A DNA stretch of 64,000 nt, counting the filler, from Basidioascus undulatus (lineage: Eukaryota), in NCBI GenBank assembly GCA_000826855.1. It is 12 parts of 12 records of this genome, joined end to end, with 100 filler letters (N's around TTAATTAATTAA, not from the genome) between each part and the next. Parts side by side here need not be neighbours in the genome. Positions count along the whole stretch, not along the records: positions 27,040 to 32,325 come from JTLS01001967.1; 11 more parts are not named here. One strand, 5' to 3'. The notes beneath the pieces were generated by a model. It worked only from the letters and a program-made list of their open reading frames with translations, was not told the DNA's origin and ran no database searches. Below are positions 1 through 64,000 of this stretch, piece by piece. The position numbers and the translations under genes were made by a program. How positions within the stretch are numbered: the stretch's first letter is position 1; each line of letters starts with the position of its first letter.

Positions 1-1200
1 GGAGGGCGAGAGTGCAACAGGGGAGGGCGGGAATGTGACAGGGGAGGTGACAAGGGTGACAGTTGTCAGGGGTTGGACTGGGTGGGGTATTCATGACAGA
101 TCTGAGGTATTACCATAATAATCAGGTTGTCCTGCCTAGCACTAGGAGTGGGATGGAATCAATGGAGGAGTGGTGGTTTAAATGTGTTCAACAGACAACT
201 TGATGGTCATGAAGATTGACAGCAGGTGAAAGCAGCCTTGCTCCTTTGACTCAAACTAGGACATGTCAAGCTCTTTAGCAGTCCTTCTGTACTGTTGCTG
301 ATTCCTGAATATTTGGGCAGGTCTTGAGAGGTTGTATGCCACCTCAATTCCAACTTTTGATGATTCACAAATGGCTGTATCATCTGTCAAGTGTCTGCAA
401 CTGCTTTGCAATGAGATAGTGGGACCTGCCAAATCATACTGCCAGAGGCTCTGGGGTAAGGTCTTCAACAGCGGACAAGTTTATTGTTAGGTTCCCATGC
501 ACACCAGGCATGTTGCCCATGGGAACATGTTTGGGCAGACATGAATGCAAAATTTCAGGTGGGCAAGTTGTGCCTGAAATGCATGCAACCCACAGATTGA
601 GGTGGGCACCCACATCAAACCAGCCTTTCTTAGGCCTCTCAGCACACCTTTGCCAGTTCCTCTTAAAGGTGAATGGCATGCAGAAGCCTGAAAGAGGATC
701 AGTTTGAAATTTTATCATTTTGAAAGACCTATGGCTTGCACCCCGCAGTGACTGGCTGGTACCAGTCCAAGCAAGTCAGGTTCGGGCAAAGACTGTGCTG
801 CACTGGTTGGTTGGGGCTATCAAACTGGGACTTGCCAACCCATGCAAACCTGGCTGGGTGGAATGTCTGGTGCTTGTTGAGAACCCTACTATGTGGTACA
901 TTGTGCTTCGAAGACCTTGCACAACATAGCTGCGAAACAGAGCTATGCCTGTATGATTCTATCATTTAATTGCTTGTTGTAGAGGATGGGAGGATAATCA
1001 CTGATGGCTTTGCTACTCTGCACCCAGAGTCAGGTTAGCCACCCAGAGTCAGATTAGAACCTGAGGCAGATGGGTGTGCACACAGTCGGGAGAATGGAGC
1101 TGGCAGGGCCTAAAGAACCGCCTCTCTTACCTAACCCCTACAAAAACAATAAGGGGACTTATGTTGCACCAGCATGAAGATGTGGGACATTGTGCCAATA
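1..1200. mobile_element. CpG-depleted degenerate sequence, probable transposon relic (family not identifiable)
   Basis: Roughly ten CpG in 1.2 kb at about 50% GC, with TG/CA excess and only broken ORFs. Neighbouring genes are CpG-rich. No transposase or RT motif recognised. Confidence 0.45.
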
Positions 1201-1203
1201 AAG

Positions 1204-1276
1204 TGGTTCTTCCGTGGATTGAACACGGTACCTTCAGGACTTCAATCTGACGCTCTCCCAGATGAGCTAAAGAACC
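1204..1276 (-). tRNA. tRNA-Phe(GAA), intronless, copy 1
   Basis: Reverse complement GGTTCTT TA GCTC ATCTGGGA GAGC G TCAGA TTGAAGT CCTGA AGGTA CCGTG TTCAATC CACGG AAGAACC A. Acceptor, D and T stems are perfect; the anticodon stem has an A31-C39 mismatch. Identical to 53754-53826. Confidence 0.92.
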
Positions 1277-1904
1277 ATTGATGGTGGAAAATATTCCAAT
1301 AAAAAGAGTCCTGGTAATCACTTGACAGGAAGCAAGAAGAGCCTGTGAAGCCCCCCCCACAGCAAAGCGTAGGCGGCAGGAATCAAGTGCATTGGAACAG
1401 CCTGTTCACTGCACAGCAGTCACGCCAATCATCCCCTTGGTATAGATCTACTTGAGAGTCAATGTGCTGTATTCAACATAAAACTTCGTAAAAAAAAAAT
1501 GGATTTCAGTTTGCCTTCGCGGACATATGGCTATCCTCTAGGCTGTGGTTACGGCAGAGCATCGTCCGCACAATTCCTTTGAGGTTTCCGGGGATAATGA
1601 ATGCAACATGCAGGCAAGTAACTAGCAGAAATTGATGAGTCCATTTGGTTACGTATCATATTGTTTCTTTGATCCTTCCAGGCGCTCAGGAGATCTCTCG
1701 CTTAACAGGCCCGACTGCAGTCATTCAAACTTGACCGCACAAAGTGACCGACCAATGATACCATGGTCCGCAAGCAAGAATTAAACAGCACAATCCATTT
1801 GGAACGACAATGCTAAGTGCTAGATATTGATCTGCGCTAAATAAAGAATGCTCCACCTGCGCCCAGTGTATACTATCCGACTTTCCGTCCAACGCCGCTC
1901 TGCC

Positions 1905-4246
1905 TCACTTCTCCATGAAAACAAGCTTGATCCCCTCCCCGTGTTCCGTCCCAACGTACACCTTCTCTTTCCCATTCCCCTCGGGCACCATGGCTGCCGA
2001 CCAGTCCTGCACGTCCCCGTGGCCGATGAGCGCGCCTGCTTCAGTCGCAGTCTGCACACACGATGCAAAACGCCCGCTGTGTCAGCTGTGGACGAGAGAC
2101 CGCCAGAGTGAGAAACACGCACGTAACTAAAGTCTGCTGCGCTGCGGACGGTGCTGGAGCAGCTGAACAGGCCGTTCGCGTCCACGCCGCAGACGCCTCG
2201 CCGGGTGCGGAGCTGCTTCAGGCCCTCCGAGGAGCCGGGGAGGAGGTGGAACGTCGCGCAGGTTTGCTGTTGATGGCGACATTAGAATTAGTGGTTTCAG
2301 GATGCGGAAATGTGTTCCCAAATATTCACTTTGCTCCACTCGCCGAACGAAAGCAGGCAGCCGTACGGTGACCCATCGTCGCGGAGCACCTCGATCTTGC
2401 CGGACGTGCCACTGCCAGGCTTAGAGGGCGGCGACTGCATTACTTCAAGAGATCAGCGGACAGATTGCAGTGGAAAGCAGTGATGCCTTTGACTGACGGG
2501 ATGGCCAGGCTTCGACGGACTGCCCCCACGTTCGTGCTTGGGCAGGTAGTAAACCGTCGCGCGGCACGAGCCCTTCGGCCCATCTGGCTCGGCACCGACG
2601 AACTTGCCGGATCTGGCAGAGTGAGAGGGGATAATAATTAGAGTCAGGATAAAGAGGAGGTTGGCAATATCTACGTACGCGATCGATCCTATTAGGTTGA
2701 AGTGGTACCTGCAACAAGAGAAACCCCACTATCAGACGCAAGGGCAACCCGAGCGTTGCTCATAATTACTGACCAGATCTCGTGCAGCTTGTCACCACCA
2801 CCTGTGTACAACGACGACCGTAAGTGACTGCTAAACATAGGACTCCTCGAGAGAAAGCCAGCGCACCGTCGCAGAGAATGGTAGGCTCGAAGCCCTGTCA
2901 CGCCGTGAGCCCAGGAGTGAGCGTACGGCCTCGAGCAGAAGCAGTCCACTCCACGCACCGTCGCCTTCTTCAGCGCCGCCTTGACATCAGCGAGTGCGTA
3001 GCTCGTCGTCCGACTGGGCACGATCCCCGCGTCCTTGAGGAAGTCGTATGACGGAAGGGTCTGTCGCGAGGTCCGGTGAGTCAGCGAATAACTCCAGAGG
3101 CGCTGTCTGATAGGCTGTGGGACCTTGTAAAGCTCTACGATGGTCTTGAAGTATTTGATAAGCTGAAAGGCAAGCGCTTTGTTAGCGGTTCGGGTTCACG
3201 GCGAGACATGTGAGGTAACTCACGTCTTCGCCTGGCGCCCAATCCGGATTGCACTCTGGCTTCAGAGTTGATAGACAAGTTCCGTGCTTCTGTGCGCGTC
3301 AGACTGTCAGCGTACGTCGCAGGGCCGGAAGAATTTCGAAGCGTTTACATTCCACTGTGTAGAGACGCAGTGTAAACCATACACGGTGTCAGCGCAGGGT
3401 CGGGCAGCGTCGTACCTCGTGCTCCCACTACGATGGCACATGCACATCCATTCACATTAGCTATAATGCTCAAGGAACTGCGCAGCATCCAGCAGACTCA
3501 CAAACAGCTCATTGTGTCCCCTGTTGTCTAACCAGTTCGCATTGATGAAGTCGAACAGTTCGCGCTCCCCCGAAGTAAGCAGAACCTGTCCAAGTAAACA
3601 AAAGCACGTATAAAATACAAGGCAAATGGTCAGAGAATGTACCGCAGAGAAAGCTCGAACGGACGACCACGCACTGTAGTGATGTTGTGCAGATTCCTCA
3701 TCGAGTCGCAGAAGGTATCGAACGACCCGTCTGCGCCCATTATCCCCTCGTAAACGACTGCCCATATCCATTCACCACCTTGCGATACGATACACGCACC
3801 ACAATGATCCGGCCACAGCCCTGTCTCCCCGCCCCGCCCCGCCCCGCAGCGTTCAGCCGTCGCCCTTCCCCGTCTCAACCATCTCGCCCCCTCCAGAGCG
3901 CGAACAGCGAACGCACCATGCAGCGTCCAGCTCTCCTCCCTCCCTTCATACGGCGAGTAATGCCAGTCCCAGAACTGCCTAAACGACCCACCCCACACCC
4001 AGCTCTCAGTCCCATTGCACCTAGCTGAGCGAGAGATCGACAACACACGTACGTAAGGAGGAGCTGCCCTCCGGGATGCTCAGTGCAGCACGTGTCGGCA
4101 TTCGCTGCGTCCTTGCTGCACGATACGGGCCCGTCGAGGGGGCATTGCTGCTGCGTCCCAACCCCAGTGCCGGCGAGACTGAGGGGATGCTGCTGCGTGA
4201 CTGCGTGCGAGAGCAGCGGGAGGGCGGAGAGCGCTGGGATGCGCAT
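1905..4246 (-). CDS. RNY1: Secreted ribonuclease T2 with fungal Rny1-type C-terminal extension (multi-exon)
   Basis: Signal peptide MRIPALSALPLL; DTCCTEHPGGQLLLTQFWD; CAS I WTLHGLWPD; CAS II WEHE-WN-KHGTC; VYYLPK; C-terminal domain GCLLSFGEW..TCATF..RGVCGVDANGLFSC; TGA at 1905-1907. Confidence 0.88.
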
Positions 4247-4772
4247 GGGGAGGGAGGGGTATAGTGGGTTGGGTATCGGGGAGATGGGGTGGGGGGAAGA
4301 ACTGTGTATGCGTGAGGAGAGGAGAAATGAGATGGGATGGGATGATAGGGGTGAATGTGGAAGCAATGGGCGATGACAAGCCCAGACGCGTTTGGGTGGC
4401 TGACCACGTGCGGTTGTCAGTGGACCGGGACTCACTCACTGATAAGGGCGATAAGACTGGGCCCCTGTCCTTCAACGCACTGAACGCATCAAGGTCGCAC
4501 ACAGCGAATATTACGTTTTATGCTGATTTCAAGGCGTTCATTGGGTTTGCTTGGTTACGAAACGGCTATGCTATGCTAACTACGTGGAGATCAACCGACC
4601 GGGACCCTCCAGAATGCGCCCATCTACCAAGACGGGATGCACGAGACTTGCTACGAGAAGAGGACGATGCGGACCATAAAGCAAGAAGATCATAAGGAGA
4701 AGCGCGAATGTTGGGCAATGGGCATGAGGCGAGCGAATTGGAGGGACAGGGACGGCGAAAGGGAAGCGCAGG

Positions 4773-5332
4773 TCACCGACGCGCAGGCCGCTTGGGGGGC
4801 GGCTCCTCGCGGTCCATGGGCTCGTCGATGGTCATGCGCAAGGAAGCGGTACGCGAGCGGCGCACGCCCGGACGCGAGCCGGGACCTCGCGAGGCGTGGG
4901 TGGGCGTGCTGTGCAGGCTAGCTGCGGCGGAGGGGGAGTCTTCGGAGGAGGTCAGGGAGGAGCGGGCGGGGGCGTTGGGGTCGGTGGTGAGCGGGGAGGG
5001 AACGAGGGTTGCCGCATGCGAGCGCTTGCGCGCGTTGAGCGAGCCGGGAGTGGTGTGGAACGTGAGATGATGGGGCCCGGCATCGTCCATCCCGCCCCCT
5101 GCACCGCCGCCGCCGCCGCTCGAGATCGCCGCTACGGGCATGGGAGGAGCAACGAACGTGAAGGCGTTCTCGGGGTTCGCGTCCGCGACGGCGGGGGGGA
5201 CGAATGCCGTCTTCGCGGCGGTGACGAGAGGGACGGCGGGCTCCTTGCCCTTGGTCGCGGTCGGGACGCGGCGGCGCCCGAACGCGGCGGGGGAGGGTGC
5301 GTGGGACGCGGCGGCGATGGAGGGCGGGGAAG
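4773..5332 (-). CDS. 3' end of an unidentified Pro/Ser/Ala-rich protein (5' part lost at contig end)
   Basis: Frame with coding-like GC3 open from the contig edge to the stop at 4773 (...MTIDEPMDREEPPPKRPARR*). Confidence 0.5.
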
Positions 5333-5432
5333 NNNNNNNNNNNNNNNNNNNNNNNNNNNNNNNNNNNNNNNNNNNNTTAATTAATTAANNNNNNNNNNNN
5401 NNNNNNNNNNNNNNNNNNNNNNNNNNNNNNNN

Positions 5433-8400
5433 GAGGCGTCCTGCTGCACCGGCTCGTTCTCGTTCATCTGAACCTTGACGCCGCTCCTGGGGGAGAACTC
5501 GGGCACGAGCACGCTCTCGGCAACCTTCCGGATGTGCGCGAGGTCCGCAGAGTCGCCCTTGAGGCCGTAGTTGAACGCGCGCAGATTCGCAGCGGCGACG
5601 ATGTAGTCGAGGTGGTTAGGCTGCGGGATGATAACGCAAATCAGCCAGACGGCCTAAATGACCACATGGAAGGATGGAAAGAACAACTCACCTCGTTGGC
5701 GTTGAAGGCGAGAGGGTCCGGAGCGCGCTTCGGGCCGGACCAGAACATCTGGCCAGTCGAGGTTTTCTGGCATTCCGAAACGCTTCGTCAGCCTTACCTC
5801 TTCAACCATCTCTCCGCATTGCGACGCACCGAGTCCTTGGGCAAAGAGTGCAGCAGCTGCTGGATGGAGTGGTTGTAGTTCTCTTCGAACTTGAGGCGCG
5901 CCCAGACGATGCACTCGTCGAACGTGAGCGGGCGGCCGACGAGCGCCTCGCGGATCTCCTCGAGCTGCGGGCGCTGCTGGCCCGCGTGCTTGAGCGTAGT
6001 CTCGACGTAGTTGGGCTGGGAGAGGTAGAGGTTGACGTTCGTCGCCGGCTTGACGAAGAGCCCGTCGAAGTTCTCGCGCGACCACTGTCCGTCATGTCGT
6101 CGATATGTTAAATTCTGACAGCCGTGGCGAACAGGGCATAGCGCAGCGCTGCCTACCTGGATGGTGTGCTCGATCTGGTTCGGGAAATTCTTGACCGTGC
6201 ACGAGGGGATCTCCTTCTCGGGCGGGTCTTGCGAGGAAGAGTACGACTCGGTGAGGGGGGGAATGACGACCTAAGCCCGCAGAGCATGTCACGCAGAGCA
6301 TGTCAGCTTTCTGCTTCCTCCGCCGTTCCGAGAAAGACATCAGCCGCACCTGAGTGTTGGCCTTAGTACCGAGCGTGCCGGACTCGAGGAGCGGCTTCTT
6401 GTAGAAGACGCAGCGGCGGTCCATATATTGACCTGCACGGCAACGCATCAGCATCCTTCCCCTCAGGTATCCAAGTAGCGATCATCGCGAAGGAAACGTA
6501 CGAGCAACGACGTTGTCCAGCGCGTTGGTCACGCCATCCAGCTTCGCGAAGAACTCGTCGCCGTAGATCTCTGCCGGTGGTGACAGTTCGTCAGCGCCGT
6601 TGCCGCGCTCCACACAAAGCCGTGTACAACGCAAGCTGGCTAAACTCACCCTCGGTGTCCGGGCCCACACGGTCTTGGTGGCTCGCGATCTTGCCCTTGA
6701 GGTCGGTGTTCATGTCCGCAACGGCAGCCGCGGCGACCTCCGCCTTGAACTTGCCGAGGTCCTTAGCGCGGAACAAGAACTGGCGGTTCAAGTTGCTCTT
6801 CTCGATCGTGTCCAAGTCCGTGACGTGGATCCGTCCCTTCTCGCCGGATGCAAGGCCCATCATGCTCCAGTTCTTGAGCATCTCGCACCCGATCGCGCCG
6901 GAGCCGACGAGGAACTGGCTGGCGTTCGCGAGGCGATCCTGGAACGCCTTGCCGAACACGGCGACCTGCGCATCGTAGCGCGAGCCGGTGGGCTGGACGT
7001 CCGCCTCGGAGGGGGCGGGGGAGGGGAGGGACTCGAGCGAGTCGAAGTAGAGGTGCTGGAAGAGCGGGTGGAACTTGCCGGAGACGGCCTTGAGGACCTC
7101 CTGCGCCGTGAAGCCGCCGATGACGGCCACCATGGGCGAGATGTCGCCCGACGCCTGGAACGACAGCTCGTTCACAATCTTCTCGTCCAGCTCCTCGCCC
7201 TCCGGCGCGAGCGGCTTCGCGAGCGCGAACACCTCTGCGGCGTCCTCGGCGTTGCGCGGGCGCGGCAGACGCCCGTGCTTCTCCCGGAAGGCTGAGAGCG
7301 CCTGGAAGCCAGCATGCAGCGAGGAGAGGCGGTCAAACTTGGCAAAATCGGAGATGAGGTGCTCGGGGGCTTTGAGCGACTCGCGGAGAGATTTCTGAAT
7401 TTCGCCCGAAAGCGTCAGTGGGCAACCAGGACGAAAGACAGCAAGTATGAATGCTACGCACAAAATCAAGGACCTTGGGCTTCTTGACCTGCGTGAAGAT
7501 GCCGCCCGAGATGTATTCGCCGAAGCCGGAGGTGTCACCGATCGCGAACGTGTACGGGCCCTTGACCGAGACCTTGCGCTCGATGCCGTTGAGCTCCTCC
7601 ATGCCCTTGACCTCGGTGAACGTCACGTAGTCGCCGTCTTCGAGTCCATGCCGCGTCTCGTCGAGCGAGGTGACGAGGCCCTCCGAGTCCTGCGCGCAAT
7701 CATGCCAGTGGTTCAATAATGCTTCCGAGCCGAAGCGGAAGGCAAGCATGCAAACTCACCTTGTTCACAGCCGCAATCATGCCCGTGATCGGTGCTTCGC
7801 CCGTCGGGTCTACGACCGTGAACTGCGGCCCGAAGTCGGTGAAGACCGAGCTGCACCCGCCTCGCCTGTGAGCTTCGCCGATCTCCCGACCGCCAGGACA
7901 TGAACGCACGCACCCGAAGAGACCCCGCACGTCCGCTGCGATGAAGTGGATGCCGTTCTGGCGGGCATAGTCGTTGACCTCCAGCTGCTTCGAGAGCGTC
8001 GCCTCCGTCAAGACAACCACCTGTCCCCCCGAACCAGATCAATTCCTGCCTTCCCCCATCCTCCTTGCGCATGGTCCTCCCAGCACTGCACCCACCTGGT
8101 ACGGCTTGATCAGCTCCTTATCCCAGCCCTCCTGGCCGCCTTGCTTCGCCTTCGCCTGCAGGAGCTTGATCGGCACATATTGGTTGAGCTCTGCGAGACG
8201 CGGCAGAGTAGCGGCGTCGCGGGGGCGCCCGACATCCTCGGGGCGGAGGAAGAACTGCGTCGAGAGATCACGGACGGCTACGGGCTCGGGGTCATAGAGC
8301 GTCACGGACTTGACACCGGCGAGGACGACGTTCTTGGCTGTGGCGGCCGGAAGACGCGTGAGCGGAAAGGACCAAAGACAGAGATTAGGAGAGCTGCGCA

Positions 8401-8782
8401 CCGATTTCAACACCCAGACCCTTCAGACCGATGATGAGCACGTCCGAAGCGGCCATGCGCTTCATCGCATCGTGGCCAAGGACGTAGCTGCACCACAGCC
8501 CCTCGCCGTTAGTACCCTTTCCGCCTCGCCCAGCGTTCCAGTAGTCCAAACGTACAGTTGACGCTGCAAAAAGCCTTGCGTAAGCAACGATTTACACCTG
8601 AGCCGTTCAGAGAAGAACTCACCGAGTACAGCCCCTCATCGCTGTAGATCCAAGCACGTCCACCGTCAGTGGCCACGCCTACCAGGAAGCAAGCGAAGAA
8701 GGACGCACATCGTAGGGTCGACCTTGTCAATGTCCATCGCCTGGTTCGGGTCCTGCGCTGCGGTCTGCGCGTTCTGGGCCAT
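5433..8782 (-). CDS. UBA1: Ubiquitin-activating enzyme E1 (3'-truncated, multi-exon)
   Basis: [89 protein letters not shown]. Confidence 0.97.
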
Positions 8783-9318
8783 GGCGGAGGGAGATGAAAG
8801 GGTGGGCGGAAGTGGTCGTTCCTGGAGCCAGGGGAACAGATCAGTATCGCAGCCTGGATATAGCGTTCTCGCTATGCCTTTGCGCTTGAATTATGTGTAT
8901 CCTCCTAAGGGACTATACAATCCTGAGCCACAAAACTGCAGCTGTGACCAGCGCTCGAGGATCGCCACAGGACCTCGGAAGTGTCCCTCTCCGCTCCACA
9001 TGCACACTGCCCACCTCCGCTCCCGCTTGAGCTCTTCCTCGAGCCAGAATACTCACTTTTATTTCGTAATTTATTCGGTGTGCGCTCGACCTGCGAAGCC
9101 TTAAAATGCGTAGGTCGAGTGGGTTCAAAGAGAAGGTGGTGGATCTGTCGAACGCGACCAGGCGAACATGACGACTCGGGCGCTGACCGCCGTCGCTAAC
9201 CCTAGCCCCTAGGAAACGCGTCCCCAGCGCGTGGAAGACGTCCTTGCGGGCCTCCTGCCTTCTTACCACACACCACCCACCGACCAGCTTACTTTTCATC
9301 GCGAACACTCACTGACAA

Positions 9319-10739
9319 ATGTCCACTTCGGCGAGGATACTCACCCGCGCGACCACGCTGTCGAGGACACGTCTTCGTGCCACTCCCGCCCCGCCCGTGG
9401 CGGCCATTCGATCTTTTGCATCTTCCGCACCCGCGTTCGCTCCCAAGGACACTTACAAGTCAGTCTCGCATCGAACTTTTACTCGGATTTGGACCGGTAA
9501 GATGATCCGCTGACAGGGCGTCTTCCGGTCTCGTTGGTACAGCCTCGATCTCGGCACCGTGCGTGTTCTCGCTTTCTCTCCACCTTCAACATTCTACCAA
9601 GGGCGTGGTAACCTGGCGCTGTTTCCCGCTCACTCTCATGTTCACCTCCGTAACCAGACCCGGAAGAGGCTGCCCATAAACACCGGCATCGTCTTTGTGC
9701 CCCAGGCAGAGGTCCGCCTTCCCCTTCCCTGAATCAACCCCCCACCCATCTCTGACGCTTTTGAAAGGCATTCATTGTCGAGCGTATGGGAAAATTCCAC
9801 AGCGTCCTTGAGCCAGGCCTCAACTTCCTCATCCCCGGCCTCGACCGGATCGCCTACGTCAAAAGCCTTAAAGAGCAGCCTCGTCCGTCCCGGCTCGCTT
9901 CTGCTCTCTCTGCGTCGCTCGTCCGACTAATGGGGTGTCGCGGAACACAGACGACATCTCCGGCCAGACATGCATCACCTCTGACAACGTCTCGCTCCGC
10001 CTCGACGCAGTCCTCTACACCGTCCGTCACTTTCACCCTCTCTTCCCGATGCCCTTCCTGAACGTGCCACCACCCACGCAACAGCGCATAGTCGACCCCT
10101 ACAAAGCCTCCTACGGCGTCGAGCGCGTCTCGCAAGCCGTCGCGCAGCTCGCGCAGACGACCATGCGGTCCGAGATTGGTGCGCCTTGCCCTCCCTCTCC
10201 GGCCGCCCCACGCGTGTGCACAAGCTGAAACTGAAGGTGTGGCAATGCGTTCGCAGGCAAGCTGACGCTCGACAGGACTCTTTCTGAGCGTGCTTTCCTC
10301 AACACCGCTATCGTCTGTCATCCTCCGCTTTTCCTTCTTCGTGAAGGCGAACTCTCTTGACCCGATGTCGAATGCCAGACGGAGGCGATCAACACTGCAT
10401 CTTCCGACTGGGGCATTGTCGTACGTGCCCACCCTCTTCTCTTTGAGCTTTTGGTCATCCCATCGCAGCTCACACGTCCTCCTTTAGGTTCTTCGCTGCG
10501 AGATTCGGGACATCACCCCGCCCACCTCCGTAGTCGAAGCGATGCACCAGCAGGTACCTTTCCTCCTTCCTCCTCATCCATCCGCAGCTCCCCAAGCCTC
10601 ACTGTTGTCCTCCTCTCCAGGTCTCAGCCGAGCGTTCCAAGCGCGCGCAGATCCTTCAAGCCGAAGGCATGTCCTAACCGTCTCCTCAGCTCCTCCCTAT
10701 CACCACCCATCCAGCAATCAGCACCACAGAGCCCTCCTT
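9319..10739 (+). CDS. Mitochondrial stomatin-like (SPFH/band 7, SLP2-type) protein (3'-truncated, multi-exon)
   Basis: Arg/Ser-rich presequence; LPINTGIVFVPQ, IVERMGKFHSVLEPGLNFLIP, IVDPYKASYGVE..QLAQTTMRSEIGKLTLD, RCEIRDITPP, VSAERSKRAQIL. Confidence 0.92.
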
Positions 10740-10934
10740 NNNNNNNNNNNNNNNNNNNNNNNNNNNNNNNNNNNNNNNNNNNNTTAATTAATTAANNNNN
10801 NNNNNNNNNNNNNNNNNNNNNNNNNNNNNNNNNNNNNNNTCGCCCTGCACAACCTCCCGCGCATCTCCGAAGTGTCTCTGTCGCGCTTCTCCACCCCATC
10901 CCCCTCCCTTCTCCTATCTCACCTCCCTCCCCAG

Positions 10935-11716
10935 ATCGACCCGAACCGCACCATCTCCGCCGGGAAAGTGGACATCGGCGCGTTTCGGACGTATCCTGCA
11001 GACTACAAGCCGCCGGCCGACGGCCCAGGCGGCGCGGGGCAGTACCAGAGCATCCCGCTCGCGAAGATCGAGGACTTTGGCGTGCATGCCAACCAGTACT
11101 ACCCACTCGAGGTGTCCGTGTTCAAGAGCAGCTTGGACACCAAGGTCCTTGGGCTGCTGTGGAACAAGTACTGGATTAATACGCTGAGCCAGAGCCCGCT
11201 GGTTTCGGTGCGTCGTGCCCTCCATCACAACCCCCGTCCCTCTCCTGCATTCTTCCCCGCTACTGCATTATGTCCAGGTTGAATAGACTGACGCAAGTTG
11301 AGCTGGGTACAGAACCGCGCGTACCAGACCGAGCAAGTCCAGGACCTCGCGGCGAAGCTCCTGCAGGCCGAGCAGTCTGTCCAGAGCAGGCACGTCCCGC
11401 CCGTGGGCGCGCCGTCCGATGCGGACGCGAGCGGCAGCGGGAAGGGCAAGGGGAAGGCAGGTGCGGGTGCAAAGGCGGCGGAGGAGACGCCGCTGGGGAA
11501 GGCGGTCAGGGACAGGTGCTGCGTCTTCTCTCGGTCCAGGGGGAGAGGGGAGGAGAAGGATGCTGATAGAGTGATCGGAAGGACAGCACCAAGATCTCGG
11601 TCGAGGGCCAGTTCGGGCTCATCAGCCAGGTGTGCAAGGACTTGCTCTTCAACCGCCCGCGCTGCACGTGCGCGCATCAGAAGCAGCACGTCGCCGCCGC
11701 GGCTGCACCATCGTGA
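10935..11716 (+). CDS. RRI1: COP9 signalosome subunit 5 (CSN5/Jab1), 3' part
   Basis: [78 protein letters not shown] at 11714-11716. Confidence 0.95.
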
Positions 11717-11990
11717 TCCGCATCAGATCCGCCGCTCGTCCTGTCACGCGTCGCATTTCGTTTTTCGCTTGTACACTCGCACTGCATGATCATGACATGA
11801 TGAAAAGACTTTGTACACTAAATTTGTTTTTTGACTTTTTGAACGCAAGTGTTTGAGGAATGTTTGAAGAAGAAAGCAGAGCGTTATTTGGCGATGTCCT
11901 GTTGAAACCTAACTTGAGGGATGGGGAAGGGAGAGTTGGAAGGGAGAAGGCGGCCTTCCTCAGACGACCCTCCCCATCAATCCATCCACG

Positions 11991-13234
11991 ATGCTTTCCT
12001 CCCTCCGCTTCCCAGCGCTTCGAGCACGTTCCGCGTTCCCGCACGCCGCGCCCTCTCCCTCCACGCTCCCCACGCTCCTCTCCTCCCTCCGCCTCACCCC
12101 CACCCCCTCCCCCTCGCCCTGGGGCCAGCCCGTCCGCGCGCGCCGGCGCCTCCTCACGCCCACGACGCTCATCCTCGGTTTCATCCCCATCTTCACCTTC
12201 TCCCTCGGCGTATGGCAGATCAAGCGCCTCAAGTGGAAGGTTGCGCTCATTGATGAGCTCAATGACAAACTCGAGAGGGAGCCCATGAGTCTGCCACCTA
12301 ATGTCGAGTGCGTGTTCCCCTCTCCCACCTTTTCCCCGCTTTATCCCGAAATATGCCCTTCTTCTTCCCACCCCGAGGGCTGACTGAATGTACTTTGCCC
12401 ATGGAGCAGCACCTCCGCCCTCCCCGAGTTCCAATACCGCCGCGTCCTCCTGCACGGTCGGTTCCTCCCACAACGGTTCCTCGTCGTCCCGCGCGTGCGC
12501 GAAAACGTGCACGGAGCCTATCTCGTGCAGGCGCTCGCGCGCCCAGGGGGGGCGACAGTGCTCGTCAACCGTGGGTTCGTCTCCTCCGAGCACTACGACA
12601 CCTTCCACACGCCCGAGGGAGACACAGAGGTCCTGGGCATGCTTCGCGTCGCGCAGACGAGGAACATGTTCACCCCGGAGAATAAGCCCGAGAAGGGAGA
12701 GTGGTTCTGGGTCGATCCGGAGGGGATGGCCGCTGCTGCGGGTGGGAGCGAGAGGGGAGTGCAAGCGGTGCTGGTTGATGAGATCTTTGGTGAGTTGAGA
12801 GGGACGGAGGGGTGAGGGAGAAGGGGAGAAGGGGCTGATGAGTGCGTTGTGATGCGGGGAGACGGGAATGCCGGAGAGGCGGACTACAGAGTCAAGAATG
12901 GCGTCCCTGTGGGCCGACCCCCCAAAATCGAATTGCGGAACCAGCATGCCGTGTATGCGGCAACGTGGTACGTCTTTCCTTTCGATCCCCCCATCATACA
13001 GTGTTCCTCTTCCATCTGTCCTTTCCCTGTCCCAACCCTTTCTCTTTCCTGTTCTTTCTCTGTCCCAATCCTTCCTCTTTGCTGTCCTTGCCCTCTCCAC
13101 TCCCTGTCTTCCATCTCCCGACCTGCTTCCCTCCCCTCCCGCACAGGTTCTCCCTCTCCGCCGCAACAACGGGCCTCTTCTTCCTGCTCCTCCGGCGCAC
13201 GCCCCACGCACGCCGACCGCTCATGGCCAAGTAG
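11991..13234 (+). CDS. SHY1: SURF1-family cytochrome c oxidase assembly factor (multi-exon)
   Basis: IPIFTFSLGVWQIKRLKWK, EFQYRRV, VLVNRGFV, NKPEKGEWFWVD, IELRNQHAVYAATW-FSLSAAT. Confidence 0.93.
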
Positions 13235-13859
13235 CGCGCTTGCACTGCGCGGGTCCGGATGGCGGACATGCATTGACACTACTTGCCCTGCTCTGCTTTC
13301 GTTTCCCACTTTCGCTGGCGCTGGCGGACGCTCACTACTTAAGGGCGTCGTGCTGCATTTCGCGCATCATAATCATTTTTCACTCAACGTCATTCTCACG
13401 CACGCCTCACTTCTCGGTCTCGAGCGCACCCTTCATCGTATCACAACTTCCAGGATTCAGTAGTGCTATTCTCAATCGACTCGACAGTCTGCGACACTGC
13501 TCACTGCTCGCTACCCTTTTCATCAGCTCACCCCTTTCGACCTACACTGCCCTCTAATCGAAAATGTCCTTCATAAGCTCCTTTGCCTGTCTCAAGACAG
13601 CTTCGCCCTTGCCTTTCTGTCATTTCGCACCCATTTCAACCTCTCCACTCGGTCTGTGACACTTCCTGTCACATTCAGATTATGCCGATGTCATGTCGTC
13701 ACTTTCAAGCAATCCATAGCTTGGGAAGTCTGCGAGCATCAATCATGCTTGAACACTTCCCCGGGCCCACTCCCATGTCGTAGAGACTGCAAAGCATGCT
13801 GCTCTCTAGTTCTCTCGCATGAAACTCTTCACCAGATTTCACATCCTTCAAGCTTAGAT

Positions 13860-16141
13860 CAGTGACAATGCAGTGGGTTTCACATCAGGGAGTGACTCAT
13901 TGACCCAGGTCACAGTGTCAGGGGCCATGCTGTCGCAAGCCATCCTCATCACATACAACAGAGTTGTGTTGCTCTGTGTTTCTGGGACAAGCACACCTGT
14001 TGTAGGTGTAGAGTATAAACTTTCGAGGTCTGAGAGGTGCACATTCAGAGGTGGGGTGGGTGACTGCATTGGTGGCATTCCTGTGAGACCCACACCCCCC
14101 TAACATCTCATCCCCAGCTCAGACCACCTCCTCCTGAGAGCGGAACCTTTTAACTCCTGCCCCCCCTGCCCTGAACCTCATTTCTGTGTCTGACCCCACC
14201 TGGAAAGGGCTCACCAGTGGCATGAGCAGGTGGAGTGAGGAGACTGACGAGCAGGGCAATGCAGGCTACTCCTCCTCAGACTGAGATGGAAGAATGTGAA
14301 AGGCATTGAGCCAGTTGCTGAGCCACTCAGGGTCATCCTTGATGAAAGTGTCCATGTCCCAGGGTACAAGTGATGGGACATGGGCTGCACACAGTCTCTT
14401 GCACTGAACTGCAGAAGATTTTACTTGCTTTGGGGTCATGTGGCAGTGCAGAAAAGGCTGGAGGAGAAAGTGCTTGACATTAATGGTGGCGAGTGGGGGA
14501 TAAGAATCAGGCCTATAGATGTGGCCAGGTAAGTGTGTCAGACTGGCTGTGTGCTTGGGATGTGATGTGGACAAGATGCAGGTAAGACATACAGCGTCAC
14601 CCTCTGCATTTTTATAACCACCCAAATCATTACCAGACTTCAAGTTCTCACTTGACTACAATCCAACATCAAGTGCACCACCACAACCCTCATCTGCTGC
14701 ATCTCTTGTCTTATCAACTCTTTGATCTCATCTGTCATCCTGGTGAGATGACTTTGATGTTCTGTTGTTTCAGAGCCTTTCAAAGCAGGTAGGTGGGCAA
14801 AATTGACAGGCTACCTATGGTCTTGCTTTACAAACCAGCTGAAATCCTGAGACCAATGCTTGACACGCATCTCCAGAATTTGAAATACAGCTCTGCACAT
14901 GTATCAGTTGCTAGATTCTTGGTCTGCCTGGTCAGAGCAGTGTATCAGCCACTTCATTCTGGTCATCTAAATGATCATTAAAGAGTCCAGCATGTCAAAG
15001 CTGTCAAAGCTGTAGACAAGTGTCTTCACTGTCATGGACTTCCTTTAAAAAACTTCTCATAGGATACCAGAAGGTGCTGCTTTCCAGTCGAGACATCTTG
15101 AAGCAGCAATGAGTGCTACTGTTTGGCTCCCCCTTCAACATTATCCAGGAGCAAGCTAAGATGTCTGATCACAGCCTATCGTCAAGCAGTCAAGGTGGCA
15201 ATGGCCAAAAGCCTCAACATTATCAGATATTGGCTTGGCATGACCAGAAAGAGGGGCACTTAAACTCAGTCCAGTCATGCCATATATGCACAAATCTATT
15301 GGTGGGGCTGGCAACCACAAGACCCAGGTGTCAGAGATGGCAAAGGAGGAGAGCTGCTAAACAACATACTTGATCACACCAGTCAAGGTGAGTCTGCACT
15401 TTGTCCTCTTCATCAAGTGGTTGTACCATCTCTTGAGTTAGAAGAGTCAGTCACACCCATCCACTTCATCACAGCTGCAGAGGTGCAGTTCAAAGATCAC
15501 TAAGTGAGCATTCCAGTTCATAAACATCATACATACTAAGAGTTGATGAAGTTGAATGACTAGCAGGCAACTGTATGTTTCTCCTTGCTTCAAGATTATT
15601 TGATGTTGCTGAGTGTCAGAACAGTGTCCAGCTCTCACATCTGAGCACAAGTGGAAGACTTGTCTTGCCCACCTGGTGAAAGACTCCCCACTTTGAGACA
15701 CTTCAGCAGTGCTGAAATCCACATATTGGTAAGTTTTCTACTTCTTTGTATGTGCTCATGCATGCAAATCACATCCACACGTGACTCTTTGGCTCACTGG
15801 GCACTGCTTTAAACAGGCCCAGAACCACCTCCAAGCTCTTCTTTAGTGCTGGGATCACCTTGCATCCTTGCTCAAATGTTGCAGTGTATTTCAGGATGAC
15901 ATTCACACCCATACTCAGTAGGACATAGAGTGATTTATTTGCAGGTCAGAAGGTTATCTAGATGTCATGAACCAGACTCAGTGGGGCAGACCACAGTGGG
16001 GGCTACCAGCTGACAGGGCTTTATGGTGGCAGGGATAGATTATGTGGCTATGTAGGCGGCGAAGACTAGGGCTAGGGCAGGAGTGGGAGAGCAAGACCAG
16101 ATGGGGAGCAAGTAGAGGGTAAGTGGGCACTCATAGCTACC
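13860..16141. mobile_element. CpG-depleted degenerate sequence, probable transposon relic
   Basis: About a dozen CpG in about 2.3 kb, TG/CA-rich, fragmented ORFs. No diagnostic domain recognised. Confidence 0.45.
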
Positions 16142-17363
16142 NNNNNNNNNNNNNNNNNNNNNNNNNNNNNNNNNNNNNNNNNNNNTTAATTAATTAANNN
16201 NNNNNNNNNNNNNNNNNNNNNNNNNNNNNNNNNNNNNNNNNTGTTTAGTTGAATTTCATTCAAACTTTTTTACAGACGTGAACTTGTTTGCTGGTCGACG
16301 CAATGAAAGTTGCACTGCGTCTGCATTGTGAAGGTATCGCAGTCGGACTCTAACGACACTTTCACACGTATTGTAACACGGACTTTTTTTGACTATTCAT
16401 GCAGTGAAATTTAGCTCAAGGTAAAAGAAAAAAAAAACCCCGTTCGAACAGTAGCACACACTCTCGACTGAACTGCCCCTGCACCTATGCCGTGAGGCAC
16501 AGTTGACGCGTGGCATTGCGTCGATCCAGCACCTCGCTGATGGAAAGCTGTTCATTAATACAGCTGCTGTTCATAGGTAAAGCTCAATAAAGCAAGGTGA
16601 TGACTTTGTAAAGGCAACGCGTCTGAAACGCGTTCTGGGCTCCCGAGCGTTGCCGCGAGCGGGAGTGTCGAAAGTCACCGGAGGCTCCGCTTTCAATACT
16701 GCGGCCTCGCAAAACTGCTCATCGCCTCTTGTCGCCTCGCAGCACTTGTCCCGCTTCATGGCGTGCGGTCCTTGCGGACGTGTTCAATGAGGGTAAGATG
16801 TTGAAGCGGCGTCGTGTCCTTACGTGATGTTGCGTGTGCCCGAGTCCGCATCCTTGCAGCGCACGATGTGTCCCGAGTCAGCTCGTCTTGATGTTGCAGC
16901 ATGCCACATGCTGCCGTTCGACACTAGTTGCCTGTGTCCCTTGACGTGTCGGGTGTATTTGTAGAAGTACATCACGTAGGTGTAGGTCAGGAGTCTTACA
17001 GCCATGGATGATTGATAAGAGGAACGACTGACGAAGTGGCCCAGGGGCAGAGTGTTTGATGCCAGGGAACACTGAAGGCCAAAGAAGGACGGCCCGTCGT
17101 TCGGCTGCTCATAACAAATATTGACTTATTGTCCGTTGAGCTTCCCGTCTGTCCTTCGCTTCCGGAATTCCTGAAGTAGACAATGCGTCCACTACTCCGT
17201 CTTCCTTTGACCCACCATCGTCTCGCTCGCCTAAATCCCATCCTCCGTTCCTTGTCTTCCCGTTCCTCCCGTTCCTCCCGTTCCTCCCCCTCCCTTCCAC
17301 CTGCACCTCCTTCCTCGTTCCTATTATCATATTCTTCTTTACACTCCTTTCAATCCACACAAA

Positions 17364-20281
17364 ATGCGTACAGTCATCGTCGTCCTCTTGCTTGCTACCG
17401 TCGCAGCGGCGCTCCCCGCACCTACACCCCACAGCTCTGTTGCCGCACCTGCAACTAGCGTGCAGAAGAGGTGGTGGTGGGACTGGGACTGGGACTGGAA
17501 CTGGCCGTGGGATCACTGGTTGGACAAGTGAGTGACCCGCACACTTCCGGGGATTTTTCATCACATTCAGCTTCAATGTGAGGTTGACGATCTCGAAACC
17601 AGTACCGAGCCCGGGCGTGACGGCGGCGACGAGCCGGGAGACGAGCCGAGCTCTAGCGGTTTCATCACCTCGTTCGAGCCGTCGACCTCGTCGTCTGTTT
17701 CTACCGGCTCTACTTCGCTGGCAGCCTCGAGCTACACTTCTTCCGACCCCATCAAGTCCGCGAGCTCCTCTTCTACTCCACCGCCCAGCTCCTCGGTGTC
17801 ACCCACTATGACAGCTGCTTTCAGCACCAGCACCGCCTCCACTACCGTCTCTTCCACCAGCACAACCACGGCCCCCTCCAACACCACTTCTACCGCTCTT
17901 GTCGGTCCAATGGCCACCCCTACCCCTGAAAAATGGGACTGGAAGGGTAACACCCCAAACCTCGGCGTCAAGTTCGTCTCATTTGCTTTCACTTCAATTC
18001 ATCACGTTTCCCTTTCAATCAGCTCGTTTTGGTTTGTGCTTACCCTTTGCCTGGTTGACAGCCTGGGCAATTGGCTCGTCCCCGAAGGTTGGATGGGGAT
18101 GCCGGACGGCGTTGAATGGGCCGGTGACTACTGTGCGCTTCTCGTCTTCTTGAGTTCTCTTCATAAGAGCATCGCTACAATGCTTATCAAGTTCGCTTTC
18201 GGAATTCAGGGAACCAATGCAAAGGCCGGACCGCCAACTGCACTGCCGAGTTCGAGAACGTCTGGGACACGTACATCGTGGAAGACGACGTCAAGTGGCT
18301 CAGTGAAACCGGCGTCAACATGGTCAGTGAAAGGCTTCCCGCATCTTTACGTTACATTCTTAGCTCATAAGGCGTTTCTGTCTCTTTTCAGGCTCGCATC
18401 CCCTTGTTCGTTTCCCTTTCCGTCAGCCTCGAGTCGAGAACCGGACCGGCGCGCTGTTCTCACTGACAACCACGCCCTTCGCAGCGGATATTGGGCTTTC
18501 ATCCCCACCATCAACGATGAGCCGGTGAGTACTACCAGCTTGCTTTGAGTCCGATGCGATCCTGGACTAATTGATCAGGATCCCGTCCTGCAGTACCCGA
18601 CTTCACCAAAGCAGAAGCAGAACCTCGAGCGCGTCGTCAAACTCCTCGCGCAGTACAAAATCCATTCCGTGCTGGACATTCATGGCCTGCCCGGCAGCCA
18701 AAACGGCTGGGAGCACTCGTGAGCGCGATGCCTTTGCTCTTTCAGTCTGCGCGAGCGTGGCTGAGCTGACCCAACTTGCGACTTTGCAGCGGCACTGGCA
18801 ATAACGTCCCCGGCTTCCTCCTCTACCCCGAGAAGTACCTCCAGCGCGGGCTGGACACCGTTCAGGCGGTAGCTGACTTCGTCACCGGCCTGCCTGACGA
18901 CGTGCGACCCTGTGCGTTCTTCGCGTTGCCTGGCTTCCCACCGTGCAGGCGGTTGCGGAGCTTAGCCGCTACTTTGGCTGATCGCCTAGGATGCGAAACA
19001 GACATCGCTGGGATCCAAAACGGCAACGAGATGCGCCCGTACGCTATTCTTTTCTGCGCGTCTTGAAAGGTCGGACTGAACCTGTTCCCTTGCCGATGAA
19101 ATTTGTCCTCCAGAGCCAACCCCAACGGCACCGTGGTTCTCCAGATGCGGCAGAACATGTTTGATTGTGCGTTTTCTTCCCGAGCCGTTCCCCTGGCTTT
19201 GGCACCCTGGCTTGCTATAATGGGCCCTCTGACGCCTGGTCTCCAGTCGCCGTCAAGTCGTACCCGATCGTCGAGGCGGCAGGCACCACACTCATCTTCT
19301 CCGATGGCTACCTTGGTATCGGTGGATGGAAGGACTACTTCACCAACGGCGGTGCATTTGAAAGCCTATCTGCCTTCCGAATTCCCGCGCTCACCAGCGT
19401 CGCATCCCGCAGAGGACGTCGTTCTCGACTACCACCGGCAAGCCTTTCCACGTTGTTCATCCGTTTAATGCTCGGCTAAGGTATCTGACTTTCATGATCG
19501 CCTGTATGAATTCCAGTTACTGGGCTTTCTTGAAGGAGAACGTCACTGACGACTCCATCGCGAACGACCTGGCTGGCCTTGTGCCCACTGTCGTCAACTC
19601 ACACATCCGTACGTGGCTTCAGGTCGGCCGCCCCTCTTCGGCCTGCGCTTACGCTGAGGCAAACTTTCCCCCCATACGCTCATGCTCTCTTCTCCTTCCC
19701 CTGGAACCAGCATACTGGGCAGGCGAATGGTCTGCCGCACGACCGTACGGCCAGGACAACGCGTCGATCAAGTGCGTCTCCCTGAACGGGTTCGACCAAG
19801 CTCTTGCCTCTTCAGGCAGAATATACTGACTTGTTTATGACAGAAAAACCTACCAGATGCAGCAAGCACTCTGGCTGGGCGTGGGCGCCGGCTCTGCTAT
19901 CTGGTCGTACAAGTGAGTTGTGCATCGCCTTCTTGGTTGTTCGCTGCCTGACATCACTCTCGCCAACTAGGGGTGATCAGGTAGGCTTTCTACTAAGCTT
20001 TGCAATAAGGCCGTTTGTAACGTACCCAACTATCTGTTCTCCGTAGGCCGCCGAATGGAAGTAAGTGTCTTTGCTGACGATGTTTTCTGGAACCGATAAC
20101 CCATGACGCTGCCTCTTCGTGCAGCTTCCGCAAACTCGTCGAAGAAGGCATCGTCGACCCCAAGAACGCGCTCGATGTCTCTTCCGTCCCTCAAAAGCTG
20201 CTCGACGCGGTCGTCAAGAACTTCCCGAACTGCAGGCTGTCCGTTTGTGCGAACGCCACCAGCAGCACAACCGCGACCTAG
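17364..20281 (+). CDS. Secreted glycoside hydrolase family 5 (exo-beta-1,3-glucanase-like) with Trp-rich and Ser/Thr-rich N-terminus; about 17 introns
   Basis: Signal peptide MRTVIVVLLLATVAAA; GVN-LGNWLVPEGWM, RIP-GYWAF, VLDIHGLPGSQNGWEHSG, acid/base NE (NGNEMR), VLDYH, nucleophile GEWS, AIWSYK; TAG at 20279-20281. Confidence 0.88.
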
Positions 20282-20874
20282 GCATCGGATGCTCTTTCTT
20301 TTGGGCCTTTTTTGGTTCTTCCTGCGCCGAACACTTTCCCTTCCTCCCTATACTGTCCCTTCGTCAAGCGCTCGCTACTCACCCTCGCTTACCGTGCCGG
20401 ACACTCTGCTGCTGACCCACTCGTACACTCGCTCACTTTGCGACTTCCCGCTCAGCCCCACCTTCGTTCTTTCATTTGTCCTCAGAACATGTCACGTTCA
20501 GGCCTCCTAGGGCATTTCAATGTACGATGCAGACCTTTCAGCCACAGCAGCACGCGATTGCCGGGCAGTGCAGTTGTTCAACGTGCTGACTGTTGTTGTT
20601 CTGCTTCACCACTGAACCGCACTGCAACTTGCTTGGACGTGAAGCCGTAGGCTGCGAGAGCCTCAAAGAAAGTGGTGCGATCGCTAGAAAGGCAACTGGC
20701 GTTTCCGTATCCGAGGCGCGTCCGGTGATCGTGAATGGATCGATGAAAGCTCTCTCCACCAGGCACCGAAACATGCGTCTAAGCCTACCGAAGCGGCACT
20801 GCCGTACGCAGACCCCTGGCGGGACAGCCTCCCTCCCGCCCAGCGCTGCCGCCCGTTCACGATCCCTCAAATCC

Positions 20875-21542
20875 TCAGTCCCCTGACCCCCCCCTCACCC
20901 GCCCCCCCTCCTCTGCATGTCTCTCATCCGGCACGAGCACCCTCAGCGCCTTATCGTATCCCCCCGTCACAACCCGCCCGCTCCCGTCGGGGACGTACGC
21001 CAGATCGCGCACCACGGCGCTCTCGCCCTCCCCCGAACCTGCCCCGCCGAGTCCGTGCGCACGCACGGTCGACCGCAGCTTCCCGTCTGCGAGGGCGTAC
21101 GTCCGTACGAGGCCGTCGTCCGACGCTAGGGAGATGAGGGTCCCGCAGGGGGAGAGCGCGTGGCGGGGGGTGGAGTAGGGGCCTGGGTGCGGCGGCGGTC
21201 CGGGGCGTTAAGAAGAGGAAGGGAGGAAGGAGTAGAGAGGGGAAGAGGAGGAAGACGCACTGTCCCCCACGCCCGTCCAAACAGTCCTGACCCTCTCCCC
21301 GCCCATAACGGGGAACACGAGCACCCTCCCGAGCCCCGAGCCCGCATGGTCTCCCGTCTGCGCGAGCAAGTACTTCCCGGACGGATGGAGACTGAGGTCG
21401 AGGATCGAGAAGCTCACGTGGCTCTCGAGGCGCGGGTAGTCGACGTTGACCTTGAGTGTGAGCAGGGAGGGGAGGAGGAGGTAGTGCAGGTGGTTGTCGG
21501 CGCGGCACGTGTGGATGAGGGCGAGGGTGGGCGTGGAGAAGG
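20875..21542 (-). CDS. WD40-repeat protein, 3' part
   Basis: ILDLSLHPSGKYLLAQTGD, SDDGLVRTYAL, VVRDLAYVPDGSGRVVTGGYDKALRV. Confidence 0.75.
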
Positions 21543-22275
21543 NNNNNNNNNNNNNNNNNNNNNNNNNNNNNNNNNNNNNNNNNNNNTTAATTAATTAANN
21601 NNNNNNNNNNNNNNNNNNNNNNNNNNNNNNNNNNNNNNNNNNTTGTTTTGATTTTTTTTATAAAAAAAAATCAAAAAGAAAAAAATAAAAAAGAAGCGTA
21701 GTGTGAAGGTGGTAGGTGCTTGTAGATGCGTAGAATCGAGTTGGGCAATGCACTTTCAGTGATATTCTCAGGGTTAACATGCGTTGCATGTCGTTCCCGT
21801 CCATCTGAGGCCCAGGCTGCTATGCGCGCCGGCATCGCAGTCCCCGCTGAGCTGCCCTGCCGTCCCCTTTCAGCTACCCTCACCGCAATTGGTTGATCAT
21901 GCGTGTACTAATCACTTGCATGTTATGGTTGGACAGAGTTGAAGCGACCTTGTGCACCACGACCTACCTCGCCTGTCCGAAGCACATGCATCTGAGCCTG
22001 TTGGGCCTGACAAACGACCGCGTACCACCAGTCTGCACTCAAAAGGCACGGCAGAACACAAGATGCGTCATACATAACCGCTCACAGCTATGTCTCGTGA
22101 GCTAAGCGTATACAAGAAAGAGGGTGGGGTATATCCGTCTCCACTCGAACACCAGGGTCCCTCAAGCGCCAAACGACGCAAAACCCGAGAGCTGCTCTCT
22201 AGCTCATCCGACCTGTCCTCAGTCCTTCCCAACGTCAAACACCGGCTTCGAAGCGCCTTCCTCCCACCGCCAAGC

Positions 22276-23260
22276 TCAGAAAGCACTGGAGCCCAGGACC
22301 TTGAAAGCGAGTGCTTTGAGGATCTGATTTGGGAGGGGGATGAGCGATTGGAGGGGATGGGGATGGGGACGGAGAGGGACAGGGAGGAGAGGGTGGCGCA
22401 CCTCGAGACGTTGTGAGTTGGGGAGCGAGCTGAACACCGCTGCGACGCTCTTGCCCTTCGCGTCGCGGATCGCGCCGAGACGGTTGCCGGCGTAGAGGCC
22501 GCCCAACGCGCCAGGGACGTTGGCGACGATCTGTGCCACAGCACGGCCGACCAGCCAGTCAGTCTCTGTCCTCCTGCCGTCCCTCCGAGTCCAGGAGAAG
22601 CACCCACGTAGCCCAGCACCGCCCCCGCCGCCGCGCCCGTCCACGTCCACACCGGCGCGACGCGTTGCACCTCCGGCCTGAGCAACTCCTCGAACACCGT
22701 CCCAAAAGTGGTGTCCGCATCCGGGCGCTCGCCCGGGCCCCTCGGCCGCTCCTCCTCCTCCGTGCCCGCCTCGCTTGCCGACGCCGATGCCGCTCCGGCC
22801 CCCGCAGCGGCAGACGTGAAGAAGTGCGCAAAGTCGGCAAAGTTCGCAAAGTAGTTGGCGGACGCGCCCGGGTCGTCCGTGTACGCCGAAGAGGACTTCT
22901 GCGTCCGCCGGATCGCATCGTACTCGCGTCGCCGGGTGGGGTCGGAGAGGACGTAGTAAGCATCTGCGATGGCCTGGGTGCCATTAGAGGCTTGTCAGGG
23001 CAGGTGTGGAGATGAGGCGGATGGAGCAACGCACCTGGAACCGCTCTGTCGCCTGGCGCTTTGTGCGCGCGTCCGCACTCGCAAATCGGTCAGGGTGCGA
23101 CCGCAAGCTCGCCTTTTTGTATGCCGTGCGGATCTCCTCGGTCGTCGCCGTCTCGTGCACGTCGAGGAGCGCGTAGCTGTTCGGCCCCACCCCTCCGATT
23201 CAGCAGCTGCAGGAGTGGAGAAGAGCGAACGGACTAGTCAGGGAGCTTGGTAGATGACAT
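22276..23260 (-). CDS. J-domain (DnaJ) protein with C-terminal glycine-zipper-like hydrophobic segment
   Basis: KLPDY-YALLDV..EIRTAYKKASLRSHPDR..ATERFQ-AIADAYYVLSDPTRRREYD; FEELLRPEV..GAAAGAVLG-IVANVPGALGGLYAGNRLGAIRDAKGKSV. Confidence 0.92.
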
Positions 23261-26200
23261 GGCTGATGGGAAGGGTGATTTGGGCGCTGTGTGGGAGGCC
23301 GGTAGCTGGGCAAGACGAGAGGAGGAATGAGGGGAACGGTGGCGAGGAAGCCGTCCGGCTCAGGCGCGTTCGAGGCGCGACGTGTTCAAACGTGGTCACC
23401 GGCAAGTGACGCAATTTGATACCATCTGAGATTGCAACGCTGCTCAGGCTGAAGTCTGCACACTAGAGCAACGCTGCGCCTGAACTTGAAAATCAAACAA
23501 AAATGAGGAAGCTTCACGTTAAAAGGACTGGAACATGGAGGCGTAGTTGAGACTGCCTGACAAGGACCCGAATCTCTTGGGATGGCCTTGAATGTCAGAG
23601 CCGAGTGTCAGGCGCGTTCCTCACATGCGTGTGTCGCTGCCACTCGTCAGTTGCACACAAATGTCCCGGATAAAGGGTATAGTCTCCTCCATCTTGAGAT
23701 AAACAAAATAGAAAACTGCTGAAACGGAGGAGAGGGCATTCACCTGATGAAAGTGCACGATGCACTGTAAAGCTGCTCATCCTGTTGCCGCTGCTCACCT
23801 CATCATCTGGTCTTTCTGGTCTAAAACGTCCAGAACCAGACGCACTCTTCCAGCGTTTTGAAGTCTGTGGCAAACCAGGCCGGTTCAGCCGGAGGGAATG
23901 CCAAAAAGAGCGGGTCTAAGCGCACCGTGCATTCACTTTGCCACACTTCTCCAGCGTACCCGCATCACAGTGGGGCACTTACTACACATTGTTCAGATAT
24001 TATTCCGGTGTAGGTAAGGGAAGGCTCTTTGCAGGACTTGTATCAAACGGTAACTTGAGCAGCAGCTACATTGGGCAAACGCATGCTCGCGTTTGCAGTT
24101 GCCGGCGAGTTGTGCGTGTCTGCATTAGATCCATGTTTATCAGAAAAATAGTGCCTCTCCAAAAGTCTTATTCGCACAGGTCTCTTCCCGGCCACCATAT
24201 GGGAACATGAAGGCAGGGGCGCGGTCACATTCTTGCTTCGATGCACCTTGCTGCTGAAGTGCCTGGTACGCTCACTCAGCCATGAGCGCTTCTTTGTTGG
24301 GGCTGTATATTCGACCACTGTATTGAATTCTTTCAAATTGACCTTTCAACAAGTTGGACTGTGCCCGACTGCGATGTTATACTGTCCTGCACACATTTCA
24401 GTCACTGTCGATCGCTCAGACCTATCCGGTCTGTACAGGCGGGCATGTAGTCAGTTGACCCAAGCTCCAGAAACCAGATTTCAGCTCCAATGCAGCCGTC
24501 CGCAGGAAGACTGGGGCGGTCTGCATGCGCAGCGGCTTGCTTCCCGACATCTCACTCTGGATAACCTCAGAGCCCTTTGTCCAACTTTAGGGTATACGGA
24601 ATGCAAGGTGAAATATGAGAGAACACTGGAGCAAAAGTGGCCGTCACAGTGTCCACCTGCCTGTAAGCACTCCTCGCTTGCATGCGTTGGTCTCTACTTC
24701 CCGGACACCTCAAGTCGACAGGCCCTGGGCTTGAGATCTTCAATAAAGAACGTAGAAAGTAATCGTACCAATCTACCGGTACCATTTGCCTTGTTGTTAA
24801 GTGCGCAGATTAATGTGAAATGGAGTGCATTGGGTGCTTTCGCATGTCATTCGCCGGGTCGCGGGTGGATCGCATAGGCTCAGCCCCGCCAACGCGGCCA
24901 CTCAGTCTCAGACACTTAGTGTAGAAGTTCCGAGTAGCAATACCGGTCAGAATGTTGTTCAGGTTCCGCGCCGCGTCACAGAAGCTGGCTTTTCAGTTTA
25001 CAAGTTCTGGGAGGGCGGCTGCTGGCTGCTGTCTTCTGCGAGCGAGTTTCCGTCCGAGTCGCATGCGCGCGACTTGATCGCGACGGCCACCTGCCGTGTT
25101 CGCACCGCTCATCATCGAGTCGTTGGCCGCTCAGACTGACTCCGTTTCAAGAACGCAGAACTCGGAACTCATGCTCGCAAAGGACCATTTCATCGGGCTC
25201 ATCCCATCTTTCCCGATCACCACTCGACTCTAGAGCACTTCACTCGCCTCCGAAGGCGTTCGATACCAAAGAACCAAGCCATCTCGTACTTTCTTTCATT
25301 GTTCCAGTCGGTATCAAGCCATCGTCGCACCCAGAGCGGTACATCACTTCACCATGACCACTTCGAACCCAGCCTTCGTCGACGACCGCACGACGCCCTC
25401 GAACCCGCCATTCGATTTCGTCCAGGTCTCGCCCGGCCTCTCGCGCTTCATTCCCGAAAGCAAAGAGACTTTTCAAACGACATGCTCCGTGACACTGTCA
25501 TGAGTTCGCGGTCGATGCGGATCCTGACCAGCCTCGCAAATGAAATGAACTTAAATTCATAAGAAAGGTTTTGGGCTTTCATGATCAACCGGGCCGACAG
25601 CCTGGGGCATGCAACCGCGAAGGTCATTCAGCTTTCAACCAAGTTTGGAAAGCTTGTCGGTGCCCCCGGCCTTGAAGGTCATTGGGTGCTACCATATTTG
25701 TAAAAAGCTAATCTTTCGGAGCATAAGAAGAATCACGGATGGATCAAGAGGACGCAAAGCACGGCGGCAGAGGTATTCCGTTGTGCCCGCAGCGCGCTGC
25801 ACGTTGCCCGCTGCGATTGCCCACCCCGCCCAACGATGCCAGGACGCAGGGCTGGCGTGTACTGTTCATTGTAATTCTCATTAGATGTGCGACCAAAAGG
25901 CTGACTTCCGACCGAATACCCGGCGCCCAAAGCGCCACCGTTTGATCGCTGTCGCCCGGCGATCGGGGGTCTTTCAGGGGTTCCTGCTGTAGAGGTGTTT
26001 CTGCTCTATTGCGCTGAATGGTGTTTATGTACGTGCTTTAAACATCTCGGCCAATGATATGATAGTCAGTAAACGAAGCCGTCTCAGACTCAGCACTCAC
26101 AATCGGTCGATGGAGCTTACTTACAAGAAACGCGTCCTAGAACTGGCAGTATTTGCTGCAAGCGACTTGCTGGTACGATACCTTTCCGCAGGTATATATA

Positions 26201-27039
26201 TACTCCGCCGCTAGTACAGGTCCGGGATGCTGCTGAGCGAACGCAGCTGCATCACGCACAAATGCCTCCCCACCACCAAGCCGAACCAAGTGTGGGGGGC
26301 ACACGCGTGTCGGATCACTGGCCTGATAAAAGAATCTACCGAACGCGCAATGAGCTGCATGCGCTTGTGCTCCGAGCTGGGTGCCAAGCTCTAGGCGAAC
26401 AATCGTCAAAGTTGGGAAGGCTGAATCCCGAACGAGTCGGACCGGCCTGTCCCGGGTGTGGCTGTCGACTTCTTTCGAGCGGAGACTTTTACAGGGCTCA
26501 AGGGGGGGGCGGATCTTATCTTTATCGTCTGATAGATGGGGGGCTGACGTGCGGAGGAAAGCAAATCTCGCGAGCTGCGTGCGTGCGTGGTGGCGGAGGG
26601 GCCGGTAGAAGGTCAGAGAACGCCTCCGAGTAAGGATTCCTAAGGTCAGGGGCCGAGTCCGGCCGTCATTGTTCATCCTCACTGAGACAGATCCCGCTGA
26701 TAAGATACGCCGAGAAAGAAAATAAACTGCACATGCTGTTTCCCTTTGTATTTTGCCCTGCCTGCCCGCGTACACGAATGTGTGTAAGCAAACTCAGAGT
26801 GAGAAAGCAAAAAAGGCAGGTTGGCGTGGGGGAGCCAATCAGCGCGCACCGGGCGCTCTGGTGCGATTGCCGACTGACCGCTCTCCCCGCGCCCTCAACA
26901 CCCATCGCTTTCCTAAGCCCGCCCGCCGCCGCGTTGCAGNNNNNNNNNNNNNNNNNNNNNNNNNNNNNNNNNNNNNNNNNNNNTTAATTAATTAANNNNN
27001 NNNNNNNNNNNNNNNNNNNNNNNNNNNNNNNNNNNNNNN

Positions 27040-27097
27040 GTTCGATCCCTGCGTCGGTCAAGGCCGGCTGGCTCAATGGTAGAGTATCTGACTACGA
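27040..27097 (+). tRNA. Circularly permuted tRNA-Arg(ACG), copy truncated by the contig start
   Basis: GTTCGATC CCTGC GTCGGTC A (T arm, acceptor 3' strand, discriminator), 1-nt linker A, GGCCGGC TG GCTC AATGGTA GAGT A TCTGA CT ACG A (5' half), then CTG TTTTT. Confidence 0.85.
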
Positions 27098-27100
27098 CTG

Positions 27101-27105
27101 TTTTT
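27101..27105 (+). terminator. RNA polymerase III oligo-dT terminator
   Basis: T5 run 3 nt after the end of the tRNA 5' half. Confidence 0.65.
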
Positions 27106-28414
27106 GCTCCCCATCTGAAGGGCAGCTGAAAAGGAAGCAACTATTTTGTAAGAAACCTTCGGAAGCGAGGAAAGGTATTTCCTAAATGAAACCGTCTTCT
27201 AAATGCTGCATAGAACCTGAGCAGGTAATGAGCACTCGGCGGAAGGCATCTTGCAACGCTGAAGCCTTTCAAGCTGCGAGAGCATGTGGCGTCCAACGGG
27301 CAGTCTCAGACTGACGCACAGACACCATGGATACATATAAAAGAGCTCTGAATAGACCAAATCGTTCTTATCATTGCAAGGAGACAATGCACCCCAGTAC
27401 AATTGATGCATGAGCCTTGTGAGCGAAGGCAGGTGTATCTTGAAGATGGCCATGATCGCCGGGACTCAAAGCAGTTGCACACCAGGGCTGTTGGAGCACC
27501 CTCGACACGCCACAAGCCTCACAAACACCTGCCTCCCCCAATATAACTTGTTTACCCACTATTAGTATCACTTCCTTTACCTTTCACCCCGCATGACACA
27601 GTCGCGTAACCCACTGGGTTTGGTGCGGACCGACTTTCGCTTTCGCCCGGAGCGCCACATAGCCTCCCCGTTGTATAGCTTTTTGCTAGGTAGTTAAAGG
27701 ATAGTGGCCGGGGTGATGAGGGATATTAGTTACGGTTGTCACCATCGGGTGTGCGAGTGTGTTGGAAGATGTTGGTTGAGAGATAGACTGCGGCATCCAT
27801 GAGAGAGCTGGACATCCCTCCCCCAACAAGTCTCCCTTCCTCCCCCCACAAGTCTCGCTTCCTGAAGCGATTGCTCGTCGCTGGCAGAGGGCCGTGAGCG
27901 CGCCTACTACTCTTGACCCAGTACGAGCTCGTACTAGGACTTAGAGCGCGGCGGGCGTCGCTCTCGTCAGCGAGGTTGGATGCCAGCCTTGTGCGAGCGT
28001 GGGTAGCTGTCGATACGATGTCAAAGACAAACAAAGTCAGTGGTCGCAAGTGAACGGGTGCGGATGCGAGTGCGAAATGCGAGTGCGAATGTGATTGCGA
28101 GTACGCAACGACGGGCCTTTCTCCATCTCGCTCTCACCCTTCCCTTCCAAGCTGCTCTGCTCCTCTCTACCTCCCTCTCCCTCACTGCCCTCTTCAGCTC
28201 GCCCCCTTATGAAACACCACAATGCAGACCTTCCTCCTCACTCGCTCGCCTCACACTCTCGCGAACCCCAACCCGCACTCGCCCATCTCGCGACCCAAAG
28301 AAGCGATCTCATCAAGCGCGTGTACCATTCAGCCCATCCCCCATTCCCCTCCTCCCCCCATCTTCCCACTCCCTCTATTCCCGCCCCCCTCTCTTCCTTC
28401 TCCTCACATAGCCC

Positions 28415-30025
<1,611 letters not shown>

Positions 30026-30316
30026 TCTGAGATCTTAATGTGCTGTGTGAAAGCCAGTGTGAGAGGGAAAGGAGAAGACACCCGAGTGACTCCGTTCCTT
30101 CCCTCTCCCACGCCCTGAATACTACACATACAGTAGCCGTTTCCCGAGTCACAAATGACGCGGTCAATCGGTCGACGGCATTTCAGCATTCGCGCGTCTT
30201 CGCCGACACTGGCCTTGCTCCTCGATTGCTTCCCTTGCTTGACTCGTTTCTGACGGTGAACTGCGACGCTTGCGATAGTCCCTTGAACACCGACCACCAC
30301 CATCCCCACACCCATC

Positions 30317-32325
30317 ATGTCCGAGCCTACCACCCCCGTCCCCGCCGAGTCCAAGCCCGCCGAGGGCAAGCCGGCAGAGGAGGTCGTCCTTGGGTGCGTC
30401 ATCCTCGCCCCTTGTCCTCCTGCTGAACTTGAACCTGAACCTGGGTGAGTGGGGGACAGCGAGGACGGCAAGCCCCTGAGCAAGGCGCAGCTCAAGAAGC
30501 GCGCCGCCCAGGCGGAGAAGGAGGCAAAGAAGGCGGCCACTGCCGCGCGCATTGCCGCGGAGAAGGCCGCGAAGGAGGCCAAGGACTCGGTGGTGAGTAG
30601 TCCGCTGGGGGAGCTGGAGGGATAGAGAAGGGTGCTGAGGAGTAAGCGGTGTTGGGGGTGTAGGACACCGCCTCCCAGAACTACGGCAAGCTCCCGCTCA
30701 ACCAGTCGCAGGAGCGTACCGGTGCGTCATCCTCCCCCTCTCCCTTAGAAACACTCCTCCTAACAGAAAGCCATTCTCCAGGCCGCGAGCGCGCCCTCAT
30801 CTCCGAGTTGAACGAGTCGCGCGCGGGCGAGACGGTCCTTCTCCGTGCGCGGGTGCAGACCTCTCGCGCGCAGGGCGCCAAGATGGTCTTCTTCTCGTTC
30901 CGGCAGCAGGCGCACACGATCCAAGGCATCCTCGTCGCGAAGGAGCCGGACGTGTCGAAGCAGATGGTCAAGTGGGCCGCGAGCATCGGCGACGAGAGCA
31001 TCGTCCTCGTCGAGGGCGAGGTGCAGCGCCCGAAGGAGCCCGTGCAGAGCACGACCGTGCACGATGCGGAGATTGGGATCCGGAAGGTGCGCGGGGTGAG
31101 GAGAGGGAGTGCTAGGGTGGGATGGCTGATAGGACGGGGGAGAACAGCTGCATATTCTTAGCGAGGTCGAGGGCGGGAAGCTGCCCTTCACGCTGGAGGA
31201 CGCGTCCCGGCCGGAGGAGGCGTACGCGAAGGTGCGACCATTGTCCATCCAGCCTAGTCCACGCGCACTCACTCACAGACATCACTCTGGGTTTCGCAGG
31301 AGGACGCCCAGTTCGTGCGCGTCAACCTCGACACGCGCCTCGACAACCGCGTCATTGACCTACGTGTGCGTTCTCCTGTCTTGCCCTTCCCGTCTCCTCC
31401 CCCTGTGTCCCACGCCTGACATCTATTTTCCGGGCGCAGACCGTGACGAACCAAGCGATCTTCAAGATCCAATCCGGGGTGTGCCAGCTCTTCCGGGACG
31501 CGCTTAACGCGCGCAGCTTTGTCGAGATCCACAGCCCGAAGCTGCAAGGCGCGGCGACCGAGTCGGGCGCGAGCGTCTTCAACGTCTCGTACTTCAAGGG
31601 TCCGTCCTCCCTTTCCTTCCTTCTCCCTCCTGTTCGGTTGTGCTGAGATTGAGATCGTTGTGGGATGGGATGGGATGGCAGGCCAGGCCTTCCTCGCCCA
31701 GTCCCCGCAGCTCGCAAAGCAGATGGCAATCGCGGCCGACTTCGAGCGGGTGTACGAGATCGGGCCCGTCTTCCGCGCAGAGAACTCCAACACGCACCGG
31801 CACCTGACCGAGTTCACCGGGCTCGACCTCGAGATGGCGTTCGAGGAGCACTACCACGAGGTCCTCGACGTCATCGACGACTTGTTCCTCACCATCTTCC
31901 GGGGGCTCAAGAGCCAGTTTGCGCACGAGATCGAGGTCATTCGGAAGCAGTTCCCTGCCGACGAGTTTGTCTTCCCGGAGAAGACAGTGCGGCTGCACTT
32001 TAAGGACGCGGTGGCGCTGTTGAGGGAGGCGGGCAGGGAGGTCGGGGATTACGAGGACTTCAGGTGCGGGTGTCGCCCTGATTAATAGAGGGAAAAGATG
32101 AATGCTAACTTGGCGGGGGACGGCAGCACCGAGACGGAGAAGTTCCTCGGCCAGCTCGTGAAAGAGAAGTACCACACCGACTAGTAAGCTTCACTCCGCC
32201 CCTCATTCAAAGCGTCCAACTCGCTTGACGAACTTTGGCGCCTTCACTTCTTCCAGCTACATCCTCGACAAGTTCCCGCTTGCTGTTCGCCCCTTCTACA
32301 CTATGCCCGACCCGGCCGACCCCGT
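30317..32325 (+). CDS. DPS1: Cytosolic aspartyl-tRNA synthetase (3'-truncated, multi-exon)
   Basis: [102 protein letters not shown]. Confidence 0.97.
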
Positions 32326-32425
32326 NNNNNNNNNNNNNNNNNNNNNNNNNNNNNNNNNNNNNNNNNNNNTTAATTAATTAANNNNNNNNNNNNNNNNNNN
32401 NNNNNNNNNNNNNNNNNNNNNNNNN

Positions 32426-33780
32426 CCCAATTCGCCCCTTTCCCCTCTACGATCCTCTCATCTCACACCCTCCTGCATCCTCTCCACCACGCTTCTCCCG
32501 ACCACGCCAACCAGCCTCCGCAGCAAGCTCTCGCACCCCCGGAGGCACTCCTGGTCCCCCGCGTTGCGGCACACGCGCACCGCCTCGCGCACCGTCCGCC
32601 GCGCCTCTTCCCCCCCGCCCTGCGCGGCCCAGAACGTCGCGAGCGCGAGCAGCGCATGTTGGTGCATCCCCCCGGCGGGGGCGGCCGTACCCGGCGGCGC
32701 GAGGGGCAGGCGGTAGTCGAAGAATCGGCGCAGATTCTCGAGCGCGCTTTGGAGGGAGGAGGTTTGGGAGGCGGATTGGAATCTGAGTAAGAGAGGGGTG
32801 AGTCGAATAAAGGAGGGGAGGGAGAGGAAAGGCGGGAGACGGACAGTGAGAATGCTTTCAGGCGCGCAGGGAGCGTCTCCTCCCGCTCATCCATCACCCC
32901 GAACATAGCTATTCCAACCACACACTCGTCAGCTCTCTCTCGCTCTCCCCGAGATTCCCAGGACTCCTCATCCGACGCACTATGCCCCCTCCGCCTACGC
33001 AGCACCTCCTCCCACTCCCCGCCTTGCACGTACGCCGTAAACGCGTCGAGCAGCACACCCTTCCCCTCAAAGCTGAGCTTGTCGAACGCGAGGCGCGCGC
33101 GCCGCGCGAAGAGCCCGAGGAGCGAGTGCCGGTCGAGCGGAAAGGACTCGGGATTTGGCTGGGGGGGAAGACAGGTGAGAGAGGTATGAGAACGGAAGGA
33201 GGGGAGACGCACTTCGTCTCGCTCGTTGATTAGGTATGCTACGTCTGTTTCTGGATGTGAGAGAGGAAGAGGGGGAGAGTGGGAGAACATGCGGGAAAGG
33301 GGGGGGCGGACCATTCATGAAGTCGTCCAGCCCTGAGGGGTCTTGGAGTTGTTGTGGCTATGCACCACCACGTGCAGAGGATATTCAGCATTAAACCCCA
33401 TGCCGACATAAATCCGAAAGGAAGAGTAATGGGAGGAAAGAAGACGCACAAACATCCCGAGCAGGACCGCCAGCTGCCCTCCCTCGCCCTGCTCGCCCAT
33501 GCCCCTCACATCATCCAGGAGCTCCAACCACGTCGGGGCACAATCAACGACCTGCAATTTCACCGCCAACCCCTCCTTAAGTCAGGCCCTGCCCCTCGCT
33601 TTCTCTCGCTCCCCGACAGGGCAGACGCGCCTCGAGGATCTCGCGCGCGACATAGCGGTACACGTCCACCGCGAGCCGGGACGTGATGGACTTTGTCGGA
33701 TCGGGGAACGCCGCGGAGCGCGTCGTAAAGTTGATGAGTATTAGGTACGATAGTTCGGGAGGCGTAAGCGAGTCCAGCAT
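32426..33780 (-). CDS. APC5: Anaphase-promoting complex subunit 5-like (3'-truncated)
   Basis: LDRHSLLGLFARRARLAFDKLSF; ALENLRRFFDY..HQHALLALA..EAVRVCRNAGDQECL (ANAPC5-like motif). Confidence 0.8.
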
Positions 33781-35975
33781 TGCAGGGCGAAGCGGTGGGG
33801 AAGAGGTCAAGCGCGACTGAATGTAGGCACGGCGCGTCGCTGCGCCTTCGCGTCAAATGAGGGCTTCTGGAAGACTCAGCGCCGAATAGTCGCTCTTTTG
33901 GCAATTGCCCTGAATGTTTCTCGCTTATTTTTAAACAGCCGAAGGATGTAGGCATCTCTAATGGACCCAAACCAGTCGTTAACGGGTTGCAGCCTTGCCG
34001 CCGACTCAGTCCGCGAACGACATCGGACCATGCATGTCCGTGAACTTTAACTCGGCTGCTTGACCTGCAACAATACTTGCTCAGGAAGATCAGAAGAGTT
34101 TGAGTGAGACTTCCCGATACTTTATACCAGCATTCAGCACAGCTCCTCCAAGCTTTGAACTGTCAGTGGCCAGCTGTGCAGTGGGATTAAAACACATCCG
34201 TCACCCGCATCATAGACCATTGCAAGTAGGACTATGATGAATCTGCCCATCATCTGGGCCCCTGTAAAGCGACAACGTGCTCACTCTGATCCCACTCCTA
34301 CTCCCCCTCCTCCTCCGATACACAGGCGGAAAGTCCGTGCCCGTCCCCCGCATCCAGAGGTCGACCGCGACGTCCAGGACCAAGGCCTGCTCGGGAGGGA
34401 ATGGGGCCTGGCCCTCCTTAGCTCGGGTCGATCAGCCCCATCGGCGCCGGGCCTCGTTCCACGCGATCAAGCCCACGGCGGTCCGCGGCGGTGTGCTCCC
34501 GATCGTGCCTACGCCCATGGCGACTTCAGCGGCGAGGATCGTGAACGCCGGACGCCCATGCTCAATGACCGAGCGGATGCCACTGGAGTTCAAAGGAATG
34601 ATTGTGGCGGGAGACTAGTCGTTTCAGTCCCAGGTGGTCTCACGAGTCTTACACCAAGAGGGAAGGCTCACATCACGCGGAGGTAACTGCACAAGAGGCG
34701 CAGCTTCTGCATAACTTGGGCGCTGTTGTGCCCGCGATGGCATTTGCTCGCATGGAAAAAGGCATTCAGAATAGTCCCTTGAGGTATGGTGTGATGGAAC
34801 GGCTCACCAGAAGATGTACGCCGAGAGGACCACCTTCGCACGAGACTAGGTAGTGAGCGATTCTTTTCTGATTGAGCATGTTAGGGAGTCTTAAGGACGC
34901 TGGAGTTGCCAGCGTTGGAACGTGGTGGACGCATGGAAAGGTTTGAAGGTGATAGGGCGCATGGAGACCATTAATGATCTGGTCGGTCCTCAGCATTCGC
35001 TGCCGTCCGGCATCGGCCCGGAAGTAGTTGCATGCGGACCATGTCGGACGTGCTCAAGGTCAAACCTCATACAATTTTCATTCCAAGGAGAAAACGCAGT
35101 TATTAGCTGCAGCCGCACCGACAACCCCAACTTGACGAAATCAGATGTGCTACGGGACGTGGACAGTCGAAGGTCCGGTAGGAAGGTCTGACAGGCCAAC
35201 AGCAGGAGCCGAGCTCTTAAGTTCACACCCCCCACCGCCCATCAGGAAATAGCGAGCTTGTTTCATGCTGTACGCACGGGAAAAGTAGAATTTTTATAAG
35301 AGGTGCGTTGGAACTGGCTTCCAGCCTGTGAGCCTCATGAAGCCTCTGACCCTCCACCGCAGCCAGGCAAAGCGCAACGGTTGACGCAACGTTAGATCTC
35401 TCCGCCACTTGAAGGAATGGCACGAGATCTGATATATGTCTCCGTAATCGAACTTCCACGGTACTGTGTCGACTGCTTCGACATTGAACAAGGCTGGATG
35501 GCGTCAGCGTCCCCGGTGCTTAACGGCGCGCTCTACTTGTTTGCTCCGGGGGAAACCGTTAGATGCACTGTGCACACCAGCGCGGATTCAGAAGATTATG
35601 GAACACCAGCGACTGATCATATCTGTTATAATTCGGTCATAAGTTTTTTAGGCAATACTGTAAGTGGAAGACCAACATAGGCAGCGATGCAACTGCACTT
35701 GCGTCTGCCAGCTGTGGCATCGTTGTGCCTTGTGACTTTATCAGATCTGGTGTATAACTGACTCCCCGTCATGACCAAGTGTTTTTCTGAATTGCTCATC
35801 GGGGAAGCAACGGCTGCAGAGGAATATCGTATGGAAAGGTTACGTTACGAGGATTCCGTCAGCGTAAAGCTGGAGGAGCGCGGCACCTGCCTTACCCACT
35901 CCTTGCGCTGGCAGAAAAGCTCGGTTGTGCATTAGCTGCTTGGACACTCGATACACGCGCAACAGAGATTGACGA

Positions 35976-36020
35976 ATATGCCTGTAAGAGATATGCCTGT
36001 AAGAGATATGCCTGTACGAG
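35976..36020. repeat. Tandem repeat, 3 x 15 bp (ATATGCCTGTAAGAG)
   Basis: Two exact copies plus one with a single substitution. Confidence 0.9.
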
Positions 36021-37950
36021 ATCGCCGTCGGGTACACGCAAGCAGTCGGCTTTAAACATATGCGCAATGTAATAACGGCTACAAAGAGCTGGCTATATAG
36101 TAAGGGGGTTCAAGTGTCACTGGAGAAGAAAAGGGGAAGAGGCGAGCACGGCGAGCTATTTAACTACTGAGCGTTCGAGAGAAGTCCTGGACTAATACGA
36201 GAGAACTATCGAGATAACTACAGGGGAGAGGTCATATTCCGAGAGATTCACCCGGACTACAGCAATCATGTTCCGAGAGAAACATAGAAATAAGGAAACG
36301 TTCCGAGAATTGTCCTGAAAGCGGTGCGAAGCGGAGAACCGAACATCTGAACCTAACCAAAGTCGTATCAAAGCTTGTGAGGCGACGAAGGCGTCACAGC
36401 CCGGTCCCTCGCAATGCCACTCACTCACCGGCACGGTGTTGCGCCTCAAAGCTTCGGAAAGTGTCTTCTCCGTACTTGTCCATCGAGCGTAGCGTGTCTT
36501 TGGCGTCGTCCAATTGAATGACATCGACTTGCGCAGCGCGATGCGCGGCGGGTCATCTGGACTGACGGTCCGCAAAAAGATCGTGAGCGCCATGCGCTCG
36601 CCGTTGGCGCGGTCCTTGCGTCGTAGAGCGCGGTGGCGCGGTTGTCCTTATACTGGATCTGCCACATTCGCAGGGCCTGTCCGAGCTTCCAGACCTTCGC
36701 TGCCGCCGGACCTTCGCGTGCTCGTCACCGGCTCGTCGCGTTGAGTCGGCAGGCGCCTTGTGAACCGGCTAGGGCGCGCGCTGATACTTCCGAGAGCAGT
36801 ACGACACTGCCCATCCGCACAATTCGGGTCAGCAGGTAAAGCAGTAATCAGGATAACTGTCGGAACCACCCTTGACCAGGTGGCGCTCCCTCAGGTCGTT
36901 TGAGCGGGCGGCAGTGTTGGCACTTGCCCTGGAGAGAAGCTGAGGCCGCCGGCGCCGGAAGTCATTCTCGAATATGGCGAGGTGGTCCGTTGAGCGACAC
37001 ATACATACGAAATGAAGACAACAACAAAGAGTTACTTCATAAGCGTCTGGCGCCGGGGGCGTATGGTGGGAAAGTGAACAGCGGAAGGTCGGGCTGGTCA
37101 GCACCAAGCATGCAATAAACAAGGGAGCTTTTATCCTCACCTCCTTACGTAGCCTATGAGCACTAGTGATGAAGAAAGAAGGAGGAAGAGAAGGAAGCCG
37201 GGCTTTATCGTGGATGAGCGCAACCTCGCACGTCTGACACGTTTCGCATTCAACACGTTTGAGTTCTAGACGTTTGTGCCTGGGATCCCAGGATTTTACT
37301 TTAAACGGGTTTGCAGCAACTTCCGTGCTGTGGAAATCAAAGCACACGCAACATAGACGATGGCGAATAATCATGCGAGTTCACGAAGACTGCGTAGACT
37401 GCGTCGTCGGCCCGAAACTTCTTGAAGCCTATTTCTTTATGGAATAAGACACAGCGCACCTCCGGTGTCCGATCGTCCACCGACGCAGAGATGATGTTCC
37501 ACCAACAGTCGACGTCCGCGAGGTAGCCGCGGTACGCGGGCGAGGCGGCGGTGATCAGAGCAGAATGTTTAGGGGGCGAGACCTGGAACGAAACAAACGT
37601 CAGCGAGTTTATTAATTGCTATCTCTGGGTAAGCCTTCCGAAACACAGCGAGTACACGTGTTGACGCCATTAACGATACAGCTCATGTACGCGAAGCACG
37701 GATGCGGTTANNNNNNNNNNNNNNNNNNNNNNNNNNNNNNNNNNNNNNNNNNNNTTAATTAATTAANNNNNNNNNNNNNNNNNNNNNNNNNNNNNNNNNN
37801 NNNNNNNNNNTTTCATACTCTCGTGTATAAAATGGTGGGAGCTGGCACTGCTGCATCTACATCGAAGTCACTCCCCTGCACGCTTCACTCAGCTTGCATC
37901 GACGCGAAGCGGGGAACTGACATATTTACTATAATCTTCAATAAAAACAA

Positions 37951-38066
37951 GGCGAGATGGCCGAGTGGTCTAAGGCGTCGGATTCAATCTTCTTATAGAT
38001 TTCCTCTCATATGAAGGAACAGTCCCGATCACGCAAGTGGCGCGGGTTCAAATCCCGCTCTCGTCA
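37951..38066 (+). tRNA. tRNA-Leu(CAA) with a 34-nt intron
   Basis: GGCGAGA TG GCC GAGTGGTCTAA GGC G TCGGA TT CAA [intron] GT CCCGA, long variable arm TCACGCAAGTGG, GCGGG TTCAAAT CCCGC, TCTCGTC A; T5 terminator 2 nt downstream. Confidence 0.92.
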
Positions 38067-40040
38067 ACTTTTTGCCCCTTTCCCCAAGCAAAAGCACTTT
38101 CTATAGTGCCAGCAGTTGCCTCCACTCGCCATTGTGCGTCTCTACACAAACTGCCGAGACAGCAAGCTGAATACACGCCCCAGGCAGGCAGGCCGCGCGA
38201 ACGCGGCTTAACGCAGCATGCGGTAGTAATGTTCTGCCAGCTGCACCATGAGAATATTAAGAGCTTTTAAAATTGGAACAATTTGCGCAGTTTGGTAAGC
38301 TAATTGGGGCTATCGACCCTTTCACTAGAATCAACCTCTCAGTGCAAGGTACAGGGGCAGACGGAACGCGAACGGGATGGCTCATTTTAAGGTATGTTCT
38401 CTCTCAAAAGCAGATATATATTATCCGGAACATTCCCTAACAAATGCACAAGGTACCTTGCCGACTGACTTTCCCTGTTTTTGTTCTTCATGACGTACAC
38501 CCTGGTCCCTAGGGGGCCGGGACCGCACAAGCCGCATACACACTCTGTAGTCCGCATGAACCGAGGGCGCCAAAGGCGTGAGGTTTATTGTTCACTTGGA
38601 AAACATTCCTACTCTGTCATGCACCGCACCTTGAGCTGTATTCAGTCGGGCGCCATGCGGCATGTCGGACAGGCACGTACACATGGCCACTCGCACTAAC
38701 TTTTGTGACACAGTTGCTGAACGCGACAACTGGTTTCCTCCACCTCTCACCTTCCTACGGGTTCGTATGCGGTGGTCGGTGAATGTCCATACGCAAACAG
38801 CTCGCACAGCTTGACAACGGACAACGGACGACGAGGAACGCCTTCTGACCGTCCTGGCGAGGAGCGAAGCGCAGTATAACGGTGGAAAGCAGTGGATGGC
38901 TTTACTTTCCTGTATCGAGTTTATGAAAAAACCAGGTACCTAGTGTATCTCTTGGCAACTTGGCTGACTTCGGCTTCCTTAGGCATGTCCTCGACTCGGT
39001 GGACAGAGGTGCGCTCTGCTCTTTCCTGAAGGCTCGTCCGTTATGGGTGAGTCTACATGATAAATTTTGGAATAGATACCCCCTTAGGTACAGCATCAAC
39101 ACCAACCACTTGCAGAACCGGATCTGCGACGCGTTTGTCCCTAGTCACGACCTGCGGCCAGCGGGACCTCAACCGGCACCGTCTCAGGATCGGTATTGTT
39201 GTCGTCCACCAGATGTAGAAGATAGCGCGTCTTCCCGGGGGAGCGGATCCGGTGACTGCTATTGAGCCACGCTGGTAGTTTGAGCAGCGCTTCTAGGCGA
39301 CACGACCGCTTTGTCGGACTAGCAAGGGTTCGACATTGGCTCGCAACATTATGGAAATGAAGGTCAATCTGTGGATCAGAACCGCTAATAGTTCGTCAAT
39401 ACAATCTTGAGAACAGGCATACAGAAAACGAGGCTGCATGCCCTATCCAGCAGCTGCATGTCGTTGTGCTGCCCACAGAAGTTCGAGCTCTGCGCGTACA
39501 TTGACTGTGAACACCATTGGTCAAGAAATTATACTCACATGGACAAGGTCAGGGCCACTATTATTTCCTACGATGCAGCAGATTGGGGCGACGGATCGTA
39601 AACTAGACGGGCGTGTGTGTTCGTTGCGTCCCACTCACCCACTTCTCTAGCTCCCATAGAATCCCATCCCTTATACACTCGTAAGAGCCAAAGCGCCACA
39701 TGTTACACTCCCTCGGCTTTGCAGGAGCCTCTACTTGAGCACGGCCACTTAAAGTCGGCGTGGCGCGGGCAACAGCGTATCCAACTTGCGCTTGAAAAGC
39801 TTCCACCCTCATCTCGTGAACGCTCTCTTCCAGATCACCTTTTCAAAGTGTGAAGTTCATAGTGTTCCTCAAACACCCATATCAAGAAGCCTCCTCCCCC
39901 TCCCCGGTCACTTCCCCCTCAGAGGAGCAGCCAAACCATCCCACCAGTCCATTCCCACCGGGATGCGATGCGAGGCGCCCACGCCCGAAATGGTGTACAC
40001 AAGTGCTTCGCTCAGCCGCGTCGAGATTATGTACCGCACC

Positions 40041-40640
40041 TCAAGCAGCGTCATGCCCTTCCTTTCCGCATCCACCTCTGTCCTCGGTCCGGGCCATCAC
40101 ATTCCGTGCCTGACTGCCACTCCGAAATGCAGGAAGCATCAGGGACTCACGGAGTTTGTGCTCCTCAGCCAATGCGCGCTGGAGCCCCTCCTCCAGCTTT
40201 TCCACCGGAAATTCCACGGGCCTACTCGGCTCGGACTGGGGCGGGTCGGTGCTGATCGGGCGCAGCACGATCCGCAGAAAGTGACCGCGTGCAGTTCAAG
40301 AGTTCGCTCTGCAGACCTGAGACCGAGGAAGAGCGCGAGTTGGAGCGTGGCTCCATGGACGGTCGCCCACTTCGGGCATCTCGCGCATCATGTTCGGGTT
40401 GTGAGCGCACAGGCTCTTGTACGACCGCCAGTCGTGGCGCTGGAAACCGTTGGAGCAGTATACCACCTTCATTGAAGATTGAGCCTTCCATTTCCAGTGG
40501 GAAGCTGTTCAGAAGGAAGGGCGCACCTTTTGCAGTTCCCGCACACCTGGAACTTGCGACCGCCCGGCGTAGGCGATTTGCCGCAGTTGTGGCATCGGCC
40601 AATGGCACGGTTGTAGCTGAGCTCCTTGACTTTCGGAGGC
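40041..40640 (-). pseudogene. Degenerate MYND-type zinc-finger gene
   Basis: CHNCGK..FQVCGNCK / VVYCSNGFQRHDWRSYKSLC: MYND pattern with C>F and H>Y ligand changes, a phase mismatch at the intron and a downstream in-frame stop. Confidence 0.6.
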
Positions 40641-41248
40641 GTGACGGGCGACCGAAGGGGTAGACGGAGGTATACGAGTTAGACGTGGCCGAGCTCAAGA
40701 AGGCCGTCGCGGTGGTCGTGCAAGGATTGCAGCGGCAGCTGAAGGCTTCCGCGTGGTGAGATTTTCTCCGCTAGCCGCTGTCAAACACTGGTCTACCAGC
40801 CTCTGCTCCCGGTAAACCTTGAGACTTCTGAAAGAAATGATTCTCGCTTGTTGCAAGTTATTGAGGGTTTCGGAGAAAGTGTGAGTCGGTGGCACACTTT
40901 GCCACAATAGTCCATCTGAAAACACACTGCAACGTTCATCTGCACAGTTAATGTCGAGTGGCGATAGAAATAGGACCACTCATCAACTAATACTGTATAA
41001 TAGACTATTTTGTAGACTAATATCGGTAGCGTAAGTGGTGGAAGTGCACGAACTTCACGTTGAGTCAAGTACAATGAGGTGGTGCAGCGACGCTTGAAAG
41101 GGTGGGCGCAGTAGTGCCTTCGACCCCTGGCCGGCTGCCGACTCACATCACCGTTCACGTATAATTTACGTAAAATCCTGAAAGCTCTAAATCTTCCAAA
41201 AGTTTCATGTGTCTGCTGTAGGCCCTCGGAACTGAACTATGCTTTAGG

Positions 41249-41670
41249 GTGGCGCGGCGGTGCAGGTCATCCGTCAACGAAGGGCAGTGCAATACGCGCC
41301 GCAGCCTCATGAACAGCACCTTCTCCGCGAACTTCCACTCTGAGCTCCTGGCGTGCGAACCCCCCGCCGGCACGAGCATGGCCTTCCTGGATCTGTACGA
41401 CCTCCTGGCTGGCGTGCTCGCGGACCCGCAGGCCGCCGGCTTCACGGAGGTGGACGAGCCGTGCTTGAGGGGGACGTATGGGACGGGGGAGCACAGCGTT
41501 TGCGAGAGCCCGGACGAGTATCTTTACTGGTGAGCTCGAGCGAAGAGGCACTGAGAGGAGGATAAGCGGAAGCTGACGATTGGGGGGGCGGCTACAGGGA
41601 CCAACACCATCCAACGGCAGCGGTGCACCGCCTGTTAGGAAAAAAGGCTGCCCAAGTGCTAGGATGCTGA
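41249..41670 (+). pseudogene. C-terminal fragment of a GDSL/SGNH hydrolase (CE16-like); no N-terminal half found
   Basis: FLDLYDLLAGVLADPQAAGFTEVDEPCL..CESPDEYLYW [intron] DQHHPTAAVHRLL (DxxH catalytic block). No GDS motif exon seen upstream. Confidence 0.65.
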
Positions 41671-42378
41671 ACATTACATTTGGCTCGTGCACATGGACAC
41701 ACTATCACACTATCCCACCCTGTTATACCACACCTGTACCTTTCTGTTATACCAGCAGCGGAACATTTTCGATCTCCGTGTCATGTCATTGCCGTAGAAC
41801 GCCTGCATCTCCCGTGAGAGCACAGCGGTGCACCGACTGAGAATGCGAGGACCGCGGGAATGGCTGAAGGCTGCCCAGCTGGGAGAGCGCAGCAGAAGGG
41901 GATGAGAGACGATGCGATGCCCAAGCCGGTGTCAAGGGATGACGCGCTGCGCTGGAGGATCAGCGGAAAGTTAACGTATGAAGAGACGAGGGATTGGAGG
42001 CCATGAACCAGAAGGTGACCATCGGGGATCGGAATGCACGAGAGAGAAGACCAGGCTGTTATGCGATTCAGGGCGGGATGGGTCTGAGATTAGGGACGTG
42101 GACTTGTCGGTCGACGAATCAGATTACGCGGGACAGGGTAGCGGAACACGAATCCCGCTAGAGTTAGGCATACCGGACAGCGATCGAATGGCTAGGAAGG
42201 GCGAGGGCGAAAGGGCTGCGAGGAAGCGAGGGAGCGTGTGAGATGCGAGCCTGAGCCGCCCGCGAGTTTCGAGATGGCCCGAGGAGCTCATTGATCAAAA
42301 ATGAGTATTCTCCCTGCCCCTCAAACGCTCCGGTAGCCCATCCCGTCGCGCAACCCAGCGTCCTCGAAACCGAGCCCT

Positions 42379-42993
42379 TCATGCCCCCCCATCTAGCCTC
42401 CGCACGACCTCCGCATGCCCGCCCATCTCCGCCAGCTCCCTCGCCGTGTACCCATCCTCGTCCCTCAAATTCCTATCCGCGCCGGCCCTCAACAACGCAT
42501 CCACCACCTCCCCATGCCCGCGGTCCGCAGCGAGGTGCAGCGCCGTGTACCCCTCTTCGGAGCGGTCGTTTACCGCGCTGGGGTTGGAGGCGAGGAGGGA
42601 GAGCAGGGTGGGGAGAGAGCATTCGACGGCGGCGTCGTGCAGTGTTTGTGGGGGGGAGGTGGGAGGACTGTGCGAGGGGTTAGTGGGAGCGGAGGAGGGA
42701 GAAGAGGGGACGCACGGTTCGGGTTGGATCACAGATACTTTCGGCCCGCCCCTGTTCCCATCGCCGGCCTTGCCGCTCTCCGTGCCCTCTGCCTCACCCT
42801 CCCATCCCAGCCCCTTGACAATCCCAACATACCGTCTCCTCGCCTCCCGCTCCACCTCCGCGTCTTCACCAAGCCCCCGCCCCGCGCGCTCCCACGCGTC
42901 CCACTTCGCGCGGCCCGTGGGGTCCCAGAAGCCCGGTCTGGATGAGAGAGGAGCGCGCGAGGAGGTGGCGGCGAGTTTGTAGTAGGCGTAGAG
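42379..42993 (-). CDS. Acyl-CoA-binding domain plus ankyrin-repeat protein (ACBD6-like), 3' part
   Basis: LYAYYKLA..RPGFWDPTGRAKWDAW..ARRRYV; GYTALHLAADRGHGEVVDALLRAGAD..DEDGYTARELA. Confidence 0.92.
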   Translation of the reverse strand, partial: LYAYYKLAATSSRAPLSSRPGFWDPTGRAKWDAWERAGRGLGEDAEVEREARRRYVGIVKGLGWEGEAEGTESGKAGDGNRGGPKVSVIQPEPCVPSSPSSAPTNPSHSPPTSPPQTLHDAAVECSLPTLLSLLASNPSAVNDRSEEGYTALHLAADRGHGEVVDALLRAGADRNLRDEDGYTARELAEMGGHAEVVRRLDGGA

Positions 42994-43191
42994 CTGCGGG
43001 GGGGGAGGGATAAGGGAGGTAGGGGGGGTGGGGAGGAGGGAGGGGGAGGGGAGAGGAGGAGGAAGCGGGTGATGTTGCCTGGGGATTATGGNNNNNNNNN
43101 NNNNNNNNNNNNNNNNNNNNNNNNNNNNNNNNNNNTTAATTAATTAANNNNNNNNNNNNNNNNNNNNNNNNNNNNNNNNNNNNNNNNNNNN

Positions 43192-46100
43192 GGGGCGCGA
43201 CGACCTCGACCCGCCGCGCAAGCCGCCGGACCAGCTGCCGATCGTGCTGCAGGTCCTGCTCTCGCAGGCGCACCGCCTCCGCGCGCTCATCCTCCTCTCG
43301 CAGTTCGTCGACCTCGGGCCGTGGGCCGTCAACCTCGCGCTCTCGATCGGCATCTTCCCCTACGTGCAGCGCCTGCTCCAGTCGCCCGCGGCCGAGCTCA
43401 AGCCCGTCCTCATCTTCATCTGGGCGCGCATCCTCGCCGTCGACCGCACCTGCCAGACCGATCTCCTCAAAGACAACGGCTTCACCTACTTCGCCAACGT
43501 CCTGTCACCCTTCCAGGGCGGCGGCGGGCTCCCGATCCCCAACGTCTCGGAGCACCGCGCCATGTGCGCGTTCATCCTCTCCATGTTCTGCCGCGACTTC
43601 CGCCCGGGCCAGATGGCGTGCTTCAGCGCGAGCGTGTTCGAGATGTGTATCGTCCACCTTGAGGACGAGGACTACCTCCTCCGGCAGTGGAGTGCTCTCT
43701 GCCTCGGCCAGCTCTGGGACGGCAACGACGAGGGCCGCGCCGTCGCGCTCCGCGAGGGGGCGCCCGAGAAGCTCTGCGCCATGCTGAATGATGTCGCGCC
43801 CGAGGTCCGCGCCGCAGTCCTCTTCGCCCTTGGGACGTTCATGGGCGCCAGTGGATCGCGCTGGGAGCACAGCCCGCCCCCGCAAGGCGTCCAGCCCCCG
43901 CGCATGGGCGGCGGCGGCACGGGCGCGATGCACGGCCTCCCGCACGAGGACCACCTCCGCCTCGAGCTCCGTTACGCGCTCGCAGGGCTCGCGGCGAAGG
44001 AGGACGCGTCCCCGATGGTCCGCAAGGAGCTCCTCGTCTTCTGGTCGGCGCTCGTGCGCGAGTGGTCAGGGTGGTTCGTCCTCGCTGCGTACACGTACTA
44101 CGCGGCGGAGCGGCAGGATGAGGCCCGGCGAGCGGGCGGGGATGCTAAGGGAAAGGGGAAGGGCGCTGTTCGGCCATCGCCTCATGCGATTCGCGAGGCG
44201 ATCCGCGAGCACGAGGGCCCAGAGCAGGGTGACCAGCTCCTCGCGAGCTTCGTCTCGCTCTTCATCGCACTGCTCGACCTCTCCGTCGACCCGTACCCCG
44301 AAGTCGCCTCCCACGCATGCACAATCGTGGACTTCATCTCCGCCCTCCTGCTTGAGTCGCCCCTCGCCGACGCGCGCGACTCTGCCCTCCCCCCTCCCCC
44401 CGCAGGCACGTCCTCTGCGCGCCGCTCGCCCGCACCCTCCATGTTCAACACCCGCCACCCCTACTCCCCCTTCGACTCTGCCTTCCAGCCCCCGCACCAA
44501 TCCCAGCTCCACCCTCCGCCAACTCCGAACGGCTCGTTGACGCAGCCGCCGTCGCCCACCCTCGCGCGCGACTCTCCCGCGCCCATCCGCCGCTCCGGCT
44601 CCCTCGCCGCGGCGCTCAACAAGCTCACGAGCTTCCCCTCCCTCTCCGGCGCGCCCTCGCCCTCGCGCAGCGACAGCGGTGATGCTGCGAACGGGCACGT
44701 GAACGCGTCGGGCTTCGCGCAAGTCAACGGCCAGCCCTCGCCCCACTTCAACCACGCCGTCTATCACTCGCCCTACGGTCCTTCTCCTCCCGACACGCCC
44801 GCCTCCGACTCGGCGCACCACCCGCCCAACCGCACAGCCTCTACGGACTCGCTCCGCGCGCTCGCCCAGCGCGCGAACCACGCCCGCGCGCAGAGCTCGT
44901 CTGCCGTCCCGACGCTGTCGAGCCTGAGCAAGGACGCCAGTGACCGCGCGGCATCGAACGTCACCGTCGCGGACGCGGTGATGGCGCTCCTCGACGAGGA
45001 CGACGCGCGCTTGCGGAAGCGCAAGGAGAAGGGCCAGCCGCCTAGCCAGCACCCGCCGCCCTCGCCTTCGCTGCCCCCGAGCAGGTCCCGCGTCGAGCTC
45101 GAGGAGAACATGGGGATTGTTCTGCCGCTCAAGAGCCGGTATTACGAGTGGTGCTGCGAGTACTACACCGAGAGCCAGATGCGGGTGCGTTGACGTCTTT
45201 CTCGTTTTTCCTTGTTTGGGGCTGTGGAACTGAGAGGTGGCCGATTACAGAACGCCGAGGCGGACGAGCCGGGCAGCGTCAAGTACAACGAGCAGCTCTG
45301 GCGGCGACAACGGAACGAGCGGATCATCTCCGAAACGCAGATCCAGGCCGAAGTCGCTTGTGAGTCTGGATTGCTTCGCACCTTGCCCCGGCCTCTTTCT
45401 CTGACTGCGGTTTCTCTGTGCAGCCTCACGAGAGTGGGAAAGCACGATCGGCCACGTCCACGAGCGATACGTCCCCGTCAAGCTCACGTTCCACCAGTTC
45501 GAACCGCACCTCATCACCGCGGACGAGCACGACACGCTCAGGTCCGTCGCGTAGCGCAGTTGCTTTCCTTCCTTCCTGCTCGGGCTCATGGCAAACGTTA
45601 CGTCTTCACAGCATCTGGGACTGGCAAGCGGGCAGGCGGCTGAACACCTTCTCCAATGGCAATCCGCTCGGCACGAACATCACGACAGTTAAGCTCATCA
45701 ACGAGGACGTCGAGGCGTTGCTGTTGACTGCATCGGGTCCGTGTTCATCCGTTCGGTGCAACTCCGTCGCCTTCGATCCTGACATGCCGGCGTGCGTCTT
45801 TGCAGCCGAGGGCCACGTCCGCATCTTCCGCGATTACGACAAGGCGGGCGGGGCGGAACTCGCCTCCTCCTTCCGCGCCACGAGCGAGCTCATCCCCAGT
45901 CGTCATCCTAGCGGCCTTGTCGCTGAGTGGCAGCAGGCGACCGGCAACCTGTTCGTCGGCGGCGACATGCGGTCGGTTCGTGTCTGGGATGCGCACCACG
46001 AGCTCTTCCACTCCGTGAGTCTATATCCGTTTTCTTTCCATCTTTCACTTTTGTCTAAACTTGCAGCTTACCTTCCGCTCTTCTTGCAGGACATCCCGAC

Positions 46101-46853
46101 GATGAGCCGAAGCTGCCTCACGGCGATCACGTCCGACCAGGACATGGGCCACATCTTCATCGCCGGCTTCGGTGACGGCACGGTGCGCGTATTCGACCGG
46201 CGACACAACCCGCGCGACGCGTGCGTGCGGCACTACCGCGAGCACCTCTCTTGGGTCCAGAACATCCACCTGCAACGAGGCGGGAACCGCGAGCTCGTGT
46301 CGGGAAGGTGCGGCTGCCCACTCATGCAGATGTTAGTTCACGAGTGCTGACATTTGGGTGTCTGTGCAGCATTGATGGCGATGTGCGGCTGTGGGACATT
46401 CGCGGGCAGGGCTCGATCTCGAGCATGGACGCGCACCGCGAGGGCATGTCCTGCATCGACATGCACGAGCACGCCTCCGTCTTCGCCACGTACGTCCGCA
46501 ACTGTCCAGATCTCCATTCTTCCCTCACCCCTGACTCTCAATCTCTATGCAGCTCCTCGATGCTCGACCTCACCCCCTCTGGTGTGCGGACGCAGTCCGT
46601 CAAGATCTGGAAAATCGGGCAAGAAGGCATCGCGCCCAAGCCGCGGCACATCACGATCCCGACGGGCCTGCACGCGGCGCCGACGACGCTGCCGTTCAAC
46701 CCGAGCGTGAGCAGCCTCGCGTTCCATCCGAACGAGATGGCGCTCGCGATCGGCGCACCCGACGGCAACATCACCGTCCTGGGCTGCCCCGTCGCGCCCG
46801 TCGACGAGGTCGAGTTCGCGACGGCCGCGGCTGCTGCGGTGGCGTCGCTGTAG
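43192..46853 (+). CDS. KOG1: TORC1 subunit Raptor (5'-truncated, multi-exon)
   Basis: PPDQLPIVLQVLLSQAHRLRALILLSQFVDLGPWAVNLALSIGIFPYVQRLLQSPA, EHRAMCAFIL, LPLKSRYYEW, C-terminal WD40 repeats (FHQFEPHL, AGFGDGTVRVFDRR). Confidence 0.97.
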
Positions 46854-47711
46854 TCCGCTCGGAAGCAGGGATGGCGAGTTGTGGTTGACGGCTTCTAGGT
46901 CATTACCGGCGTAATGCGCTTCATTCTCGCATGGGGTCTTTCTCAGGGTGTGTTGGTGTTCATCGCTTGCGTTCATCATGCTGTTGTACATCCGCCACAA
47001 TACGATACCGCGCTTTTTGCTTTTGAGCGGTGCATATTCTTATTCGCTTTCTTGATGCTTCCGAAAAGTCAGAGGGTGTTGCCTGGTTTTCTCGGCTTTT
47101 GAGGGCTTGAGGTAGCAGGAAAGCGATAACAGGCCTGCTTACCGGAGGTTTTCTCACCTGTGAATACCCCAAGCGACGTCACAACGCTGCGGTGCCGGAC
47201 TTGATTTCTTCCAACGCGTCCATCTCAAGCACTCACTCTCACTCTTTATTCTCAATCAACCAGTATGTTTCATTCGTTTCCTTGGTCACAGTCATGCAGA
47301 GCTGACACCTTGATGCGGTCGCCAAAGGCAACAGTCCGGTACTCTACATCTCCCACAATCTCGATCTCGATCAGCAGCGAGTCCTGTCCTCGTTCGGCCG
47401 TCCGACTCGCCTGGCCAATTGAGGCACTTGGCCTCCTGCACAACTCATTCTAAACATCATCTCTGCCTGGTGAGTCCTTTTTTCTTGTTCTGGGATCTTT
47501 GGCTTGGATGTGCGCTGGAGAGGAAATAGGCGCAGCTGCTGTGTGCAGGCTGGCACGTGCGCCTCCTGTCCCCTGTGGCCGCACGTCGCTTCATCGCTCG
47601 GGATTTGGAGGAGTCCCCATCACATCATCACATTGACTATCACATTCACAGGAACTCTCTCTGTCCACAACCCCCATCTCATCGGACTAGAATCCTCCAG
47701 GCTAGGCGGCG

Positions 47712-48461
47712 ATGGGACTCCGGCTGCTCGTCGCGACCTACGTCCTCGGGGGACTCACCTTCGTCCCGCTCCTCCTCGCCGCATTCCTCGCCCTCCTCTA
47801 CTACTCCTCCCCCCGCGTCGAGCCCTCGCCGCTCAAGCGCACGCCCTCCGATGGAGCCGAGCTCCCCATCAAGGCGAGCGCAGAGCTTGCCAAGCCGCCA
47901 GCGCTCTCGGGGTGGCTGCACGTCCGCCGCCAGTACAACGTCGACCCGGCCGCATCGGAAGAAACGTACGCTGCGATGCTCATGTCCGGCTACCGCTCCT
48001 TTCTCGACGCGCGTTCCAAGGACCCGAAGCGGACGCGGCCGAAGGGCATGTTCTGGACCGTCCTCAAGGGCTCGACGCTGTACCTCTACGAGAGCGAGAG
48101 CGAGGACGCCCTGGACGTCCACGCCGCGCTCGACCTCGAGGGATTCCAGATCGGCATCTGGCCAGAGGGCTTGCAGGACGGGGAGCTTTTCATGAAGCGC
48201 AACGCGATCAGGCTCAAGCCCAAGAGCGCGAGTGCGGAGGGGGGTGAGGATGTGGCAGAGCAGACGGCGGAGAAGGCGGCGGAGAAGGGGACTGAGGAGA
48301 TCAAGGATGAGGCGGGGCAGCCGTGGTTCATCTTCGTGAGGGATAACTCGCTCATGGAAGGTGCGAACTTCCGCTTCCCTCTGGGTGTCTTTCGGAGCTC
48401 AGCCTGCCTCATCTCATCAGACTGGTACCACGCGCTCCTCCTCGCTGCACAGCCCGTCGCA
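47712..48461 (+). CDS. NVJ2: NVJ2/TEX2-like membrane-contact protein (N-terminal TM plus PH-like domain), 3'-truncated
   Basis: YVLGGLTFVPL N-terminal anchor; GWLHVRR, FWTVLKGSTLYLYE, IWPEGLQDGELFMKRNAIRL, ME-DWYHALL. Confidence 0.8.
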
Positions 48462-48561
48462 NNNNNNNNNNNNNNNNNNNNNNNNNNNNNNNNNNNNNNN
48501 NNNNNTTAATTAATTAANNNNNNNNNNNNNNNNNNNNNNNNNNNNNNNNNNNNNNNNNNNN

Positions 48562-48709
48562 CGCCCCCACCCCCGCCGCCCGCGCCCTTCTGCTTCTTTG
48601 CCTCCTTGTCGCGCAAGCGCTCGGCCGCTTTCGCCGCCTTCGCCTTCTTCGCCGCCTTCGCTGCGAGTTTGGAGTCGTCTGCCCCCTTCTTGCCCGACTT
48701 CTTGGCCAT
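48562..48709 (-). CDS. Lys/Ala-rich N-terminus of a gene cut by the contig edge (possibly kelch protein Kel3/KLHDC4-like)
   Basis: MAKKSGKKGADDSKLAAKAAKKAKAAKAAERLRDKEAKKQK. Family assignment rests on composition only. Confidence 0.5.
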
Positions 48710-50096
48710 CTCCTCGAAGGGTGCAAGCTCGATTGAAGTTTGCCTGTCAGGCAAAGGGAGCTCGGTAGGATAACGAGGAAGGTCGAGCGTGGGAGAATTT
48801 CGCGAGCAGATGTGCGGGGTGTTCTGTGGGCTGCCCGCGGACACGGCCGAGGCACAGACTTGGTTTGAACTAGTTGAAATTTTTAAAAAGCTTTATTATC
48901 TAAAAAATGCTCTGGTCGGACAATTGAGTACTTCGGGAGCTTTGTCAGGGAAGAAATTAAAACAGTCCTCGATGTTTCGAGCTGCATGGTCGTCTGCTTT
49001 GCCTGCCCACAGCACATAGCAAGTCTCCGGAACATTATTAAATAGTTTGAGTAACTTTCTCTAAGACTTCTTAAGAATATATGCATCCCTGTCAGCCAAG
49101 CTCAGCGCGTCGCGCAGCGCGACTCATCGCAACTTGCAGTGGCTGCCCTCCGCGTCGCCCAGTGCCGGCTGGAAACCAGTGTATGCCATACCCTTCATAT
49201 TTCAAAAACTCAATACCCTCAAGATTCCTCCAGACCTTCTAACCCCTTAAAGTTCCATTATACACAAGGCGCACCGCCCTTGTCCTGTCTGTCTTCTCCC
49301 TCTACGCCAGTACTGCCTTCGCCGCCGCGCTGCTTCGCGCTGGAGGTGTACAGGACGGAAATTGAATGCTTGCGCCTAGGGATACTCACGAGAGTAAACA
49401 CCACAAAGAAACAGTAAGTTTAATCTTGCTCAGCAGGCAGACTGGTGGCACGCATTAGCAACCACTGTGAAGCTCATGCAGCGCAACGGGATCACGGCAC
49501 GTCAGTTCCGGTGAAAAGGGAAGAAAATTCTAGCAACAACGCCCTTCCGTTACTCGGGATCCAGTATTCATCCCTGTTGGATGAGATGCACGCTCATAAG
49601 CCATTCTTTCAAGTCCTGAAACCAATGCAACATCTCGTCTCTCCAAGCGTCCCCTCAGAATTCTTCCTCTTATCATTCTTAGGTGATTATCACTTTTGAG
49701 ACGATCTAGACAAAGTAAGTCAGTCCTATGGAGCAACATATGTTCGATCTCCGTGAGAAAGTACTTGTTGAAATCGAAGCTTTCTTTTAGGCTCACTGTC
49801 ATGGTCAACTGCTCTAAGGTGCGCGCTTCTCGTTCAAGGATTACATCGCTGTCACACCACCGCAGTCTGGTGGGCAAATAGAATAGCGAAAGCTTGGCTG
49901 TTACAGATTGAGGCACAGCATGGAGGAGGCACGCACTCCTGATCGAAGATCCAGCGTTTCCGATTGTTGCGAAGGTGACGGAGTCGCACCGCGTTTCGTG
50001 ACCACGAGCTGCTTCTCTTTTCAGTCTCCCTCGCTTCGTTCCTTCCTTCCTCTACCTCTCGTTATCTCTCAAGCGCCTCATGCTATCCTCCAACCA

Positions 50097-51171
50097 ATGT
50101 CGCCCATCTACACAGAGTACCACCGGCTCGGCAAGCTCTCCTCGTCGCGCCAGAGCTCGGCGGTTCCCCTCATGGAGCCAGCCGTGCCGCCGAAGGTCCG
50201 GCTTTGCTCGACCGCTCGGGCCCGCACGCGCTTGGGCTGGCTCGACCTCCTCACGGGCGTCGCGACGCTCGTTATCTCTCTTGGTCTCGGTGGCGCGCTG
50301 GGCTTGTACATTCTTTGTCCGGCGCGTCGAGGAGCAGTTGTTCAAGGACGTCTGGGAGAAATGCTGAGTGCTGGTTCGTGAGGTACGTCCCTCGTGCTCA
50401 GGTTAATGTGGTCGCTGCTAAACTTGAGCGGTGGTCGCTGCAGCCTCCCAAACACCTTCCCGACGGATCCCAGAGCGTCTCGACCCTCACATTCTCGGCC
50501 TTGATTGTAAGTCACTTTTCGGCACCAGCTCTTTCCCCTGAACAAGGCTGACGTACTCTTGATCCGCAGAGGCATGCGCTATCGCTTCTCGTGGGTAAGC
50601 GGAAAGTTTTCAGTGGGAGCGGTCCGGGAAAAGCGGGCTTGTACGCTGACGCCCGCATCCACAGCTCATGTCGCTCGTTGTCTTCCGCCTGGCGTCCGAC
50701 TGGCTAAGGGAGAACGCTGTCAAATGCGCACTTTTTGACAGCGGCTACGGATGGTTCTACAAACAAGGGTGCTGACGTGGAGGGCGCTTCACAGGTCTCG
50801 TCCACTGACTTCCACCCAGTGCACCTCATCCGAGTCCCACAGCCTTCGTCCTGTGGTTGATAGTGACTGACGGAGTTGGCGGATATGGCTTGCTCCTCCG
50901 CCTCATCGGCTCCGCCAATGTCCCGGCTATCTGCGAGGGCTTCTATTTCCTGTCTCGGGGCTCCGTCAAGCGGAACGCGTTCGACCTCCTCGACATCGCC
51001 ATCTCGATCGCGAGCCGGTCCATGCTGGTCTCCGGGAGGACGAGCAATCCGAGGGGTCTGCGTCTTTGGGCATCTTTCCCTTGGGGCCGAGGCGGCGCAG
51101 GGCAAGCAGTGCTTCGGGACGCTCGGTTTGAGGTCGCGGTGGGAGGGGTCGCGGTAGCTTGTCCGGTTTGA
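50097..51171 (+). CDS. Hypothetical multi-exon membrane protein or pseudogene
   Basis: Hydrophobic segments (LGWLDLLTGVATLVISLGLGGALGLYI; LMSLVVFRL) separated by GT..AG introns with CTGAC branch sites. Frame continuity is uncertain. Confidence 0.35.
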
Positions 51172-51595
51172 ACATTTACAGTATGGCTCGGAGTTCTCTT
51201 TTAAGAATCATTCATCCTTCGAAAGGGCAGTCCTTCTTGCAGGAGGCGTTTGACCAGCGTTGTTGTCGCGGATGGGTGCGCCGGCACCCAGAGAGATTAG
51301 ACTCAGTGACGGCGCGTTGTTGCTTATTTTTTTTACTATACATCAGCTACTCCTGTGATCCACTACGTCCAGAACCGATACCGCCCGCCATGCTCGCATT
51401 GGGCTTGAAACAGTTCGCAGTCGCGACTGTAGATACCAACAAACACCGCCAAACACAGCTGAAGTGTGGGGTCATCTGCGGGTTGCCCACGGAAGTGGCG
51501 TTCGGCCCGTCGCGTCTGGGGAGTCCGCGCCTGATCGCTGGCAGCTTCCACGTTCGCCTGCTCAACCGGACACCATCACTATCCCATCGCCAGCC

Positions 51596-52482
51596 ATGGC
51601 CCCTCGCAAGCGCAACCCCCCTGCAACGCAGTCCAGCCTTTCCTTTTCCCCCACCCCCGCCGCCGCCAGCGACGCCGCCCCCGCCGACGACGAGGTCAAG
51701 ATCAACCCGCTCGACCTGGTCGCGGCCAAGCATGCCTGCGATGATGCTGTGAAGAAGGTGTGTTCCTTGTGTCTAATTGTTCTCAAGGCTGGAGCTGAGA
51801 TGGAGTTATCGGTGTGTTGCGTCTCACAGATCCTCAGTGAGCCGCAGCACTACAAGCCGTCTCACCTGCACACGGACACGCACCTCGTCCTCGGCTGGAC
51901 AGCGTGCATCATCGCTGGCGCGGCGAGCTACTACGGCTACAAGGTCCCCTTTGAGGAGAGCAAGAACGTCGTTGCTGTTGGGGTTGCTTTGTGTGTTGCC
52001 CTCTCCTCTCCCTCTCCGATCCTCCGCGTTTAGATGGGGACTGACGTGCGCCCGGAGGTGGCAGGTACGCCCTCCTCCAGACCCTCCTCACCCTCCACTC
52101 GTACTACATCCAGCGCAACGTAATCTTCACCGGCCGGCGCAAGACGCTCTCCGGCCGCGTGGGTCTCTCCCTTTCCACCCCATCCTCCCTGTACCCTCAC
52201 TCACCCTTCCACCCCCACCCACAGATCGAGACCTCCTCCCTGCGCGTGCGCTCCCGCACCATCCCCGCCTCCCCCGCCTCGCCCTCGCCGTCCTACGCGC
52301 TCGTCGTCGCGCACCGCCGTACAGCGAACGGGGGGAAGAGCCTGATCCACTCGGGCCGGGAGGAGAGCCAGCGCGCGTATGAGCGGCTGTTTGACGCGGA
52401 GGGACGGCTGGACTGGAAAGGGCTGAGGGAGTGGGTCGAGGGCGTTAAGGAGCGTGTGGAGGGGGGCGGGAAGGCGGAATAG
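51596..52482 (+). CDS. SPC2: Signal peptidase complex subunit 2 (SPC25 family)
   Basis: KINPLDLVAAKHACDDAVKK, SHLHTDTHLVLGW, KVPFEESK, two TM segments, RLFDAEGRL; TAG at 52480-52482. Confidence 0.9.
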
Positions 52483-53753
52483 TATTGGGGAGAGAGGAGG
52501 GGGTCGAAGATGAGAGATAATGAGGGGTCGAGCTGGCTTATCGAGGGACTTCATGGCTCTGTTTTCAGCGCTGGTACTTCGACCGACACGTATCTCCTTC
52601 GCCTTGACTGACTCCCCTCTCGAACTTCGCACACGACGACAATCGCATCGCACTCCTTCTTTGCCCCGAGAACAAACTGATCCGACTTTACAGCTGGCAT
52701 GATTTCGATCACCTATTCTCTTCCGGGCTTCCCGCAAGCAGCGTCCGCCATGTCTGCTGCAGCTGCGCTTCTCAAAGCGCTCGCCCAGACCCAAGGACAT
52801 TGCACTGAGATGGTTCTCGCGCGCTCGCGCTCCCGGGCTCTTTCCCTCCTATCTCACATTCACCGCCACCCTCCTCCTCTTCGCCAACGCTCGCCCTGGA
52901 GGACCTCACGCCAACACATCCTCTGCTTCTTCAAGCTGCGCACGACACCCCACTCAGCTCCATCCCTTCCCATACCCTCCCTTCCTTCCTTTCCTGCTCG
53001 CCTTCCAACTCCACAGCTCCAAATCCGATTTCTCCATCATATTCCATTTCTATCTGTCGTGCTCACCCTATCATTTCTTTTTCCCGTGCTCGGCGGGCTG
53101 TACTCGAGTCGAACCGTCCTCTTTCGCTTTGGTTCGTTCCAGCCGCTCGTGCTTCATTCATTTGGAAGGAGAGGGGGAGGTGAGTTCCATCTCCTCTCTT
53201 TCTTCCTCTTGCTGCACAGTTGAGCGGTTCGGGACTCAGACTCGTTCGTCCCTGGGCTTCCGTCATGTTCTTTCGCCAGCACGGCTGGCCCCTTCCTGGT
53301 ATCATACATCACGAAGCTATCCGTCCACCCTCATCTCTCCGAGCGCACTCATCCACTCTATGCGCGTCTATGTAGTTGTTTGCTTTCTGTCCGATCCTTT
53401 CCGCGGGCTCTGGCGCGGGGCGTGCCAGCACGGGCCGAAGAGCCTGAGCAGAGTCACGATCGGTGTTCCTGCCTGAACCCCAGTTTATAAAGGTGTTCAT
53501 GTCTAGATACCGTTGTGAGCATCGTCCCCCATTGCCTATCAATCACAAGGCTCGAGTCCGGCATGTGTCGGCACTGCGAAGCATGTCTTTCGCGCAGCGG
53601 CAGCGGCAGCGGGAAAGGTAGTACAAAGAGTGGAAAGAAAGTAGAACGCACTTCGAAGCACGTTGATTGGCAGTGGGAGTGCTTCCGCTTTGATAGCATG
53701 ACATTGGGGCGGAGGTGCAAAACAGAGTTCACAGTCTGGAGGAACAAAAGAAA

Positions 53754-53826
53754 TGGTTCTTCCGTGGATTGAACACGGTACCTTCAGGACTTCAATCTGA
53801 CGCTCTCCCAGATGAGCTAAAGAACC
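53754..53826 (-). tRNA. tRNA-Phe(GAA), intronless, copy 2
   Basis: 73/73 identical to 1204-1276 with different flanks; followed by TTTCTTTT on the minus strand. Confidence 0.92.
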
Positions 53827-53928
53827 CANNNNNNNNNNNNNNNNNNNNNNNNNNNNNNNNNNNNNNNNNNNNTTAATTAATTAANNNNNNNNNNNNNNNN
53901 NNNNNNNNNNNNNNNNNNNNNNNNNNNN

Positions 53929-54379
53929 GAGAGGGGGTGAAGAAGAGGGAGGAAGAGGGGAGGGCGGCCGTGGGGAGGGGGTAGAGTCGGAGAGTATTGG
54001 AGCGGGAAAAGATCGCAAGCGTTGGGAGCGTCTTCGTAGGAATCAGGCAGAGCGTCGTTATGTCCTCGGTATCCTGCAAGAAGAGCGCCTCCTTGAGCCT
54101 CGCCTTCACCCAATCACCTCGACAGCTTATCAGACTCACCGACTTGGTCCTGCCCCATTCCTGTCCACTCTCCAAGTCGGTCACGATCACCTCCTCGCCA
54201 CGGGTGGTCGCAAGGAAGCGCCCGTCCGGCGAGACGTCCACCTTCCCTCCCGTGTACAGGGGGCGGTGGGTCTTTATGGGCCGGAACCTGCAGCACTCGT
54301 ATGTTCAATATTATTTAAAAAAGACTTTACACGTCACTCACGTCGATTTCAGCTTGTTTTTGGACGATGAGGGATCCAT
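53929..54379 (-). CDS. UTP13: U3 snoRNP WD40 protein Utp13/TBL3, 5' part
   Basis: KLKST-FRPIKTHRPLYTGGKVDVSPDGRFLATTRGEEVIVTDLESG-DTEDITTLCL. Confidence 0.85.
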
Positions 54380-54959
54380 GATTGTGTACGAGGGAAGGGA
54401 GAAGACGCTCTCGAGTCCCAAAGGCTCACAATTTCTGGATCACGTGCGCTTTCAGTCGCGACACGGCACGATCGCCAAATACTTTGCATCCCAAAAGCGG
54501 TGCCCCATTGTCCTTGAGAATTGACTTACACATATTATTTTTGGGTACATTGAGATGCCTGATGTTTTACCTCAGACTATCCAGTGGTATGTATGAAGTT
54601 ATCCGGCCAGATAATGCAACACGTCCAGCGTTTCAGCGACGCAGCGCCCTCCCTCAATCCCTTTCAGCACCAAACCTGCTGTCGTTGACAGGAAATTGCC
54701 AGGCTTTTCTCCATTATCCCTTGATTGAAGATCTTCCGGCCTGACCTGCTCCTCCTTCCGTTTGGTTGATAGAGCTGAACCAGTGCCTCTGCGCTCAGCA
54801 ACCCTATCTCGCATTGACTAAATGTTCGGACACATCAACCCAGAAACTCTCTGTACCCTGTAGGAAAGTGATCTTTCAGCTCCCCAGCGGGGTTGTTTGG
54901 ACTGTCCCAAAGCGCTCGGAGCGCACATTGGGCCATGCCCGGCTGCACAAAGACCGCAA

Positions 54960-55291
54960 CGGCGCTCATTAGCCCTTCTTGCTGTGCTTAGCGTAGTGGC
55001 GCTAATCCCACCGTTCCGCGACGAACAGGCCCCACCTCCCGCAAGTGAGCTTCCCATTCTCGTTCACAGCCCAAACCGAATGCCATGATACGCACATCCT
55101 CCCAGCTGTCGGTAACGCCACCCTTAGCAGGTTCCATGAAGGAGTGCAACTTGCGTGCGGCGGACGTTTCCGGCCCCCTTGGAGCTGACTCCGGACTGGT
55201 CGAGCTGCTGGTCGGTGATCTTGCCCGACTTGTGGTGGGCTGTCGTCTGGTAGGCTGCGATATCTTGGAGCGAGGGAAGCTTGTCAGGCAT
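54960..55291 (-). CDS. Possible small hydrophilic protein with short exons (3' end uncertain)
   Basis: MPDKLPSLQDIAAYQTTAHHKSGKITDQQLDQSGVSSKGAGN, followed by GTCCGC and GTGCGT donor-like sites. Confidence 0.3.
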
Positions 55292-56690
55292 GCTTGAGGG
55301 ACTGCGTGGCGCTCGTGAGATAATGGTGGGGAGTGGGCGTGGGTGACGGTGAGTATTAGGAATGAGGGCGAGTGCAGGTGCGAGATGTTGACAACGACAA
55401 CGGGCACAGCATCTGCATCCGCAAATTCCGTTGAGTAACAGATCCGTTGGATTTGCAGCCGGGAAGGCCTGCCAGCTCACCGACCGAGATCATGAGTTGG
55501 AGGAATACTGTTAGTGGGAACGGTTGTTTGAGATTCTCTGAAAAGAAGGTTAGCCGCTCCCTCGAGCGCCAAAATGCTTCTAGCAACGAACGAGAAGTGA
55601 AAGACGACGTCGTGCGTGGAAGGCAGCACCTCAAAGGAAGCGGTGGCACCCGGAGGTGCACCAACCAACGAACAGAAAGTAATCGAGTGCTAAGGGGCCC
55701 CCATGAACAAATAAAACGGTGTATACGACGGCACCCGGAGAACAGGCAGTGCGCAAAGGCACCCGGAAGTAAGTATCGAAGGCGGTGCACTGCATTGGAG
55801 GCGCTTGAAAGAAGTAGAGCGACAGTGCGCTGCAGGTCGGAGATCTACACGAGAGGGGGGCGAGAGAGAGGTTAGAGTGAGATCGGTGGGGAGAGAGGCA
55901 ATGAGGTGGTGGGGAAAGAAGAAGAGTGGGAGAGCGACGCGAGAGGGCGGCGAGGCGAGTGCAGAAGCGGATGAGAGAGGAACGGCACGCGCTATCTCAT
56001 GTCTTGGTGCCAGTCTGCGCTCGAAGCTGTCCGAAGAAGAATAAATACTCGAAATAGTCTTTTGACGGGGAATTGGACGCTACTGGCGGGGGAAAGCGGT
56101 CGGAGGAGCTGTGGATCTGAATCATTCGGTCTGTCTATAGTAATGTAACGGCTGACAACGTGAAGATACAGGATCATGGGCACTGACCCAAGTCCTACCT
56201 TCCACGAGATTTTGAATTACACCTCCCTGATACTTCAGCAGAGCGGTGATTTGTGGGTCACAGTCAAAGACTCGAAGTACAACTTTGTCCAATGACGCTA
56301 CCGCGTACCGTGGCTCCGAGTGTGGGTTGCTCAGCAGACCCCTATACTCAAGAGCTGGGAATTTATCAGGATTCCCTAATGATCTGGTAACTGCAAAGTG
56401 TAGAATGGGTGATAGGTATTCTAAAGCTGTTTCAAGGTAGAGGCGAAAGAACGGCGATATATGTAGTGAGTGCAGCGTAGGTCCATGTATCAATCGAAAA
56501 CAATGAGAGGGTGGTATTAAGAGACTGCTCCTTTAGTAATAAACGGGAATTATTGAAACCTCAAGTCCGCTTAGGCAAAGAGCCATCGCGATGAAAAGAA
56601 CATTCTGCCTTGTTTCTGCTTGCTATGTTACAAAATCATTATCATTCGGCCTAGTTCATCACCAGCAAGCATAAGAGAGCGGTAGTTGAG

Positions 56691-56763
56691 ATCAGGGGGT
56701 TGCAGGTTCGATCCCTGCGTCGGTCACGGCCGGCTGGCTCAATGGTAGAGTATCTGACTACGA
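56691..56763 (+). tRNA. Circularly permuted tRNA-Arg(ACG): 3' half 56691-56726, 1-nt linker 56727, 5' half 56728-56763
   Basis: A TCAGG GGGTT GCAGG TTCGATC CCTGC GTCGGTC A - C - GGCCGGC TG GCTC AATGGTA GAGT A TCTGA CT ACG A. The re-ordered halves give a full 72-nt cloverleaf with all four stems paired (some G-U pairs). Confidence 0.92.
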
Positions 56764-56765
56764 CA

Positions 56766-56770
56766 TTTTT
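56766..56770 (+). terminator. RNA polymerase III oligo-dT terminator
   Basis: T5 run 2 nt after the end of the tRNA 5' half. Confidence 0.65.
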
Positions 56771-57975
56771 GCGTCTTCACTTGCAGTGACTGAGAAACAC
56801 TGACTGTTTTGCCCGCGAAGGGCAAGACGGCGCTCCGCGTCTCCAGGTTGTCTCCAGGTGCATGCCAGCTGCAGTTGCTGTAAGTCGAGGACGTCCGCAG
56901 GGATGACCTGGACGCTGGTTTGCATAGCAGAGATCGAAAACAGCCTATATAAAAAGCCAGCATTTGATCTGAGGTTTCAAGTATCTCCTGGTGAATTGGA
57001 GTCTAGAAGGAAAGAAGCAACAGAGCTGGAAAGCTGCAAACTGATCTGTGTGCCTGCAAGCCACACTTTCAACTGCACAAGCAAATGAATGCCAGGTAAT
57101 GCTCGGGTCCAGGTACTCCTTGTCAGCCAAAATCTTTCTCGCCCATGGTGGTGATCTTGGTGTCAGACCTGAAGGCAAGTAGGACGACAACCAACACCCC
57201 TGAAGGCTTCGGCTGCTGCTTGGACAACATCAGTCCTATGCAAACATCCGGGGCCCAACCTAGCTGAGCCCTTTCCATCTTACCACAATCTCACCAGGTC
57301 GAACTGTTTACTCTCAGTATGATGAGACCGTCGCCGAGCGATGTTCAGCTCGTTCCTTGGTGAATCAGCAACAAGTCACGCTCAATCGTAAAGTCAAGAT
57401 GTTCTTGTGATAGTGTTTTTGGTGGGTATGCCACAGCATCAAACTGTTGCATTGTTTACAATATGCTGCGATGCAGAAATTTCCCAAAGCAGAGGTAAGT
57501 GGCGTTGAAAGTTGGCGTCGAGTAGTCTCACAATATCAGACGGACTGCTGCCCACGCGGCCTTCGAAGTGAGAGCCGAAAGAGATACGAAGGCTGTCGGA
57601 GCTAGGAGCAAACTCCATATATAGTCGGGCCCACCGCGCCGCCCTCAGATTATTGTCTTAGAGTTTTGCACTATCGCCGATGACTTGATTCCTCGGCTGG
57701 CTCACTTTGCGGGCAGAACGTCTGACATATGAGACTAGACGTTGAGGCTGAATGTGAGACAACCCATGTGAGAGCCCGGGTAGCGTCCGTGGACGCGCGG
57801 AGGACGGTCGGGCGAGCGAGCCCAAAGCACTTGTCTGCCTGCCCCTCGGCCCTCGCGTTGGCATCAACGTCCTTCTCGCAGCCTACACCGCCCACACTGA
57901 CACATACACGACTCTCATTATCTTTCATTTAGCTCAACCCCAGATACAATCCGCCCTAGCGCCGTTGCGCGGGCC

Positions 57976-59189
57976 ATGGCTTCTCATCCCAAAACCCCCC
58001 TGGCCTCACGCCTGCCGACCTCCAGCTCACCCTCGGGCTTGCCCACACCCAGCGGGATTCCTGCTCCGGGCAGGCGAAAGAGCCTCGGGCCCGAGGCTGC
58101 GCCGCCTTTGAATGGCGCGACCGGGCCGGAGGCGATGCGCGAGCTGGGGATTGCTATGGGCAGGAGCGATCTGAGGCAGCTGGACGGCGGTGAGTTGACT
58201 TCCAATCACTAGTTTGCTCATCTGCGAAGGTCTTTCATGGTGCTCTTGGAGAAGCTGTATGGTGCTGGGTCTAAATTCAGCATATGCTGGAGAGGGGCTG
58301 CTGAGCGGACGGCGCAGCACCGGCCAGCACCCGTACCCTTCCGCCATGTTCTGACAAGCATGACCTTCCCCATGCAAACAGGTCTCCGTCGCCCCTCCTC
58401 TTCAACCTCTCGGCGCCCCTCGTCCGCTCTCTCTTCGGCATCCTCTATCCCAGGCTCGACCTCCTCTCCCACCTCCACGCACGCACCGACCTTCCCCACC
58501 CCGCGTACACCCTCCGGCCTTCCGCCCCCGCGCGCCCGCACGCCCACAGCGACCTCGACCCCCTCTCGCTCGCACATCACGCCCAAGCGCGGCTCCGTCG
58601 CGCACCGCCCGCCCTCTCGGCTGCGGCATGAGGCGGAGCGCGATTTCGAGCCGGGCGACCAGGTCCGCGTGGAGAGCCTCGGCATGGAGGGCACGCTGCG
58701 GTACATCGGCGAGGTCGACTTTAAGGACGGAATCTGGGCCGGCGTGGAGCTCTCGGGTGGATTTGCTGGGAGGGGAAAGAATAATGGGAGTGTTGCTGGG
58801 TGAGTCTCTCCGAGCATGATCTGCTTCCGACCATGGAGCTCTGACCTGGAGGCTCTGAACAGCCGGCAATACTTTACCTGCGCCTCCAACTGTGGGATCT
58901 TCGTCCCGGCCGCCAAGCTCTCTTCTGTGGCTCTCCGGCCTCCCTCCTCCCTCTCATCCTACCGCGCCGCAACGCCCACAGGGCGCACCACACCGTCGCT
59001 CGCGCGTCCCACCCCATCCTCCTCCTCCGCCTCCGCAGCACGCAAGACCAAGACCTCGCTCGAAGCGCAAGCCCTCGAGAACAAGATCCAGCCAGGCTCG
59101 CGCGCGAGCAAGTACTTGGGCATGACGGCCTCGCAGCTGCGGGAGCCGACGACGCCCAAGGCCCCCACGCGCGCACCGTCTTCAACCAT
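57976..59189 (+). CDS. CAP-Gly domain protein (CLIP-170/Bik1/Tip1-like), 3'-truncated
   Basis: FEPGDQVRVESLGMEGTLRYIGEVDFKDGIWAGVELSGGFAGRGKNNGSVAG-RQYFTCASNCGIFV, flanked by Ser/Pro/Arg-rich tracts. Confidence 0.9.
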
Positions 59190-60354
59190 NNNNNNNNNNN
59201 NNNNNNNNNNNNNNNNNNNNNNNNNNNNNNNNNTTAATTAATTAANNNNNNNNNNNNNNNNNNNNNNNNNNNNNNNNNNNNNNNNNNNNCCCCACGCTGC
59301 ATGAGTCCTGGTATTCGATGCATGTTAGGGTCTCTCCGGGCCGTGAGGACTTTTCGAGCGCTTCCTGTCTCGACCGTTCCACTATGAGGGTGAGCTGCTC
59401 GTCTGCTCATCGGGTCATTGTCGTCCGTAGTCGAGTTTTTCAATTTCTGCGTATATCCCAACTTGAAGGATCCACTTAGATCCACTCGTGTTCCCATTGA
59501 TATTTACACTTGTGCGGAACGTGGTGGGGTGGCGATCCGCGAAGCTCAGCGGCTTTCGAGCAGAGCTCTTTTCCACCGGATCTGCTACTACAGTCCGGCA
59601 TCTTTCAAGTAACACAATGTTGAAACAGTCCCTTCTACCTCAAGTGCTCTCCTTCAGTTTGCGTTCGCATTGAGGAGCCCCTGCAACGTCGCGCTCAATT
59701 GTTATGAGCCACAAGGCTTGTTTTGTGTTTGTCCTGAACGTTGCTACTGACCCCTTTGTGGCTTTGTTTCCCGAGTAAGTGCAAAAATGTTGATATTATT
59801 ATCTCTTTCTCCCCTACTAGGTGTGTACGGGAAACAATTTCCGGATGCTCATGAGGGTTTGCCGTTGTGCAAGATGATCTCTGCAGGACGACGACCGACT
59901 CGGTTCCCATATGTATAGCTTTTCATAGGCTTAATAGAACGTTTATATCCCACAGAACCTCTTCGTAGCACGACGTGCACTTATCCAAGCTGCCGTTCGC
60001 TAACCGTACGAATTGATCTTCGTGCAGATGCCCAGTGCGGACATACTGTCGATAATAGGGACAACCGCTGACATTCTGTGCCTGACATGAAATGTTATTT
60101 TATTTCTGTCCGGGGGTGACTTCTGAACAGCGGGTGTTGCGCAGCCACCAGGTCGATGGTTGCCATGGAGATTTCGACGCCGTATCGATAACTTCGTGCT
60201 TTGAATACCATGCAGGTTCTCCACTTGCTTCCTCAAACTCTCTTCTCGTTGCTCTGTCCGCCTACCCATCGCATTATATGACTTCCATCGTCTCAGCTTC
60301 GCGACCTTGCACTGCTAATCCCAACTACAGCATCAGCGCAAAGGTCACATCGCG

Positions 60355-60844
60355 ATGGCCACAGCTACAGCTCTTTTGACTCTGGCCACTTTCGCGGGCG
60401 GGTTCACGTACACGAAGGTGCTCGATAAGCCCGACGCCTTTCTGCCTGTCGGCTCCCCTCGTCTGCTGGCATTCGTTTTCGACCTTTCCGTTTTTACCCT
60501 CATCTTCTGCTTCTGCAGCCTGTTTATCGTGAGGGGGCTTCCGGAACATTCCTACTTACAGAAAAGGCGCGACTGTCTCAGCAGCGTTCTCTTGATCCTC
60601 GCCGGCCTTGCTCTTGTGGATGGTTTTAGCTTGCTCGTGGCGGCTCTTTGTAAAAGTCAGCAAACTGAATGACAACGGGCTCCTCGGTGCAGCCATTTTT
60701 TGGGTCGCTATGCTATCCACTGGGGCCATTCTCGCCGCAATCCTCTGGGCCTGTGAGGTGGGCGTTGTTCTGAATCCTCGGGATGCAGAAGCTGCACACA
60801 CCCCTGGGGGAACTGCAGATGAAGGCCCCCTGACCAGCTCCTGA
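60355..60844 (+). pseudogene. Multi-pass membrane protein fragment with an apparent frameshift near 60650
   Basis: ATALLTLATFAGGFT and two further TM segments in one frame; a fourth TM segment (GLLGAAIFWVAMLSTGAILAAILWA) continues in another frame. Confidence 0.4.
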
Positions 60845-63721
60845 AGACGCCGGTCATCCCCCCTCTACTTCAGCCGGCGACACCTCTGACAGTACCGCCA
60901 GTCTCATGTTGGCAGCCCCGCCATCGTGGGCTCTGAAGCGCCTGGTGATGAGCTGGATTAACATCCCGAACAGTGCCGCACCTTTGCTCACTCCTGAGAG
61001 TTCTCAGTATCCTGAGGGGGTGGGCTCAGAATAACCCAGCAGTTCCCAAGGTAACCACGTGGGGGAGGGCCGGTAATCAGGGTCGGTAATCGAGCAGGCG
61101 GCGCGGTACACATCTTGATGCTGACCAGGAACAGGTTGAAAGTATTGAGTGGGTGCTTTTTTTTGGTTCTGGGAGTTTTAAGCTGGCCGAAGTAATATTG
61201 CAGTTGATGCATGAGCAAGCCAGAACAACATGTGAACGTGTATCGAACTGTGCGCCTGCTGCAGGCGTAGTGTGTCAAGGATTAAAACAACTCTTAGGAT
61301 CAGTATCGGATTGCACGTTTTGTGGATGTCTTTAATCTCTCTGGTATGGGGTCCTAGTTTCGGTTGACCTGCAAACGCAGCTCAGCGGTAAGAGGCACCG
61401 AGGAGGACGCTGCGTTGAGGCCTCCTGCGACCTGCCGCGTTTCGTGATGGGCGCTTCCCAGAATGAACTGGACTGGATGTCAGAAATCACTTTAATTAAG
61501 GGGATGACTTATTCAAGAAGGCGCTCGTTGAGCTCACCTGTTGGGGCACTACTGCGCCTCACCCGACTCGCCTTAAACATTGTTTCGCACCCGCACTCGG
61601 TCCAGTCTTCGATATGTTTTTCGATGAATGACGAGTGGTATTTGATTCTAGATCACGTAGTCGCGCTGCTCCGTTGACACGAATAGCTTGATTCTGTCAG
61701 CCATTTACACGTTGTCTGCCACCAACATCTAACCGCCATGGTTAGCGAGAGTATTTGTCAGTGCTCGTGCTCAGATAAGTCTACTAGAATTGACTGCATG
61801 GAGCTCAATTACAGTGGGAACCCTCGCAAGCAAATAGGATTTTCGATGGACATGCATGCGTAAAATAAGTCTTGGCTCGGTCGGGGCAGTACATCAAGGG
61901 TAACAGGATAGGCGAGGTACAGAACGTCTTCACGACTACAGATCAAAACCAAGCAGTCTCCGCGAGAAGAGTGAGTGAAATAAAGAGTTCGGGCAGTCTC
62001 CAGCACTGCTCTCGATACGCGTTAAGGGCGGTGGTTGTGAGGAGCCCAGCTATCGCGTTCTCCATACGATGCCAGGACGTCGTGCTCAAACGTGCTGTAT
62101 GGCACGGGCGCTGCGCGAGGCGGGCGCGAGCTCGGCATGTACGCCGCCGGCTGAGGCGAGACGGGCGAGGTCGGGAATGAAGCGACCGGTGGGGAAGGGA
62201 GGGTCCAGTCCGCGGCCGCGTCGTCAGCATGGGACGAATAGGTACTGGACGAGGTGGACAGGTGCTTGTCCGTCTGTTCGGCGCGCAAATGCTGAGGGAT
62301 AGCAGAGGCGACTTGAGCGCCGTCCGCGGGCTCGGCGGACCAGGAAGAACGGAGCGGCGACGAGCGGACAGGGGACACGATCGGGGGAGAGGCGGAAAGC
62401 GGCGACGGTTTGGCGGGACGGAAGGGGGTGGTTGGTGTGCGGGGCTGGGGATAGGGCAGGGCGCGGCAGAGTGGGTGTCCGCCTCGTGACGATGTGAGAG
62501 GGGCGGGGAAACGCCGTATTAAGGGTTGCGGGTTTACTTTGACGAGCCAGTGATCGTGGGCTTTATCTCCCGCGCTTTTCTGCTTCGACACTGATATGCT
62601 CGCGCTCGCGATCCTCATAGGTTCACATGGGCCGAGGTACCTGACCCGCTGCGCTCGCTCGACTGCCATCCGTCTTTGGTTCCCCGCAGACCTGTCTCGT
62701 GCTGTCGCGCTCGCGCCCAGCGCTCGCTCACTCATACGCTCACGTTTACTCCCTCATGCCCCTTACATTTTCCGCTCGTCGCTCTGGCTGGAGACATCCA
62801 TGCCCTCTGTCCTGCCCTCGCACTAGTTGGTTCCGTACCGAGCTAGCTACCCAGCCCCCGGCTCGATATCGCGCATTTTGTATGATGCCCCAGCGATACC
62901 CGCGCTCAGTTAGCCATCTATCCCGCTCCTGACGTGCTGGGTGGTGTCCAGTTTAACGCTCCATATTAAAACCGTGGACGGAAGACCCAACTCATGGCCC
63001 TCTGCCTTGCGCGTCACGCCCATTCACGCACTCACGCACTCACGCATTCGCGCTTTGCGGGACGTTCTTTCACGCTCTCGGTGGCGGATTGCCCGATTTC
63101 GTCCCTTTGCGTCGAACCTCACTTTGTTTTATTTTTTCCGACGGCAGAAGCATCTCTCGCACTCGGCTTCTTTCCTCTCCCCGAAGCGCCCTCGTACAGG
63201 CAGGCAGACTGTCTGGCTGTTCCAACAATCGTTCATGCGATGCTCGATGCCCGGTTCTCCATGGTACGCGGGGGTCAGGCCGTTTACTCCAAAGCGGTTC
63301 ACCTGTTGTTCGATCCTCCACGAGTCGGGCAGGTCATGCTGGACGGGGAGCGCAGGGAAGTTACAAGTCGAACAGGACGGGGAAGGAAAGATCATTGAAG
63401 TGCAAGTGTTCATATTGGGGAGCAGTCAGGCCCGAACTGGTTGGAGGAGCCCACAAAGCTGGCGATCCAGCGGCAGACCGCGTTGCGCAGAGACTTCAGG
63501 ATCGATCAGATTGGGTATTTGTTTCTAGCTATGCGGTACATGTGGGGCAATGAAGGAGAAACAAGCGAGATGCGATGCAATGCGGTGGATTGTTGTTTAA
63601 CGTGATGACGACCCCGTGTTGGCGAATGGTTGCAGGGATGCGAGGTGAGTATGGGAGGAAATGGCGGGGGAATATGGCGGAACCAGAGAGGACTGATCAA
63701 ACAGCTAGGCGGTGCGCAGAA

Positions 63722-63944
63722 CTAGAACCTGGCGCATGGATTGACAAGAGGGGTGTGCTGGACGTCCGGATCCTGCTCCTCGATCTCGCTGGGCTTGAAG
63801 CCGAAGATGTACTCATACAGAAACGTCCCCGGGGCCGCGTATTTCTCATACTGAGCCGGGAGGTGGAGGAGCATCGTGGCGAAGCCGCGAGTGGTGTGGG
63901 GATGAGGAGCGTAGGCGCGGTCGTGAACGAGGAACGTCGGTAAC
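63722..63944 (-). CDS. Last exon of an unidentified gene that continues beyond the window
   Basis: Pyrimidine-rich intron end with CAG acceptor, then a coding-like frame ...YAAPGTFLYEYIFGFKPSEIEEQDPDVQHTPLVNPCARF*. Confidence 0.45.
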
Positions 63945-64000
63945 TGTTGAGGAAAGTGAGAGGGAAGTCTTCCAGGGGGAAAAGAGGACCCCCCCCCCCC

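Follow-up and report, generated by a model that had tools for sequence, protein, structure and literature searches.

Does the unit at 27040-27107 of the window, in which the 3′ half of a tRNA-Arg(ACG) lies in front of its 5′ half, belong to a family of working circularly permuted tRNA genes, or is it a rearranged tRNA fragment that was copied around the genome? The window, meaning the whole 64,000-nt stretch of Basidioascus undulatus DNA that was analysed, is made up of 12 contigs sorted by decreasing length (5332, 5307, ... 5261 bases), of which the final one is cut short by the end of the stretch, with N44-TTAATTAATTAA-N44 spacers between them. Since the contigs are separated by these spacers, position 27040 is a true contig start. 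The unit that begins there (copy 2, on contig 6) is one of two in the window, and the other (copy 1) lies on a different contig. The contig of copy 2 had been described as carrying LYS1 and DPS1, and a saccharopine dehydrogenase exon with an AlaDh_PNT_N domain (Pfam) and an exon of a class II aminoacyl-tRNA synthetase (D, K, N; Pfam) were both found there; the contig of copy 1 carries a CAP-Gly domain (Pfam). The best protein match of the saccharopine dehydrogenase exon is 74% identical and named Wallemia mellicola, the next ones are many Agaricomycetes at ~70% together with Cryptococcus and Kwoniella, and all the named matches inspected among the 120 listed are basidiomycete. These protein matches identify the host as a basidiomycete and not an alga, and as one without a close relative in the protein collection searched.

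In copy 2, the contig start leaves a remnant of the 3′ half at 27040-27060 (+), covering tRNA positions 53-73 (T loop, 3′ strand of the T stem, 3′ acceptor strand and discriminator A) and including a B-box-like GTTCGATCCC at 27040-27049 (+). A single base, A at 27061 (+), links discriminator A73 to G1 of a complete 5′ half (positions 1-37) at 27062-27097 (+). This half holds the 5′ acceptor strand, the D arm with an A-box-like TGGCTCAATGG at 27069-27079 (+), the 5′ strand of the anticodon stem and the loop from C32 to A37, with the anticodon ACG at 27094-27096 (+). The trailer CTG, a T5 at 27101-27105 and GC follow (27098-27107, +), the T-run being a Pol III-type terminator three bases past A37. 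Copy 1 is complete. Its leader, GGTAGTTGAG at 56681-56690 (+), lies directly 5′ of A38 and is common to other copies with unrelated sequence farther upstream. The 3′ half (positions 38-73) occupies 56691-56726 (+) with a B-box-like element at 56705-56715 (+), the one-base linker is C at 56727 (+), and the 5′ half (positions 1-37) occupies 56728-56763 (+) with an A-box-like element at 56735-56745 (+) and the anticodon ACG at 56760-56762 (+). The trailer CA, a T5 (56766-56770) and GC close the unit at 56764-56772 (+). In both copies the 3′ half precedes the 5′ half on one strand and a 1-nt linker connects the acceptor ends, which is the gene order that defines a circularly permuted tRNA gene (Soma et al. 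2007, via PMC3978253), and in both units a T-run is found within 0-3 bases after A37 and none between the halves.

Two identical tRNA-Phe(GAA) genes are found on different contigs of the window, at 1203-1276 (-) and 53754-53826 (-), the second of which lies 2 bases from the end of its contig. The assembler therefore breaks at ordinary multicopy tRNA genes too, which fits contig 6 starting inside a permuted unit and agrees with the initial annotation, where the start inside the T arm was put down to an assembler break at a multicopy sequence.

We aligned copy 2 with 56676-56790 and found all mature tRNA positions visible in copy 2 to be identical to copy 1 (57/57), with 21/21 in the 3′ half against 56706-56726 and 36/36 in the 5′ half against 56728-56763. 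The linker is C in copy 1 and A in copy 2. The trailers read C-A-TTTTT-GC in copy 1 and C-TG-TTTTT-GC in copy 2, a difference of one substitution and one indel, after which similarity stops. Using blastn (word size 7), the two loci share just 68 bases and nothing else lies above chance in any of the 12 contigs. The reversed order of halves on a second contig, the complete match of the visible mature nucleotides, the differing linkers and the unrelated downstream flanks, all of which had been claimed from the sequence at the outset, thus hold up. The trailers had also been called diverged; they do differ, but they follow a common scheme (C, one or two bases, T5, GC) and are not unrelated sequences. 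Shared flanks had been named as the mark of a recent segmental duplication, and by the same blastn comparison the flanks share nothing beyond the 68-base unit.

The junction pattern has 2 exact matches in the window, where 0.01 are expected, and 0 of 100 shuffles reach 3 matches; a third match at 49152 has 3 mismatches and looks like chance. Likewise, the 35-nt 5′ half has 2 exact matches in the window against 0.00 expected. No tRNA-Arg(ACG) in ordinary order was found in the 64-kb window. We also considered a tandem array of ordinary genes with 1-nt spacers, and dropped it given that copy 1 is flanked by unique sequence on both sides and that its 5.2-kb contig holds no second half.

The halves of copy 1, when rejoined in silico, are called by ARAGORN as a 72-nt tRNA-Arg(ACG) with all four stems paired. 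This call holds for a join at 36/37 or at 37/38, and a join at the canonical 37/38 gives the anticodon loop C-T-A-C-G-A-A. In native order, no tRNA is called at either permuted locus by ARAGORN or by Rfam at the gathering score; in the whole window, these searches return the two tRNA-Phe genes and one intron-containing class II tRNA. The codon CGC makes up 10 of the 22 arginine codons in three Pfam-supported exon pieces and, being so frequent, calls for a tRNA-Arg(ACG). Standard tRNA finders miss the permuted units, and the genome would consequently be annotated as being without an essential tRNA.

The class II tRNA gene, at 37951-38066 (+), has a 34-36-nt intron and an Rfam tRNA score of 46.4 bits. 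ARAGORN in intron mode reads its anticodon as UCA and labels it 'SeC', while its D arm, long variable arm and discriminator A resemble those of a tRNA-Leu(CAA). Read as a Leu tRNA, it has no purine after the anticodon on the 5′ exon side, and its 31-39 pair is A-C. The region upstream is A/T-rich with a TATAAT, and a T5 begins 2 bases past the gene end.

Independent sequence data were available from three public sequencing runs. In runs X1 and X2, which come from two studies and hold ~35 million letters of contigs each, 95% of the sampled words of the copy 1 contig are present; in run X3 the value is 37%. The contigs of all three runs were compared with 56400-57000, and 56 contigs per run fall on the tRNA part. 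The same junction of 3′ half, linker and 5′ half occurs in contigs of both independent runs X1 and X2, the junction-spanning short contigs being 53-56 nt long (56697-56752 or 56697-56749), and a 10,272-nt contig runs from the unique upstream flank of copy 1 into the 3′ half with 0 mismatches. That unique flank has a depth of 52.5 in X1 and 17.8 in X2. The junction contig of X1, with one other letter, has a depth of 472.7, or ~9.0 times the single-copy flank. X2 has a junction contig with one other letter at a depth of 175.4 (~9.9 times the single-copy flank) and one without it at 298.3 (~16.8 times). Per-contig word depth is a rough proxy for copy number, and read in this way the values amount to about 17 loci of the copy 1 form and about 9-10 of the one-letter variant. 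We take this variant to be the linker-A form of copy 2, although the depth table counts the letter without giving its place. Bin depths added together (up to 13,954 in X1) do not measure copy number, and the count makes no use of them.

The flanks of these copies differ widely. Unrelated upstream sequence joins the unit at 56678, 56680 or 56681 in at least five contigs of X1 and at least four of X2, and the upstream flanks fall into at least three unrelated classes. Since they join at 56678-56681, 10-13 leader bases are common to copies with otherwise different flanks. There are several downstream flanks as well, which join at 56763, 56769, 56770 or 56775 and are T-rich; among the contigs listed, copies diverging right after A37 read TTCTTG... 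or TTTTTG..., and in every further copy visible there the T-run likewise begins 0-3 bases past A37. Positions 56778-56945 have zero cover in all three runs, and in X2 and X3 the cover is zero up to 57000. Some members are decayed, as seen in long contigs with 5 and 7 differences, one of which starts only at 56696, without positions 38-42. Taken together, the data support a family of roughly 25 near-identical dispersed units plus a few decayed ones. No intact ordinary tRNA stands directly upstream of a unit among the contigs listed, and no contig with an ordinary 5′ half followed by a 3′ half is reported among the 56 per run, where contigs show presence and not absence.

From two copies, the initial annotation had proposed a dispersed multigene family, whose junction should recur in independent sequence data and whose size should be readable from depth. 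Contigs from two runs of different studies contain the junction, its depth is ~9-10 and ~17 times that of the single-copy flank, and with at least three unrelated upstream flank classes the proposal is well founded. It had also argued against a one-off artefact, as does the presence of the junction in two window contigs and two public runs. Selection on the processed tRNA, its further suggestion, may apply: identical mature positions, a shared 10-nt leader and a T-run after each visible 5′ half fit with selection, but gene conversion or a recent burst could also keep the copies alike, and selection is not proven.

A 93-nt contig of X3 has a different structure, joining 56719-56743 directly to 56681-56748, so that directly behind the end of a unit and bases 1-15 of a 5′ half come the leader and another 3′ half. 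Such a contig could stem from a locus that is tandem or decayed, or from what is left of an ancestral duplication. The leader begins with GGTAG, which the D loop also has, and one could speculate from the X3 contig that the 5′ half in an ancestral tandem pair gave rise to the leader.

Where the units are split bears on how they could be processed. Eukaryotic tRNA introns are described, in the accessible text of one source, as lying invariably at 37/38, where a four-subunit endonuclease that measures the tRNA body cuts (PMC10485636). This makes 37/38 the one place where processing of a permuted precursor might be expected in a fungus, and the fungal units are split at 37/38. The leader is complementary to the anticodon loop in several registers. 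With the cloverleaf enforced, the computed energy is -21.3 kcal/mol with no leader pairing and -23.5 kcal/mol with GUAG on C32-C35, and the optimum of -26.7 kcal/mol pairs 56685-56690 with C32-C(+1), leaving A34 and A38 bulged. The classical register, in which position 32 pairs with the third-last leader base, is less stable than the unpaired form (-19.9 vs -21.3 kcal/mol), and no canonical 3-4-3 bulge-helix-bulge can be drawn at the termini. In the unconstrained minimum-energy fold (-28.8) the anticodon stem is broken, and the z-score of this fold, -0.20, speaks neither for nor against the model. At the other end of the molecule, only two bases close the 7-bp acceptor stem, which must fray until its loop has four bases, and we know of no system in which processing of so tight a linker has been shown.

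The weak point of reading the units as working genes is transcription. The box order is reversed in copy 1, with B (56705-56715) before A (56735-56745), an arrangement at odds with the usual TFIIIC-directed start; if the A box set the start, transcription would begin within the 3′ half. Upstream of copy 1 there is an A/T-rich patch at ~56630-56646 and CATAAGAG at ~56670-56677. No clear TATA-like element was seen upstream of copy 1, the one full upstream region, or in the 30-nt loose ends of the other copies. A/T-rich DNA lies at -12 to -30 of the window's ordinary tRNA genes, which is not clearly so in copy 1 or the loose ends.

The units combine the permuted gene order with an intact cloverleaf, dispersal in many copies, a shared leader and T-runs. 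With a probability of about 0.6, we read them as working circularly permuted genes for tRNA-Arg(ACG) that form a dispersed family in this basidiomycete, split at 37/38 and with the acceptor ends joined by a single base. RNA polymerase III would start at least some 10-13 bases upstream of A38 and stop at the T-run just past A37. The transcript is predicted to fold as a cloverleaf with a closed acceptor end and an open anticodon loop, with the leader pairing with the anticodon loop like an intron, in a register that the computed folds leave ambiguous. The tRNA splicing endonuclease, measuring from the tRNA body, would then remove leader and trailer at 37/38, and by analogy with algae tRNA ligase would join A37 to A38 into a 73-nt circle. 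By the same analogy, RNase P and a 3′ trimming activity would open the circle at the linker, CCA would be added and A34 converted to inosine. Where the linker is C, the nucleotide that RNase P leaves behind could become C74.

How does this family compare to permuted tRNA genes already described? The accessible text of a 2014 review (PMC3978253) lists such genes only for some unicellular algae, a nucleomorph and some archaea, and that of a 2026 review of photosynthetic organisms (PMC13578239) names algae only as their hosts; the origin and transcription of permuted tRNA genes are unsolved. As far as the 2014 review could be consulted, type II (37/38) permuted genes occur in green picoalgae (Ostreococcus, Micromonas), the Bigelowiella nucleomorph and Cyanidioschyzon merolae (Soma et al. 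2007; Maruyama et al. 2010; both via PMC3978253), 37/38 being the commonest junction of algal permuted genes. On that account, the fungal units resemble the algal type II genes in having the 3′ half upstream of the 5′ half on one strand with the junction at 37/38, no promoter or terminator between the halves, a T-stretch past the 5′ half, no encoded CCA, and a leader that can pair with the anticodon loop. They differ in their fungal (opisthokont) host, in a linker of 1 nt as opposed to 5-74 nt in algae, in having roughly 25 dispersed copies as opposed to single genes, and in the lack of a canonical BHB. Arg(ACG) is absent from Table 1 of permuted tRNA genes in the review (PMC3978253). The C. 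merolae promoter is described as TATA-like, whereas no clear TATA-like element was seen in the upstream sequence available for the fungal units, and circular intermediates are reported for algae, whereas the fungal units are known here from DNA alone. A 1-nt intervening sequence, the shortest on record by the same review, is shared with the permuted tRNA-Tyr(GTA) of Thermofilum pendens (Chan, Cozen and Lowe 2011, via PMC3978253), which in contrast to the fungal units is archaeal, has its junction at 59/60, encodes CCA, carries an extra intron and is single copy. In the searchable literature, as far as titles, abstract openings and passages show, we found no fungal permuted tRNA gene, basidiomycetes included; permuted tRNA genes are known in algae and archaea, and this family is the first that we could find in a fungus.

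A metagenome scan, using a degenerate pattern that the fungal gene itself fits, returned 104 matches in 103 loci, comprising 82 ordinary tandem tRNA pairs, 14 permuted tRNA-Arg(ACG) units and 8 others. The 14 permuted units have the junction at 37/38, linkers of 6-13 nt, G37 and T-runs downstream, and most of their leaders have GTAG three bases before A38. None of the 104 matches has a 1-nt linker or the sequence of the fungal gene, and none of the 14 permuted units resembles that gene. The 14 units lie in loci L015, L018, L026, L029, L038, L039 (two tandem units), L041, L051, L058, L059, L071, L088 and L093, and most of the contigs have marine-looking names.

Likenesses reach beyond permuted genes. 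As in ordinary intron-containing eukaryotic tRNA genes, going by the accessible text of the intron source (PMC10485636), the break is at 37/38 and the sequence beside the 3′ cut can pair with the anticodon loop; with this intron-like break and pairing, the same enzymes (four-subunit endonuclease, tRNA ligase) would suffice for cutting and joining. In contrast to those genes, the fungal 'intron' is open, consisting of leader and trailer, and the mature ends are joined, so ligation would make a circle. YrlA RNA (RF02553) has a T arm, an acceptor-like hairpin and a D arm in that order inside a closing stem, as the fungal units do, but YrlA is bacterial or phage-borne and without an anticodon, whereas the fungal anticodon loop is complete once rejoined. 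The units are also multicopy and dispersed and end in a Pol III-type terminator, like tRNA-derived SINEs and tRNA pseudogene families. In SINEs the A box precedes the B box, as is ordinary, and the tRNA-like part is extended by a tRNA-unrelated body and a tail. The fungal shared unit, by comparison, is ~95 nt of tRNA, leader and T-run only, and does not qualify as a SINE.

The chief rival explanation is that the family is a non-functional tRNA-derived repeat, in which a piece of tRNA-Arg, once rearranged, multiplied through retroposition of a Pol III transcript or some other duplication process and is uniform through youth or through gene conversion with ordinary Arg(ACG) genes elsewhere. The units are many and scattered, and what they share, from the 10-13 bases before the 3′ half to the T-run, is the span expected of a copied Pol III transcript. 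Decayed members (5 and 7 differences; one starting at 56696) and a box order unsuited to normal transcription point the same way, and the X3 contig that joins 5′-half bases 1-15 to the leader hints at messy rearrangements. On the other hand, a dead repeat does not readily account for identical 53-56-nt cores at ~17 and ~9-10 loci, for 57/57 identical tRNA positions in window copies whose linker and trailer vary, or for a break that falls exactly at 37/38 and keeps the whole anticodon loop. Nor is there a tRNA-unrelated body, A-rich tail or shared flank as in SINEs, only the 68 shared bases. We consider a dead repeat unlikely.

The product could instead be a small non-coding RNA that does not decode, either a Y-RNA-like tRNA mimic with a T arm, a capped acceptor hairpin and a D arm in a stem, or a 5′ tRNA half from a gene that is transcribed under the upstream B box and terminates at the T-run. 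In native order, 56672-56781 (+) does match Rfam YrlA (RF02553) with 30.9 bits (E = 4.1e-05), and an A-box-directed start would give the leader and a 5′ half ending in oligo-U. The score is far under the YrlA gathering score of 69, however, and one of four marine permuted tRNA-Arg loci also matches YrlA below threshold (L029 1468-1582 (+); 25.4 bits), so the match reflects the permuted tRNA shape in general. A mimic or half-gene would also have no use for an anticodon, for a full anticodon stem or for an anticodon loop with both of its halves, all of which are kept, and the leader upstream of the 3′ half is conserved; we therefore regard a non-decoding RNA as quite improbable. As an aside, the YrlA model could serve as a cheap screen for permuted tRNAs. 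That two tRNA fragments were simply misjoined at a repeat during assembly is hardly credible. The assembler does break at tRNA genes, with contig 6 starting inside the repeat and another contig ending 2 bases from tRNA-Phe, but two contigs of the window have the junction, each with its own linker, two runs from separate studies have it again in contigs that were built independently and whose depth is many times that of single-copy sequence, and the 10,272-nt contig joins the unique upstream flank of copy 1 to the 3′ half with 0 mismatches.

For the permuted tRNA-Arg(ACG) units as working genes, what counts is the clean rejoined cloverleaf, the 57/57 identity, the multicopy junction, the shared leader, the T-runs and the split at 37/38, together with the need for a tRNA that reads CGC and the same build in the 14 marine permuted tRNA-Arg(ACG) units. 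What counts against it is the reversed boxes, the lack of a clear TATA or of a 3-4-3 BHB, the unfavourable classical register, the anticodon stem broken in the free fold, the tight linker and the decayed copies, as well as possible ordinary Arg(ACG) genes elsewhere in the 35-Mb genome and the lack of a fungal relative in the metagenome scan.

A bolder extension is that every tRNA-Arg(ACG) gene of the fungus is permuted and that this essential, highly used tRNA is made only via a circular RNA intermediate, from roughly 25 dispersed Pol III units with the B box in front of the A box and a single base between the acceptor ends; we find this quite possible, though we lean slightly away from it. 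If all Arg(ACG) genes were permuted, permuted tRNA genes would leave the algae and archaea and enter the opisthokonts, and the inverted layout would prove to be manageable for a body-measuring endonuclease, a yeast-type tRNA ligase, RNase P and TFIIIC-dependent transcription alike. The family would represent an independent origin in a lineage with well-studied and genetically tractable tRNA biology. It would provide one gene in ~25 natural replicates that vary in linker and trailer, and it would test the use of inverted boxes by Pol III and TFIIIC and the opening of a one-base linker by RNase P.

What the first reader, a model, noticed from the sequence alone, without database searches (positions are those of the whole stretch)
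56691..56770. Circularly permuted tRNA-Arg(ACG) gene in a fungal nuclear genome
Seen: the tRNA 3' half (A38, anticodon-stem strand TCAGG, variable loop, T arm GCAGG-TTCGATC-CCTGC, acceptor strand GTCGGTC, A73) lies upstream of the 5' half (GGCCGGC, D arm GCTC-AATGGTA-GAGT, TCTGA, CT-ACG-A). One C separates them and CA-TTTTT follows. Swapping the halves gives GGCCGGCTGGCTCAATGGTAGAGTATCTGACTACGA/ATCAGGGGGTTGCAGGTTCGATCCCTGCGTCGGTCA, a complete cloverleaf. I see no matching 5' half upstream and no 3' half downstream, so this is not a tandem pair of intron-containing genes. The same contig carries spliceosomal-intron fungal genes (UTP13, CAP-Gly). Established: permuted tRNA genes mature by splicing-endonuclease cleavage, ligation into a circle and reopening at the acceptor stem; they are described in Cyanidioschyzon merolae, prasinophyte algae, a chlorarachniophyte nucleomorph and Thermofilum pendens. 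Inference: I know of no fungal example, so this may be an undescribed tRNA-maturation route in fungi that standard tRNA scanners would miss.
Basis: partly seen in the sequence, partly recalled or inferred. Interest (0 to 1): 0.95.

Follow-up and report, generated by a model that had tools for sequence, protein, structure and literature searches.

The report
Back-to-front arginine tRNA gene family
A basidiomycete fungus carries many copies of its main arginine tRNA gene written back half first, a layout so far reported only in a few algae and one archaeon, and one that would force the RNA to be cut, joined into a circle and re-opened before it can work.

Summary
Window 56691-56726 is the 3' half of a tRNA (positions 38-73). 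Base 56727 is a single linker base. 56728-56763 is the 5' half (positions 1-37), and a run of five T follows 2 bases later. ARAGORN reads the re-ordered halves as a complete tRNA-Arg(ACG). ARAGORN and the Rfam tRNA model both miss the native order.

It is not a one-off or an assembly error. A second copy lies at 27040-27105. It matches the first at 57 of 58 shared positions, and the only difference is the linker (A instead of C). Independently built contigs of two whole-genome runs show junction-spanning pieces at about 9-17 times single-copy depth, and further copies sit in other flanks. A soil-metagenome contig also holds the unit.

The host is a basidiomycete; its closest named relatives are Wallemia. 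Five literature searches found no fungal case.

The best reading is a multi-copy family of circularly permuted tRNA-Arg(ACG) genes broken at the canonical intron site (37/38). Three things remain unshown: expression, the promoter, and whether conventional copies are absent. No RNA run and no whole genome were available.

The window itself is 12 draft contigs joined by N spacers.

The parts
56660..56680 (+). Upstream stretch shared with other copies of the family. It starts with the motif CACCAGCAAG (56660-56669) and may be the transcription start region or a transcribed leader.
   Evidence: In one search, other copies' contigs stay alignable up to 56665-56681 before their loose ends begin. By eye, 5 of the 7 printed upstream loose ends carry CACCA or TACCA about 16-22 nt before 56681, including the soil-metagenome contig (X4). 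The conventional tRNA-Phe gene has CCACCATCAAT directly before its first base. The role is inferred.
56681..56690 (+). 10-nt leader (GGTAGTTGAG) directly before A38. It is the proposed intron-like partner of the anticodon loop.
   Evidence: It is conserved in other copies (X2, X3 and X4 pieces start at 56681). With the cloverleaf enforced, leader bases 5-10 pair with C32, U33, C35, G36, A37 and the first trailer base. G at -3 can pair with C32.
56691..56726 (+). tRNA 3' half, positions 38-73: A38, anticodon-stem 3' strand, variable loop, T arm (B box 56705-56715), acceptor 3' strand, A73.
   Evidence: The T arm and acceptor were also aligned by the YrlA covariance model.
56727..56727 (+). 1-nt intervening base (C) between A73 and G1.
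   Evidence: It is the only position that differs between the two window copies (A in copy 2).
56728..56763 (+). tRNA 5' half, positions 1-37: acceptor 5' strand, D arm (A box 56735-56745), anticodon-stem 5' strand, C32 U33 A34 C35 G36 A37.
56764..56770 (+). Trailer CA plus TTTTT (56766-56770), read as an RNA polymerase III terminator.
   Evidence: TTTTT occurs in only 556 of 125,556 12-nt windows of this sequence (0.44%). The class II tRNA gene at 37951-38066 ends the same way, with 2 bases and then TTTTT.
27040..27060 (+). Second copy: the last 21 nt of the 3' half (T loop to A73). The rest is lost at a contig start.
27061..27061 (+). Second copy: 1-nt linker (A).
27062..27097 (+). Second copy: complete 5' half, 36 of 36 identical to copy 1.
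27098..27105 (+). Second copy: trailer CTG plus TTTTT (27101-27105).

Best explanation
This locus is one member of a multi-copy family of circularly permuted nuclear tRNA-Arg(ACG) genes in a basidiomycete fungus. The break is at the canonical intron position, 37/38.

Proposed pathway, all steps inferred:
1. RNA polymerase III makes a transcript in the order leader, 3' half, 1-nt linker, 5' half, short trailer, and stops in the T run.
2. The body folds as a normal tRNA whose acceptor stem is closed by a tiny loop.
3. The tRNA-splicing endonuclease cuts before A38 and after A37, treating leader plus trailer as a split intron.
4. The tRNA ligase joins A37 to A38, giving a circle.
5. RNase P and tRNase Z (or an exonuclease) open the acceptor end and drop the single linker base.
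6. CCA is added and A34 is deaminated to inosine.

If RNase P cuts first, the same product arises from two base-paired pieces without a circle.
For: Shown:
- The re-ordered halves form a complete cloverleaf.
- The break falls exactly between 37 and 38. From established knowledge, this is the one place where eukaryotic tRNA introns sit.
- A T5 run follows 2-3 nt after A37 in both window copies, against a 0.44% background. It is placed as in a conventional tRNA gene of the same window.
- The two copies are identical at 57 of 58 shared unit positions. The one difference is the linker, the only base predicted to be discarded. Beyond a shared C and the TTTTTGC just after A37, the flanks diverge.
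- In the contigs of two whole-genome runs the flanks are single-copy (depth 17.8 and 52.5). Short pieces spanning T loop, linker and D loop (56697-56752) have depth 175 and 298 in X1 and 473 in X2, about 9-17 copies each. Long contigs with other flanks hold 56688-56770 with 7 differences and 56696-56752 with 5. In all, 63 and 62 contigs were laid.
- A soil-metagenome contig holds 56681-56768 with 2 differences and a different upstream flank.
- CGC, CGT and CGA make up 55 of 77 Arg codons in two conserved ORFs, so this is the major arginine tRNA needed.
- An intron-bearing tRNA gene lies in the same window, so tRNA splicing is in use.

Inferred:
- The leader can give a C32:G(-3) pair with a 3-nt bulge holding the 3' cut site (read from the sequence).
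Against: - No RNA evidence of any kind could be obtained.
- The B box lies upstream of the A box. The Soma 2014 review (passages) calls this order unsuitable for TFIIIC binding. No TATA-like box is evident, and this genome has conventional A/B-box tRNA genes.
- The free fold is not better than shuffles (z -0.96; z 0.43 with the longer leader).
- With the cloverleaf enforced, the preferred leader pairing is a continuous helix with one-base bulges, not a bulge-helix-bulge. The textbook register needs a U-U mismatch.
- I could not test whether conventional tRNA-Arg(ACG) genes exist elsewhere in the genome. No back-joint appeared, but that is weak evidence, because a junction piece would have only 30-nt sides and could go unlisted.
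- Copy numbers derived from contig depth are estimates.
Confidence: 0.6

Rival explanations
1. It is a dead, amplified tRNA-derived repeat. A rearranged tRNA-Arg(ACG) copy arose from a head-to-tail dimer that lost its outer halves, or from a retro-copy. It spread by retroposition or segmental duplication and makes no working tRNA. Conventional genes elsewhere supply tRNA-Arg(ICG).
For: The copy number is high and there are many variant short contigs: in X1, 63 contigs were laid, of which 5 are under 90% alike and 7 are 90-95% alike. Diverged copies have 5-7 differences. The reversed box order is a poor promoter. In X3, a 93-nt contig places 5'-half positions 1-16 directly in front of the leader, as expected for leftovers of tandem copies. 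The shared TTTTTGC after both copies could be inherited rather than selected.
Against: There are no flanking target-site duplications, no A-rich or simple-repeat tail and no body beyond about 110 nt. The two window copies are identical except at the linker, and the main junction pieces are identical over 53-56 nt at about 10-17 copies each. That pattern fits purifying selection or gene conversion rather than decay. The break is exactly at 37/38. The leader is conserved and the anticodon loop is intact.
Confidence: 0.22
2. It is a functional RNA that is not a decoding tRNA. One option is a tRNA mimic built like the bacterial YrlA tRNA-like module. The other is a gene for a 5' tRNA half, transcribed from the A box alone and ended by the T run.
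For: The only Rfam model that aligns across the native order is YrlA: 30.9 bits, E 7.3e-05, 56672-56781. An A box with a terminator about 20 nt after it could give a short RNA (inference).
Against: The YrlA score is far below its gathering score of 69. Family conservation ends about 10-30 nt before and 7 nt after the tRNA parts, so there is no room for a Ro-binding stem. The bacterial look-alikes fetched have a 5-6-bp capped hairpin in place of the acceptor and no anticodon loop. Here there is a full 7-bp acceptor with discriminator and an exact 7-nt anticodon loop once joined. The strict conservation of the 3' half would be unexplained for a 5'-half gene.
Confidence: 0.1
3. It is an assembly artefact from collapsed or mis-joined tandem tRNA copies.
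For: The window is a draft of short contigs that break at tRNA repeats. Copy 2 and one tRNA-Phe sit at contig ends. The best DNA runs may be the data that the window was assembled from.
Against: A different assembler's contigs of two runs contain the acceptor-linker-acceptor junction at high depth. They also contain whole units inside 4-50-kb contigs with unique flanks. A soil metagenome has the unit too. Two window copies with different flanks and different linkers agree.
Confidence: 0.02

Closest known systems
Type II (junction 37/38) permuted tRNA genes of green algae (Ostreococcus, Micromonas; Maruyama et al. 2010, seen through passages of Soma 2014, PMC3978253, and PMC13578239)
   Same: The 3' half lies before the 5' half on one strand. 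The junction is in the anticodon loop at 37/38. A short intervening sequence lies between the acceptor ends, and CCA is not encoded.
   Different: The host is a fungus, not an alga. The linker is only 1 nt. Dozens of near-identical copies of one major isoacceptor are indicated here. A clear bulge-helix-bulge is not predicted. Expression is not shown.
[quoted passage not shown] 2007; review passages)
   Same: Same gene logic, with a downstream T stretch as terminator. The proposed route is splicing endonuclease, ligase, circle, then RNase P and tRNase Z.
   Different: C. merolae has 11 such genes among 43, with junctions at several positions. It has an upstream TATA-like box and no identified TFIIIC box-binding subunits. 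Here there is one isoacceptor, one junction type, no TATA-like box seen, and conventional A/B-box tRNA genes alongside.
Thermofilum pendens permuted tRNA-Tyr(GTA) (Chan et al. 2011; review passage)
   Same: A 1-nt intervening sequence.
   Different: It is archaeal, the junction is at 59/60, and CCA is encoded.
YrlA (Rfam RF02553), the tRNA-like module of bacterial Y RNA
   Same: The order is T arm, then a stem in the acceptor's place, then D arm, closed by a stem in the anticodon stem's place. The model aligns to the locus.
   Different: The score of 30.9 bits is below the gathering score of 69. Ours has no Ro-binding stem, has a true acceptor stem with discriminator and a complete anticodon loop, and sits in a eukaryotic host.
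Ordinary intron-containing fungal tRNA genes (intron at 37/38)
   Same: The same cut sites and the same enzymes are expected. The leader and trailer together play the part of the intron. One such gene is in this window.
   Different: The halves are in reverse order, so joining them gives a circle, and the acceptor end must be opened afterwards.

Membership tests
Circularly permuted tRNA gene | The 3' half lies upstream of the 5' half on the same strand, and the re-ordered halves give a canonical cloverleaf with the conserved tRNA bases. | tested here: met
   ARAGORN reads tRNA-Arg(acg), 72 nt, on the re-ordered slices. U8, A14, G18 G19, U33, G53 T54 T55 C56 and A58 were read.
Circularly permuted tRNA gene | An intervening sequence joins the 3' and 5' ends of the acceptor stem. 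| tested here: met
   It is 1 nt: C at 56727 and A at 27061. The published range is 1-74 nt.
Circularly permuted tRNA gene | Leader and trailer form a bulge-helix-bulge (or a eukaryotic anticodon-intron pair) at the junction. | tested here: inconclusive
   The C32:G(-3) pair and a 3-nt bulge are possible by eye. The 4-bp helix then has a U-U mismatch. Constrained folding prefers another register. Only one full leader was available, so covariation could not be tested.
Circularly permuted tRNA gene | A T stretch lies downstream as RNA polymerase III terminator. | tested here: met
   TTTTT follows 2-3 nt after A37 in 2 of 2 window copies. Background is 0.44%.
Circularly permuted tRNA gene | An upstream promoter (TATA-like in algae) drives transcription of the whole unit. 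| tested here: inconclusive
   No TATA-like box was seen in 56600-56690. A CACCA-type motif is shared by copies (by eye), but its role is unknown.
Circularly permuted tRNA gene | A circular intermediate and a mature CCA-tailed tRNA are detected. | not testable with these tools
   No RNA run holds the locus.
Circularly permuted tRNA gene | The permuted gene is the (only) source of that tRNA. | tested here: inconclusive
   No whole genome is held. There is no conventional copy in the 64-kb window. No back-joint appeared among the 63 and 62 contigs laid, but a short junction piece could go unlisted.
YrlA (RF02553) | Reaches the family's gathering score and has a Ro-binding stem outside the tRNA-like module. 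| tested here: not met
   The score is 30.9 bits against 69. Conservation among copies ends within about 10-30 nt upstream and 7 nt downstream.
tRNA-derived SINE | A tRNA-related head in normal A-then-B order, a body, a 3' tail and target-site duplications. | tested here: not met
   The B box precedes the A box. The unit is about 90-110 nt and ends in a T run. There are no flanking direct repeats. Flanks diverge right after the unit.

The most novel reading that the evidence does not exclude
In a Wallemia-related lineage of basidiomycete fungi, the whole supply of the major arginine tRNA (ICG, reading CGU/CGC/CGA) comes from some tens of circularly permuted genes with a one-base linker. That would be the first permuted tRNA genes outside algae and archaea, in an organism with an ordinary TFIIIC-type tRNA gene system. 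It would imply that the opisthokont splicing endonuclease and ligase routinely make circular pre-tRNAs. It would also imply that RNA polymerase III can be recruited to a gene whose B box precedes its A box.
Probability: 0.4. Interest if true: 0.88.

Novelty: new member of a known kind. Interest (0 to 1): 0.78.

Why it matters
Permuted tRNA genes have been treated as an oddity of a few algae, a nucleomorph and one archaeon. They are often discussed together with unusual transcription machinery.

A multi-copy family for a major isoacceptor in a fungus would have four consequences:
- The layout could arise and be maintained in a lineage with standard A/B-box tRNA genes and the ruler-type eukaryotic splicing endonuclease.
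- It would give a culturable fungal system for studying circular pre-tRNA processing and how RNA polymerase III is recruited to reversed boxes.
- Standard tRNA annotation may silently drop an essential tRNA in some fungal genomes. Both scanners used here missed it.
- The one-base linker raises the question of how the acceptor end of a circle is opened.

Tried and rejected
- Whole genome: none is held for this window. I could not make a genome-wide count of permuted and conventional tRNA-Arg(ACG) genes.
- RNA evidence: no RNA holder is listed for 56300-57200, so nothing can be said on expression.
None belongs to this family; the best blastn match was 79% over 57 nt (one search returned no rows under its settings). 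Of 125 pattern matches, 79 are two adjacent ordinary tRNA genes, 10 have one tRNA call, 34 are tRNA-like modules called only across the junction, and 2 gave nothing. I scanned 20 of the loci without an ordinary tRNA call at the match against Rfam, and 1 reached the YrlA gathering score. The 16 whose sequences I printed look like bacterial YrlA-type modules.
- Exact junction patterns in viral contigs and genome contigs: 0 matches each. Neither collection holds fungi, so this says little.
- Earlier notes of this scan: nothing on this genome or sequence.
- A 476-aa ORF (11793-13220) gave no homologue and is probably not a gene.
- Target-site duplications around the unit: none.
- An A-box-like stretch at about 56648-56655 is not shared by other copies' upstream ends (by eye). 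I dropped it.
- Tandem intron-containing genes as an explanation: rejected. No partner halves lie within the 5.3-kb contig, and a 1-nt spacer leaves no room for a terminator.
ARAGORN served instead.

Full report
WHAT IS THERE.
- 56691-56726 holds A38, the 3' strand of the anticodon stem, a 5-nt variable loop, a T arm with the loop TTCGATC, the 3' strand of the acceptor stem and A73.
- 56727 is a lone C.
- 56728-56763 holds the acceptor 5' strand, U8, a D arm with GG in its loop, the 5' strand of the anticodon stem and C32 U33 A34 C35 G36 A37.
- CA and TTTTT (56766-56770) follow.

A script took the two slices from the window file in the order 5' half then 3' half. ARAGORN read them as a 72-nt tRNA-Arg(acg) with all four stems. 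In native order the locus is invisible to the usual tools:
- ARAGORN on the whole window found only two tRNA-Phe.
- ARAGORN with introns allowed found nothing in 56600-56850.
- Rfam at gathering score found three tRNAs elsewhere and none here.
- At a loose threshold the only structured match is YrlA, the bacterial Y-RNA whose tRNA-like module has the same arm order. It scored 30.9 bits against a gathering score of 69.

THE WINDOW IS A CONCATENATION. The window is interrupted 11 times, about every 5.4 kb, by N44 + TTAATTAATTAA + N44. It is therefore 12 draft contigs of 4.7-5.3 kb laid end to end. The finding's true contig is 53929-59189. It carries a CAP-Gly gene whose domain is split over two frames, 58213-58800 and 58804-59187. 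It is therefore a eukaryotic nuclear contig. I did not check UTP13.

A SECOND COPY. A 41-nt pattern across the T loop, acceptor, linker, acceptor and D loop occurs twice, at 56705 and 27039, with 0.00 expected in 100 shuffles. The second copy begins a contig at 27040, inside its T loop, so its leader is lost. Over the 58 positions that both copies have, 57 are identical. Those positions are 21 of the 3' half, the linker, and 36 of the 5' half. The single difference is the linker, C versus A. After A37 both copies have C, then one or two bases, then TTTTTGC, and after that the flanks diverge. TTTTT is present in only 556 of 125,556 12-nt windows.

Searching each half as two overlapping 24-mers with up to 4 substitutions found no other piece in the window and no conventional order. 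A scan of the whole window in doubled 150-nt pieces found no further permuted tRNA with an anticodon-loop junction. It gave 5 junction-spanning calls. Four were on this locus, of which only one read it as Arg(acg). One was an artefact on the intron-bearing tRNA. Junctions at other positions were not searched.

A MULTI-COPY FAMILY, NOT AN ARTEFACT. Four public runs hold part of 56300-57200, and none is RNA. I laid their contigs, which were built by another assembler, on the stretch.
- In the two whole-genome-sized runs the flanks have depth 17.8 (X1) and 52.5 (X2). The summed depth over 56672-56764 rises to 2,100-4,150 and 4,490-13,000, with 63 and 62 contigs laid. Part of that sum will come from other tRNAs with similar arms.
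- Short pieces spanning the permuted junction itself (56697-56752 or -56749) have depth 175.4 and 298.3 in X1 and 472.7 in X2. That is about 10, 17 and 9 times single copy.
- One of the X1 pieces has no difference from the window and the other has one. That fits the two linker variants, but this is an inference.
- Long contigs with other flanks carry 56688-56770 with 7 differences (4.2 kb and 18.5 kb) and 56696-56752 with 5 differences (2.6 kb and 50.7 kb).
- Loose ends begin before 56665-56681 and behind 56763 or 56770, so the shared unit is only about 90-110 nt.
- A soil-metagenome contig (X4) holds 56681-56768 with 2 differences.
- X1 and X2 may be the window's own source, so they confirm the sequence but not a second lineage.

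My estimate is roughly 10 to 30 or more copies. It rests on contig depth.

THE HOST.
- A UBA1 fragment (6594-7622) is 68-76% identical to the best 120 proteins listed, and nearly all the named ones are Agaricomycotina. It also scores higher against the fungal Uba1 structures than against human UBA1.
- A Raptor/Kog1 fragment (43202-45190) is 55% and 54% identical to Wallemia ichthyophaga and W. mellicola. Other basidiomycetes with full coverage reach 40-46%.

The organism is therefore a basidiomycete nearest to the Wallemia lineage among named genomes. I did not establish the species.

DEMAND AND MACHINERY. In these two ORFs, 55 of 77 arginine codons are CGC (45), CGT (8) or CGA (2), which are the codons read by tRNA-Arg(ICG). 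Many gene copies of this tRNA are therefore expected. A class II tRNA gene with a 36-nt insertion in its anticodon loop lies at 37951-38066. tRNA splicing is therefore in use, as in eukaryotes generally.

HOW IT WOULD WORK (INFERRED).
- The break is exactly where eukaryotic tRNA introns sit. Leader plus trailer would act as a split intron.
- By eye, G at -3 can pair with C32. From memory, this is the anticodon-intron pair known from yeast. It would leave A(-2), G(-1) and A38 as a 3-nt bulge holding the 3' cut site, and G36, A37 and C(+1) holding the 5' cut site.
- In that register the 4-bp helix has a U33-U mismatch. With the cloverleaf enforced, ViennaRNA prefers a different register (-26.7 kcal/mol), in which leader bases 5-10 pair with C32, U33, C35, G36, A37 and C(+1).
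- The free fold is no better than shuffles. A bulge-helix-bulge is therefore not demonstrated.
- Ligation of A37 to A38 would give a circle. RNase P and tRNase Z would then open the acceptor end and remove one base, as proposed for algae (passages).

THE PROMOTER IS THE WEAK POINT. The B box (56705-56715) precedes the A box (56735-45), an order the Soma review calls unsuitable for TFIIIC. I see no TATA-like box. Other copies share an upstream CACCA or TACCA motif about 16-22 nt before the leader. It appears in 5 of the 7 printed upstream loose ends, by eye. The conventional tRNA-Phe gene has CCACCATCAAT directly before its first base. This may mark the start site, but I cannot test it.

RIVALS.
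- A dead amplified repeat fits the copy number, the diverged copies and a tandem-like form in X3. In that form 5'-half bases 1-16 directly precede the leader. It does not fit the absence of target-site duplications or a tail. It also does not fit the identity of the copies except at the linker, or the exact 37/38 break.
- A YrlA-like mimic or a 5'-half gene does not fit the intact acceptor, discriminator and anticodon loop.
- An assembly artefact is excluded for practical purposes.

WHAT IS KNOWN. [quoted passage not shown] Junction 37/38 is the common green-algal type, and intervening sequences run from 1 to 74 nt. Five full-text searches listed no fungal nuclear case; for these I saw listings and abstracts only. 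The tRNAscan-SE 2.0 paper mentions permuted tRNAs only for archaea (passages). The Wallemia genome paper gives only a tRNA total (passages). Subscription journals and unread supplements are not covered.

VERDICT. This is a real, multi-copy, circularly permuted tRNA-Arg(ACG) gene family in a basidiomycete. As far as I could search, it is new for fungi. Function is likely (0.6) but unproven.

Noticed in passing
window 5333-5432, 10740-10839, 16142-16241, 21543-21642, 26940-27039, 32326-32425, 37711-37810, 43092-43191, 48462-48561, 53829-53928, 59190-59289: The window is 12 draft contigs of 4.7-5.3 kb, in descending length, joined by N44+TTAATTAATTAA+N44 spacers. Any first-stage argument based on 'the same contig' or on gene neighbourhood across these points is void.
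   Followed up: yes
window 1203-1276 (-) and 53754-53826 (-): Two tRNA-Phe(GAA) genes with the same Rfam score (54.7 bits). The second lies 2 bases from a contig end, so the draft assembly tends to break at tRNA repeats. CCACCATCAAT lies directly upstream of the first gene.
   Followed up: partly
window 37951-38066 (+): A class II tRNA gene (Rfam 46.4 bits) with a 36-nt insertion in the anticodon loop and TTTTT 2 bases after its end. ARAGORN reads the anticodon as TCA (SeC); a shifted register would give CAA (Leu). The isotype is not resolved.
   Followed up: partly
run X3, 93-nt contig laid on 56719-56743 and then 56681-56748: In a run of the same sample as X2, the acceptor 3' strand, the linker and 5'-half bases 1-16 are joined directly to the leader GGTAG... 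of a unit. This suggests tandem or partly deleted units, and that the leader's GGTAG is a remnant of a D loop. It is a possible clue to how the permuted layout arose and to an upstream A box in some copies.
   Followed up: no
window 56802-56812: GACTGTTTTGC, 40 nt downstream of the terminator, resembles the A37-trailer-terminator stretch of copy 2 (27096-27107). It may be chance or a back-up terminator.
   Followed up: no
metagenome loci L005-L118 (e.g. L025:1469-1584): 34 of 125 matches to the pattern (T loop, 20-30 nt, D loop) are bacterial or phage-type tRNA-like modules in permuted arm order that ARAGORN does not call as ordinary tRNAs. Of 20 loci scanned, only 1 reaches the YrlA gathering score, so most are uncatalogued relatives or other mimics.
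   Followed up: partly
window 56789-56933 versus run X1: The X1 contig covering the downstream flank differs from the window by 12 substitutions, 3 small insertions and a 17-nt deletion, while the upstream flank is identical. It may be a second allele, nucleus or strain, or a paralogous flank.
   Followed up: no
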